A DNA stretch of 64,000 bases from Octopus sinensis. Taxonomy: Eukaryota. The notes under the pieces are model-generated. The model had not been told where the DNA came from. It worked only from the letters and a program-made list of their open reading frames with translations, and searched no databases. Location: contig NC_043000.1 in NCBI RefSeq assembly GCF_006345805.1, positions 20,894,001 to 20,958,000 on the forward strand, given 5' to 3'. Shown one piece after another: positions 1-64,000 of this stretch; within the stretch, counting starts at the first letter, position 1; every line of letters starts with the position of its first letter. The position numbers were made by a program, and so were the translations under genes.

Positions 1-774
1 TTTCCTATACTTATAATATTAAATTAAACTTCAAATTTCCACACTAAGGCACAGAGTATATGCCCTATGGTCGTAACTTCAACCATGTTCTTTCTGTTGT
101 GAGTTTGCTACCCAGGTATCGGTTATCTTTCGAATTATCCGTAATAAGATAATTCATTTATCTACTTAAAATATATATATATAGTGGTGGGGGTATGAGG
201 GAATGTACGTGGATATGCCTATATTTACGTGTCTAGGTACAACATTAAAATTGCATTCAGTGGTGAGGCTCCAGTTGAAGTTGTGGAGAGCGTTGAGTCA
301 TCCCTTGGGTACCATTACTCCCAGGTTCATTCTAACCCAGAATTGTAGTACTAGTTAGGGTCCCATCCATGGGTTAAATAGATTTCCCAGGGGTAGAGGA
401 GACTCTGATTTTTTAACAAATTCATGGGAAGAGGAAGCTCTTCTAGGAGAAAGACACTCTGACATAAAACTTCCCATCAAAATAGTACCAGTCATCTTAC
501 AATGCTTGTCACTGGAACCTCCTGTAGCAAATGAGAGAATGGCAAAAGTATTGTATAAGCTTTTGTCACTTAAATCCACAGATGTACATATGTCAATTAT
601 CATTTGATTTGTTTTGTCTATACGTATAAATTTGATATGGGCAATTCTTTCTTGTCTTGGGATTCACGGTCAAACGGTGGAATTGTACGAAAAATTACAC
701 AGGTGTGTAGAATGATCTGATGGTGTTGCTGGGCTTTGTATTTTTTCATAGCTCCCATGGTTTTATCTTCTATA

Positions 775-965
775 TTTTACTTATTTCAGTCATTAGACTG
801 TGGCCATGTTGGGGCACCACCCAGAAGAAGTTTTACTTGAGCGATTTGATCCCTAGTACTTATTTTTTAAGCCCGGTACTTATTCTCTCAGGCTCTTTTG
901 CTGAACCACCTAATTACAGGGACATAAGCACACCAACATCAGTTACCAGGTGGTGGTGGTGGCAG

Positions 966-998
<33 letters not shown>

Positions 999-1040
999 TA
1001 TGTACATACATACATACATACATACATACATACATACATA
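775..1040 (-). mobile_element. SINE family A, partial copy (3' half) with (CA)n(TACA)n microsatellite
   Basis: Matches the 3' half of the ~400-bp SINE repeated >15 times in the window (ttcagtcatt.gactgtggccatg...). Confidence 0.75.
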
Positions 1041-1092
1041 CATAGAGATTTTTAAATAAACTGAATAATGACATACATACATACATATGATG

Positions 1093-1686
1093 GGCTGAAA
1101 TTGAGTGCATGAAAACAGTGCAAGGGGCAATTGGACAGACTGCACTTGTAACACAAAAGCCCAAACTTATAATATACATTGTCATTCTCAGGCCTTATTT
1201 CAAAAATATTCCATTTACTTGTATTCTATAACATACCTTTTTGTTACTCTGGGTATAACTTGAATATAACAATTCAATCAATATTATTGTAAACTATAAT
1301 ACTATCGTTGATTGTTGATAGAGCGGCTAACTGGCTTCTGTGCTAGTGGCATATACAAGGCACCATTCACGTGTGATCGTTACCAGCGTCGCCTTACTGG
1401 CACTTGTGCCCCATGCTAGTAGGGTGTTAAGAGCACCATCCGAGCGTGATCATTGCCAGAGCGTCTAACTGGCTTCCATGCTGGTGGCACGTAAAAGGCA
1501 CCATTCGAGCGTGATCATTAGCAGTGTCACCTTACTGGCACGTGAAAAAACATTTGAGCAAGGTCGTTGCCAGTACTTGACTGGCCCCCATGCCAGTGGT
1601 ATGTAAAAGCAGCCACTACACTCTTGGAGTGGTTGGTGTTAGGAAGGGCATCCAGCTGTAGAAACTCTGCCAGATCAAGATTGGAG
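1093..1686. repeat. Inverted duplication, copy 1 (partner 9356-9949)
   Basis: 594 bp, reverse complement of 9356-9949, about 9 mismatches by manual alignment. Confidence 0.93.
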
Positions 1687-4218
1687 TTCAGTTTTCATCT
1701 ACCAAATTCACTCACAAAGGACTAGACTATGGTAAAAGGCACTTGCCCAAGGTGCCATACGGAGGGACTAAACCCAGAATTTTGTGGTTAGGAATCAAAT
1801 TCCTCACCACACTGCCATGCCTGCATCACCCATGTGAAAAACTATAAAAATTTGTTACATAATCTCTTTCTTACTCCACAGTTTATCTTTCTTAATCCTC
1901 AGCTAATCCTGCTCACCTACTTTAGGTCAACATGTTATCATTATTAATGAATGAAATATGTTGGGTTAACTTAAATAACATGAGTTAAATATATTGAATT
2001 ACCTAATATATTTAGTCCGGTAATATGTTGTGCAAAATAAACATCATTTGAGGAAATTATTGACCAAACCAATATCCAAACTGGCATTACTAGATTCTTT
2101 TAGGAATTTTGAGATTCCCCAAAGATAAATATTCAAAGAATAGAAACAGTGAAATCTCATCAACAGTTAGAAGCGGAATTCTGTTTTATATTAGCTTAGT
2201 AAATTAAAATGACATGAATTTCTAAGCAACTCTGTTTCTTTATATTATGTTGCTGAAGGCCAGATATACAATGTTTCATCCTGTTGATCACAGAATCAAT
2301 ACTTCCAAAATTGTTCTGAGTTGTAAATAAATACAATGGACAGGTACAACTCATTATTGAAAGCAGCTATGACACAAAATCATTGTCAGCATCATTTTAA
2401 CATCCATGTTTTCATTGCTTGCATGGATCAAACAGAATTTATTGAGACGGATTTTTCTATAGTTAGATGTCCTTCTGGTCACCAACTGCCACATTGTTCC
2501 CAAGTTGGGTAACATTTGCCAATGGCTGAACATGTTTTCATGGAAGGTGGGGAATGAATGGCACTGTTTGGAGGATGATGACACTAGTTTACATTTATTA
2601 CTCAATGTTAAGACAAGGACACCCATACCACACATACACACAAACACACATAAATATACATGATGGAAAATGACCTGGTGATGGTGCCACATAAAAAGCA
2701 CTGCTGATGGTGCAATGTAAAAAGCACCCAGTACATTCAGTAAAGTGGCTGGCATTAGGAAGGTCAGCCAGCTGCAGAGACCAACCCAAAACAAGCCTAG
2801 TGCTGCCCCTGGCCTAACCAGCTCCTGTTAAGCCATCCAACCCATGCCAGCTTAGAAAAAGAATGTTAAAGAATGATGGATTTCTTTCAGTTTCCATCTG
2901 TGAAATTCACTCACAAGGCCTTGGTCAACCCTGGGCTTTAGTAAACAACACTTGTTCAAAGTGGCATGCAGTGGAACTGAACTAGAAAGCATGTGGTTTT
3001 GGTTAGGAAGTGACCTTCTTAACTACACAACCATGCCTAACAACAGTATTTTTACCTAACAGAATTCATTCAAATTTTATGTGAAGAGATTTGCTGCTGA
3101 CTTAGATGCATAATGGGAATCTGTCGTCTTCAAATGGTTTATTTACAATGCAATGGGTTACAGTAATTTCTTACATCTTTTACATAAGAAAATGTCTCCG
3201 GGACAAAACCCTATTTTCATTTCAAAACAAAACTTTAGCCTAACAGGAAATTTGAGTGACAAATGAATAATCATCTCAGTTAATTATAGTTTTCCTTCGA
3301 CTGAAGGTGACTTACATTTTTCACCTTTATCATTATCAGTTCAAAACTCTATATCTTGAAATTATTTTTCACTGATTTGACAAGCAGATTAATTTTGCAT
3401 ATTTTTGAGATTATTGATTCAAATTTTTGAAAATAAATTAATAAAAAATTTTTAGATGCAATGTTATATTCATATTAATAAAGAATGAACAAAACTGATC
3501 GACTGAAATTCGATATAAATGTATCTCAGGGAATAACAGGATTCTTTAGTCTTGCTGGATATTAGGCAACCTCCCTAGTGCATGTGCCATGATAATGACA
3601 TGCTGTGCACTCGGTGCTTCGAATTCAGAATAGTATCCAAAGAAAGAAACTATGGCAAAAATGGAATATACCAAACCCATCTAGGAGGACAGTAACTCCA
3701 AATATGAATTGACTCAGATGATGATAAACACATCTAACCCATGCAGTATGGAAAAGTAGACGTAAAATGATTATGAAATTAGTATTGTTAGCAGAATTTT
3801 ATTGCTGACATCAAGGGTTATCAAGCAATTCCGTTTGTATTCCATCTTTTTCAACATTGTTTTCCTTTGATGTCCCAGCATAATTTTTCTCTTTGCTCTT
3901 CATTTACCATCACCAGTAGAAGTAATGTAAACATCTGTTGAGAAAAATCTACATCAAAAGTTATTTTGAAGCCTAAACTCTTAATTATGACCACAAAATC
4001 TTCATAGCTACCAGACTTAGTGGTTTTCAGCCTTCTCGATTATATAGAAAACTTGAGATCAAACAAAACAATTGCTAACACAAATTGCATGGAAAGTTTT
4101 AAAATTATTAGCACATTTCATATGGCACACTTTGCATGGTAAGTTGAAAAACCAAACTGTTTTAAAGTTAGAAAATTTAGGGAACTATTTACTTTGTTTT
4201 ACTGTTCATACTGTTCCA

Positions 4219-4617
4219 GCGCAGGAGTGGCTGTGTGGTAAGTAGCTTGCTTACCAACCACATGGTCCTGGGTTCAGTCCCACTGCGTGGCACTTTCGGC
4301 AAGTGTCTTCTACTATAGCCTCAGGTCAACCAAAGCCTTATGAGTGGATTTGGTGGACAGAAACTGAAAGAAGCTCGTCATACATGTGTACATGTATATA
4401 TATATGTGTGTGTGTCTGTGTTTGTCCCCCCCCCCCACAACATCGCTTGACAACCAATGGTGGTGTGTTTGCATCCCCATAACTTAGTGGTTCGGCAAAA
4501 GCGACTGATAGAATAAGTACTAGGCTTACAAAGAATAAGTGCTGGGGTCGATTCGCTCCACTAAAGGTGGTGCTCCAGCATGGCCACAGTCAAATGACTG
4601 AAACAAGTAAAAGAGTA
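4219..4617 (+). mobile_element. SINE family A (tRNA-like head, internal TA/CA microsatellite)
   Basis: gcgcaggagtggctgtgtggtaag head ... gactgaaacaagtaaaagagta tail; multi-copy in window. Confidence 0.9.
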
Positions 4618-5394
4618 TACTTGTATATAACAAAATTATGATGAACATCTTTTTAAGATGCTCAAACATAAGTATGAGCTTTCTAAAGCCCTAAATCATA
4701 TTTTTTTAAATCAACAGTACAGTTTCATAACCACTGATCCAAGTATTATCAAGCGAATTCAGGACAAAGTCTATATTACATGTCATGTTTTTTATTTGTT
4801 TACCTTGAATTGAGAAAGTGCTGAAATTTAGTCTTATAAAATATTTCTCCTTTCAATATTTCTATCAAAAACAGGAAAGTTTAAACGCAAATTAGGTGGC
4901 ATTATTTGAATAAATCTCTTTCTTTATTTAAAGTCTTCATGAATTTTTTAATGAAACCTGATTTATATTCTAACGTAAAAACAATGCATTGACCAAGGGC
5001 TCATTTATCATGTTTTACTAACTCCTAATTCTTTTAGCAATGTAGTTTTTTCTAGAATATCAAGAAGGAAATAAATACTCAAGTATGTCTGCTATAAGAA
5101 AACTTAATAAAATGGGTGCTAACATACTTGATGTAGAGAGCTAAGAATTTTAATTAATTAAAATTACACCTTTGGTGATAAGAACAAACCATCATTGAAA
5201 TGACAGTTAAGATCTAGAGGTTATCTCCCCTGCTTTTTTTATATGAATTATGCATTCAGTTACTAATCACCATATTTGCTCATGTATGTCACACCCCTAA
5301 TTTGGTGTTAAATCTTGCCACAAAATTTTTATCCCTTCATAATTTTAGCTTTGTTTCATATATGTCATAACCTGGTTTTCTCAGTAAAATCAAG

Positions 5395-5478
5395 TATTAA
5401 ATAGTGTGGTTTATGTATTAAATAGTGTGGTTTATGTATTAAATAGTGTGGTTTATATATTTAATAGTGTGGTTTATA
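5395..5478. repeat. 21-bp minisatellite, 4 units (tattaaatagtgtggtttatg)
   Basis: Four adjacent units, last two slightly diverged. Confidence 0.9.
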
Positions 5479-6593
5479 TATGAGCAAATACAGTTGTTCG
5501 TCCTGTAAAGTGTTGATATTCTGCATCATTATCCTAATGAAGAATTTTAGTATAACGGCTTTTGTTCTAAAAACATTGGCAAAGAGTGAAAGTCCTTGCA
5601 AGGAATCTAGTTATATTTCTAACAATTAATCTTTATTAATATTGATTTTATTATGACATAAATCTTCTTCAGATGGACTCAATGACCAGTTGAAACTGAA
5701 GGAAATTTATTTCCATTGAACTGAAAGAAATTTATTGCCATTAAGTTCTCAATAAATAATCATTATTCAGTTGACAATTAATTATATTCCATTACATCTA
5801 AAAGAACATTGATGCCAAAACTGAAATAAATTATTCTCTGCTCTAACAAATTCAACACGTATTTCCCATTATTTTTGTATAAGAACAAAGCTTCTATCCA
5901 AGCTGCCAATGCATATTTTTTTTTTATTCCCTCAGCATTAATCTCAGTTACTCAGCTGAGCCTTTTGTCAAATGGAAATTTTTTGCAAAGTCATCCAAAT
6001 ATATTATTTTGGTTTTTCTACAAGCAAGAAGTGAGTTAGTAAAGTCTTAATTCCTAATAAAAGTGTCTTTAATTGAAAACAAATATCTCTAACCTTAGGA
6101 CAGTCTGGAACCATACAAAACATGATCTGGTATCTAATGAGAGTAAAGATTTATGTTTAATTTTATGTCATTTTCTTATTCATTAACAGCAGAAAATTAC
6201 ATTTAAAATACTGTTGGAGGGATAAACAAATACTGTTACAGGAATACACAAAATTATTTCCACAGATAATTTATTTTCTGAATTTAAAAGAAAGTTATAG
6301 TAAAACAGCAAAAACCAATATTTTGCTTTTAGGTGTATAAAGCAATATCTGTTGATAACATTGTGTGGTATGAGAATTATATTTCTTAAGACTCAACTAT
6401 TTCTTTAACCTATTTTAGATTGTAAGAAAAGAGGATGTTAATTTCGTTTTGGGATTTGGTTTGCAAGATTCTTTATGTGAGTTCGAGTGCTGAAGCATAT
6501 TCTGTTGTGTCTGGGGAGAGTCATTTTCTTTTTGTGCCTTATAATTTAACACACTCACCGGTAAAATTTTCACTTTTTTCTTATTTTTATTTT

Positions 6594-6869
6594 CCTTGTG
6601 AGTGGATTTGATAGATGGAAACTAAAAGATGCCCATCGAATATATGTATATATATATGTGTGTGTGTGTCTGTGTTTGTCCCCCAACATTGCTTGACAAT
6701 TGATGCTGGTGTGTTAACGTCCCTGTAACTTAGCGGTTCAGAAAAAGAGACCAATAGAATACATACTAGGCTTACAAAGAATAAGTCCTGGGGGTCGATT
6801 TCTGTGACTAAAGGCGGTGCTCCAGCATGGCCACAATCAAATGACTGAAACAAGTAAAAGAGTAAAGAG
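6594..6869 (+). mobile_element. SINE family A, 5'-truncated
   Basis: Aligns with the 3' two-thirds of other copies. Confidence 0.85.
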
Positions 6870-7147
6870 AATATTATTATTGAAAAATAAATTGAAACAA
6901 ATTAATTGAACTGAAACAAATTGCTGGTTATATTTATAAATTACCACATTTCTGTTAAATTTTAACAGAAATATAGTTACAAAAGGGTTAAATAGCATCT
7001 TTTCATAAGTCTGATTTCAACACCTGCCGAAATGAACCATTTGTAACAACTTTGAGGCATTTAGTTCTGATGGTCTACAGTTTCTATCAACCAATGATGT
7101 AACATCTAGTCACAGACACACAAATGTAATTATACAAGGGGAAATAG

Positions 7148-7540
7148 TAGTTGTGATACCTGTGCCGCTGGCACATAAAAAGCACCATCCGAACGTGGCT
7201 GATGCCAGCGCCGCCCTGACTGGCTTCTGTGCCGGTGGCACATAAAAAGCACCATCCGAACATGGCCGTTGCCAGCACCGCCTTGGCTGGCTTCCGTGCC
7301 GGTGGCACGTTAAAAGCTCCAACCGATCGTGGCCGATGCCGGACCCCCCTGGCACCTGTGCAGGTGGCACGTAAAAAGCACCCACTACACTCGCGGAGTG
7401 GTTGGCGTTAGGAAGGGCATCCAGCTATAGAAACTCTGCCAGATTAGACTGGAGCCTGGTGCAGCCCCTGGCTTCCCAGACCCCGGTCGAACCGTCCAAC
7501 CCGTGCTAGCGGGGAAAACGGACGTTAAACGATGATGATG
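7148..7540 (+). mobile_element. RTE LINE 3'-end fragment with ~58-bp tandem units
   Basis: Ends ggacgttaaacgatgatgatg like the RTE tail at 61394; gtgccggtggcac units. Confidence 0.88.
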
Positions 7541-7745
7541 CTAAAAAGTTCTTGGCTTTGGGTAAAAAAAATGCAGGAGGATCAGTTAATTGTGATTTTA
7601 TTCATCATATTCCCCTCTCAGATTCACACAGTTATTGCAGCAGTCCTTCAGTTTTTCTAACCCCTGTAAAAGAGCTTGGAAGATTGGGCCTCCAACCAGG
7701 CCTTTTGTGATACTCTTAAAGCCAGAAACTTTTCAGTGCCCCCTT
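7540..7745 (-). mobile_element. Mariner-derived MITE
   Basis: Imperfect TIRs (gctaaaaagttcttggcttt / rc actgaaaagtttctggcttt); minus strand reads GLEKLKDCCNNCVNLRGEYDE*, resembling a mariner transposase C-terminus. Confidence 0.6.
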
Positions 7746-8060
7746 TTATAAATATACACTCATGCAAGTACACACACATTTTTAAAAAATCTGAAACATA
7801 GATGGGGATTACTAGTTTAAAAGACATTTTAACAACATTAATCTAGACAAAAGTACAACTAATAAAACTTGAAGAGGTTTCTCTTAACTTTTTAGAAGAA
7901 ATATAAGGCGTAGGATCTGCAAAGAAATTCTTTATATTTATGCAACCAGTTCACTTACTGATCTTATTGGGTTTATCTCTTCTGCTTGTTATTTTTATCT
8001 TTAAAACACCTTGAAAGTAAGATAGTAGATTACCTTGGCTGATCCAAGATTTTCAACACA

Positions 8061-8469
8061 ATAGGCACATGAGTGGCTGTGTGGCAAGTAGCTTACTTAC
8101 AAACCACATGGTTCTGGGTTCAGTCCCACTGCGTTGCACTTTCGGCAAGTGTCTTGTACTATAGCCTCGGGCCGACCAAAGCTTTGTGAGTGGATTTGGT
8201 AGACGGAAACTGAAAGAAGCCCGTCATATATATGTATACATATATATATGTATGTGTGTGTATATGTTTGTGTGTCTGTTTGTCCTCCCGACATCGCTTA
8301 ACAACTGATGCTGGTGTGTTTACGTCCCTGTAATTTAGCGGTTCGGCAAAAGAGACCAATAGAATAAGTACTAGGCTTACAAAGAATAAGTCCTGGGGTT
8401 GATTTTCTCAACTAAAGGCGGTGCTCCAGCATGGCCACAGTCAAATGACTGAAACAAGTAAAGAGAGTA
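8061..8469 (+). mobile_element. SINE family A
   Basis: Full-length match to family consensus seen in window. Confidence 0.9.
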
Positions 8470-8611
8470 ATACATATGTGAAACTCAACTGTTTGTAATA
8501 TTTAACATACAGAAAACTCTTCCGAGTTATTTTTCCTTCAGCCTTATAATGTTGGTTCACCATTAGAATTATTTTGATATAAAACTGATATATTTTATCA
8601 TTTTCTTTTAG

Positions 8612-9151
8612 GTTCGTCAACATAAAAATTCCTCAGGGAGCCAGAAAGGAAGGGGTACGTGTACGCTGGTGGCAGCCTGAGAATGATGGCAAACTTCTCC
8701 GGGATTGGGCATTGGATGACATTGTAATTGGTGGCAACATGGTGAATCCTGTAAACGTAACAAGTAATTTTACAACCGATTTTGTTGAACATGAATGGTT
8801 GACCACCAACAATCTAGAAATTGGAGAATATTGTGGGCAACCTGAATCAGCTGTAGCAAAACCAGTCGCTGGTGAAGGGGCCAAACTGACAACCCGTGAT
8901 GTCAAAATAGAAGATGATTATATACTTCAATTCTCAATCAATGTTGGATGTGGGGCACCATGGAATAGCTCCATTTCTCCAGTTCATCTGCAATATTCTG
9001 TAAACTATGGTAAAAACTGGTATTATGTTACTCCCCAATGTATGACTAAGGACCCTCAATGTAACACAGAGGCTTCAGTCAAGACTGTTTATTACACAAC
9101 TTTTGGCTGGCAACGAGTTATTATCCCTCTTACAGGACATGTTGTATCAAG
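8612..9151 (+). CDS. RELN: Reelin exon A (540 nt, phase 2-2)
   Basis: tttag acceptor, ag|gtaagc donor; FVNIKIP...RVRWWQP...DWALDDIVIGG...HLQYSVNYGKNW. Confidence 0.95.
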
Positions 9152-12100
9152 GTAAGCATTATGTTGATATCCTCATTTTGACTTATTTGAATTTAAATAT
9201 TATATAAAATATAAGAAATTGTTCAAGAATGCAAAATTCCATTGCCATGCTGAGGATATAGTATTCATCATCATCATCGTTTAACGTCTGCTTTCCATGC
9301 TAGCATGGGTTGGACGATTTGACTGAGGGCTGGCAAACCAAATGGCCACGCCAGGCTCCAATCTTGATTTGGCAGAGTTTCTACAGCTGGATGCCCTTCC
9401 TAACACCAACCACTCCAAGAGTGTAGTGGCTGCTTTTACATACCACTGGCATGGGGGCCAGTCAAGTACTGGCAACGACCTTGCTCAAATGTTTTTTCAC
9501 GTGCCAGTAAGGTGACACTGCTAATGATCATGCTCGAATGGTGCCTTTTACGTGCCACCAGTACGGAAGCCAGTTAGACGCTCTGGCAATGATCACGCTC
9601 AGATGGTGCTCTTAACACTCTACTAGCACGGGGCACAAGTGCCAGTAAGGCGACGCTGGTAACGATCACATGTGAATGGTGCCTTGTATATGCCACTAGC
9701 ACAGAAGCCAGTTAGCCGCTCTGTCAACAATCAACGATAGTATTATAGTTTACAATAATATTGATTGAATTGTTATATTCAAGTTATACCCAGAGTAACA
9801 AAAAGGTATGTTATAGAATACAAGTAAATGGAATATTTTTGAAATAAGGCCTGAGAATGACAATGTATATTATAAGTTTGGGCTTTTGTGTTACAAGTGC
9901 AGTCTGTCCAATTGCCCCTTGCACTGTTTTCATGCACTCAATTTCAGCCAAGGGATTGATTCTGAAACAGCGACATCTTAAGGCATGAGCACGCTGGGCA
10001 ATTGCTCTAGGAGCCCCACAGGTCTAGGGATCCAATTATGATCTATTGTTATGGTTTGCTGTCAATAAATAAATGCTATTGGGCCCATTGCATTGATTTG
10101 CTTGGTGGGGTTTATAATGATGCTAATATGGTTCTGATCTAAACTCATGTGATTCAGAAATAAACTACTGAATCACTCCACTATACACTCACAAATCTAT
10201 ACGCATGAAGCAAATATTTTGCATTAAGACTACTTTAGACTTTGATCAAGATATCTTTGAACTTTGTTTTCTAATTTTCTTTCTGTAGTGCCACACGTTT
10301 CCAGTGGTTCCAGATCATGCCTGGTCAACAGGAAGACTCCAAAGATGGCAAGGAATGGGCCATTCGAGATATCTATATTGGCAAAGCATGTGCGGATATG
10401 TGTCATGGCCATGGGTTTTGTGACAATGGCCAGTGTCTCTGTGATGAAGGATACATGTGGGCTACATGTCACCCAATGGGATACCTTTATCAGCCAGTAA
10501 ATATTGATTTGCTCTTATTTTCTGTTATTTTATTTATCATTTTTCTTTTATTTACCATTTCCCTGTCAATAGTTTTACTATATCTTCAAACTTATGAATT
10601 TAAAAAGTTTTTATAACAACTAGCAGTATCGCCCAGCATTGCTCGGGTTTGTTTCGACTCTTTAGAATTGGAATTTTTGAAATGTAAAAATTTTGCATTA
10701 TGTAGCTTGTTATTCTCTTTAAGTGAACATTTTTTTGGTTGAAATACATCGAAAAATGGCGACACAACAGTCAAAAAATCATAAAAAATAGGGATTTTCA
10801 TAGAAAAAAAGCACTTTTTTGATGTAAATAATTTTTGATGTTAACATAGTCCGATTTGAATTTTATCTTCTATGGAATGAAGAGCAAGCCTTCTTCTGTC
10901 ATACTTTTAATTTTGGTCAACTTGTGCTGCAGGGTCTCAGAGGAGATAGTGTTAGTTGAAGGCTACTAAACCTTCCACACACAGACAACTTCAGCTTTAT
11001 AAATATAGATTTAGAGAAGTTTGAGTCTTTTTTTTTTAACCCTGTAATGCCCATTGTCAATAGTTCTTGATACTTCAGATACTATGTTCTTATAGGAAGG
11101 ACACAATTCTGCTGCAGCCATAATGTTATAGCTAATTGTCATAAATGGATCTGTTGTGTACAGAAGCTACATTACACTTCTAATATTTGCTAGATATAAA
11201 TTCAGAGATGTAAAGCTATTTTATGTTCATATGACATTAGTAAGTGGAAAGACAACACAGATGACCCTCTTTTTCGGGCCTCTGAGCCTGGGATCTGGAT
11301 CAAATGCTGAATGCTTACAATGGAAGTAGACCCTACTTATAGCAAACCACAGGCCAAGTGGGGTTATTAAACTAGACAGTCAGATTAAGTCTACCAACCC
11401 AAAATAGGAATGGTACCTTCAGTAAACTTCCATGCAGTTTCCACCAACCAAATTTCACCTACATTACTTTAGTCTACTCGGAACTGTGGTAAAAGACACT
11501 GCCTAATATACTCTGCAAGTAAGATTGAACCTGGAGCCACAGAGCTGAATGCCTGCAACCAATATTACACCAACAGTGGTTTGGTATTTATACAGGAAGT
11601 GGTAAAATTATAGAAAATTTTATTACTAATTTTTTGTTTTAATGAGCCAAAAGCAAAGATGTTGCACCTTTACCATTCCTAAGCATCACAGTCATCATCA
11701 TCTTCATTTAATGCCTGTTTTCCATGCTAACATATGTTGGACAGTTTGACAGGAGCTGCTAAGCTGGAGGGTTGCGCCAGGTTCCAGTCGTCTGTTTTGG
11801 CATGGTCTCTACAGCTAGATGCCCTTCCTAATACCAACCGCTTTACAGCATGTAACTAAGTGCTTTTTACATAGTGCCAGCGTGGGTGCTTTTTATGTGG
11901 TACCATCTTTTGAAATCAATGAGGAACAACAAATTCAATATTCAACTTCAGTATTTGTAGGTTATTGTCAACAAAGACAGTATGAACAAAAAGGGAAAGG
12001 AATCCAGAGAAACGTGGTTCTTTGAAGGATTGCGAGAAATACTTGTGCTTGGTTTTGAAGCTCAAGATATAGAATTGGTGAATGGAGAAGTTATAAGTAC

Positions 12101-15061
12101 ATCAGGTGGTCTTGGGCAGAGATTGTATGCTACAGACAATGTAAAGAATCCTCTTCAGTTTTGTTAGGAGAATGACAAGTCTTTGGGTGATTGCAGTGAT
12201 AGTGAGGGGTGGGGGAGAGATATTATGTGTCTGTGAGTAAACCTATTCTAATCAACTGAATAGCTTTAGGGGAATTAAGGTCAATCCAGGATGTTTGTAA
12301 GGGTACATCAGCAGCACTAGAGGCTGAAATAATTGCATGTCTGGGCTTGAATATAGACAGCACTTCAGATTTGAAGAGGATCTCTTTTACTTGTTTCAGT
12401 CATTTGACTGCGGTCATGCTGGAGCACCACCTTTAGTCGAGCAAATTGACTCTAGGACTTATTCTTTGGAAGCCTAGTACTTATTCTATCAGTCTTTTGC
12501 CGAACCGCTAAGTTACAGGGACATAAACACACCAGCATCGGTTGTCAAGCAATGTTGGGGGAACAAACACAGACACACAAACATATACACACACACATAT
12601 ATATGCATATATACGACAAGCTTCTTTCAGCTTTCATCTACCAAATCCACTCACAAGGCTTTGGTCTGACCGAGGCTATAGTAGAAGACACTTGCCCAAG
12701 GTGCCACGCAGTGGGACTGAACCTGGAACCATGTGGTTGGTAAGCAATCTACTTACCACACAGCTACTCTTATGCCTAGGATCTATAAACAATTGAAGTG
12801 ATTTTCCAGTTTGGAAGAAGCCTAAACACTGGAATGATATTTTGGCAGAATTATGGATGTGTAATTGCTATAAAAGCTCATCAGGGATTATGAAACCAGT
12901 ATTTTGGAGAGTTTCAGGCTTTTAACTATCTGTTGTTCATGCATAGAAAGGGTGCAGTACAAGACTATTTACTTGATAAGTCCAGCAGTAATGTCTTCAT
13001 GCCACAGAAAGTGATTATTTTCAGAGACCAAGCTGCTTTCACTGTGACTGTTGGAAGTCTTTTTTACAATAGTCCTGTATTAGTTAGGGCCCTTCATCAG
13101 AGATCTTGTTTTATTAAAGATATGTCTTTTTAGTATTTTTGCAATTATTTATTGAACAAATGTATATATTTGTTTCTTTATGTTGTATACTGATGCTAGC
13201 CAACTTTCAATTCCTGTTTAAAGACTCAGCTTAAAGACACATTCAATGAGCCAAGTATAAATAGAAGTAACTGGTTCCTTGTGCAAGGAGCAGCTATCTA
13301 CAATGCCTGTACAGAGCTCGTTGATGGAACAGCATTGGTGTTCTCAGGCAAAGGCATGCGATTGGCTGAAACCTGGGATTTGGATCTCAGAGATGCTATG
13401 TAGGTCATTTTTTTCTTTTACTTATACTAACTTATTCTTGTATTCTTATATTCCTTAAAAGCACTTATGGTTTGATATATTTATTTGAAGCATTAAAAAT
13501 AAGAATAACAGCAGAGATGTTTATATTCAGCTTTCAAATTGAATTTAGCAATACCTATTTTTGAGTATTATAACTGAGTATTTTATTTTGTTAAAGTATA
13601 GCAACATAATACCTGCTGTCATGTAATATAATGAAAATTACATAATGAAAATTACATCACAAAAGAGAAAGTTGAAGAAAGATAACATTTTAAAGTATTT
13701 AAAAATACAATACTAGTTTATATAGAGGTATTATTAACATGATTAAATTTAGACATCTGTGTGTAATACATGTTGAAAAGGAATTTAAAAATACTGGAAA
13801 ATACTACAGACATCTTGTGTAACAATTTTATACTCACAGTTAAGTGCTAATTAGTCTTTTTTTAGAGAATAAATACTTCAGAGATGCTAATTACCAGATA
13901 TAAGGGCATAATAACTCTGAAACATGTCTGAGGTTGTCTCTTTTCATCATCATCATCATCATTTAGCGTCCATTGTCCATGCTAGCATGGGTTGGACAGT
14001 TTGCCTGGGCTATCATGCAGGAAGGCTGCACCAGACTCCAGTCTGATTTGGCATGGTTTCCCATAGCTGGATGCCCTTCCTAACGCCAACCACTCTGAGA
14101 GTGTAATGGGTGCTTTTACATGCCACCAGCATGGGTACCATTTGCATGACATCAGGGTGCGTTTACATGCCACTGGCACAGGTGCCAATTTCAAAGACAC
14201 TGGAATATGCCATGACTGCAATTTTGCTCGGCTTGATGGGTCTTCTTCTCAAGCACAACATAATGCCAAAGGTCTCAGTCATTGCCTCCATGAGGCCCAA
14301 CACTCAAAAGGAACTCAGTACTTTGCCTCTGTGAGGCCCAACACTTTTATTTGCTATAATAATTAAAATAATGTCAGTCAATGTTTAATATTTTTCCTGG
14401 CTGTATAATTATTTCTACTTAACATTGTAAGTATATTAGCACTAATGCAACTGTTAATTACTATTTATTTGGAATTTTCCAAATAAACGTATAAGTTTTG
14501 AAAATTATTATCTACAAAATACAAATGTATGATCTTTATTTAAAAAATTCATAATACCAGATTCATAATGTATACTGCCATAATTGGAGGCACTCAGCAA
14601 AGTGGTGAATGTGTGGAACCCAGTTCTAGAGACCAAAGTGTCATACTACAATATTCTATCAATGGTGGTAAGTCTCTTTTGTTATTCCTTTTACTCCAGG
14701 TACCAAATTATTAAGGAACAAATTTACCAACTTTATAATTTTTTCCAGATATTGTAAAGTTCAGATAAAAATATTTCAATGTCATAAGCTTCCTCCAGAC
14801 ACTGTGAAATTAAGATCGCATAGCCTTTCTCTTTTTTTCTCTTTCTCTTTTCTCTTTTACTTGTTTCAGTCATTTGATTGTGGTCATGCTGGAGCACCGC
14901 CTTCAATTGAGCAACTCGACTCAGGACTTATTCTTTTGTAAGCCCAGTACTTATTTTATCGGTCTCTTTTGCCGAACCACTAAGTAACGGGGACATAAAC
15001 ACACCAGCATCGGTTGTCAAGCAATGCTAGGTGGACAAACACAGACACACAAACACACACA

Positions 15062-15109
<48 letters not shown>

Positions 15110-18100
15110 CATATATACGACAGGATTCTTTTCAGTTTCCATCTATCAAATCCGCTCACAAGGCTTTGGTCAGCCCGAGGCTATAGTAGAAGACACTTGC
15201 CCAAGGTGCCACGCAGTGGGACTGAACCCGGAACCATGTGGTTGGTAAGCAAGCTACTTACCACACAGCCACTCCTGTGTATTCAAACCTTGTAGCAACC
15301 ATCATGTTGTTCATTTAACCATGCTACAGTATCACAGTATCAACCAGACCATTAAATGCTGTTAAACACCACTGGTCACAATACACTTCTAATTCTGTCT
15401 TAATTGCACCTTTCTTTTCCCTCTTGGCCCAAACTGCTAGACCAAATCATCTTCCCATCATTATGGGGGCCCTTCCAAGCAGCCTTTCCTGATCTTTTGG
15501 ATATCACTCAGCAACTACATGGGTCCACCTGTTGTCTGTGAGCCTTACAATTCAGTAGAACTTGTGCTTTCAGTATTCTGCAACCACATCATTCACTCCA
15601 CTTTTTCCTTTAATTATCTCATTTCAAATATGGTCTCATAATGATATTCCTAGCATAGATCTTTTCCATAGCCCCTTGTGTCATTGCCAATTAATATTGC
15701 ATCCTCTTCGTAATGGCCCACATCTCACTTGCATATAAGAGCACAGGTAGAATGGTGCTACTGAAGAGAAGACAGGCACATATGGTATCATCTAGCTTTA
15801 TTTTGGGCACATCATTTATTAACTTAGATGCCTTCTATCCCTTATTCTTTTTGAGATTTCAGGATCCATATCTCAGTACACATTAACCATGAAATATTAC
15901 TAAATTTTTAAGTCTACTTAACAGAAAATATTTACCAATTTTACTTTGTAATTGAATTATTATCATTTGGAAGGATATATAACTTCAAAGAAATCATATT
16001 CTCTTATATTTTTACATGCAAATAAAAATCAATTTCAAAATCTATATCCCTCCTTCTAATACATAAAATGGCATGTAAAACAGTCAGAAATATATACTAA
16101 TATCAATAGCTTGTAGTTTACTCTTTTACTTGTTTCAGTCATTTGACTGCAGCCATGCTGGAGCACCACCTTTAGTCAAGCAAATCAACCTCAGGACTTA
16201 TTCTTTGTAAGCCTAGTACTTATTCTATCGGTCTCTTTTGCCGAACTGCTAAGTTACAGGGATGTAAACACAGCAGCATTGGTTGTCAAGCGATGTTGGG
16301 GGGACAAACACACACACACACACAAACATACACACACAAACATACACACACACACACATATATACATATATACGATGGGCTTCTTTCAGTTTCCATCTAC
16401 CAAATCCACTCACAAGGCTTTGGTCAGCCTGAGGCTATAGCAGAAGACACTTGCCCAAGGTACCACACAGTGGGACTGAACCCAGAACCATGTGGTTGAT
16501 ATACAAGCTACTTACCACACAGCCACTCCTACACCTATAAAATAGTTTTGACCATTGTTTTCATAATTGTCAATGGCATCAGACTTTTTGTCTGTATTTC
16601 TTGCCTCCCATTTGCTATTCCCAAAACCATTTCCTTATCTGCCACTCATGCAACATGTTTCATATAGCTTATCTCCTATCTCTGAATGATTTTCAAAAGT
16701 TTTACAGTTTTTGTCATTTTGTACCCTCTGATATTGATAAAATAAAATACATCTATCCTCATTTGTTATGGGATTTGGGTACAAAAAAGTGATAAATGAA
16801 TCAGTGATAAATGAGGCTATATTGGGATTGAAATATATATATGTCTATAATACATCTTAAATGTGAATGGTATTATAATGCTAAATCTTAGAGATTTCAG
16901 TTTTTTCACTGTAACTGTAAGATCATTCCAAGTGGATGTTGCAATATGGTACTAGTTTCAGACCACCAAAGTGATTCCATAATTCTATATGCAAAGTTAA
17001 TTAATAAAATCTTAAAATCACCATCTGTGTACCATACAAAATTCCTACACACCATTAGAAGACATGAAGCTGTAGAACTGTCTGAAATAAAATCTCTTTA
17101 TAGGCTTGCTGTGTCAAAAGCACAAATTTATATCAGGAGGAGACAAACATCATTGCTGCAGTGAATCACAACCGAGACAAATGCATTTCTCCTTTGTTGA
17201 GACTTGTCAATGCAGTGCTTTGGTATTTTGTGGCAGCTTGCTGGGTTAGACAATTCCACAGTTTCATGCCTTCTAATAGAGTGTATGCTTTTAGTATTAT
17301 AGACAGATGATCAAGGTGGCGAACTGGCAGAGATGTTAGCACGCCAGGCTATTACGCCCATCGCTACGTTCTGAGTTCAAATTCTGCCGAGGTTGACTTT
17401 GCCTTTCATCCTTTCGGGGTCGATAAATTAAGTACCAGTTATGCACTGGGGCCGATGTAATCGACTTAATCCATTTGTCTGTCCTTGTTTGTCCCCTCAG
17501 TGTTTAGCCCCTTGTGGGTAATAAAGAAACAAATATTATAAACAGATGATGATTTAACTTTAATGCTGTCTCAATTGAGTTTACTAAATAATATCTTATT
17601 TTTTTTACATTTTTTTCTTCCAGGTATCATTTGGCACACAATTTATACTCTTGACTACAAATATTACCAACATCCAAAGACAGACTATCTAAAGTTGCCC
17701 TTCCCTGCTAGAACAGGCAGTACGCGTATTCGATGGTGGCAGCCCATGCCTCTTGATGACTTAGAAGTATTTCCCAGCTGGGCTCTGGACAATGTTTATA
17801 TTGGGGGATCAGAAATTAATCCTAGCTTACTTTGGTTAAATTTTACTCAAGGTATGCATGAACTATGGTCTAACTGGGAGTTTTCTCCACGCGGTCAAGT
17901 CAGCAAAGATTTCTGTTACAAAACTGAACATTCTCTAACGTGGAACAATGACAAAAGACAGAAAAGTTTGACTACAAATCAACTTATTGTTCAGGAAGAT
18001 TCCATACTCCAATTTAAGGTACAATATTTTATATCTTGTTTTATTTTATTTTATTGTATTTTTTTATTTAGACAAAAGACTGTTCTTAAGACCTGATAAA

Positions 18101-21100
18101 ATGGAAATGATATAGATTTTCTAAACTTGTTTTAATATTAAAACATTTAATCACTGTTTATATATGTGTGTAGTGATTATGTGTTTTCTTCCAGTAAATG
18201 CAAAAAAAAAAAGAGAGAAAATTGGAACTTTTCACAGAATTTCATTGATTCTGTCAAATAAGTTGGGCTTTTTTGATATTTTCTAGACAACTCCACCATT
18301 TCAAGACTTCTACATAAACTTTTTGTTAGATGATAGAATATACTAATGTCTAAGGCTAGGAGAGAACTACAGTTATGATAAAAGGTTGTTGGTGCCACAG
18401 TAGTTTGGAGAAGATATTCTTTTATGTAACTTTAGATAAAACACTTAAATCATCTTTGTAGCTGAGTTCTACAACAGGGCATAATATTCTATTCACAGAA
18501 ATCAAACATTATAAAGTTTGTGTGTTTATACCAGGCAAATATTCATATAAGAGGTTCCATCAATATTCCTTATTCAAAAGATATAGGTCTATTCATTTTC
18601 CATAGTGACTAAATTTGGCATTTCCATCTGAGCAGTCATCCTCACAGAGAGCTTTTTTGTTACTACATAGTAACTTTCTGTAAAGTATAAACAACATTGT
18701 GTTACATAAAAGATCAGAATACAGTGTTATTATTTGATATTCATAGAGCAAAGCAAAAGAAATATTCCTTTACCCAATAATAATAATAATAATAATCCTT
18801 GATGCTATTGTTTCTCCAGATTGCTATTGGGTGTAATAATAAATTCAACAGCTGCATTCCAAATAGCCCTGTACATCTTGAATTCAGGAAGAATCCAAGC
18901 ATTGGGAAATGGGAACACCTATTACCCATTTGCTTGCCAGATAACAATGTCTTGATGAGCTGCCGGCCTCACATACACCACAAAGCAAGTATAATGCATG
19001 CTGATGAATATCCAACTTGGACAAGGTACACTTTGAAATTACCAGACAAGGCACATTCAAGGTAAAATACAATTTTATTAAGACACATTAACCCTCTAAC
19101 ATTCAGATTATTCTGCCACATATAATGCTTATTTACTCACATTGTTTTGAATTCATTATGCATTAGCTTGTAGCTTTGAGATTTTGATGATGAGACTTAT
19201 TTCTAGAATGATATTATAGGATAGGTGAGATAGACCAGATATGATCAGTTATAACAGTGCTTCTCAAACTATCTAATGTGGTGAAGTGGCAGTTTTTTTT
19301 TTCCAGTGTTGCCAGGGACCAGTAATATTTTTTAGTAATATTAATTTACACCAGAAACAATATATATATAATGAATATAATAAAAGTTGACAATTTTTTA
19401 ATCTTGTATTTATTTAGTAAACAAATAGGCGTAGAAGTGGCTGTGTGGTAAGTAGCTTGCTTACGAACCGCATGGTTCCGGGTTCAGTCCCACTGCATGG
19501 CACCTTGGGCAAATGTCTTCTACTATAGCCCCAGGCCGACCAAACCCTTGTGAGCGGACTTGGTAGAGGGAAACTGAAAGAAGCCCATCGCATATATGTG
19601 TGTGTGTGTGTGTATGTTTGTGTGTCTATGTTTGTCCCCCCAACATCACTTGACAACCAATGCTGCTGTGTTTACATCCCTGTAACTTAGCAGTTCGGCA
19701 AAAGAGACCGATAGAATAAGTACTAGGCTTACAAAGAATAAGTCCTGGAGTCGATTTGCTCGACTAAAGGCGGTGCTCCAGCCTGGCCACAGTCAAATGA
19801 CTGAAACAAGTGAAAGAGTAAAATAATACAATATTACATAAGCATTTCGTGTTTCTTTCTTTTCTGGAAACTCGCCGTATACTGGCAGCTGATAGCTTGC
19901 GGACCGGCACTAGTCTGCTGACCACCACTTTGAGTAGCACTGAGTTTGAACATTAAACAGGTAGAATATTTGGACCAGATATGGCTGGTTTCAATGTTAA
20001 AGTGTCAAAAAGATTTTACTGTATTTAATAAGAATTTTAACCATATCAAGATCCATATACATTTAAAGTTATTCATCTTAGCATTACCAATATTAGCTTA
20101 TACGAGGCCTACTTGCTATTAACCCTATCATTACTATATTTCTGTTAAAAATACATTAGTTTTATGACAAGTAACACTCTGGTTATTGAAATATTGCCTA
20201 AGCATCAAGCTTTATCACTCATTTTCCAATTTGTCTTATTTCCCATTTTATGTGTAATTTAAACCAATAATCGATAATGGCATTTGCATTAAATTGAGAA
20301 GAGGACTGAGCTTTATAACGACATATTATAATCTGTTTCAGCTCCACACAAATACGCTGGGTCCAGAAACATGTGGAAGGAGCAGTATCACCACCATGGG
20401 CCCTTGATGAGATTTACATTGGTGAGACATGTCCAGATATGTGCAATGGCCGCGGAGATTGTAGAAAGGGTCGGTGCTTCTGTGAACCCGGAACAGTTGG
20501 TCAGTTCAATGTTGCTTTAATTTAGTGTACAAGCCATTTTGGCACAACCATTTTGGTGCTGCCTATTTGGCTTTGCTAATTCAATGCTGACTTATTTGAC
20601 ATCAGACATTTTAGTGTTTCCTTCATTCTCTTTGTCACTCATTTTTTCTCTCTCTCTCTCTCCCTCCTTCCCTCTCTCCCCCTACATCTCTCTTTCCTTC
20701 TCTCTTTCTCTCTCTCACTTTATATATTTCACACACATATGTGTGTGAATGTTTGCTTCCAGTGCTAAAAAGTACTATCAAAACAGGTGCATCCAAACAG
20801 CCATACTTAATCATCTCGTTCTATTTAACTTACTATCTTTTCCTTATCTTTTCTTTTTTTTTTTTATTATTTGTTTCAGAGAAACACAGTAGCCTTTCAA
20901 ACTTAGAACACAACCTGTTTTTGGTTTTTATCTGTCTTTCTCATAGAAAGACAGACACAATATGACTTCCTATTCCTAAAAAAATCCTACTTTTTAGAAG
21001 CACAGAACAATCGATTGTGTTCAAATGTAGCAAAACTGAATAGTTAAGGTATCAAGTTTGATATTTTTCTGTTCTCAGTTCAATATTTCATTATCATCAA

Positions 21101-21328
21101 CCCCTGGGCATTATTGTCCTGACCCTTGGGATTCACAGGGCAGGTTACCCATGTCCGGTGACATATTAGCAACTAAAATCATAACATTCCTTCTGAACAG
21201 GACACCAGACCATTGCAGAGTTATTCATTTACAGTTGAGTGATCAGAATCAATGTGAAATTAACCCTTTGAGCCCTGACCTCCTGAACCTTATTTTACCA
21301 TATACCTGGCTGTTTACCAGTGCTACAG

Positions 21329-21363
<35 letters not shown>

Positions 21364-23461
21364 GTTTAACGTCTGCTTTCCATGCTAGCATGAGCTGGAC
21401 GATTTGACTGAGAACTGCCGAACCAGATGACTGCACCAGGCTCCAATCTGATCTGGCAGAGTCTCTACAGCTGGATGTCCTTCCTAATGCCAACCACTTC
21501 GAGAGTGTGGTGGGTGCTTTTACATGCCACCGGCATGAGGGCCCATCAGGCAGTACTGGCAATGGCCACGCTCAAATGGTGCTTTTTATGTGCCACCTGC
21601 ACACAAGCCAGTCCAGCGTCACTGGCAATGACCTTGCTCGAATGTTTTTTCATGTACCACTAGCACAAGTGCCAGTAAGGCGACACTGGTAACGATCACA
21701 CACAAATGGTGCTTTTTACGTACCACCGGCACGGAAGCCAGTTTGTTGCTCTGGCAACGATCACGCTCAGATGGTGCTCTTAGTGCGCCACTAGCACAGA
21801 TGCCAGTCATCAAATTTGATTTCGATTAGAGAAAAATAAGCCTTCCACCAGTAAACCAGTTTTACAGGCTCAAAGGCTTAAATGTTTTATTGAAGAACAC
21901 AATGCACTGCTAAGTGCAGGAATTGAAACCCTACCATCTTGCAACCATGAGTACAACCCCCTTAAGCACTAAACTATGCATCAGAATAATTTAATTGGCT
22001 ACACTAGACCAATTTAATCAACTATACTCTCTCTTTTGGCCTTGACTTGGGAAGAAAGCATTGCTTCTACCAATATCATCATCATCATTGTTTAACATCC
22101 GCTTTCCATGCTAGCATGGGTTGGACGGTTCAACCAGGGTCTGGGAAGCCAGGAGGCTGCACCAGGCTCCAGTTTGATCTGGCAGAGTTTCTACAGCTGG
22201 ATGCCCTTCCTAACACCAACCACTCCGTGAGTGTAGTGGGTGCTTTTTACATGCCACTGGCTCAGGTGCCAGGGGAGGCTGGCTCGGCCATGATCTGTTG
22301 GTACTTTTTACGTGCCACTGGCACAGAAACCAGTCAAGGCAGCGCTGGCATCGGCTACATTCGGATGGTGCTTTTTACGTGCCACCGGCACAGGTATCAC
22401 AACAACCATTTCCATTTGATTTTTTGATGTTGATGTACTTGACTCAATAGGTCTCCTCAAGCACAGTGTGTATAATTTACTATAGATGATCAAAACTGAT
22501 TTTTCATATGATTTTAAAGTTGAATGTTCAAACATGTAACAACAAAATGTTGCATGAACTACTTAGCTGCCATAATGCCTGGTAATACATTTATATTTGA
22601 ATTGAATCATTAATGAATTCATATCTATGTAGAGATAGTTAGATCCTATTTTAAAACTATTTCTTCTAGAGACAGAGCTTGAAAGGAATAAGTTTTGCAA
22701 TTCTGTGGGAATCCTTAGAAATTCCTTGAAAAATTCCTAGCAGAATCTTAACTGTGAAAATTCTTTAAGAAAGGAAATAAATCAATGATAATTCTCCGTG
22801 TGATTCTGAAATTTTATATAATTTTACGTAACTGAAACTTCTAGTTTTTTCCTACTATTTCTATTTCTTTTGGTTTAAAATAAAAATTGATTAAAAATTT
22901 ATATTAATTCCAATAAATCAAATTTACTGATACACATACACACATACATACATGTATGTGTCTGTGTGTGTGTGACTGGTAACTGATTGTTTGCAAATAT
23001 TTGCATCTAAATGCAATTCCAGGAGTCAAATGAAATCTATGATTAGCATTTCAGATCCCGAACAAATAGATTTATTACATGTAATATATTACTTATTTAT
23101 TCTGGCACAGGCATATTACATACTGCATAATTTTTATTATAGCACTGATATATCGATTATTGAACATGAAAGTTTTTAGTTAGCAGGAAAGATGTGACTA
23201 AAATCTAATTGGAAAAATAGCAATGTTCCATAACTCTTTTACTCTTTTACTTGTTTTAGTAATTTGACTGTGGCCATGCTGGAGCACCACCTTTAGTCGA
23301 ACAAATCGACCCTATGACTTATTCTTTGTAAGCCTAGTAATTATTCTATCGGTCTCTTTTGCCGAACTGCTAAGTTACTGGGACCTAAACACACCAGCAT
23401 CGGTTGTCAAGTGATGTTGGGGGGACAAACACAGACACACAAACATACACACACACACACA

Positions 23462-23510
<49 letters not shown>

Positions 23511-24193
23511 CATATACATATATACGACGGTCTTCTTTCAGTTTCCGTCTACCAAATCCACTCACAAGGCTTTGGTCGGCCCGAGGCTATAGTAGAAGAC
23601 ACTTGCCCAAGGTACCATGCAATGGAACTGAACCTGGAACCATGTGGTTGGTAAGCAAGCTACTTACCACACAGCCACTCCTACATTTAAGTAGATAAAG
23701 AATAGATAATTATTCTATGCATTGTACCAAATGAAATGATAGGTGCACAAGAAGTGCAAATTAACAGAGAAGGGCTTTCTAAGTTGCAGGGGTATAGGAA
23801 TACTTAACAGTAGGAACACCGGTAAAATAAATTCTTTGAAATACTTGGGTTTTATAGCAGTCATCAATAAGATCTATTATCAAAGTAATCTAGTTTTCTG
23901 TGGAGGAGGTCATGTTGGAAACCTGGCAGCCTGAGTAAAAATAAAGTGGAAAATAAACTGAATCATATTTAATGCATATCCACATCAATAGGCCAGTTAC
24001 TGCATTGCACTGATCAGAATCAATGAGAAATTAACCCTTTGAGCCCTGACCTCCTGAACCTTATTTTACCATATACTTGGCACTCTACTGGTTCAAGGAT
24101 TAGTGCTCCAATTGATCAGATCAACAGAGAAGCCTGTTTATGAGATTATCATGCAAAATGGCTGAGCACTCCACAGATATGCTTACCCTTAAC

Positions 24194-24242
<49 letters not shown>

Positions 24243-26093
24243 CCAGATAGTGTTTTCACAAAGCAAAACCTGCTCCTACTTGTTTGGACATGAACTCACT
24301 GGGAAGCATCTGACTGAGCATAGGAAATATTCAGTAGGTAGTCAACACCTGAGCTAACAGTTGCCTACTGTCCTTCTCTTGCCATAATATTTAACCTAAA
24401 TACAGTAAAATGTTTTATGGACAAACATGGGTTAACCCTTTCGTTACTGTATTTATTTTGAGATGCTCTCTGTTTCTTTCAATTACTTTAAATATAACAA
24501 AGAATTTAGTAAAATAACTTAGTTATCATTAGGCTAGTGTTAGGAACATAAATTGTGACTAAGATTTGGTGGAAGATTTTAATGCAGAATTTTTGAAAAT
24601 AAGACATTTTACCACAGAGATAGAGCCAGTTTTGGCCAGGTTAGTAACAAAAGGGTTAATGTAATTCTCACGGAAATTCAGCATGACACAGAATATGACA
24701 AGGCTGGCCCTTTGAATTACAGCTACAACTTATTCTTGCCAGCTGTGCCAATGTGAAATAAAGTGTCTTGCTCAAGGACACAACACACTGCTGGGAATCC
24801 AACTCACAACATTGTATAGTGAACCGAATACCCCTAACCACTTGGCTACAACCATCTCTTTTAGATGAGCTGTGTTAAAAGCAGTTAATATCAGGGCTCA
24901 AAAATCACCCCTGTAGCAGCCAGTAAGAACACTAGATGCATTTTGGCCTTTCCAGGTCTTTTCAATGCCATGCACTCACAGCCAACCACATGCTTGGACA
25001 AGAATTCCAGTACAGGAAATGGTAAATAAAACATTCACTGGTGTCAAAAATAGCCACCTTAATCAATTGGCTAAAAAAAGGGGGATTATCTTTTTGAGCA
25101 AAAGACATTGGTATGATGTGGGATAATTTCTTTACTACCCACAAGGGGCTAAACACAGAGAGGACAAACAAGGACAGACAAACAGATTAAGTCGATTATA
25201 CCGACCCCAGTGTGTAACTGGTACTTATTTAATCGACCCCGAAAGGATGAAAGGCAAAGTTGACCTCGGCAGAATTTGAACTCAGAACATAACGGCAGAT
25301 GAAATACGGCTATGCATTTCGCCCAGCGTGCTAACGGTTCCGCCACCTCGCCGCCTTATAACATATCATGTTTAAAAACAAACCAAAAAGGGGTCAATCA
25401 TGACTGTTCCATTGAATGAACATTAATCTAAGCAAACAGTAACAGCACTGTAATAATTAACCATCAATAAATAAAATAAACCTAAAAAACCATTTAAAAT
25501 GACTTCTCTTTTGCAGGTACAACTTGTGCTCCAGATCAGACCAAGCTCTTACAAAGACTAACTGATTCCTTTGAAGGCTCCATGATTACCCATTATTGGG
25601 AATCAATCAAGGGAGGTGGTATAGGACTAGGTTGTGGTGCTCTTTATCCTTATGCACATGGAAAGTCTTTGTATTTCAATGGCTGTGGACAACGACATGT
25701 CATCACACAACCAATGAACCTCTTCACAGGAGGGTAAGTCAAATAAAAAAAATATATTTTTCTAAATGAATCCAATTATAGTAATCCCTCACCATATCAC
25801 GGTTCACCTATCATGCACTCAGTACACACTCAGCACATCGCTGTTCACTTATCGCACATTCAGTACATTGCGGATTTTTCTGGTTACTCTTTACTCTCTT
25901 TTACTTGTTTCAGTCATTTGACTGCGGCCATGCTGGAGCACCGCCTTTAGTCGAGCAAATCGACCCCGGGACTTATTCTTTGTAAGCCCAGCACTTATTC
26001 TTTCGGTCTCTTTTGCCGAACCGCTAAGTTACAGGAACGTAAACACACCAGCATCGGTTGTCAAGCAATGCTAGGGGGACAAACACACACACA

Positions 26094-26143
<50 letters not shown>

Positions 26144-29100
26144 CATATATACGACAGGCTTCTTTCAGTTTCCATCTACCAAATCCACTCACAAGGCATT
26201 GGTCGGCCCAGGGCTATAGCAGAAGACACTTGCCCAAAATGCCAGAGTACAGTACTGCACTGTATAACACATTAATTAAAATATATTAAAGGAAAATGCA
26301 TAGTGTACCGTAGATGAGTAAACAAAGAATCACACATACTGTATGGAAAACGAAACTCGCAAAGCAAGTATGTGGTATTGTTTTGCATTTATATCATCAT
26401 CATCATCGTTTAATGTCTGTTTTCCATGCTAGCATGGGTTGGACGGTTTGACCGGCTCTGAGAAGCCAGGAGGCTGCACCAGGCTCCAGTCTGATCTGCC
26501 AGTGTTTCTACAGCTGGATGCCCTTCATTCTCTACATAACTGTGTCCAGACTATTCATTGCTCAACAGAATGGAGTATTATTGCCACACTTGGAAACAAG
26601 TGGCTGTTAGCACCAGGAACGACATTGGTACACAGGAAACTGTTCCCCAACTATAGTCTTGAAATTTGATAGGCTGACTGTGCTGCAGCCAATTGTGTGT
26701 ATGCTATATATATATATATATATATAAAATATGAATTAGACATAAAAATTATATATATATTATATTAATTATATTTATATTATTTGTTATTTATGTATTG
26801 GTTTATGTCTATCACTGTTTGAGTTGCCTAATAGTGGTTTTATCTCGAATTCATATTTTATATATTTATACTGTGAAATTTGATTTAATACTAAATCTAA
26901 TTTTTCCCTGTAAGTTTGGAGCTATACTCCCTAATATTATTATTATTATTATTATTATATATATTAGATTGTCACACATGAAATGTTACATTTTTAATTA
27001 CTTGTTATTTCAGTCATTTAAAAACTCACTTATGTATACCCTTGCATTTAATTTTGACTCTTTTTCTTTCCGAACAATATTGGTGTACAAAATTCGTACC
27101 CACAGCCAATATGAAAATGTTAACAACTAAAACGGGATCACATGTGGTCGTATCATATAGATAATACAATCGCACGCGATCCCATTCTTATTGAGTTAGA
27201 CAAACCATTTATACATGCAGCACAATAGAACATAAGGGATTGACAACAAGTCACTGTTTGAGAGGCAAGATAAGATTTTATTTACAATGAAGTTAAGGTT
27301 GGAAGTGTATGGGAGCATGCAACACGTATTTGTGTCTGTGTGTTAGTGTGTGACAGAACAATGAATGTGGTTGACATAGAAAAGTACCTGATGGTGGAAG
27401 ATAGCAGTCTTTGGTTGTTGAGCATACATTGGCATAGTGGTTAAGGAACAGTTGTATCATTTTGTTGTTTAGCGCTGTCTCTGAAGCTAGTTCTTACAAG
27501 AACTAAAGACAGGTAATTGATTTACTGTTTATGAGGTACACGAGGTGTAAGAGTTCAATATCAAGATGTTGTGTCTCGGAGCTGACATTTGTTGAAATCG
27601 CTTGTTGCGTTTATCTTCCTGATATGAATTCTTTTCAGATATATTCACTGTAGCCGTTTTTTCCGTGGTGAGATTTTCACCTAACCGCTTGAGTTGAATC
27701 TGTGATAGTCTTGTGTACTATTTAAAACTTCGTAGCTAGGGACGATGTTTGCTTGGTTTTTGTTCCTCTTGATATAGATTCCTGCAACTGTTTTTCCGTG
27801 GTGTGGTTTTCACACAAACAGTATGAGTTGGTTTTGTAGCCATCTTATGTACGAGCTAAATCTTCGTAGGTAGCGACGGAGTTGGTGATGCTGTTATGTC
27901 TGGTTATATGGTCTCCGACCAAGACCTTAGAAGGTCTTAAGCCGACAGACGAAAAGTGTCTGAAACTCTCCTTTTTATATTGTTTGGCTGGCTCAAACGA
28001 ACCTCAGAAATGGGATCTTAATCCAAAGCTGTGATTGGCTGTTTAGCGACAGTGGCGCGAAAATAAGTTGAGACAATTCGTGTCACGTGGCGCGGACTAT
28101 GTAGAGACCACGTGTCAACTGCCAACCAATCAGCTTAGTGTTTACAACAGCATTAAACCAGCCAAAGATGTTTGTTATCTCAAACGAGATCATTCTTTTT
28201 GCTTTCCTCCAACAGTGAAGATAGCAATGGAGAAGCGATATTGCTACACAACCAAACAATGTTGAGTGATTTTCTTGTATGAGTTAAAAATGGGTCACTC
28301 TTCCACAGAAGAATAACAGGCAGGACTTTGGTAATGGTTTTGTTGACATCAGAACTGTTTAGAGATGGTTCTAAAGATCTCGTTCAGGAGATGATAGTCT
28401 TGAAAATGAACTAAGGGGAAGGCCAAAATCAGTTACCCAGAACAAAATCCAAGAGCAATGGTCCAAAAACTTTCATCAGAACTCCAAACATCTTGCACAA
28501 CTCTTTCTCGACACCTGAAAAAAAAAGGATAGGTTTGTTCCACATCAACTGAACGAAATTAAAAAAAAAACAGGCACCTCAAAGTGTGCTTCTTATTGCT
28601 GTCTCAATTGGAAAAAGAATCATTTTTGTATTGAATCATTACATGTGATGAGAAATGGATACTCTTTGACAACAGAACAGGACAGGGATTAGATGCAGGA
28701 GAGTCTGCCTAAAACTACCTAAAACCACCACTGCACCCTAAAAACTTAGTGGTCACTGTATGGTGGTCTGCAAAGGTGGTTGTTCATTATTCATTTTTGC
28801 AACAAGGAAAAATAGTAACAGCAACATCATATTGCCAGGAAATTGATTGTATGCATGAGAATTTGAAAATGAAGCAACCCAGACTAGTGAATAGAGATAG
28901 CCCAATTTTACTCCATGACAAGGCACATCCTCACACTTCTCAAGCTACAGTCCAAAAGTTGCACAGCCTGAATTATGAGTTTTTGCAACATCCTCCTTAT
29001 TCCCCTGATATCTCTCCTACTGATTATCACTTATTTAAGCATTCTGAGCTTTTCATAAGCAATAAAACGTTCTTAAATAGAGAAGAGGTAATTGAAGCAT

Positions 29101-29283
29101 TCAGAGAGTTTATCACAGCAAAAGATGAAATTTTGTTTAAAGACGGAATATATGACTTTGAGTAATGTTGGATGAAGGTCATAAATGAACATGGATTATA
29201 CTTTGATTAAATAAATCAATTCTCTAACACTTCTGAAACATTTTATTGTTAACTTTCAAATACGACATTTCGTGTGTGACAAC

Positions 29284-29322
<39 letters not shown>

Positions 29323-29476
29323 ACATATGAAACCATTAATCCAGACACGTTTTTTTTTTTCTTTCTTGGGTAGTTTTTCTTCTCTCCATGTATTCTTCCC
29401 TCATTCCTTTCTGTAGAAGAGTGTAGACTTGAAACATCAAAGACTCTTTTGCTTTTTGTATAATTTTGAACCATAT

Positions 29477-29517
<41 letters not shown>

Positions 29518-30133
29518 TAGCAGTATCGCCTGGCGTTGCTCGGGTTTGTTTCGACCCTTTAGAATTGGAATTTTTGAAATGTAAAAATTTTGCATTATGT
29601 AGCTTGTTATTCTCTTTAAGTGAACATTTTTCTGGTTGAAATACACCGAAAAATGGCGACACAGCAGTCAAAAAATCGTAAAAAATAGGGATTTTCATAG
29701 TAAAAAAGCACCTTTTTGATGTAAATAATTTTTGGTGTTAACATGGTCCGATTTGAATTTTTCTTCTCTGAAATGAAGAGCAAGCTTTCTTCTATCATAC
29801 TCTCAATTTTGGTCAACTTGCACCACAGGGTCTCGGAGGAAATAGTGTTAGTTGAAGAATACCAAACCTGCCATACACAGATAACTTCAGCTTTATATAT
29901 ATAGATATATTGATAAAAATGGTAAGATAACAGAAGAAAGAAAAAGACCTCGATATTATGCAAAATAGAGGAATTTATCTGTAAATGTAATATGAGACAA
30001 TTATTCGGTAACCATGATAAAACTCCGAGTTTCGGATGCTGAGGTGGAAATCCATGCTGCCATCTCTTCAGTTATCCGGTCATCGGAAAAACGCTATAAA
30101 AAAAAAATATATATATATATACACGCACACATT

Positions 30134-30167
<34 letters not shown>

Positions 30168-33100
30168 AGAGGTACGTAAAACTAACGTCGTAAAGAAAGT
30201 ATACTGGTGTAAATTGTTACGAGAAGTATTTACTCCGTAAAGGAAGGTAACTCCATATAGAGGGACGTAACTCAAGATAAAATTGGTTAGTTGATAGATA
30301 AATAGCTTTTGATAAAATGACTGAGTACTGGGCCAATATGATTGACTAAACTCTTTAAAGGCAGTATTCTAATGTGGCTACAATATAGTGGCTGCATCCA
30401 ACAAAAGAATTAAACCAGTAAAAGAAGAAATATCTCCATGTATGATTGCAGTTTATGGAAAGATTATTGCCATAATTGTTTGATAAATACTAAACTTGAA
30501 ATAATTTCTTCAGTTTAAGTGGTTAGAAAAATCATCAGAAATCAATACATCAAATCATAAAATCAGGTAGCATCAATCAACGAATTTTTTTGTTTTTCAA
30601 TATTTATTGATCTCTTCAGGCTGGTGGATGGCAGAAACATTAGATATCAATAAAAATACAATGTGGAGTTTTCTTATTCCTGTGTTCAAAACCAAAGAAA
30701 GAGTTTATGTCATCTATGAGGGTAAAGGGTAAAGACCCCCTTTAGTCATGATTGTCCATGGGATTTCACCTAGAAAGTTCCCTTCTGAAGCACAAGTCCA
30801 GACAAGGTTGTTTATGGAAGACCAGATGTCGCCCATGCATACCAGCCTCCCCTCTCTGTGCCACTGTTGTCCAAGGGAAAGGAAAAGACTAATACAGCTT
30901 GGCACCTGTGACATCGCAACTCATTTCTACATCTGAAGGAACTGGAATAAAGTGAAATAAAGTGTCTTGCTCAAGAACACAACACACCCTGACCCAGGAA
31001 TTGAACTCATGATAGTGAGCTCAACGCTCTAGCCACTGAGCCATGCACCTTCAAATGTCATCTTTGAGGTCACTGTGAAATAGCAAAGTCACTCAAATGA
31101 CACCCATTAGTAATGTCTTGGGTTTAAATTAGACAATGGATTAAGTCTACTACACAAGTTGGCTATGACTGGATTTGAATAGAAACAGCCCAGAACAAAT
31201 ATCATAAGGCATCTCTTCCAATATTCTAACATCTAGAATCCAATGAAATTGGTGATAGTCTGTGAGAATCAAACATTTTGGCCTCCTAGCGTTAGTCTGA
31301 TAGCATGAAGGGAAGGAAAGAAAAAGTGTTGTCGCTTGGAATGGCCCTGTCTTATTGACTTATAACAGAACCAATAAACTAGATGGGAGTTATTAATTAA
31401 AATCTAAAGCTAACTTTTACAGAACACTTTTTGGTTTCCATGAACCTAAGTAATTCTTGATATTTTATTTTACAGGAAAATCATATTTATTTTACAAATT
31501 GGCTGTCATTCTCAGACAGAAGAATGCAATATTAACTTGCAAAATAAAACTCACTTCCGTGGAGTTCTTTTACAATACAGCATTAACAAGGTAAATTATT
31601 CAGAAACTTCTTTGTCTTTTGTATTTTTTTGCAATATTGTCTTACAGCTATTAGTGTTTTCATAATCAATCTGAAAAAAATCCATTGCACGGGTGATTAG
31701 CCCATTCAACTTCACCAGTTGGCCAGCTTTACCTGTTTCCATCTCTCACAATGAGGACGAGGGATGGATATAGAAAGAGAGGTAGACCTAAGAACTCGTG
31801 GTGTTGATCAACACAAAAGGAACTAGAGAAAGGGGGACATTCATGGCAGAGTATAAGTACAGAAGCAAAACATTATGTGACATGGAATTCAATTATAAGT
31901 GGCCTATACTCCGCGTTGGAGGGTTAAAGGCATAAATAAGAAATAAATAATAATTGTCTTACAGCAGCAAGAGACAAATGGCAGAACCAAGAGAGTAGAT
32001 TGTTTATGGAACTGTGTGATGTTCATTGCATTCTGGGCATATTAGAATTGTTTAATAATGTTTGTTTCATTTATTACACCAGCAGAAACGCCACCCTCTG
32101 GGCAGTTGTCTACAAATGTATGTCATGTTTTTATGTGTTACTGGCAAGGGTGCCATTTGCGTGACACTGGTATCTGCCACGATTGCGATTTTGCTCAGCT
32201 TCATCATCATCATCGTTTAACGTCTGTTTTCCATGCTGGCATGGGTTGGACGGTTTGACTGAGAGCTGGCACCAGACTCCAATCTGATCTGGCAAAGTTT
32301 CTTATTTCTTTATTGCCCACAAGGGGCTAAACATAGAGGGGACAAACAAGAACAGACAAAGGGATTAAGTCGATTACATCAACCCCAGTGCGTAACTAGT
32401 ACTTAATTTATCAACCTCGAAAGGATGAAAGGCAAAGTTGACCTCAGCGGAATTTGAACTCAGAACAAAGGCAGACGAAATACCGCTAAGCATTTCGCCC
32501 AACGTGCTTACGATTCTGCCAGCTTGCCACCTTTAGCTGGATGTCCTTCCTTAATGCCAACCACTCCGAGAATGTGGTAGGTGCTTTTATGTGCCACCAG
32601 CACGAGGGCCAGTCAGGTATTACTGGCATCAACCATGCTCAAATGGAACTTTTTATGTGTCACAGGCACAGGACCCAGTCAGGCAATGCTGGCAACAATC
32701 ACACTTGAATGGTGCTGAGAGAGAGAGATTAAATTCAAGCTGTCACTAGAGTGAAATACATCTACAATCTTCTTTATTGTGCTCATATTTTTGCAGGGTG
32801 TAGAATGGAAACTTCTGGCAAGACATGAACCCAGTGATTACTTAAACCCTAAGAGAGTTGCTTATGACATCCCAAGTAAAGTAGGAGTTCAATTTCGTTG
32901 GTGGCAGCCAGAACATGGTGGAAAGGGACACGACCAATGGGCCATTGACAATGTAGAAATATTAGCGTAAGTAAATACACTTCAAACTTCTATTTTTGTT
33001 TGCCTTTGTTGTTTTACATTCTTCCATCTTGCATAATTCAACTACCATTACCATCTCTTATTGGATAATACAATAATCACTGTACTGTAACTCGTTTGGT

Positions 33101-33963
33101 GTCACATAAATTACAATAAGATTAGCTTGCCTTTCAAAGCATCACATATAATGACATTACTGTAGTGTATATATATATAGCAAGACACCTGTTTCTGTCT
33201 CTCTTTCATCAGCTGACACAAAATCACCTCCTCCTATACCCCCTCCCCTCTTGAAAGTTTGTTTTTTTTTGTTTTACAAGTAATTGGTGACCTTGTCAGT
33301 GCAGGTGTCACTTAAAAGCACTCAGTCCACACTGTAAAGAGGTTAGTGTTTGGAAGGGCATCCTGCTGTAAAAACCTCGCCTATGCTATGTAATAGTATA
33401 TGAAAATAGTATTGGGGCTCATGGAGGCAGTGACCAAGACTTTTGGCATTAGGACTGAACCCAGAACCATGTCGTTCATAAGCAAGCCACTTACCACACG
33501 GCCACTTCTACGCCTAACTTAACTTTGTAGAAATAGTAGTTGAAATTTTTCTTAGTTACTTAACCACGAAGTGAAAAAAGGTGAGATAGTTATCACTGGA
33601 ATTCTTTTCATCTGCTCAGTCAGGACTGACCTGAAGCTAAATAGTGAGATATATTCCTATTGTTGCCATCAACAAGACTAAAGAGCCCTTCCCAAGTCCT
33701 GCAAAAACCACAGCTAATACATTGTCTAATCATCTGTGTAATATCAATGGTGTTTCATGTATTCATCTGCATAGCCTTTCAGTAATATATCTGCACTCTT
33801 TCTGCCATACATTTATATTTGTTTCTTGCACAGCTGTGTAGTCTTATTTTAAATCCTCTAATTCTTTTAAGCAAAAAAAATTTTTTTAACTGATCCTTTC
33901 TTTTTCTTTCCCCCTCTTTTCAGAGTAAAGAACAGAAAAAACCGACCCCATTTGAGTCGCTGA
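8612..33963 (+). CDS. RELN: Reelin, 3' part: join(8612-9151,10289-10496,13224-13399,14561-14667,17624-18018,18820-19061,20342-20499,25517-25733,31476-31590,32797-32966,33924-33963), ~788 aa, 5' incomplete
   Basis: Reelin sub-repeat motifs (LQYS.N.G..W, RWWQP, WALD.V.IG), two EGF modules, last repeat closely matches vertebrate repeat 8 ([31 protein letters not shown]); all GT-AG phases compatible. Confidence 0.95.
9264..9722 (-). mobile_element. RTE LINE 3'-end fragment (source of duplicated segment)
   Basis: (cat)n cgtttaacgtc tail plus tandem units. Confidence 0.88.
9356..9949. repeat. Inverted duplication, copy 2 (partner 1093-1686)
   Basis: The ~225-bp non-RTE part is identical to copy 1; mismatches lie only in the RTE part. 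Confidence 0.93.
10289..10496 (+). CDS. RELN: Reelin exon B (208 nt) with EGF module
   Basis: ctgtag acceptor, cca|gtaaat donor; ATRFQWFQ...WAIRDIYIGKACADMCHGHGFCDNGQCLCDEGYMWATC. Confidence 0.92.
10619..11010 (-). mobile_element. Non-autonomous Helitron-like element, copy 1
   Basis: Minus strand A|TC...CTAG|T with GC-rich hairpin near the CTAG end; near-identical copy at 29516-29906. Confidence 0.7.
12381..12778 (-). mobile_element. SINE family A
   Basis: Full-length reverse copy. Confidence 0.9.
13224..13399 (+). CDS. RELN: Reelin exon C (176 nt)
   Basis: tttaaag acceptor, at|gtaggt donor; TQLKDTFNEPSINRSNWFLVQG...GMRLAETWDLDLRDA; not in ORF track. Confidence 0.9.
13945..14240 (-). mobile_element. 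RTE LINE 3'-end fragment
   Basis: (cat)n tail and gctggatgcccttcctaacgccaaccactc core. Confidence 0.8.
14561..14667 (+). CDS. RELN: Reelin exon D (107 nt)
   Basis: accag acceptor, g|gtaagt donor; FIMYTAIIGG...QSVILQYSINGG. Confidence 0.9.
14851..15280 (-). mobile_element. SINE family A with long (TA)n
   Basis: Full-length reverse copy. Confidence 0.9.
15400..15840 (-). mobile_element. Old, decayed RTE-type LINE ORF2 C-terminal relic
   Basis: Minus strand LLFSSTILPVLLYASEMWAITKRMQY*LAMTQGAMEK, typical post-RT region of RTE elements. Confidence 0.6.
16118..16538 (-). mobile_element. SINE family A
   Basis: Full-length reverse copy. Confidence 0.9.
17314..17531 (+). mobile_element. SINE family B (tRNA-derived)
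   Basis: ggcgaactggcaga...gagttcaaattc (B-box-like)...gtgggtaataaagaaa; 6 clear copies in window. Confidence 0.88.
17624..18018 (+). CDS. RELN: Reelin exon E (395 nt)
   Basis: ttccag acceptor, aag|gtacaa donor; GIIWHTI...TRIRWWQP...WALDNVYIGG...SILQFK. Confidence 0.95.
18820..19061 (+). CDS. RELN: Reelin exon F (242 nt)
   Basis: ctccag acceptor, ag|gtaaaa donor; IAIGC...VHLEFRKNPSIGKWEHL...WTRYTLKLP. Confidence 0.93.
19255..19942. mobile_element. hAT-like MITE interrupted by a SINE A copy
   Basis: TIRs cagtgcttctcaaa / tttgagtagcactg; 8-bp flanks agttataa / agtttgaa (6 of 8). Confidence 0.6.
19425..19822 (+). mobile_element. SINE family A
   Basis: Full-length copy. Confidence 0.9.
20342..20499 (+). 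CDS. RELN: Reelin exon G (158 nt) with EGF module
   Basis: tttcag acceptor, g|gtcagt donor; STQIRWVQ...WALDEIYIGETCPDMCNGRGDCRKGRCFCEPG; not in ORF track. Confidence 0.93.
21329..21810 (-). mobile_element. RTE LINE 3'-end fragment with tandem units
   Basis: (cat)n tail plus several ~64-bp units. Confidence 0.85.
22072..22460 (-). mobile_element. RTE LINE 3'-end fragment
   Basis: Tail, tandem units and gatttt microsatellite as in 61394-62018. Confidence 0.85.
23232..23685 (-). mobile_element. SINE family A with long (CA)n
   Basis: Full-length reverse copy. Confidence 0.9.
24100..24850 (-). mobile_element. SINE family D, fragmented by (TA)n and a piggyBac-like MITE
   Basis: Pieces match 55780-56151 and 48955-49240 (gtggctgagcactccacaga; gacaaggctggccctttgaa; aataaagtgtcttgctcaagg). 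Confidence 0.65.
24436..24655. mobile_element. piggyBac-like MITE (220 bp)
   Basis: TTAA|CCCTTTCGTTAC...GTAACAAAAGGG|TTAA; reversed copy at 42421-42639. Confidence 0.8.
25125..25355 (-). mobile_element. SINE family B
   Basis: Reverse copy of family B. Confidence 0.88.
25517..25733 (+). CDS. RELN: Reelin exon H (217 nt)
   Basis: ttgcag acceptor, gg|gtaagt donor; GTTC...DSFEG...[31 protein letters not shown]; not in ORF track. Confidence 0.95.
25884..26244 (-). mobile_element. SINE family A, head truncated
   Basis: Reverse copy. Confidence 0.85.
26962..29289 (+). mobile_element. Decayed mariner (DD34D-type) transposon with ~1-kb insertion
   Basis: TIRs tattagattgtcacacatgaaatg / rc tattaggttgtcacacacgaaatg; broken transposase from ~28228 (VIFLYELKMG) and ORF 28749-29165 (LLHDKAHPH...HPPYSPDISPTDYHLF). 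Confidence 0.9.
27143..28146 (-). mobile_element. Probable solo LTR inside the mariner
   Basis: TG...CA ends; minus strand CACGTG x2, CCAAT, TATAAAAA (27972-27979), downstream AATAAA (27277-27282); no clean TSD. Confidence 0.5.
29516..29906 (-). mobile_element. Non-autonomous Helitron-like element, copy 2
   Basis: Same ends and body as 10619-11010. Confidence 0.7.
29907..30100 (-). mobile_element. Possible Penelope-like terminal-repeat fragment
   Basis: Minus strand CTGAAGA-gatg...catc-CGAAAC motif, like the degenerate hammerheads of PLE termini. Confidence 0.4.
30720..31052 (-). mobile_element. tRNA-derived SINE family E
   Basis: Shares head/core with family D, distinct tail; second copy 35246-35570. 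Confidence 0.7.
31476..31590 (+). CDS. RELN: Reelin exon I (115 nt)
   Basis: ttacag acceptor, aag|gtaaat donor; KIIFILQIGCHSQTEECN...GVLLQYSINK; not in ORF track. Confidence 0.93.
32206..32716 (-). mobile_element. RTE 3'-end fragment split by a SINE B insertion
   Basis: RTE tail resumes at 32533 after the SINE. Confidence 0.8.
32303..32531 (-). mobile_element. SINE family B
   Basis: Reverse copy of family B. Confidence 0.88.
32797..32966 (+). CDS. RELN: Reelin exon J (170 nt), end of last reelin repeat
   Basis: ttgcag acceptor, gc|gtaagt donor; GVEWKLLARHEP...[25 protein letters not shown]. Confidence 0.95.
33924..33963 (+). CDS. RELN: Reelin terminal exon K, basic tail (A)VKNRKNRPHLSR*
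   Basis: Long pyrimidine tract + cag at 33921-33923; phase matches exon J; basic tail as in vertebrate CTR. Confidence 0.78.
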
Positions 33964-34128
33964 AGAAAGAGCTCCCATAAAAAAAAATTTTAGCAGTTCT
34001 GCCAGTGACACAGGATGTTCTGAACAAAGAAAAGTCCCAAGTGTAAACAATACAAGTAGGAAACCAATGACCCTTGATAAAATATTGTAAATAATCAAAT
34101 ATATAAAAAAAATTACTTTATACAATAG

Positions 34129-34147
34129 TTTATTTCGTTTCTTTATT
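34129..34147 (-). terminator. Tandem AATAAA polyadenylation signals, candidate KIN17 3' end
   Basis: tttatt at 34129-34134 and 34142-34147 on +. Confidence 0.5.
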
Positions 34148-34601
34148 GTACCATGTCACCACTGTTGGAAAGAAAAAAAACTATTTTGTTAGATCTTGGA
34201 GATGATCTACATATGATCCAACATATTTTGGGATTTTTTCCCCAACATGGTGAGAATAGATTGATTCTTCTACTGGAATTGAGCCTTAATTGTTCAGTTT
34301 TAAAATTGTTCAAATCCTTTAATGTTTGTACAGTAATAGAAGAAAATGTCAAAGAATATGCCTCAATCTAAAAATGCTTAAAGATTTACATTAATTATTT
34401 ACACAGAGTAAAACTACTCAGTCTTTTAATCTTCGATTATATAAAGTACTTTAATTTCCAATGGAATGGCTAATCTTCAGAGATTAGGATGGAAAACAAT
34501 TAGCACCAACTTCTGTCTAACAATTGTAAGATCCAAGTAAAGTGCTGTACCCACACCATGTGAATGTCTACTTGTATAGTCATTGCATGACACCATGATT
34601 G

Positions 34602-34607
34602 AATAAA
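34602..34607 (+). terminator. AATAAA, first canonical polyA signal after the reelin stop
   Basis: gaataaatta at 34601-34610. Confidence 0.4.
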
Positions 34608-34810
34608 TTACAGTTGTTGATGAAATCTAGCACTGCTAGATATGAAGATAAGGATTGTGGGAGCAGAATATCAATGCAAAATAATCAATTGAAATGATCA
34701 ATTGAAATGAAAATCAATCACATTGTATATGACATTAGATGCAAAACCAGCCTGAGATTTGTAGATAAAATTCATAGATGTATCATAATGATTATCTTCT
34801 TTAGTTAGCT

Positions 34811-34882
34811 TCATGTTGGTTGATACAATTTACTTATATCTTCATATTGCACCCCTTCGAGTACTCTGCCTGCTAATGGACC
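34811..34882 (-). CDS. KIN: KIN17 exon 10 (last), GPLAGRVLEGVQYEDISKLYQPT*
   Basis: ttgcag acceptor; TGA at 34813-34811. Confidence 0.93.
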   Translation of the reverse strand, partial: GPLAGRVLEGVQYEDISKLYQPT

Positions 34883-37800
34883 CTGCAACAGAAACAAAAA
34901 TTTGTGAAAATCATTGTCACTATAGTTTTAAAGGAACAAAGGCAGGGGAATTAGTAGAAATGCTAGCCAGACACAAATTGATTTATATTACTTGATGCCA
35001 GCGCCGCCTTGACTGGCTTCCGTGCCGGTGGCACGTAAAAAGCACCCACTACACTCACGGAGTGGTTGGCATTAGGAAGGGCATCCAGCTGTAGAAACAC
35101 TGCCAGATCAGACTGGAGCAGCCTTCTGGCTTCCCAGACTCCAGTCGAACTGTCCAACCCATGTTAGCATGGAAAACGGACGTTAAACGATGATGAGAAC
35201 TACTGCTCTTGTAGCAGGGGCGAAAGAGGAAGCAATAAATCAACAGCTCTGGAAGAGGAGACTCCCTTCTGTCATGAATGACCATGGGATTGCACAATGA
35301 AAGTTGCCCTCCCAGGTACAAGTCCAGGCAAGGTTGTTTATGGAAGGCCAGCAGTCGCCTATGCATACCAGCCTCCCCTCTCCACACCACTGATGTTAAC
35401 CAAGGGAAAAGCAAAGGCTGATACAACTCATATCTACAGCTGAATGAACTGCAGCAATGTGAAATAAAGTGCCTTGCTCAAGAACACAACACGCACCCAG
35501 TACGGGAATCGAACTCACAACCTCATGATCGTAAGCTGGACACTGTAACCACTGAGCCATGTGCCTTCACAACTCTATAATGTTGTTAATTCATTTGCCT
35601 ATCCTTTGTCTTGAATCTAATCAAAACATTCAAGGATTTTAAAAAACCATTCAATCACAGGAAATTTAAGATATTCTCAGTGTTAGTTAAAAAAGCACAT
35701 CACAATTAATTCAGCCAAGCGAATTCATAACATTGCTCCAACGGTACACATAAAAAAAAAAGTAATGAATATAAAATAACAATAAAATACGACTTATTTT
35801 TATCTTAGTAAATTGTAACTGAAATCTGAAAATACTTCAATTTATTACATAGCTCATGAAGGAGTACCATCTTACTTTGAACCAATGAGGGAATCTCTTA
35901 AACCAGGGGTCAGCAATGGAGCCTGACGTGAACAATTAACGTATTCTCAGTGATCCTCAGACCATTTATAAACATTTTTTTCAAATTTAATGCATTTGTG
36001 AGCCATTCAGTTGTTGATGGGTTTTAGACAGCCTTTTGTGTTACTCTTACTTGTTTCAGTCATTTGACTGTAGCCATGCTGGAGCACTGCCTTTAGTTGA
36101 ACAAATAGACCCCCAGGGCTTATTCTTTGTAAGCTTAGTACTTATTCTATCGGTCTCTTTTGCCGAACCGCTAAGTTACGGGGACATAACCACACCAGCA
36201 TCAGTTGTCAAGTGATTTTGGGGAACAGACACACAAACATATACACACACACACACACATATACGACGGGCTTCTTTCAGTTTCCGTCTACCAAATCTAC
36301 TCAAGGCTTCGGTTGGCCCAAGGCTATAGTAGAAGACACTTGCCCAAGGTGCTATGCAGTGGGACTGAACCCGGAACCATATGGTTCGTAAGCAAGCTAC
36401 TTACTACAAAGCCACTCCTACGCATATAAAATTTTACATAAACACTGCTTTTAATAGAAGGGAGGAGGAAACAGATACACAGGGACCTTTTAATATGTAA
36501 GATTATGATGTGATATACATGTGGCCCACTGATGAAAAGTGAACCATTTCAAAAAAAAGTTATGGATTCCTGTTCTACAGGGCCACTCAACCTATTAAAA
36601 CTAAAACTCCCTTAAATCACATTCTACCTTCTTAAAAAGATACATTAGACAAGGATAGTTATAGTAAGAATGCCTTTATCAGTCTTCTTGACCTGCAGCT
36701 AAACAACAAAGGCCTCACCTGTTTGATGGCAACAGTTGCACAGAATTTCTTTTCGTTGATTGATTGTAAAACAGCATTTGTTCCACGATATGCACCATTT
36801 ACTATTTTTACAGTTTTACCTGAAATAATTGCAGAAAAAAAGAAATAAATACACAAAACTTCTTTGACAGTTAAAAATAATAATAATAATGAAATTATTG
36901 TATACAGTGCTCAGGTGCACCACAACCCGTCAGAAAGTGCATATAAAGTACATGCAGTAATGTAGAAATGTCTGGAAAGTGAACATGCTTGTGTGTGTAT
37001 GGAGGGGAGAAAATCAAGTGTAGTGTTGTGTGGAGAAGTATCATGAATGAAATATACATGATGGCAGAAAGAGTTTTGAATCTGCAGAAGAAGAGCAGTT
37101 AAACATAAACCTGCATGACTTGTAGTAGTAAGGTCAGATGTGAAAGTACAAGGCCTCACAGATAGAAATACATACAGATGGGAAAATACTCTTCCAGTAA
37201 ACTAATCCAAATAATTCTAGCAGACAAAATTAAAATAACCACCATAAGGTTTTGTGCTACATTGCAAATCCATTTGCCAATGACTGTTCTGAAGTCAATC
37301 CATTCAAGAAAATTAGTTGTTTTTTTTAGTTTTTTTTATTTGTTTCAATCATTTGACTGTGGCCATGCTGGAGCACTGCCTTAAAGGGTTTTAGTCAAAG
37401 TAATCGACCCCAGGACTTATTCTTTGTAAGCCTAGTACTTATTCTACTGGGCTCTTTTGCCAAACTGCCAAGTCACAGGGACATAAAGACACGAGCATTG
37501 GTTGTCAAGCAATGGCAGAGAGGCAGACACACATAAATACATATATATATTTATATATATGATGGGCTTCTTTCAGTTTCCATCTACGAAATCCACTCTC
37601 AAGGCTTTGGTCGGCCCAAGGTTCCACAAAGTGGAACTGAACCTGAACTATGTGGTTGGGAAGCAGCTGATAGGATAAAAGCATCCCAACACTCACACAA
37701 GAGAGGTAGGCTCTTTATTCCATAGCTTCAACAAAACATGTAGGAGATCAATTATTCTGATATAAAACTGACAGAGAATGGAAAGATTTTGTTTTTTTTT

Positions 37801-40393
37801 GTGTCTAGTGAGATAGTTACAGTTTATGTCTTTGCACAGAAAGTTCTGGAGAATAAGAACTAGGGAGAGTGATTAAAGCAGTCCTGGTTTAGATGATGTA
37901 CACAAGCGCACACACACATGCAATATGAGTAACAAGAGAAGTGCTTGAGTGGTTTTGAACATGAAAACAGCCTACCCTGAGAAGCAGAAGCTACAGTAGC
38001 AGAGGAAGAAAAGGCTGAGTGGAGACATATATCTGTAGGCCAGAGGTAGGATTGTGTTGGTGAGTGACTTCATGTCAATCAGTCATCTTTAGGTGCAGTT
38101 TAACATGTCCATATCAGCAGCATTATCCAATACACTATTATGAGATGACAGCCTACTCTAGTTTCAGTAACACAGTAAATGCAACCAACCATCAGCTAAC
38201 CAAAGTATGCTGTTATTAACATCACTCTCTCAGCTATGTCTGACATGCAAAGTACCAAAACAAGATATAGAAATCCCTTGCCATATCGCGGTTTATAATT
38301 TAAGGTTACATCAATTCCTCCGTGGTGTTGTTTTGCATTTATAATAAAATATATATATACACTAATTATAAAAATATATAGTACAGTACTGTATCTACTT
38401 TGCAGATTTTCACCTATCACCGGGGGTGGGGGAACATAACACCCATCATAGCCGAGGGCTTACTGTAATGCATGATCAAAAAGACAATTGGTTAGACTAA
38501 AGACCCATTCACCAAAATGGCTGGAGAATGTAGTCCAAAGTACACTATTCCTGAACTAAAAGCCTGCCCTGGGTTAAAACAACAGATATTGAAATGAGCC
38601 AGAAAGAGAGAGCCTCTATATCATGGGTTCTCAATGTTTTACCTATGGACCCTTTCGAATACTATTTTATTCCAGTGGACCCCCATAGCCATTTGATGCT
38701 TAAAAGCTAGTTTTATAGAAAATTCTTTTAAAATTCCTATTTTGTTTTCACACACTAACTTGTGTAGATTGAACCGTGTAAAGTGTTGGAGAAAGAAACC
38801 CAGCTGTTTCTTGCAAGACATACCAATACATACATCTAGAGCAAACTTTTTTCAGGAGCCCTTAAAATACTATTGTGGATCCCTAATTTACTATTTTGTT
38901 GCATAGAACCCCATAAATCTTATATGGACCCTGGGGGGGGGGGCGATAGGGACCCCGGTTGAGAACCACCGCTCTATATGGTCAGTCAACCTGCTAGAAA
39001 TGGCAGCCAAATCTCTCACATCATATTCTAACAACTTAAAAAAAAGGAAGGACACATTCAGGAATGTAATCCATGGTAAGTAGTAATGGTCATGGCTGGA
39101 AAACCTTTTGTTGTAGATCAATTCAATCGAAGCTGGCCCAGTGAAGCCCAAAAGCAACAAAAGATATTGAAGCGATGATGAAGAGGTGTAGTAAAAGATT
39201 ATATTTTGTCAGAGATTAGTCTCAGAAGAAGAAATGTTTAGGAAATCTGATTAAAGAGGAAACACATACCAAGAGCAGGAATCACAGTTTCAAGATGGCT
39301 CTGATCAAGCCTCACTTTGTCTCCAGTATCCAACATCTTCACAACAGCCATAAATAAATTTTCAACTTGCTGTAAATAAATACACATACGATGAATTATT
39401 TGGTAAGAATCTCATTCAATTAAATATGAGGTTAATTCTATTTTTTTTGCAGCCATGCTGGAGCACTGCCTCAAAGAGTTTTTAGTCAAATGAACCCACC
39501 CCAGTACAATTTTGTTCTAAGTCTCTTTTGCTGGACCACTAAATTACAGGGGATGTAAACAAACCAACACCAGTTAGAAAGTAGTACAAGGGGACAACAC
39601 AGACACACACGTGTGTGTGTGTGTTGCATTTTTCATGCTGGCATGGGTTGGGCAGTTTGACTGATGTCTGGAAAGCCAGTGGCTGCACCAGACTCCAATC
39701 TGATCATGCAATGTTTCTACAGATGGATGCCCTTCCTAATGCCAACCACTCCGAGAATGTAGTGGGTGCTTTTTACATGCCACCGGCACAGGAGCCAGTA
39801 TGGGTGTTAAACAATGATGATGATGATATGTGTGTGTGTGTGTATATATATATCAGGTCATCCTATAAGTTCTGTCCGAATTTTGAATAAAGCAAACAAG
39901 TGATCAAATGTTATATTTAATCAAAATTTAATCATCAATGTACTTTCCCTGATTATCTATGACTTCCTTCCATCTATTTACAAGCTTTTTAATCCCATCA
40001 ATGTAAAACTCTGAAAAATTAGAATGTATAAGCACAGGGCATAAACTGGATTGCCTCGTGTAGAAATATAAATATTTAATCTAAGGTGTACCTGCTGAAG
40101 AAGACTTCGCCTAGCAAATTATTTTATTTGCTAAAAAATAGTCTGAAACCATTGGTCCAGGAGTTAGATGGTAAATGTTTTCATTTTTCATTCCTTTCGA
40201 AATTTTATCCTTAATAGTGGTTTGGAATTTAACTGTCCTCTCTAGCGTGCAAGGAATCCTATGATGGATACCTCTTGTGTGTTTAAATGTACACTGTATT
40301 TATATGAATATATAGTCTAATGACTAAATTTTTACACACTATGCCACTGGTAATGGAAATTTCAAATATTTCTGATTACCCTTTGACATTAAT

Positions 40394-40439
<46 letters not shown>

Positions 40440-43400
40440 CATACATACAAAGTACGGGGGTTTAGTTCACAGGTGATCTGAATGATTAAGTACACTAGTT
40501 AAGTGCTGTAACGAATTACTAGGACTCCAAGGTTATAGCCAAGATGGTAGTTATGGGGCCATTGCAGATTTCAAATGGAGCAGATATATAATTGCTAAAG
40601 AGGACAACAAACGTTAAGGCAAGGCAAACATCTCAAGTTGTATACATTAACACACACACACATCATCATCTTTGTTCTAACATCCACTTTTCTATGTTTG
40701 CATCAGCTGAACAAAGTTTGAGGCAAATTTTCTACTGCTGGATGCTCTTCCAGTCACCAACTCTCACTTGTTTCTAAGCAAAGTAATATTTCCCCATGAC
40801 CAAACATTTTTACAGGACATTGGAAATGAATGACGAAGCTTGCATGACAGTGACTCTCAAAATTATCACACAATGTCAAAACAAGACAAACACACACACA
40901 CGTATGTGTGAGTGTGTGTGTGTAGTCAATTCAAATAAACGGATAAAAAATGAAAAAAATAAGTAAAAAAACAAACATGGGGACATGCACAAGAAGTAGA
41001 TTAGTTTGACGCTCAGTGAAAGGAGGGAGTTTAATGTTTCGAGCATAGCTCTTTGTCGGAAAGAGAGAAAAGTCAAAGAGAGAGAAGTACTCGCCAACAG
41101 GCCATGTGTGTATCTGACTTGAAAACAAGAGTTGGTATCAGGAAGAGCATCTGGCTTTAGAATACTACCTCAAGAAATCTCATCAAACCATTGTTAACAA
41201 GGGAAAATGTAGACATAAATACCAATGAATGTAAAAAGATATCAAATAAAATAATAATAAAAGAATAGCTACCTTAACCACAGCTTTCCTTTTGTAGTAT
41301 TTATCCCCAAGTTTTTTGGTTATAACCTTTACAACAATCCCCTCGTCGAGCCAGTTGTCTTTACGATTCATCTTTTCTCGTTTCATTTCTTCAAACTGAA
41401 ATATACAATTGACATTTATTGTTCACTAATCATAAAGTAAGATAATCAAGAATGTTAAATAGCAATTCTTTTATTTCCACCTAAATATATTGCTTCTCAT
41501 CATCATCATCATCGTTTAACATCTGCTTTCCATGCTAGCATGGGTTGGACAATTTGACTGAGGACTGGCAAACCAGATGACTGCACCAGGCTCCAATCTG
41601 ATCTGGCAGAGTTTCTACAGCCCTTCCTAACGCCAACCACTGAGAGTGTAGTGGGTGCTTTTACATGCCACCAGCACGTGGGCCAGTCAGGCAGTACTGG
41701 CAACAGTCATGCTCAAATGGTGTTTTTTACGTGCCACCTGCACAGGAGCCAGTTCAGTGGCACTGGCAATGACCTCGCTTGAATGCTTTTTCACGTGTGC
41801 CACCAGCACAAGTGCCAGTAAGACGGTACTGGCAATGGCCACACTCAAATGGTGTTTTTTACATGCCACCTGCACAGGAGCCAGTCCAGTGGCACTGGCA
41901 ACGACCTTGCTCGAATGCTTTTTCACGTGCCACCAGCACAAGTGCCAGTAAGGCAACGCTGGTAACGAGCACGCTAGAATGGTTCTTTTTAGGTACCACC
42001 AGCACGGAAGCCAGTCAGCTGCTCTGGCAACAATCATGCTCAGATGTAAACATCTTGAAAAATTAAATACAGTTAAAATATATATATGAAAGTAAATAAA
42101 TGAAGCTTTAGGTTTTCAATCTAAAGTAAGAAACCATTCATATAAAAAAAAATTTTTTAATTATTAAGAACAGAATCGATGATTCAACAAGATAATAAAA
42201 TCTGTAGTATTAAAATTTACATAAGTTGTGTTCATTTGTGTATTTAAAATCAAAATAGCTTAACCAAAATATATCTAAATTGTCAAGATTTACATATATG
42301 TTTACATTGATATGTATTACTTTATAAGTATATATCATATAGATATATATGCACACAAATATATATCCTTTCATTAGAGAATGATAAGGATTAAAGAAGA
42401 AATATATGCAGCTATTTTAACCCTTTCGTTACCAACCCAGCTGAAACCGGATCTGGCTCTGAGTACAAATGTCTTGCTTCCAAAAGTTTTGAACTAAAAT
42501 CTTCCACCAAACCTTAGTCACAATTTATGTTCCTAACATTAGCTGAATGATAACTAAGTTATTTTACTAAATTCTTGTTATATTTAAAGTAATTGAAAGA
42601 AACACTGAATATCTCAAAATAAATACAGTAACAAGCAGGTTTATAATGAGTGTAATTATTGGGAAAAAAGTAAATAACACTAATTTGCTGAGCCTTACAA
42701 ATCCTTTGAATAGAGGAAACAAAGGAATTGTTTTTCTAATAAGAATTGTGCAACTTCCAAATTGATCCCAGCAATCAATATTGCATAAATATAGGTGGAA
42801 ACACCAACCTGTAATCTACTTAACTCTGTTCAATGAACCTTGGCAGGTGAAAGTGTCATGACAATAGGCAAAACCACATTCACAATGTATATATTATAGC
42901 ATCAGTCAACTCCATCCTAATTCATGAAATAATAGTAATATCATCATCGTTTAACGTCCACTTTCCATGCTAGCATGGATTGAACAATTTGACTGAGGAC
43001 TAGCGAACCAGATGGTTGCACCAGGCTCCAATCTTGATCTGGCAGAGTTTCTACAGCTGGATGTCCTTCCTAACACCAACCACTCCGAGAGTGTAGTGGG
43101 TGCTTTTACGTGCCGCTGGCATGCATGCCAGTCAGGCGGTACTGGCAATGGCCACACTCAAATGGTGCTTTTTACATGCCACCTGCACAGGAGCCAGTCC
43201 AGCGGCACTGGCAATGACCTCACTCGAATGTTTTTTCACTTGCCACCAACACAAGTGCCAGTATTTTTATGAATTTTTTTTATACTGAATCAACTGCTTT
43301 TTATCAAATTCTCTAGTTTCTAAATAGATTGGGAAATTTATACAAAAAGAAAAAAAAGCAATGCAAAACTTAAAGACAAAACCCATTCACATTCTTATAA

Positions 43401-46400
43401 TTTCTATTTCACAAAAATTCCAATATCTCCTTTGCTAATTGTTTTGAGATTTGAAACATTTCTAGGGGAGTTCTGTCTTCTAATTGCATAGATAATCTCA
43501 CGTTTTCCAACTCAGTATATATGTAAGGCTCCACATTATGTATATTCAATATGTAGAATGCTGTCCAGGGGTGCTTCCCCTCAACCATATTTGTTTCTTA
43601 CCTTCATAATGTCATCAAGAGCAGAAGACTTTCTTTTAGTGCCACTTGCAGATGCTAATTCCTTTGAAGATTTAGTATCTGGTTGAGGTAATTTTTTCAA
43701 GATATTATTCTTCAGTTCTGTTCTGGAAATAAAAAAATTTTTTTTTTTTTTAAATTATAGAAATAAACAAATGTGGTTAAGTGGTTTGCTTCCTAACCCC
43801 ATGGTTACAGGGAAAAGATAGGGGAAGAAATATGAAGTTATAGATACTCTTTTACTTGTTTCAGTCATTTGACTGTGGCCATGCTGGAGCTCCGCCTTTT
43901 AGTCAAGCAAATTGACCCCAGGACTTATTCTTTGTAAGCCTAATACTTATTCTATCGGTCTCTTTTGCCAAACTGCTTACGGGGACGTAAACACACCAGC
44001 ATCAGTTGTCAAGTGATGTGGGGGGACAAACACAGACACACAAACATACACACATACATATATATATATATACGACAGGCTTCTTTCAGTTTCTGTCTAC
44101 CAAATCCACACACAAGGCTTTAGTCGGCCCGAGGCTATAGTAGAAGACACTTACCCAAGGTGCCACGCAGTGGGACTGAACCCGGAACCATGTGGTTCGT
44201 AAGCAAGCTACTTACTACACAGCTGCTCCTATGCCTAGGGGAAGATGCCTTCACAAAACAACAGGTAAGGGAAGGGTGAGTGCACATACATGTGTGCATG
44301 CAAGCAGGGACAGACGGACAGATAGTCACACACATATACATGAATACACACACAACAGGCTTCCATGTATTTCCTGGCAACCAATTCGAATCATAAGACA
44401 GTGGCTGGTTCAAGGCTACAGAAGAAGATGCTTACCCAAAGTAACACACAATGAGATTGAACCCAAGACCGCAATGTAACCAAGTGAACCTTGTATCCAC
44501 ACAGCCATGGCTGCACTTTTATATTGATCATGTTGAAAATATATTCATTTGAAATATAGGATCTTTTCGGTTTGAACGGCAGTTTTTAACAATTTCTAGG
44601 TAACTAAAAAATTTTAACTTCGTATACTAGTAGAATGTGTTTATAAAACATTTCTCTTGGCTTTATTGAGAAAATTCTATAGTTTGTAAGATATTTGTTG
44701 TTTTTTTTCTTCAATTTCTGCAACTTCAACCAATCAGTGATGTCTATTGAGTTAAAAAGCATTCTGAGCCGTATGAATATGTCCCTTGTTTAAGAAACAG
44801 ATTGGGTTTATTTACATTTGTGAAGAAAAAATAGATAACCTTCCCCCACCCCTAACCCTAAAAGAGATCGAAATACAATAGATCGATTCTAGGGTTATAA
44901 TTATGGGTGACAATTTCATATGACACTGCTAGAAAAAACTGCCGTTCAAACCGAAAAGATCTGAAATATAGTCATGAAACATATCAACCAAAAGCAACAT
45001 GAAACAAATAATAATGGTTTCAAACTTTGGCACAGGGCAATAGATTCTGAGGGGAGGCAGAGCAATTATATGACCCTAGTATTTAACTGGTACTTATTTT
45101 ATCAACACCAAAAGGATGAAAAGCAATGACAACCTTGGTGGGATTTGAACTCAGAATGTAAAGACAGATTAAATAATGCTAAGCATTTCACTTGGTGTGC
45201 TGAGGGTTCTGTCAGCTCACCACTTTGATAACAACAACAACAACAATAATGCACATAGCCTCATCATCATCATCATCGTTTAACGTCCATTTTCCATGCT
45301 GGCATGGGTTGGACGGTTTGACTGGGGACTAGCAAACCAGGAGGCCTCACCAGGCTCCAATCTGATCTGGCAATGTTTCTACAGCTGAATGCCCTTCCTA
45401 ACACCTATTTCTTTATTACCCACAAGGGGCTAAACACAGAGGGGACAAACAAGGACAGACATAGGTATTAAGTCGATTACATCGACCCCAGTGCGTAACT
45501 GGTACTTAATTTATCGACCCCGAAAGGATGAAAGGCAAAGTCGACCTCGGCGGAATTTGAACTCACAACATAACGCAGATGAAATACCGCTAAGCATTTC
45601 GCCCGGCGTGCTAACGTTTCTGCCAGCTCGCCGCCTTTCCTAACACCAACCACTCCAAGGGTGTAGTGGATGCTTTTTACATGCCACCGGCACAGGAGCC
45701 AGTCTGGCAGCACTGGCATCGCCCACGCTCAAATGATGCTTTTTATGTGCTACTAGCATAGGAGCCAGTCGGGGAGGAATTGCATTGATCACGTTCAGAT
45801 GGTGCTTTTTACGTTGGCACTGGAATCAGCCATAACTACAATTTCCATTTGATTGTGATTTGATTTTTGATTTTGATTTTACTTTGACTTAATAGGTCTC
45901 CTCAAGCACGTGTTGCCCAGTGATTCAAAGGTACTTTTTAAATGGGCTGGTTATGTGACACTGGTATAGGCTACGGCTGTGATCTCACTTTACACATTTA
46001 GAAAATGGGTATAGCTGATTGGATTGACACTAGTACACAGCTGGTATTTATCATATCAATCCCAGAACAAATAAAAGGCAAAGTTGCAAAGTTGACTGTG
46101 TGTGCGTGTATGCACGTGCGTACGCTCAGAATACAAAAGGATGTAATTAAATGCTTCAAAGCATCTTATTCAACACTCTTCGAATCTCGTCATCCACCAC
46201 ACCTAATAATAAAGATGGTGGTGATTGGTCTAATTAATTTCTTAGAAAGCATTAATTGAAAAATAAAGCTTTAAACTTCTATATACCTTCAGGTCATACC
46301 TTCTATATCATGATCATCAATGTTTTAACATCCACTTTTCCTTGCTGGCATGGGTTGGACATGATTTATTGAGGTAGATTTTCAATGGCCAGATGCCGTT

Positions 46401-46541
46401 TCTATTGCCAACCCACACCTGTTTCCAAGCAAAATGATATTTCCCGATAACCAGACACATTTTCATAGGATATTGGAAATGAATGACGCTCATTTACAAC
46501 AATTGCATGATGTCAAGACATAGAAACACAAACACTCACAC

Positions 46542-46595
<54 letters not shown>

Positions 46596-49500
46596 GGCTT
46601 CTTTCAGTTTCCGTCTACCAAATCCATTCACAAGTTTTTTGTTGCCCATGGTTCTACAGTGAGACTGAACCCAAAACCATGTGATTTGGAAGTCAGCTTC
46701 TTAACCTCACAATCACTGTGTCACACTGTTACACAAAATAGAGAGACAAAAAAAACTAAGATGCAAACAAAAATGAAATAAAACTGAATAGCAAACAATA
46801 AGTTTCTTACTTTTTCAACTCTTCTTCCTTTTTCTTAACAAAGGTTCCCAGGTTGAATGTTACTTTAGAAAGTAAAAAGAGAGAAAAACAGAATCAGATA
46901 AAAATGTTATGCATTCAAACTTGGTAACAGCACAGCTAAAATATTATTGAGGAACACTGATACAATTAAAATACCAGTTGTAAAGCTCCGCATGAACTGG
47001 ACTGAGCAAACCTATGATCAGAGGTATTCTTGCCAGTACCATTTTTAAGGGTAGCTGGACCTACATCAGCTAATATATCGTTTTTAAGTCAGTAGGGTGT
47101 GATTTGAAGTAAATATGGTTGTTAGATCTAGCAGGCTAAATTACTCTGAATAAGCTCTTTTATAAATTATCAAACTTGCTAATAGACAAACCTGTGATTG
47201 GTATTAGGAAGGGTATCCAGCTATAGAAACCAGGTCAAAGCAGACACAGAACCTAGCAGGGCCCTCTGGCTCATATGTTCTTGTCAAACTATCCATCCCA
47301 TGCCCCGGACCGTCGCTAAGCCCCTGCAGCCACAGGGGTTGCAGGTGACCTCCATGGTTGAGGGGCCCCATGTTAAGATCAAATTACATAGAGGAGTCTT
47401 GTATTTACTTTGGTTAAGATATTGAACAAGCATTAAACTATGTTACCTGAAAATTTCAAGAAATAAAATGCTGCAAAAGTTCTTACTATACCACGGACAT
47501 GTACCAGACTTTGTGGATTGTCTATGATAGCTATTGAACACAAATTTAACTCTCAGTTTGATTATTCTGAACTGGTCAATGTTTTTATGAAGCAAAAGGT
47601 GCACCATGTTTGTCTTTGAAAATTGCATGGATTATAAAAGTGCTCTTTTACTCATATCTGGACATTTTACTTCTTGAAATTTGTAATAGACCTAAATAAA
47701 TTTAAATTGTACTTTTAAAGCTGTTCTTTAGGATAACATGAAATATTGAACTTCAGATAAAATAAAATATAGCTATGAATAAAAGGTGTATAGATTATAC
47801 ATTTTTATTGAAGGGATGGGGCCTTGAAATAAAAAGTTGCAAGGGGCCTCTAAAAGTCATGCAACAGAGCTGCCTATGCCAGCAGGGAATAAGAGGCATT
47901 AAATGATAACCATGATGATGATGACAACACTATGACTTCCTCAACTGCTGCTGAATTGATAAAGATGATGACTAGCTGGAAAATTTAAAACACACTACAG
48001 AATAAAGCTAGAAGTAGCCAAATATAAAATTTTGGTACCTTGCTGGTTACAAAAATAGTGTTAGTTTTAGCCCCTGTCAGCACTAATGATTTAATGACAA
48101 ACTTTTGATTCAAAACTAAGAATAATATCAATGCTATTAAGGCACTACAAAAGACATTAAGATATTACTAAGTCAGTTTATTTCAGTACAAAAGCTTAAA
48201 GCGCACTGCATTGCAATCTACAGTCATTGTAATTGAAAGCTAAACATAGGTACAAGTATGGCTGTGTGGTTAGGATGTTCGTTTTGGAACCAAGTAGCTT
48301 CAGGTTCAATCCCACTGTGGACATCTACTGTAGCCCCAGGCCAACCAATGCTTTGTGAGAAAATCTGGTAGATGGAAACTGTGTAGAAGCCAATTGTATA
48401 TGTGTGTGTCATTGTGTTAATCCTCTCTCCACCACTTGTTTCCATCTGTCAAATACACTCACAGAGCTTCAAGCTGCCTGAGGTTATAGAAGACACTTGT
48501 CCAAGGCACCATACAATAGGATTGAATTCAAAACCATGTGGTTGAGGAACAAACTTCTTAACCACACGGCCACGCCTGTGCCTATCAGAAAAGGATATTC
48601 TAGAAACAAATCTAAACATACTTCTCTATGAAAACAACCATCTCTTCATAAAGAAAACACTCTTTTAAATAATCTATTCTAATCAAAAGGTGTTAGACAT
48701 CAAAGGAAAATGAATGATTGGTTTGCAAATCTGAATGATTAGAGAATTATTTTTGCAGACATAATCAGAAGAGAAAGGATAGCACCCATGGCCATTTGCC
48801 AAAGACTGGAGGGAGGAGGGAAAGAAAGCAGACTCTGCTAAAAGCACCCAAGAACCAGGTGAAGATGGTGTCAAATCAAGCAAGAGATTAAGTCAACTCA
48901 CTACATCAAATCATTAGAGATGAATTGAACTGGCACTTCAGCAGTTATGAGTGTTCCACTTGATCTGATCAACAGAACAGCCTGCTTGTGAAATTAATGT
49001 GTAAGTGGTTGAGAACACCATGGACACGCATACCAATGTTACTTGTCAGGCAGATTCAGTGTAACAGAATGTGACAAGGCTGGCCCTTTTGAATTACAAG
49101 TATAACTCATTTTTACCAGCTGAGTAAACTGGAACAACATGAAACAAAGTGTCTTGCTCAAGGACACAATGTGCTACTTGGAATTGAACTCATGACCTTA
49201 CAATCATAAGCCAAATACCCCAATCACCAGGCCATGCACTTTCACATTAAAGAGATTTCTAATAACCATACCACTGGAACAGGAGCCAGTCAGGGAGCAC
49301 TCGTAGCTGTGGCCAGTGTCCCTGACTGGCTCCTATTCTGGTGGCACATAAAATGCATCATCCAAACATGGTCGATGCCAGTGTCCCCTGACTGGCTCCC
49401 ATTCCAGTGGCACGTAAAAAGTGCCATCCAAACGTGATCAATGCAAGGGTCACCTGACTGGTTCCCATTCTGATGGCACATAAAAAGCAACATCCAAACA

Positions 49501-51172
49501 TGGTCAACGCCAGTACCTTAACTGGCTCCCATTCTGGTGGCACATAAAAAGCACCATCCGAACATGGCCAATGCCAGTACCCTGACTGGCTCCCGTTACG
49601 GTGGCACATAAAAAGCACCATTTGAACGTGATCAATGCCAGTACCCACTGACTGGCTCCTGTGCCAGTGACATGTAAAAGCACCCACTACACTCTTGGAG
49701 TGGTTAGTGTTAGGAAGGGCATCCAGCTGAAGAAACATTGCCAGATCAGATTGGAGCTTGGTGCAGCTGCTGGCTCTCCAAACCTCAGTCAAACCATCCA
49801 ACTCGTGCCAGCATGGAAAACGGTTGTTAAACGATGATGATGGTGATGATGATGAAACCGAGCAAAATTGCAATCGTGGCAGGTACCAGTGTCACGCAAA
49901 TGGCACCCTTGCCAGTAATACATAAAAGCACCCATTACACTTTCGGAGTGGTTGGCATTAGAAAGGGCATCCAGCCGTAGAAAACCATGCCAAATCAGAC
50001 TGGAATCTGGTGCAGCCTTCCAGCTTACCAGCCCTGGTCAAACCATCCACCCATGCCAGCATGGACAACAGACATTAAATGATTATGATATTTCTTACCT
50101 TTTTCTTCACATTCTCTTTTCAGTTCTGTGAATTCGGGTTCAGCTTTGACTTTCTCAGTTACAGATGCTCTTTGGATCTGTTTCTCAATGAATTTTGCAT
50201 TTCTTTCTTCATCGTCCATATCCATCCTCTCTTTTGCTTTGACTGCCTCTTGTTTACGAATAGTTTCTGGAGTTCGATCTACGTACTGACAGAACCAACC
50301 CTTTTCCGTATAATCTACCACACAATAACCTGCATGGAAAATAAAACTAATACATGAGTAAAGGAAAAAGAAAAAAATACAATTCAAATTAGGAATTAAA
50401 ATCTAAAAGTATTATTTGCTAAAGGTTCTAAAGATTTAACAATTAAAACAGTAACTTACAAATTAAGCTGACGAGGGAACACACACTGAATGAGGTTACA
50501 AATGTTTTAATTTCATATTATAGCTGGATGATTGATCACATAACAGGCTTCCTATAGGGCGGCGAGCTGGCAGAACCGTTAGCACGTTGGGCGAAATGTG
50601 TAGCCGTATTTCGTCTGCTGTTACGTTCTCAGTTCAAATTCCGCCGAGGTCGACTTTACCTTTCATCCTTTCGGGGGCGATAAATTAAGTACCAGTTACG
50701 CACTGGGGTCAATGTAATCGACTTGCTCCATTTGTCTGTCCTTGTTTGTCCTCTCTGTGTTTAGCCCCTTGTGGGTAGTAAAGAAATATAACAGGTTTCC
50801 TCACCAACTTAGTCAAGTAATTGCATAGTGGCATGCAATTAACAGAACAAAGACAACCAGATAATGAAGTCCATAAACTACTCAGCAACTTACTAAATGT
50901 ATTTGATAGATCCAGTTACTTATTTACAGTTAGATGTGGACATAGCAAAATGCCAGAGTATTCTTTTAGTATTCTTTTACTTGTTTCAGTCACTTGACTG
51001 GCCATGCTGGAGCACTGCCTTTAGTCGAGCAAATCGGCCCCAGGACTTATTCTTTAGAAGCTTAGTACTTATTCCATCCGTCTCTTTTGCCGAACCGCTA
51101 AGTTATGGGGACGTAAACACACCACCATCAGTTGTAAAGTGATGTTAGGGGGACAAACACAAATACACGCAC

Positions 51173-51219
<47 letters not shown>

Positions 51220-51936
51220 CATATATACGATAGGCTTCTTTCAGTTTCCGTCTACCAAATCCACTCACTAGGCTTTGGTCGGCCCGAGGCTATAGTAGAA
51301 GACACTTGCGCAAGGTGCCATGTAGCGGGAATGAACCCAGAACCATGTGGTTTGTAAGCAAGCTGCTTATCACACAGCTACTCCTGTGCCTATGGATGGA
51401 ATTGAAGAAACCCTTTGTTGTTCGCAGACTGTATAAAGCATGTATTAGGGTTGCGATGCTGTATAGTTAGTTAGTCATTGGAACTGAATGTGGTCAATTC
51501 TGTGTAGGCTGAAATGAAATGAATTGAGCATAGTCTGGAGGATCTGTGATTTTACATGGGAAGTAAAAGTGTGGTTGATCATTAAAAGGACCAGCTTATG
51601 CATGCTGGAAGCATAATTGTGCTGATAAGAACAATGAGGGCTGAGTGAAAAAGGAACATGTTTTGTGTGTTAAAGCAGTGATCCTCAACAGGGCTCCATA
51701 TAAGATTTTGTTGTTAAAATTTATGTGCAATTAATTGGTTACACTTCTACAATACACAAAATATTTTTTATAGGCATAGGAGTGGCTGTGTAGTAAGTAG
51801 CTTGCTTATGAACCACATGGTTCCAGGTTCAGTACCACTGAGTGGCACCTTGGGCAAGAGTCTTCTACTGTAGCCTCAGGCCGACCAAAGCCTTGAGAGT
51901 GGATTTGGTAGACGGAAACTGAAAGAAGCCCGTCGT

Positions 51937-51967
<31 letters not shown>

Positions 51968-54900
51968 AATATGTTTGTGCGTCTGTGTTTGTCCCCCAAC
52001 ATTGCTTGACAACCGAAGGTGGTGTGTTTACGTCCCTGTAACTTAGCGGTTCGGCAAAAGGGAACCGATAGAATAAGTACTAGGCTTACAAAGAATAAGT
52101 CCTGGGGTCGATTTGCTCGACTAAAGGCAGTGCTCCAGCATGACCGCAGTCAAAAGACTGAAACAAGTAAAAGAGTGTACAATTCCTAATGAGTTTTAAT
52201 TATAGAAACGTAATAGGTTTCTTTTTTTTTAACACTGAATGGCTAAGGAGGCCCAGTAACATTAAATAGGAACCAAAGGAATCCACAGGCAAAAAATGGT
52301 CCAGAACCACAGTTAAAATCTGTTCACATAATGCTGGTTCTTATACAAGATGATCAAGGATCAAGATGAAACTAAATGTTGTACAACAGACGCATCTAAC
52401 CCTAATCAAAGCTAAAATGGAAAACAGACATAAAATGTTGTGATGATGATGCTAAGTTTTCATGGCACCGGGAGATGTCAAGTTATTTCAATGTTTATTC
52501 TTGAAAACCAGGCCCCATCACACTAGTTATGATTGGAAAAAAATTAACTTGCCTTCTTTTCCTGTCCATTTGACAAAATCTGTCAAAGTCTCCCACTGAG
52601 TGGAATTCATGTGAATGTGATGACGATCTGTGATATATTCTTGGTATACTATGTTAGCATGAACTCGTTTTGTTCCAAAACGTCTACGCAAGACTTCCAG
52701 AAAACCATCGAGAAAATCTCTAAAAGAGATAAAACAAAACAAAAATATACAGTTGATAAGTAAATAACACTAGATATATTCAGTTGAGTGGGTGCTGCTA
52801 AACATTTGAAGAGTTTCAAAATGATATAAAGCATTGTATACAAATAAATTTGCATTTACATTTATGGAAAAGACTGACATTGAAAAATATAAAAATACAT
52901 AAGAAATTGAGTACAGGGTTTGAGAGATAAATGCTATTCCCAGAGATAAGTAGATTTAGATAATTTTGTATACATACATGTATGCCAGAACGGCTAACTG
53001 GCCTCCATGCCGGTGGCACGTAAAAGGCACGATTCGAGCGTGATCGTTACCAGCAGCTGTGCCGGTGGTATGTGTAAAAAGATTCAAGCGAGGTCGTTGC
53101 CAGCACCGCCTGACTGGCTCCCATGCCGGTGGCACGTAAAAGCACCCACTACACTCTCGGAGTGGCTGGCATTAGGAAGGGCATCCAGCTGTAGAAACTC
53201 TGCCAGATCAAGATTGAAGCCTGGTGCAGCCATCTGGTACACCAGCCCTCAGTCAAATCATCCAACCCATGCTAGCATGGAAAGCGGACATTAAACGATG
53301 ATGATGATGATGAATCTCACATATAGTTTCGGCATTCAATTGAAATTTGCAATTAAGATGAGTCAATATCTTCAACCAAAAGATGCTTAACAATTGTTGG
53401 TATGATTTTTTGATGAAGGATCATGCAAAAGAAGTTACAATATATAATGACTTACTTAGAAAATGTATCTATATAATCATCTGGGTTTTCAGCAAACAGC
53501 AACAGTTGCCTTTGGTGGGATTCAGACATCATGTGACATTTAAAGCCATTCTAAAATATAAAATTATACAATTATACATTCTAACATAAAATTATACAAT
53601 TAGCAATTCAAGAGGCTAATTAATACACTATTCCACAACAGTATGGAGTGAGCAAAATGTTTTAACATCAGCTGCAATTTAAACCAAAATGATTCCAAAC
53701 TGCAGATTTTGATTACAATGAAAGGCAACATTCTTAGTTAAAACTGTAGAAATTTACTGATTTCTGATAAGAATTACATTAATTCTAATACGGATAATGT
53801 TATTTTTAAAAAAATTTAATTGTAGAAATTTCAATATATTGGGTTGGCAACTAAGTTCTCGCTGTTTTTTTTAAATTTTGGAATCTATTTTTTTCGAGAA
53901 ATCTGTTTTTGAATCATTTTGGAATCTATTTTGTTTTTGTTCTAGTTAATTTTTGTTTATTTTCAGATCATTAAAATGGAATGTCAAGTTAAGAAAAACG
54001 AGCATTTTCGACACCTTCTTCTTTTTGCTCTTAATCTAGGTTCTAAGGCCACAAAAGCTGCTTGCAACATTTGTGCTGTGTATGGAGAAGGTGCCATGAC
54101 TGAAAGAACCACTCGTGATTGTTATGCCAAGTTCAAAAATGGAAATTTTGGCCTCAAAGACACACCTTGTTCTGGCCATCCAGTCGAGTTCAATGAAGAG
54201 CAATTAAACCAACTTTTGCACAAAAATTCTCATCAAAAAACAAGGGAACTGGCAGAGAAAATGGAATGTTCTCACACTGCTATAGAGAAGCATCTTCACT
54301 CGATGGGAAAGGTTCAGAAGTATGGAGCATGGGTTCCATATGCTTATGCTTTAAGCGACAACAACAAAAATCAATGAGCCACAATCCCCACTGGTTTGCT
54401 TGCTCATTACTGCTCAACTCATGGACACAAGCAATGATTTCTTTACTGAATCATTACTGGCGATGAATATGAAGCAACATAAGGAATGGCTTAGCCATGA
54501 TAAACAAGCAACACCGCGCATGAAACAAGATCTTCATCCACGTAAAACAATGTTGTGTGTATGTGGGACTAGGAAGGGATTACCCATTACACTCTCAAGG
54601 TGGTTGGCTTTAGGAAGGGCATCCAGCTATAGAAAACCATGCCAAATCAGACTAGAGTCTGGTGCAGCCTTCCAGCTTACCAGCCCTGGTCAAACCATCC
54701 AACCCATGCCAGCATGGACAACGGACGTTAAATGTTGATGCATCAGATATACTTAGTAGCATTTCTTCTACCACTGTATGTTCTGATCTCAAATTCTGTC
54801 AAAGCCTGCTTTCACTTTCATCCTTTCAGGGTCAATAAAATTAGTACCAGTTGAACACTATGTCTGGAAGGGTTTAGCAAATTTTTATGTGTTAAACTGC

Positions 54901-56324
54901 ATCCAAATTTTCACATTGGGAAAGACATATAGCTGGACTTAAACCCTGTCACAGTGATTAAAGTAGAGCAGCTAGAGCATGGTCATTGCCAGAACCACCT
55001 GACTGGCTCTCGTACCAGTGGCACATAAAAGCACCCACTACACTCTCAGAGTGGTTGGTGTTAGGAAGGGCATCCAGCTGTAGAAACTTTGCCAGATCAG
55101 ATTGAGCCTGGTACAGCCTCTGGCTCACCAGTCCTCAGTCAAACTGTCCAACCCATGTCGGCATGGAAAGCAGACGTTTAACATCTGCTTTCCATGCTGA
55201 CATGGGTTGGACGATGATGATATATATACATGAAAGTATGTATCACAATTTGAAATATTTATTTATCTTTTAATTGCTTTATAAATAATAATTTCTGATT
55301 TCAGCACAAAAATAGTAATTTTTTTAGGAAAGTTTATTCAATAATATCTACCCCAGTTGTAGATGGGCACTTCCATTTATCAACACCAGAGTGATGAAAG
55401 ACAAAGTTGAACTTATTGGGATTTGAAACCATGTAAAGAACTGGAACAAATACAGCAAAGTATTTTTTCCATTGCTTTACCAGTTCTGCCAGCTCACCTT
55501 AAGAATAATATAAATATGTATCTATAATAGATTATATCTTCGATTTCGTTCCACAGTTTATCAATGACCTTATAAATAGTATAAATGCTGTGGGCAATAA
55601 TAGGTTATGGATCTTTTCTATAGTTAAATTGCTACATACGTACAGTGGCAAAATAATACTATAGATAACAAACTTCCATTGCTTATAATAATGTTTTAAT
55701 GCAAACCAGTGCGAGATACCGCGTTAAATAATCCACAGAAAGGAATTAATAAAAATGACTAATTAATTTTTTAAAGCACTCCGTTGGTTACGACGACAAG
55801 GGTTCCGGTTGATCCGATCAACGGAACAGCCTACTCATGAAATTAACATGTAAGTGGCTGAGCACTCCACAGACACGTGCACCCTTAACGTAGTTCTCGG
55901 TGATATTCAGTGTGACACAGAGAGTGACAAGGCCGGCCCTTTGAAATACAGGTACAACAGAAACATGAAGTAAGAGTGAGAGAAAGTTGTGGTGAAAGAG
56001 TACAGCAGGGATCACCACCATCCCTGCCGGAGCCTCGTGGAGCTTTAGGTGTTTTCGCTCAATAAACACTCACAACGCCCGGTCTGGGAATCGAAACCGC
56101 GATCCTACGACCGCGAGTCCGCTGCCCTAACCACTGGGCCATTGCGCCTCCTAACTAATTAATACAAACATTACAACTGAAAAATACAAGGAAAGGGAAT
56201 TTACCTCATCTCGACATTGTTTTTCACACATCTGACAATACCATTTCAGTTTCTGGAGACCTTTCGCCTTAATACGATTGGCAATAGCCTTAGGTGTAAG
56301 AAAGCCGTGTTTTTCTTTACCCAT
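34811..56324 (-). CDS. KIN: DNA/RNA-binding protein KIN17, complete: complement(join(56205-56324,53456-53550,52553-52719,50099-50329,46811-46862,43602-43722,41273-41395,39270-39369,36719-36819,34811-34882)), 393 aa
   Basis: N-terminal C2H2 finger (WYCQMCEKQCRDENGFKCHMMSESHQRQ), winged-helix region (HIHMNSTQWETLTDF), C-terminal KOW/SH3-like tandem (LDQSHLETVIP; YEDISKL); 1182 nt, all phases compatible. Confidence 0.96.
34992..35195 (+). mobile_element. RTE LINE 3'-end fragment
   Basis: Ends ggacgttaaacgatgatg. Confidence 0.85.
35246..35570 (-). mobile_element. tRNA-derived SINE family E
   Basis: Matches 30720-31052. Confidence 0.7.
36043..36426 (-). mobile_element. SINE family A
   Basis: Full-length reverse copy. 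Confidence 0.9.
36719..36819 (-). CDS. KIN: KIN17 exon 9 (101 nt)
   Basis: ttcag acceptor, cag|gtgagg donor; GKTVKIVNGAYRGTNAVLQSINEKKFCATVAIKQ. Confidence 0.93.
37330..37670 (-). mobile_element. SINE family A, diverged
   Basis: Reverse copy with internal deletion. Confidence 0.8.
38266..38467. mobile_element. Tigger/pogo-like MITE
   Basis: Imperfect TIRs (tatagaaatcccttgcc / gccgagggcttactgta); related start at ~25780. Confidence 0.45.
38622..38971. mobile_element. hAT-like MITE (350 bp)
   Basis: TIRs catgggttctcaa / ttgagaaccaccg; perfect 8-bp TSD ctctatat (38614-38621, 38972-38979). Confidence 0.85.
39270..39369 (-). CDS. KIN: KIN17 exon 8 (100 nt)
   Basis: ttacag acceptor, g|gtatgt donor; QVENLFMAVVKMLDTGDKVRLDQSHLETVIPAL; not in ORF track. 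Confidence 0.93.
39851..40020 (-). mobile_element. Mariner 3'-end fragment
   Basis: Minus strand SEFYIDGIKKLVNRWKEVIDNQGKYIDD* followed by TIR-like end. Confidence 0.7.
41273..41395 (-). CDS. KIN: KIN17 exon 7 (123 nt)
   Basis: ttcag acceptor, aag|gtagct donor; FEEMKREK...WLDEGIVVKVITKKLGDKYYKRKAVVK. Confidence 0.93.
41497..42050 (-). mobile_element. RTE 3'-end fragment with six ~65-bp units
   Basis: (cat)n tail plus alternating A/B units. Confidence 0.88.
42421..42639. mobile_element. piggyBac-like MITE, reversed copy
   Basis: TTAA|CCCTTTCGTTAC start; body is the reverse complement of 24436-24655. Confidence 0.75.
42941..43262 (-). mobile_element. RTE LINE 3'-end fragment
   Basis: Tail plus two units. 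Confidence 0.85.
43602..43722 (-). CDS. KIN: KIN17 exon 6 (121 nt)
   Basis: ttccag acceptor, aag|gtaaga donor; ...GTKRKSSALDDIMK; not in ORF track. Confidence 0.88.
43844..44234 (-). mobile_element. SINE family A
   Basis: Full-length reverse copy. Confidence 0.9.
44560..44961. mobile_element. Mutator-like non-autonomous TIR element
   Basis: TIRs gatcttttcggtttgaacggcagtttt / aaaactgccgttcaaaccgaaaagatc; perfect 10-bp TSD tgaaatatag. Confidence 0.8.
45260..45910 (-). mobile_element. RTE 3'-end fragment split by a SINE B insertion
   Basis: RTE tail continuous across the SINE. Confidence 0.8.
45406..45635 (-). mobile_element. SINE family B with 11-bp TSD
   Basis: ttcctaacacc at 45395-45405 and 45637-45647. 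Confidence 0.9.
46811..46862 (-). CDS. KIN: KIN17 exon 5 (52 nt)
   Basis: ctaaag acceptor after pyrimidine tract, aa|gtaaga donor; VTFNLGTFVKKKEEELK; supplies the required phase 1 to phase 2 bridge. Confidence 0.85.
48955..49240 (-). mobile_element. SINE family D, diverged
   Basis: Matches 55780-56151 core. Confidence 0.65.
49270..49855 (+). mobile_element. RTE 3'-end fragment with ~7 units of 57-59 bp
   Basis: Repeated ctgactggctcccatt..gtggcacataaaaagcaccatc; ends gttaaacgatgatg. Confidence 0.88.
50099..50329 (-). CDS. KIN: KIN17 exon 4 (231 nt)
   Basis: atgcag acceptor, g|gtaaga donor; GYCVVDYTEKGWFCQYVDRTPE...PEFTELKRECEEK. Confidence 0.95.
50558..50790 (+). mobile_element. SINE family B
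   Basis: Full-length copy. Confidence 0.88.
50972..51393 (-). mobile_element. SINE family A
   Basis: Full-length reverse copy. Confidence 0.9.
51769..52176 (+). mobile_element. SINE family A
   Basis: Full-length copy, head-to-head with 50972-51393. Confidence 0.9.
52553..52719 (-). CDS. KIN: KIN17 exon 3 (167 nt), GC donor
   Basis: ttttag acceptor, gaag|gcaagt donor; DFLDGFLEVLRRRFGTKRVHANIVYQEYI...WETLTDFVKWTGKEG. Confidence 0.93.
52985..53313 (+). mobile_element. RTE LINE 3'-end fragment
   Basis: Units plus ggacattaaacgatgatg tail. Confidence 0.85.
53456..53550 (-). CDS. KIN: KIN17 exon 2 (95 nt)
   Basis: ttttag acceptor, aa|gtaagt donor; NGFKCHMMSESHQRQLLLFAENPDDYIDTFS; not in ORF track. 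Confidence 0.95.
53837..54580 (+). mobile_element. 5' half of a second, different mariner (pseudogene)
   Basis: TA+TIR ttgggttggcaactaagt; ORF 53976-54377 HTH region ending GAWVPYAYAL, broken thereafter; truncated by RTE tail. Confidence 0.85.
54985..55220 (+). mobile_element. RTE 3'-end fragment with fold-back duplication at its tail
   Basis: Tail followed by its own reverse complement (55146-55212). Confidence 0.85.
55780..56151 (-). mobile_element. SINE family D, young full-length copy
   Basis: Minus strand head ggcgcaatggcccagtggttaggg (A-box) ... ggtttcgattccc (B-box); CpG-rich. Confidence 0.8.
56205..56324 (-). CDS. KIN: KIN17 exon 1 (120 nt coding), MGKEKHGFLTPKAIANRIKAKGLQKLKWYCQMCEKQCRDE
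   Basis: ATG in caccATGG context; gag|gtaaat donor; not in ORF track. Confidence 0.96.
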
Positions 56325-56459
56325 GGTGATTGTAATTCACTTGAATGGCTTCATGTAAAAGAAAATAAACAGTAAATAAATTTCCTCAGTGCTTTAACCA
56401 TTGTAATTAATATAAACGTTACACTAGTCTTCATTTAAAAAACAAAATGAAAGGAAGCG

Positions 56460-56805
56460 GAGGTGGAGGAAAACATATTTACAAAGTAAGAAAACAGCAC
56501 AGCTCCCATGACTTCAGGAAACATTTTTTCACGCTGAGAGTTGCTGAAGCATGGAACAAACTGCCGGCATCGGTTGTTAGTTGTCGGAGCACTGCATCCT
56601 TCAAAACTTCCATGCTTCCTGAGATTCGCCAACACTACACTTGATTTTCTCCCCTCCATACACACACAAGCATGTATCTGACTCATACACTGTTCACTTT
56701 CCAGACATTTCTACATTACTGCATGTACTTTATATGCTCTTTCTGACAAGTTGTAGTGCACCTGAGCACTGTACACAATGTTTATTATTATTATTATTCG
56801 TCTAC
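56460..56805 (+). mobile_element. CR1/L2-type LINE 3' end
   Basis: RKHFFTLRVAEAWNKLP...FK motif, then 3' UTR ending in (tat)n. Confidence 0.7.
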
Positions 56806-56858
56806 AAAATGTCATGGCAAAACTAAAACCTCAATCGCCATCTCTCTCTATATATATA

Positions 56859-57268
56859 TTCTCTTTTACTTGTTTCAGTCATTAGACTGTGGCCATGCTG
56901 GAGCACCGCCTTTAGTCGAGCAAATCGACCCCAGGACTTATTCTTTGTAAGCCCAGTACTTATTCTATCAGTCTTTTTTGCCGAACCGCTAAGTGACGGG
57001 GACGTAAACACACCAGCATCGGTTGTCAAGCAATGCTAGGGGGACAACACACACACATATATATATATATATATTATATATATATATATATTATATATAT
57101 ATATATATATACATATATACGACAGGCTTCTTTCAGTTCCCGTCTACCAAATCCACTCACAAGGCATTGGTCGGCCCGAGGCTATAGCAGAAGACACTTG
57201 CCCAAGATGCCACGCAGTGGGACTGAACACGGAACCATGTGGTTGGTAAACAAGCTACTTACCACACG
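56859..57268 (-). mobile_element. SINE family A
   Basis: Full-length reverse copy. Confidence 0.9.
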
Positions 57269-57637
57269 CAATAGGATATCCTGTTGCTTATTCTGATTAT
57301 ATATATATATACTCACTTTTGTAACCCCTCGTCATCTTTATCTGTTATTTACAACTGATTTCTAGCTTCGCTTTGGAAAAAAATGGTTATTTACTCGACT
57401 TATAAAACTATTTGTATCTCTCACACATAAATTTCTATTTCTGACTGGTTATCTAGCTATCAATTTTTACTGCTTTCTTCCTTCCTTTCATAAAACAAAC
57501 TTGCAGCTAAAAGTACGGCTCAAAAAAGATATAAAATAAACAAAAACTGAGAAAAAAACAAAAACAACTGAAACTAAAATCTAAGTTATCAATAGTGTCA
57601 ACAATACGTTTTGAGTGTAAACTTGAACAATTACCAT

Positions 57638-57670
<33 letters not shown>

Positions 57671-57815
57671 CGAGAAAGAAGCAACATATATATATATATT
57701 AAGTGTAGGAAGAAATGGAGCTGAACGAAGATTTAACTAAATTCCTTTTTATTATTTTATTATTTTCTACATATCATTTGAATTATCCGTAGTAAGATAA
57801 TTCATTTATCTACTT

Positions 57816-57859
<44 letters not shown>

Positions 57860-57987
57860 AAATATATACTGAACTTTTATAGAAGTTCCTACCGTTAATG
57901 GTTATATTTACATGCCGAAATCTACCAGTAAATAATTGTTGTTGTTTTTTTAAAAACCATTAAAGCTATTATTTACTCTTATTATAT

Positions 57988-58025
<38 letters not shown>

Positions 58026-58206
58026 CATACAAATTTGAACTTAACTATGGTCTGTCTATAGCACTTATTCAGCATTACTTGACACCTTTATCTCTTATAA
58101 CCTTAACTATATATACATATAAACAAAGGAATATGCAGAAAACAGGAAAGAACACACAACGAACGTTGACATTCTGAACAACTGTCGACTTCAAAGCAAC
58201 TATATA

Positions 58207-58314
<108 letters not shown>

Positions 58315-58845
58315 CACACCGTCATTATTACACTTTTAAGTCCGAAGATTTATAAAATATATTTTCTTGTTTCTAATAAAAGAAAATCAATTTACTGAGA
58401 GAAATTAACATAAAACGTATTGAGGACGTGTGTGTGTGTGTGTGTGTTAGTTAATACCATTTGCCAAATTTTAAATACATACCGTCAATAAAATCCGGAT
58501 TGAAAACTTCAAAATAACACCCTCACACTAAACGGAACTAATTTCAAAGAAATATATATTAGTTCTGTTTATATATATCTATATTTAAAAAGTATGTGAA
58601 AGGGAATTATTTTCATCACATTAACAGTGAAAAGAAGCTTCTCTTCTTAAAACCAAAGCATTTTAAACTCATTATTATTTAAAATAACCAGGTTAATTAA
58701 AGATACAGGAGTGTATGACAAATAACTAACTACAGGTTTTAGGTCGCTTATCACCGGTCGTCACCTAAAACATATTTCCGTCAATAAACGAGGGGAGTTA
58801 ATTAATGACATTAACTTCTATATTCAGGACCATGAGTAAAACTTC

Positions 58846-59078
58846 GGTCGGCGAGCTGGCAGAAACGTTAGCATGCCGGGCGAAATGCTTAGAGGTATTT
58901 CGTCTGCCGTTACGTTCTGAGTTCAAATTCCTCCGAGGTCGACTTATCCTTTCATCCTTTCGGGGTCGATAAATTAAGTACCAGTTACGCACTGGGGCCG
59001 ATGTAATCGACTTAATCCATTAGTCTGTCCTTGTTTGTCCGCTCTGTGTTTAGCTCCTTGTGGGTAATAAAGAAATAG
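58846..59078 (+). mobile_element. SINE family B
   Basis: Full-length copy. Confidence 0.88.
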
Positions 59079-60117
59079 GTACTTACATAAGAAGAGTGGT
59101 CCCGGTACGCGCACCCACGCTAGCTAGTCGTGACTAGTCGATCCTTTGGATCTTTTCCTTTTGAACGGCACATGTCAACACAATTTCTAGTTAACTAAAC
59201 ACTTTAAAACTTCGTATACTGGTAGAATGTGTCAAAATAAAACATTTTTTTCTCTTGGCTTTCTTGATAAAATTGTAATTCGTTTGTTTAACGTAGTTTA
59301 ATTTTTCGAATTTTAACCAATGAATCGCCTCTAATTGAGCTAAAATCATTTGCTGCGTCTAAAACTGAGACAACATCCTGTCACTAACCCTAACCCTAAA
59401 TTTTTGCCTTTCATTTTCTTTTCTTAATTGTTAAAATAATTTAAACAATTAACAATTAAGAAAAAAACAAAAGGCTAAAACGAAAGCAATGGAAAATAAT
59501 TTAAACAATTAACAAACAAAATAATTCTATAATTTTATACACATGCTTTCCGTAACTCACGCTTTCCGTATACGTACGGAAAGCGTGTGTATAAAATTAT
59601 AGAATAATTTTGTTTGTTAATTGTTTAAATTATTTTCCATTGCTTTCGTTTTAGCCTTTTGTTTTTTTTACACGCGTAACAATTAAGAAAAAAAAAATTA
59701 GGGTTAGGGTTTGTGACAGGATGTTGTCTCAGTTTTAGACACAGCAAATGATTTTAGCTCAATTAGAGGCGATTCATTGATTAAAATTCGAAAAATTAAA
59801 AACAAATTACAATTTTATTAAGAAAGCCAAGAGAAAAAAATGTTTTATTTTGACACATTCTACCAGTATACGAAGTTTTAAAGTGTTTAGTTAACTAGAA
59901 ATTGTGCTGACATGCGCCGTTCAAAAGGAAAAAATCCGATCCTTACTTTGTGTTTTTGTGTTTTATTTACTTTGTTTAAAAAAATTATTTTCTTTGTGCT
60001 TTTGTGTTTTATTTACTTTGCTAGGTAGTTGTTGTAGGACCGACTAGTCACGACTAGCTAGCGCGGATGCGCGAGTACGCTAGTGAGCACACCGGGACCA
60101 CTCTTCTTAAGTAGTAC
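59079..60117. mobile_element. Outer TIR element hosting the foldback
   Basis: taagaagagtggtcccggt (59088-59106) / accgggaccactcttctta (60091-60109); sub-terminal ctagctagtcgtgactagtcg also inverted. Confidence 0.7.
59149..59936. mobile_element. Foldback (almost fully palindromic) Mutator-like element
   Basis: Arms of ~420 and ~360 bp meeting at gctttccgta-tacg-tacggaaagc; ends as in 44560-44961; flanks cgatcctttg / cgatccttac (8 of 10). Confidence 0.85.
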
Positions 60118-60232
60118 GAAAGTTTCTTCATCGTCATCATTTCTGCTACAATAGCAACCAAATCTTCCACAATTATCATCGCACCAACTTTAAAAAAAAA
60201 AAAAAAAAGGAAGGACACATTAGACAGAGTAG

Positions 60233-60946
60233 GGATCTTTTCTGTTTGGCTGCCAAGATCTCAAAAGTCAAAGTTGATTGAAAATTTTAAAATTTGGTCT
60301 TCCAAGCTGAATTGCTGGAGTTATTTCACTTTTTCCAGGAAAATATTTTTGAAAAGTAACAGAGGTTTAAAGTTAGATCATTTTCATCCAGTCAGGAAAC
60401 AGCATTAGGAAGCTGTTATTTTGTGCAGCATCCTGAAAATAGCACTTGTACTTTTATATGAAAGTGTAAACAAATGAATTACGCACAATATAACTTTTGT
60501 TATTTTTTGGAATACCCTTTTGTTTCAGTCATTTGACTGTGGCCATGCTGGAGCACCACCTTTAGTCGAGCAAATCGACCCCAGGACTTATTCTTTGTAA
60601 GCCTACTACTTATTCTATCGGTCTCTTTAGCCGAACCGCTAAGTTACGGAGACGTAAACACACCAGCATCGGTTGTCAAGCGATATTAGGGGGGACACAC
60701 ACACATATATATATACATATACATATATACGACGGGCTTCTTTCAGTTTCCGTCTACCAAATCCACTCACAAGGCTTTGGTCAGCCCGAGACTATAGTAG
60801 AAGACACTTGCCCAAGGTGCCATGCAGTGGGACTGAACCCGGAAAATGATTTTCATGGCATTGATTAGCTTATAAAAGTGTATCATTACACTGAATATGA
60901 AATCAATTCAAACAGAAAATGACCTTGGCAGCCAAACGGAAAGACC
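60233..60946. mobile_element. Related Mutator-like TIR element containing a SINE A
   Basis: TIRs ggatcttttctgtttggctgccaag / cttggcagccaaacggaaagacc; 9-bp flanks acagagtag / ccaaagtag (7 of 9). Confidence 0.6.
60517..60843 (-). mobile_element. SINE family A, head truncated
   Basis: Reverse copy. Confidence 0.88.
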
Positions 60947-61059
60947 CCAAAGTAGTTCTAGATATACAAAAAGATACGATGTTGATAGTTAGAATGTTGT
61001 TGATCTTATGTCAGCTCAAACAGGGACAACCTGGGACTAAATGACAACCCGTCCATTCT

Positions 61060-61285
61060 CATCATCATCATCATCATCATTGTTTAACATCTGCTTTCCA
61101 TGCTGGCAGTTTAAGTGAGGACTGATAAGCCAAAATACTGCACCAGGCTCCAATCTGATTTGGCATGGTCTCTACACCAACCACTCCAAGAGTGTAGTGG
61201 GTGCTTTTTACGTGCCACCAACACAGGAGCCAGTCAGGTGGTACTGGCATCGATCACACTCGAATGGTGCTTTTTACATGCCACT
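61060..61285 (-). mobile_element. RTE LINE 3'-end fragment, diverged
   Basis: (cat)n tail and one unit. Confidence 0.75.
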
Positions 61286-61562
61286 ATATTTATTAATAAT
61301 TTTCTTAAAGTCTGCATGTGATGTTATTTGTTTTTTCCAAGAGTATGAGCAGCACAGGACAATTCCCATTCGTTCACTCAGGACATTCCTATACATCATC
61401 ATCATCATCATCGATTAACGTCCGCTTTCCATGCTAGCATGGGTTGGACGGTTCAACTGGGGTCTGGGGAGCCCGAAGGCTGCACCAGGCCAGTCAGATC
61501 TGGCAGTGTTTCTACAGCTGGATGCCCTTCCTAACGCCAACCACTCCGAGAGTGTAGTGGGT

Positions 61563-61835
61563 GATTTTATGTGCCACCGACACAGGTGCCAGACGAGGCT
61601 GGCAGACGGCCACGCTCGGATGGTGTTTTTATGTGCCACCGACACAGGAGCCAGACGAGGCTGGCAGACGGCCACGCTCGGATGGTGTTTTTATGTGCCA
61701 CCGACACAGGTGCCAGACGAGGCTGGCAGACGGCCTCGCTCGGACGGTGTTTGTTATGTGCCCACAGCACGGAGGCCAGTCGATGCGGTACTGGCTACGG
61801 TCCCGTTCGGATGGTTTTCTTATGTGCCACCGGCA
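61563..61835. repeat. ~62-bp minisatellite (5 units) in the RTE 3' UTR
   Basis: gtgccac starts at 61571, 61633, 61695, 61758, 61824. Confidence 0.9.
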
Positions 61836-62018
61836 CTGGTACCACAAGGATACAAATTCCATTGATGTTCATCTATTTTGATTTGGTTTGACTTGATTCG
61901 ATTTGACTTTGATTTTGATTTGACTTGCCTCAACAGGTCTTCACAAGTGTCACAAGCAGGAAGGTATGCACAGGCGGACTGACTACGCCCCAGGTAGGGG
62001 CCACGGGTTATGGCTTCA

Positions 62019-63991
62019 CTAGTCTTGCCGGGTCTTCTCACGCACAGCATACTTCCATAGGTCTCGGTCTCTGATCATTTCCATGGTGAGACCTAATGTT
62101 CGAAGGTCGTGCTTCACCACCTCGTCCCAGGTTTTCCTGGGTCTACCTCTTCCACGGGTTCCCTCAACTGCTAGGGATTGGCACTTTCTCACACACCTAT
62201 CTTCATCCATTCTCGCCACATGACCATACCATCGCAATCGTCTCTCTTGCACGCAACAACTGATGCTTCTTAGGTACAACATTTTCTTAGGGAACTAACA
62301 CTCTGTCGAGTAAGTACACTGACATTACACATCCATCGGAGCATACTGGCTTCATTCCTCATGAGCTTACGCATGTCCTCAGCAGTCACGGCCCATGTTT
62401 CACTGCCATGTAGCATGGCAGTTCGAACACATGCATCATACAGTCTGCCCTTTACTCTGAGCGAGAGGCCTTTAGTCACCAGCAGAGGTAAGAGCTCCCT
62501 AAACTTTGCCCAGGCTATTCTTATTCTAGCAGTTACACTCTCAGCGCACCCACCCCCACTACTGACTTGGTCACCTAGATAACGGAAGCTATCAACTACT
62601 TCTAATTTTTCCCCCTGGAAAGTGACGGAAGTTGTTTTCTGCAGATTTTTGGAGGTCAATGCTCCCGAGCATCTGCCACATATAAAGACTGTCTTCCCAG
62701 TTAGCCTACCTTTGACATTGCTGCACCTCTTATGTGTCCATAGCTTACACTGGGTACATCTTATAGAGTTTCTACCTACACCTTTTCTACAGATCGAGCA
62801 GGGCCATCTTCCTGAGGACATTTGTGGATTGCCTACCTTTCTACTTATTAGTACTTTGGTTTTAGCTAGGTTGACTCTAAGGCCCCTCGATTCTAAACCC
62901 TCCTTCCACACCTGGAACTTCTCCTCCAGTTCTGATAGTGACTCAGCAATTAGAGCGAGGTCGTCAGCATAGAGGAGCTCCCAGGGGCAACCTGTCTTGA
63001 ATTCCTCTGTTATTGCCTGGAGGACTATGATAAATAGGAGGGGGCTGAGTACTGAACCCTGGTGGACCCCAACCTCTACTTTGAATTCTTCTGTGTACAT
63101 GTTGCCAACCCTAACCTTGCTTACGGCATCTCTGTACATGGCTTGCACAGCCCTCACCAGCCATTCATCTATCCCTAGTTTCCTCATTGACCACCAGATG
63201 AGGGATCGGGGGACCCTATCAAAGGCTTTCTCCATGTCAACGAAAGCCAGGTACAGGGGCCTATCTTTGGCTAGGTATTTCTCCTGCAGCTGCCTTACCA
63301 GGAATATAGCATCAGTGGTGCTTTTCCCTGGCACAAACCCAAACTGCATCTCATCTAAACTAACTCTCTCTCTAATTAGTTGGACTATGACCCTCTCCAT
63401 AACCTTCATTACCTGATCCAACAGCTTGATACCTCTGTAATTATTTGTATCTAGGGCATCACCTTTACCTTTGTAGCAGTTGACTAGTACGCTGCTACAC
63501 CAGTCATTGGGTATGACTCCTTCGTGTATCACCTGATTAACTATACGGGTGACTAGGCTATAGCCGACACTGCCAGATATTTTGAGCATCTCTGCAGTAA
63601 TTCCTGATGGGCCTGGGGCTTTCCCTGTCTTCATGCTTCTAATTGCCTTAGCTACCACGGAACTATCAATTCGGATAGCTGGTCCCTCTGTTGGGTCAAC
63701 ATTCGGCAGACTCTCTTTATCCCATTCATTTTCTTTATTCAGCAACCTTTCATAGTGGCATCTCCAAACCTCTCTCTTTGCTTCCTCATTTAGCGCAAGT
63801 GAACCATCATCCATGCGAACACACTTCTCTCCTACCACATCACGATTCTCTCTCACACACTGTCTTGCAACACGAAATACCTCAAGTCTTTCATCCTCAC
63901 GGCGCAGAACATTGGCAAATTTTTTCTTATCCGCTTCCCCTCTGGCTAAATAAACCTGTCTCCTAGCTTCCCTTCTGGCTGTCTGATACAA
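62019..63991 (-). pseudogene. RTE ORF2 reverse transcriptase with PHD-like insert; 1-nt frameshift near 62285
   Basis: QFGFVPGKSTTDAIF, FVDMEKAFDRVP, GVHQGSVLSPLLF, YADD; C-terminus (RRLRWYGHVARM...GRGRPRKTW) continues in a second frame 62282-62019. Confidence 0.93.
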
Positions 63992-64000
63992 TTCCTGCTA

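What the first reader, a model, noticed from the sequence alone, without database searches (positions are those of the whole stretch)
1093..9949. Very recent 594-bp inverted duplication bracketing a frame-preserving 540-nt reelin exon
1093-1686 is the reverse complement of 9356-9949. The ~225-bp AT-rich non-RTE part is identical. The ~9 mismatches I count are all transitions in the RTE part, and at least five are at CpG. Copy 1 carries sequence 5' of the RTE fragment and lacks its tail, so this looks like a DNA-level duplication rather than retrotransposition. The pair flanks exon A (8612-9151; 540 nt, phase 2-2), with copy 2 only ~200 nt from the donor. Inference: the pre-mRNA can form a ~600-bp, ~98% duplex that loops out this exon. 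That geometry favours back-splicing, in-frame skipping, or ADAR hyper-editing, which is abundant in coleoid neurons. It may be a lineage-specific switch making a reelin lacking about one sub-repeat.
Basis: partly seen in the sequence, partly recalled or inferred. Interest (0 to 1): 0.7.

Follow-up and report, generated by a model that had tools for sequence, protein, structure and literature searches.

The report
Recent inverted intron copy flanking reelin exon
A 594-base piece of the intron just after one reelin exon was recently copied, backwards, into the intron before that exon, apparently as a by-product of DNA-break repair; this leaves a near-perfect inverted repeat around the exon, and any effect on the RNA is plausible but untested.

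Summary
Window 1093-1686 is the reverse complement of 9356-9949: 594 nt, no gaps, 9 mismatches, all transitions, 5 at CpG. It is by far the best repeat pair in the 64-kb window.

The pair brackets a conserved 540-nt, phase 2-2 reelin exon (8612-9151).

Origin and direction are now resolved:
- **Copy 2 is the donor.** Its non-LINE part (9737-9949) is ancestral intron, found in place in a related species' contigs. Its LINE-tail fragment (9266-9736) has an 8-bp target-site duplication and its 3' tail.
- **Copy 1 is the derived copy.** It sits inside an older SINE (775-1092 + 1687-1825), with 4-nt microhomology, about 3 nt of target loss, no target duplication and no LINE tail.

This is a templated insertion made by break repair or template switching, not retrotransposition, a dispersed repeat or a likely mis-assembly.

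In the sense pre-mRNA the arms could form a 594-bp duplex (585 Watson-Crick pairs, 6 G·U, 3 A·C; -1166 kcal/mol). ADAR hyper-editing of the arms is the most likely consequence.

Back-splicing, exon skipping or a "switch" cannot be tested here. Exon A already lay between other inverted repeats, has strong splice sites and is under purifying selection. It also straddles two sub-repeats rather than encoding one.

The parts
1093..1686 (+). Copy 1, the derived templated insertion. 1093-1305 is copied intron sequence. 1306-1686 is the copied LINE 3'-region fragment, LINE sense on the + strand. 1093-1096 (GGCT) is junction microhomology.
   Evidence: alignment to copy 2. (it interrupts a SINE, with no target-site duplication and no tail).
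9356..9949 (-). Copy 2, the donor segment. 9737-9949 is ancestral intron. 9356-9736 is part of a resident LINE-tail fragment.
   Evidence: a relative's contig runs uninterrupted from the intron part across the 9949/9950 boundary to the next exon; the LINE continues beyond 9356 into its tail.
9266..9736 (-). 5'-truncated LINE 3'-region fragment with its 3' tail and a (TGA)n microsatellite at 9266-9280. It is flanked by the 8-bp target-site duplication ATAGTATT (9258-9265 and 9737-9744).
   Evidence: target-site duplication. (at least 20 diverged family copies in the window). (absent at the orthologous site of the relative).
775..1092 (+). 5' part of an older SINE, including its internal (CA)n/(CATA)n microsatellite. 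It is cut off by the copy 1 insertion.
   Evidence: it matches about 17 other SINE copies in the window; junction alignment.
1687..1825 (+). 3' part of the same SINE. It resumes at TTCAGTTT, about 3 nt (TCT) after the break point in the family consensus.
   Evidence: in every other copy the two halves are contiguous.
8612..9151 (+). Reelin exon A: 540 nt, phase 2-2. It encodes the end of a sub-repeat B and most of the following sub-repeat A.
10289..10496 (+). Next reelin exon (end of sub-repeat A plus the EGF module). Its frame continues from exon A through AG|T.
7178..7540 (+). Older copy of the same LINE 3' region, 1.07 kb upstream of exon A. It is inverted relative to 9269-9613 (72% identity). 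This pair flanked exon A before the new one arose.
   Evidence: (I7-I9).
8071..8470 (-). SINE 140 nt upstream of exon A, absent in the relative. It is inverted relative to SINEs at 12382-12778 and 16118-16528 (86% identity). These are competing pairs that would enclose exon A plus downstream exons.

Best explanation
SHOWN. The intron downstream of reelin exon A contains ancestral AT-rich sequence (9737-9949). A 5'-truncated LINE 3' fragment (9266-9736, minus strand) inserted next to it by ordinary retrotransposition, leaving an 8-bp target-site duplication. Later, a 590-594-nt stretch spanning that intron/LINE junction was copied in inverted orientation into a break inside an old SINE, 7.7 kb upstream in the preceding intron. 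The donor stayed intact. The junctions show 4 nt of microhomology (GGCT) on one side and a blunt join on the other. About 3 nt of target were lost. There is no target-site duplication and no LINE tail.

INFERRED mechanism of origin. This is a templated insertion made during double-strand-break repair or replication template switching (class-2 templated-sequence-insertion or MMBIR/FoSTeS type). Whether the template was nearby DNA or the gene's own transcript cannot be told. Since then both copies have accumulated ordinary substitutions, mainly CpG decay: 1.5% overall, against about 12.5% intron divergence from the relative.

INFERRED consequence. In the sense pre-mRNA the arms can form a 594-bp duplex (585 Watson-Crick pairs, 6 G·U, 3 A·C). 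The most likely result is promiscuous ADAR hyper-editing of the two intronic arms wherever the gene is expressed. Any effect on back-splicing or skipping of exon A is a possible but secondary and probably small side effect. The element is most likely a neutral or slightly deleterious young structural variant, not an evolved switch.
For: - Arms and mismatch spectrum.
- The intron-derived part is unique in the window, while the LINE part has at least 20 diverged copies (69-90% identity).
- The pair is the outlier among all window repeats.
- The flanks of copy 1 are the two contiguous halves of one SINE family. The consensus reads ...GGGCT TCT TTCAG..., against GGGCT|insert|TTCAG here.
- Contigs from a related species (L004-L006) carry the intron-derived part in place, continuous across the 9949/9950 arm boundary to the EGF exon.
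- The relative lacks the LINE fragment: L001 joined to L004 gives a site without it. The LINE fragment in the window has the ATAGTATT target-site duplication.
- Comparison with other family copies gives at least 5 derived changes in copy 2 and 1-3 in copy 1, with 5 of 16 CpG sites hit.
- Duplex composition and energy (-1166 kcal/mol against -318 for the arms folded alone).
- Literature: class-2 templated insertions have no target-site duplication and show microhomology and microdeletion (PMC5110952). Octopus shows exceptionally strong hyper-editing tied to long near-perfect dsRNA (PMC5625713). Octopus circRNA levels are low (PMC9699675).
Against: - Only one assembly was available and no reads, so mis-assembly is argued against but not excluded.
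- The relative is known only from 1.1-1.7-kb contigs of unnamed species. Its site lacking the LINE also lacks about 18 nt that include the target sequence, so a precise empty site is not shown.
- The copy 1 site could not be examined in any relative.
- The 3-nt target loss is inferred from a family consensus, not from the pre-insertion allele.
- The arms are 7.7 kb apart. Each arm has nearer, weaker partners, so how often the long duplex forms in vivo is unknown.
- No RNA evidence of editing, skipping or circularisation was accessible.
Confidence: 0.75

Rival explanations
1. The new inverted pair is a lineage-specific switch that loops out exon A and produces a circular RNA and/or an in-frame exon-skipped reelin isoform at biologically meaningful levels.
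For: - The arms lie in the two introns flanking a single symmetric exon.
- The duplex is by far the most stable available.
- Copy 2 is only 205 nt from the donor.
- Flanking reverse-complementary matches are an established driver of back-splicing (Ivanov et al. 2015, cited in PMC9699675).
Against: - No RNA data.
- Exon A was already bracketed by other inverted pairs, so the geometry is not new.
- The splice sites are strong and conserved, and the exon is under purifying selection.
- The skipped product would fuse two sub-repeats about 12 residues out of register.
- Octopus circRNAs are reported as low overall, and ADAR antagonises circRNA biogenesis (PMC9699675).
- The event is very young and may not even be fixed.
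Confidence: 0.1
2. Assembly artefact: one arm is a spurious duplicated or inverted piece introduced by the assembler.
For: - Only one assembly was seen.
- Inverted duplications are a known class of long-read artefact.
- The window's own species is absent from the searchable collections.
Against: - The copies differ by 9 substitutions and no indels. The changes are CpG-biased, with derived states in both copies. That is an evolutionary signature, not an error signature.
- Copy 1 has clean junctions inside a SINE, with microhomology.
- The arms are 7.7 kb apart and are not an adjacent palindrome.
Confidence: 0.05
3. Retrotransposition: copy 1 is a LINE-mediated retrocopy, for example a 5'-transduction from a transcript that starts in the intron and runs through the LINE fragment.
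For: - The segment contains the LINE 3' region, and an RT-encoding LINE of the same family is in the window.
- LINEs of the RTE class are reported active in octopus (PMC9115989).
Against: - Copy 1 lacks the last ~90 nt and the microsatellite tail of the LINE, which is where target-primed reverse transcription must start.
- There is no target-site duplication and about 3 nt of target were lost.
Confidence: 0.03
4. Both arms are ordinary members of a dispersed composite repeat family, and their closeness is a coincidence.
For: - 381 of the 594 nt belong to a very abundant repeat.
- Genome-wide copy number could not be checked.
Against: - The 213-nt intron part has no other copy in the 64 kb and is orthologous single-locus intron in a relative.
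- The arms are 98.5% identical, while no other family pair exceeds about 94%.
Confidence: 0.02

Closest known systems
Class-2 templated sequence insertions (TSI/TSIP) from double-strand-break repair (Onozawa and Aplan; PMC5110952)
   Same: A few-hundred-bp patch was copied from an intact donor elsewhere. There is no target-site duplication and no poly(A) or LINE tail. The junctions show microhomology and a microdeletion.
   Different: Here the donor is only 7.7 kb away in the same gene and the copy is inverted. Human class-2 TSIs are usually from distant loci and are thought to be RNA-derived. RNA or DNA templating cannot be told here.
MMBIR/FoSTeS template-switch insertions (e.g. PMC8421209)
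   Same: The donor is nearby, the orientation is inverted, and there is microhomology at a junction.
   Different: Typical MMBIR templated insertions catalogued in genomes are tens of bp. Only one junction here shows microhomology.
Inverted Alu or other repeat pairs flanking circRNA exons and serving as ADAR hyper-editing substrates
   Same: Reverse-complementary repeats lie in both flanking introns of an exon with canonical splice sites, within one transcript.
   Different: Those pairs are normally two independent insertions of a dispersed repeat, 70-90% identical. This pair is a donor and its direct copy, 98.5% identical, and a third of it is unique intron sequence. No back-splice or editing data exist here.
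Drosophila hairpin-RNA (hpRNA) loci born by inverted duplication
   Same: A recent inverted duplication yields a long near-perfect hairpin that carries sequence of a repeated target.
   Different: hpRNA arms are close together and produce endo-siRNAs. Here the loop is 7.7 kb and contains an exon, and no small-RNA evidence exists.
Inverted-repeat-mediated inversions (e.g. F8 int1h/int22h, from general knowledge)
   Same: Near-identical inverted repeats flank coding sequence within a gene. Homologous recombination between them would invert exon A.
   Different: The arms here are shorter (0.6 kb). No inverted allele has been observed.

Membership tests
Templated insertion by break repair or template switching (class-2 TSI / MMBIR type) | The donor sequence is retained intact at its original locus. 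| tested here: met
   Copy 2 is continuous with its ancestral flank and with the LINE tail.
Templated insertion by break repair or template switching (class-2 TSI / MMBIR type) | No target-site duplication and no poly(A) or retroelement 3' tail at the insertion. | tested here: met
   Junction alignment against 8 SINE copies. The LINE tail is present only at copy 2.
Templated insertion by break repair or template switching (class-2 TSI / MMBIR type) | End-joining signatures: microhomology and/or microdeletion at the junctions. | tested here: met
   GGCT is shared by the SINE consensus, copy 1 and the donor. About 3 nt (TCT) of the SINE consensus are missing. The deletion is inferred from a consensus.
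Templated insertion by break repair or template switching (class-2 TSI / MMBIR type) | Nature of the template (RNA or DNA), and presence/absence polymorphism. | not testable with these tools
   No reads, no other individuals, and the window's species is not in the collections.
LINE retrotransposition (target-primed reverse transcription), as the origin of copy 1 | The copy includes the element's 3' end and is flanked by a target-site duplication. | tested here: not met
   Copy 1 ends about 90 nt before the LINE 3' end and has no target-site duplication. The donor fragment at 9266-9736 does meet both features.
   Only shown: the repeat is the region 3' of an RVT_1 ORF at 62019-63991. RTE elements are known in octopus (PMC9115989).
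Reelin | Reelin sub-repeat / EGF / sub-repeat architecture with sequence similarity to vertebrate reelin. | tested here: met
   Pfam PF21471 on three exons plus an EGF exon. Mouse reelin R5-6 (3A7Q) at E 7e-89. Further repeats lie downstream on the + strand.
Inverted-repeat-driven circRNA exon | Reverse-complementary sequences in both flanking introns, and canonical splice sites. | tested here: met
Inverted-repeat-driven circRNA exon | Back-splice junction reads (9151 to 8612) that are RNase-R resistant. | not testable with these tools
   No transcriptome of this species could be reached.
ADAR hyper-editing substrate | A long, near-perfect intramolecular duplex within one transcription unit. 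| tested here: met
   594 bp with 3 A·C mismatches in the sense RNA, -1166 kcal/mol. Both arms lie in introns of the same + strand gene.
ADAR hyper-editing substrate | Clustered A-to-G mismatches in RNA reads. | not testable with these tools
   No RNA data. The genomic differences between the arms show no sense-strand A-to-G bias.
Dispersed repeat family (whole 594-nt unit) | Multiple copies sharing the full unit, including the intron/LINE junction. | tested here: not met
   Only the two copies exist in the 64 kb. The intron part is single-locus and orthologous in a relative. This could not be tested genome-wide.

The most novel reading that the evidence does not exclude
The young inverted pair has a real RNA-level function or cost specific to this lineage. 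One possibility is that it drives circularisation or skipping of a receptor-binding-region exon of reelin in neurons. Another is that its 594-bp hairpin is diced into small RNAs against the LINE family it carries, making it a nascent hpRNA-like locus inside a neurodevelopmental gene.
Probability: 0.07. Interest if true: 0.55.

Novelty: new member of a known kind. Interest (0 to 1): 0.3.

Why it matters
This is a clean, datable natural example of how a long, nearly perfect intronic inverted repeat arises in one step by repair-templated insertion, rather than from two independent transposon insertions. Donor, target, junctions and polarity are all resolved. Such events may help explain why octopus-like genomes are so rich in long near-perfect dsRNA, the substrate of their heavy hyper-editing. 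The locus also offers a natural with/without comparison, if the insertion is polymorphic or absent in sister species, for testing how much a single strong flanking duplex changes editing, back-splicing and skipping of a conserved exon. By itself it is most likely a neutral or mildly harmful structural variant.

Tried and rejected
1. Exact look-ups of ten window ORFs found nothing. These included ORFs spanning each arm junction and ORFs inside the arms. The window's species is therefore not in the protein/contig collection, and no independent assembly, copy-number estimate or transcript could be obtained.
2. Homology searches with exon A and with the EGF exon returned only ORF-style fragments from genomic contigs. 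No spliced transcripts or annotated isoforms appeared, so exon skipping could not be checked. Cluster look-ups gave no names or accessions.
3. Literature searches for the SRA/ENA accessions of the relatives found nothing.
4. The distant relative L003 has only 2.3 kb upstream of exon A. It has no inverted repeats of 60 nt or more and nothing alignable outside the exons. It was uninformative for the arms.
5. Rfam and tRNA scans of 1-12000 found nothing.
It was replaced by tblastn with paralogous exons and by a local HMM over all stop-free segments.
7. I considered an RNA-editing footprint in the DNA, that is, copy 1 derived from an edited transcript. I rejected it: polarised changes are mostly G-to-A or C-to-T in copy 2 and CpG decay, with no sense-strand A-to-G excess.
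8. I considered the arms as terminal inverted repeats of an 8.9-kb transposon. I rejected it: the interior holds a conserved, in-order reelin exon, and one arm is ancestral intron.


Full report
**1. Observation**

The repeat finder reports arms 1093-1686 and 9356-9949 as a 594-nt inverted pair with 7669 nt between them. A direct comparison gives 9 mismatches and no gaps, 98.5% identity. All 9 are transitions, and 5 lie at CpG dinucleotides (1371, 1413, 1441, 1478, 1511). Identity collapses immediately outside both ends.

The first ~226 nt of copy 1 are identical to copy 2 and AT-rich (GC 32%). The remainder is 51% GC.

A megablast of the window against itself shows this pair is the outlier of the whole 64 kb. 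Every other repeat pair is 94% identical or less over 392 bp or less. Chance is not an issue for a match of this size.

**2. The exon**

Window 8612-9151 is bounded by ...ttttcttttag| and |gtaagc. It is open only in frame offset 1 and is 540 nt long. Both flanking introns are therefore phase 2, and removing the exon keeps the frame.

The next exon starts at 10289. AG|T completes a Ser codon, and the exon runs to 10496.

Evidence that this is reelin:
- Pfam finds Reelin_subrepeat-B in exon A (E 8e-25) and in exons near 17.6 and 18.8 kb, and EGF in the 10.3-kb exon.
- Exon A plus the EGF exon match the mouse reelin R5-6 crystal-structure chain (3A7Q) at E 7e-89.

That alignment also shows what the exon encodes. 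Its first ~40 residues are the end of a sub-repeat B (...RWWQP...WALDDIVIGG). Its remaining ~140 residues are the start of the next sub-repeat A. The exon therefore straddles a domain boundary rather than encoding one sub-repeat.

No reelin-like coding segment is detectable on the + strand in 1-8588, either by tblastn with paralogous exons or by a local profile HMM that recovers all the known exons. Within the window, the pair brackets exon A alone.

**3. What the arms are made of**

The GC-rich part of the arm has at least 20 diverged relatives in the window (69-90% identity). The AT-rich part has none other than its partner.

The repeated part is the region immediately 3' of a reverse-transcriptase ORF of a LINE at 62019-63991 on the minus strand. 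The clade (RTE) was not tested here. RTE LINEs are documented in octopus (PMC9115989).

At copy 2 the LINE sequence continues beyond the arm (9355 down to 9266) into its 3' end and a (TGA)n tail. The whole fragment, 9266-9736, is flanked by an 8-bp direct repeat ATAGTATT at 9258-9265 and 9737-9744. The LINE fragment at copy 2 is therefore an ordinary 5'-truncated retrotransposition. The true partition of the arm is 213 nt of intron (9737-9949 = 1093-1305) plus 381 nt of LINE (9356-9736 = 1306-1686).

**4. Which copy is the original**

Three independent lines agree that copy 2 is the donor.

- **Copy 1 interrupts a SINE.** The flanks of copy 1 (775-1092 and 1687-1825) are the two halves of one SINE family, and in about 15 other copies in the window the halves are contiguous. 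Aligned to eight of them, the family reads ...CGACGGGCT-TCT-TTCAGTTTCC.... Here it reads ...GATGGGCT|[insert]|TTCAGTTTTC.... Copy 1 is therefore an insertion into a pre-existing SINE.
- **The LINE is complete only at copy 2.** Only copy 2 is continuous with the rest of the LINE fragment and its tail.
- **A related species has the intron part in place.** Homology searches with exon A and the EGF exon recovered short genomic contigs from a related species. These are Logan assemblies of runs SRR11869384/90/91/94: exon A is 96% identical, unique intron sequence is about 87% identical, and the splice sites are identical. Contig L004 aligns to window 9745-10182 without interruption across the 9949/9950 arm boundary and continues to the EGF exon. 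The intron-derived part of the arm is therefore ancestral sequence at the copy 2 locus.

Joining the end of L001 to the start of L004 gives the relative's version of this intron. It lacks the LINE fragment, although it also lacks about 18 nt around the target. It carries an unrelated repeat insertion with an 11-bp target-site duplication, GATAATATTGA.

The order of events is therefore: ancestral intron, then LINE insertion after the split from this relative, then duplication.

**5. How copy 1 was made**

- **Left junction.** The four bases GGCT are shared by the SINE consensus, copy 1 and the donor (the donor reads ...CCCTTGGCTGAAATT). This is 4 nt of microhomology.
- **Right junction.** The join is blunt: donor ...GATTGGAG|CCTGG against copy 1 ...GATTGGAG|TTCAG.
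- **Target.** About 3 nt (TCT) of the SINE consensus are missing, and there is no target-site duplication.
- **Insert.** It lacks the LINE's last ~90 nt and its tail, which is where target-primed reverse transcription would have had to begin.

These features exclude canonical retrotransposition, including 5' transduction. They match templated insertion during break repair or template switching. The literature describes class-2 templated sequence insertions with exactly these junction features (PMC5110952) and MMBIR-type templated insertions from nearby sequence (PMC8421209).

The donor's closeness (7.7 kb, same gene) and the inverted orientation fit either a replication template switch or a patch copied from the gene's own nascent transcript. 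Sequence alone cannot separate these two.

**6. Age and mutation pattern**

The arms differ at 1.5% of sites. Unique intron sequence differs by about 12-13% between the window and the relative, with transitions to transversions about 1.3:1. The duplication is thus roughly a tenth as old as that split.

Five of the 16 CpG positions differ, against 4 of about 560 other positions. Using other family copies as an outgroup, at least 5 changes are derived in copy 2 and 1-3 in copy 1. Independent decay in both copies, dominated by CpG transitions and with no indels, is what real post-duplication evolution looks like. It is not what an assembler artefact looks like.

CpG density explains why all differences fall in the LINE part: the intron part has almost no CpG. 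The four non-CpG changes alone are not significantly clustered. There is no sense-strand A-to-G excess that would suggest copying from an edited RNA.

**7. What it could do**

In the sense transcript the 9 differences become 6 G·U wobbles and only 3 A·C mismatches. The duplex is therefore 591/594 paired. Its predicted energy is -1166 kcal/mol, against -318 for the arms folded separately.

This is the strongest pairing option for either arm, but it is not the only one that encloses exon A:

| Pair | Identity | Duplex energy (kcal/mol) | What it would enclose |
|---|---|---|---|
| 1093-1686 / 9356-9949 (new pair) | 98.5% | -1166 | exon A |
| 7178-7540 / 9269-9613 (older LINE copy) | 72% | -449 | exon A |
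| 8071-8470 / 12382-12778 (SINE) | 86% | -602 | exon A + EGF exon |
| 8071-8470 / 16118-16528 (SINE) | 86% | -627 | exon A + EGF exon + the 13.3-kb exon |

What is new is the quality of the duplex.

Published work reports that octopus has an exceptionally high hyper-editing signal tied to long near-perfect dsRNA (PMC5625713). It also reports that most octopus editing is intronic or in 3' UTRs, while circRNAs are low overall, consistent with ADAR opposing circularisation (PMC9699675). I therefore rank hyper-editing of the arms as the likely consequence, and back-splicing or skipping as possible but unproven.

Several points argue against a useful skipped isoform:
- The exon has strong, conserved splice sites.
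- It keeps the same 540-nt length in the relative.
- ORFs of similar length (176-182 aa) exist in more distant species.
- It shows 16 synonymous against 4 conservative codon differences.
- Skipping would fuse two sub-repeats about 12 residues out of register.

That would break the gene. This rests on general knowledge of inverted-repeat-mediated inversions and was not tested.

**8. Limits**

- The window's species is absent from the collections. No reads, other individuals, genome-wide copy number or transcripts were available.
- The relatives' species names could not be found, so the 'coleoid' attribution is unverified by tools.
- The copy 1 site could not be examined in any relative.
- Rfam and tRNA scans of the region were empty.

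**9. Verdict**

The feature is a new member of known kinds: a templated insertion, and a flanking inverted repeat.

Noticed in passing
window 62019-63991 (-) and 61174-61891: A LINE with a long reverse-transcriptase ORF (573 aa, Pfam RVT_1, running off the window end) plus a short C-terminal ORF. It is followed by a 3' region built of ~67-nt tandem units. This is the family that supplied the 'RTE part' of the arms and many fragments across the window.
   Followed up: partly
window 8059-8467; L001 318-324: A ~400-bp SINE 140 nt upstream of exon A is absent from the related species' contig, so it is a lineage-specific insertion. It forms 86%-identical inverted pairs with SINEs at 12382-12778 and 16118-16528.
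   Followed up: partly
window 10619-11010 and 29516-29906; L004 902-914: A 392-bp direct repeat pair, 91.8% identical. The copy at 10.6-11.0 kb, just after the EGF exon, is missing from the relative's contig, so it is another recent insertion in this reelin intron.
   Followed up: no
L001 1069-1107 and L004 1-44 (site equivalent to window ~9754-9764): The relative carries its own repeat insertion in the same short intron, flanked by an 11-bp target-site duplication GATAATATTGA. This intron has been hit independently in two lineages.
   Followed up: partly
window 1306-1686 / 9356-9736: 5 of 16 CpG sites differ between the arms, against 4 of about 560 other sites. This very high CpG:non-CpG ratio suggests germline methylation of this intronic LINE fragment. 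The numbers are small.
   Followed up: partly
window 28749-29165 (+) and 53976-54377 (+): ORFs that look like remnants of mariner/Tc1-type transposases (for example ...HPPYSPDISPTDYHLF...). This rests on recognition by eye and was not tested.
   Followed up: no
window 5394-5498: A short tandem array of a 21-nt unit (GTATTAAATAGTGTGGTTTAT), about 4-5 copies, in the intron between the arms.
   Followed up: no
window 17602-18021, 18799-19065, 20340-20498, 32821-32961: Further reelin exons on the + strand: a sub-repeat end and start, the rest of a sub-repeat, a second EGF, and another RWWQP-type sub-repeat end. The gene spans at least 8.6-33 kb of the window. The best PDB match places exon A at the repeat 5/6 boundary of vertebrate reelin, the receptor-binding region. 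Orthology of the repeat number was not established.
   Followed up: partly
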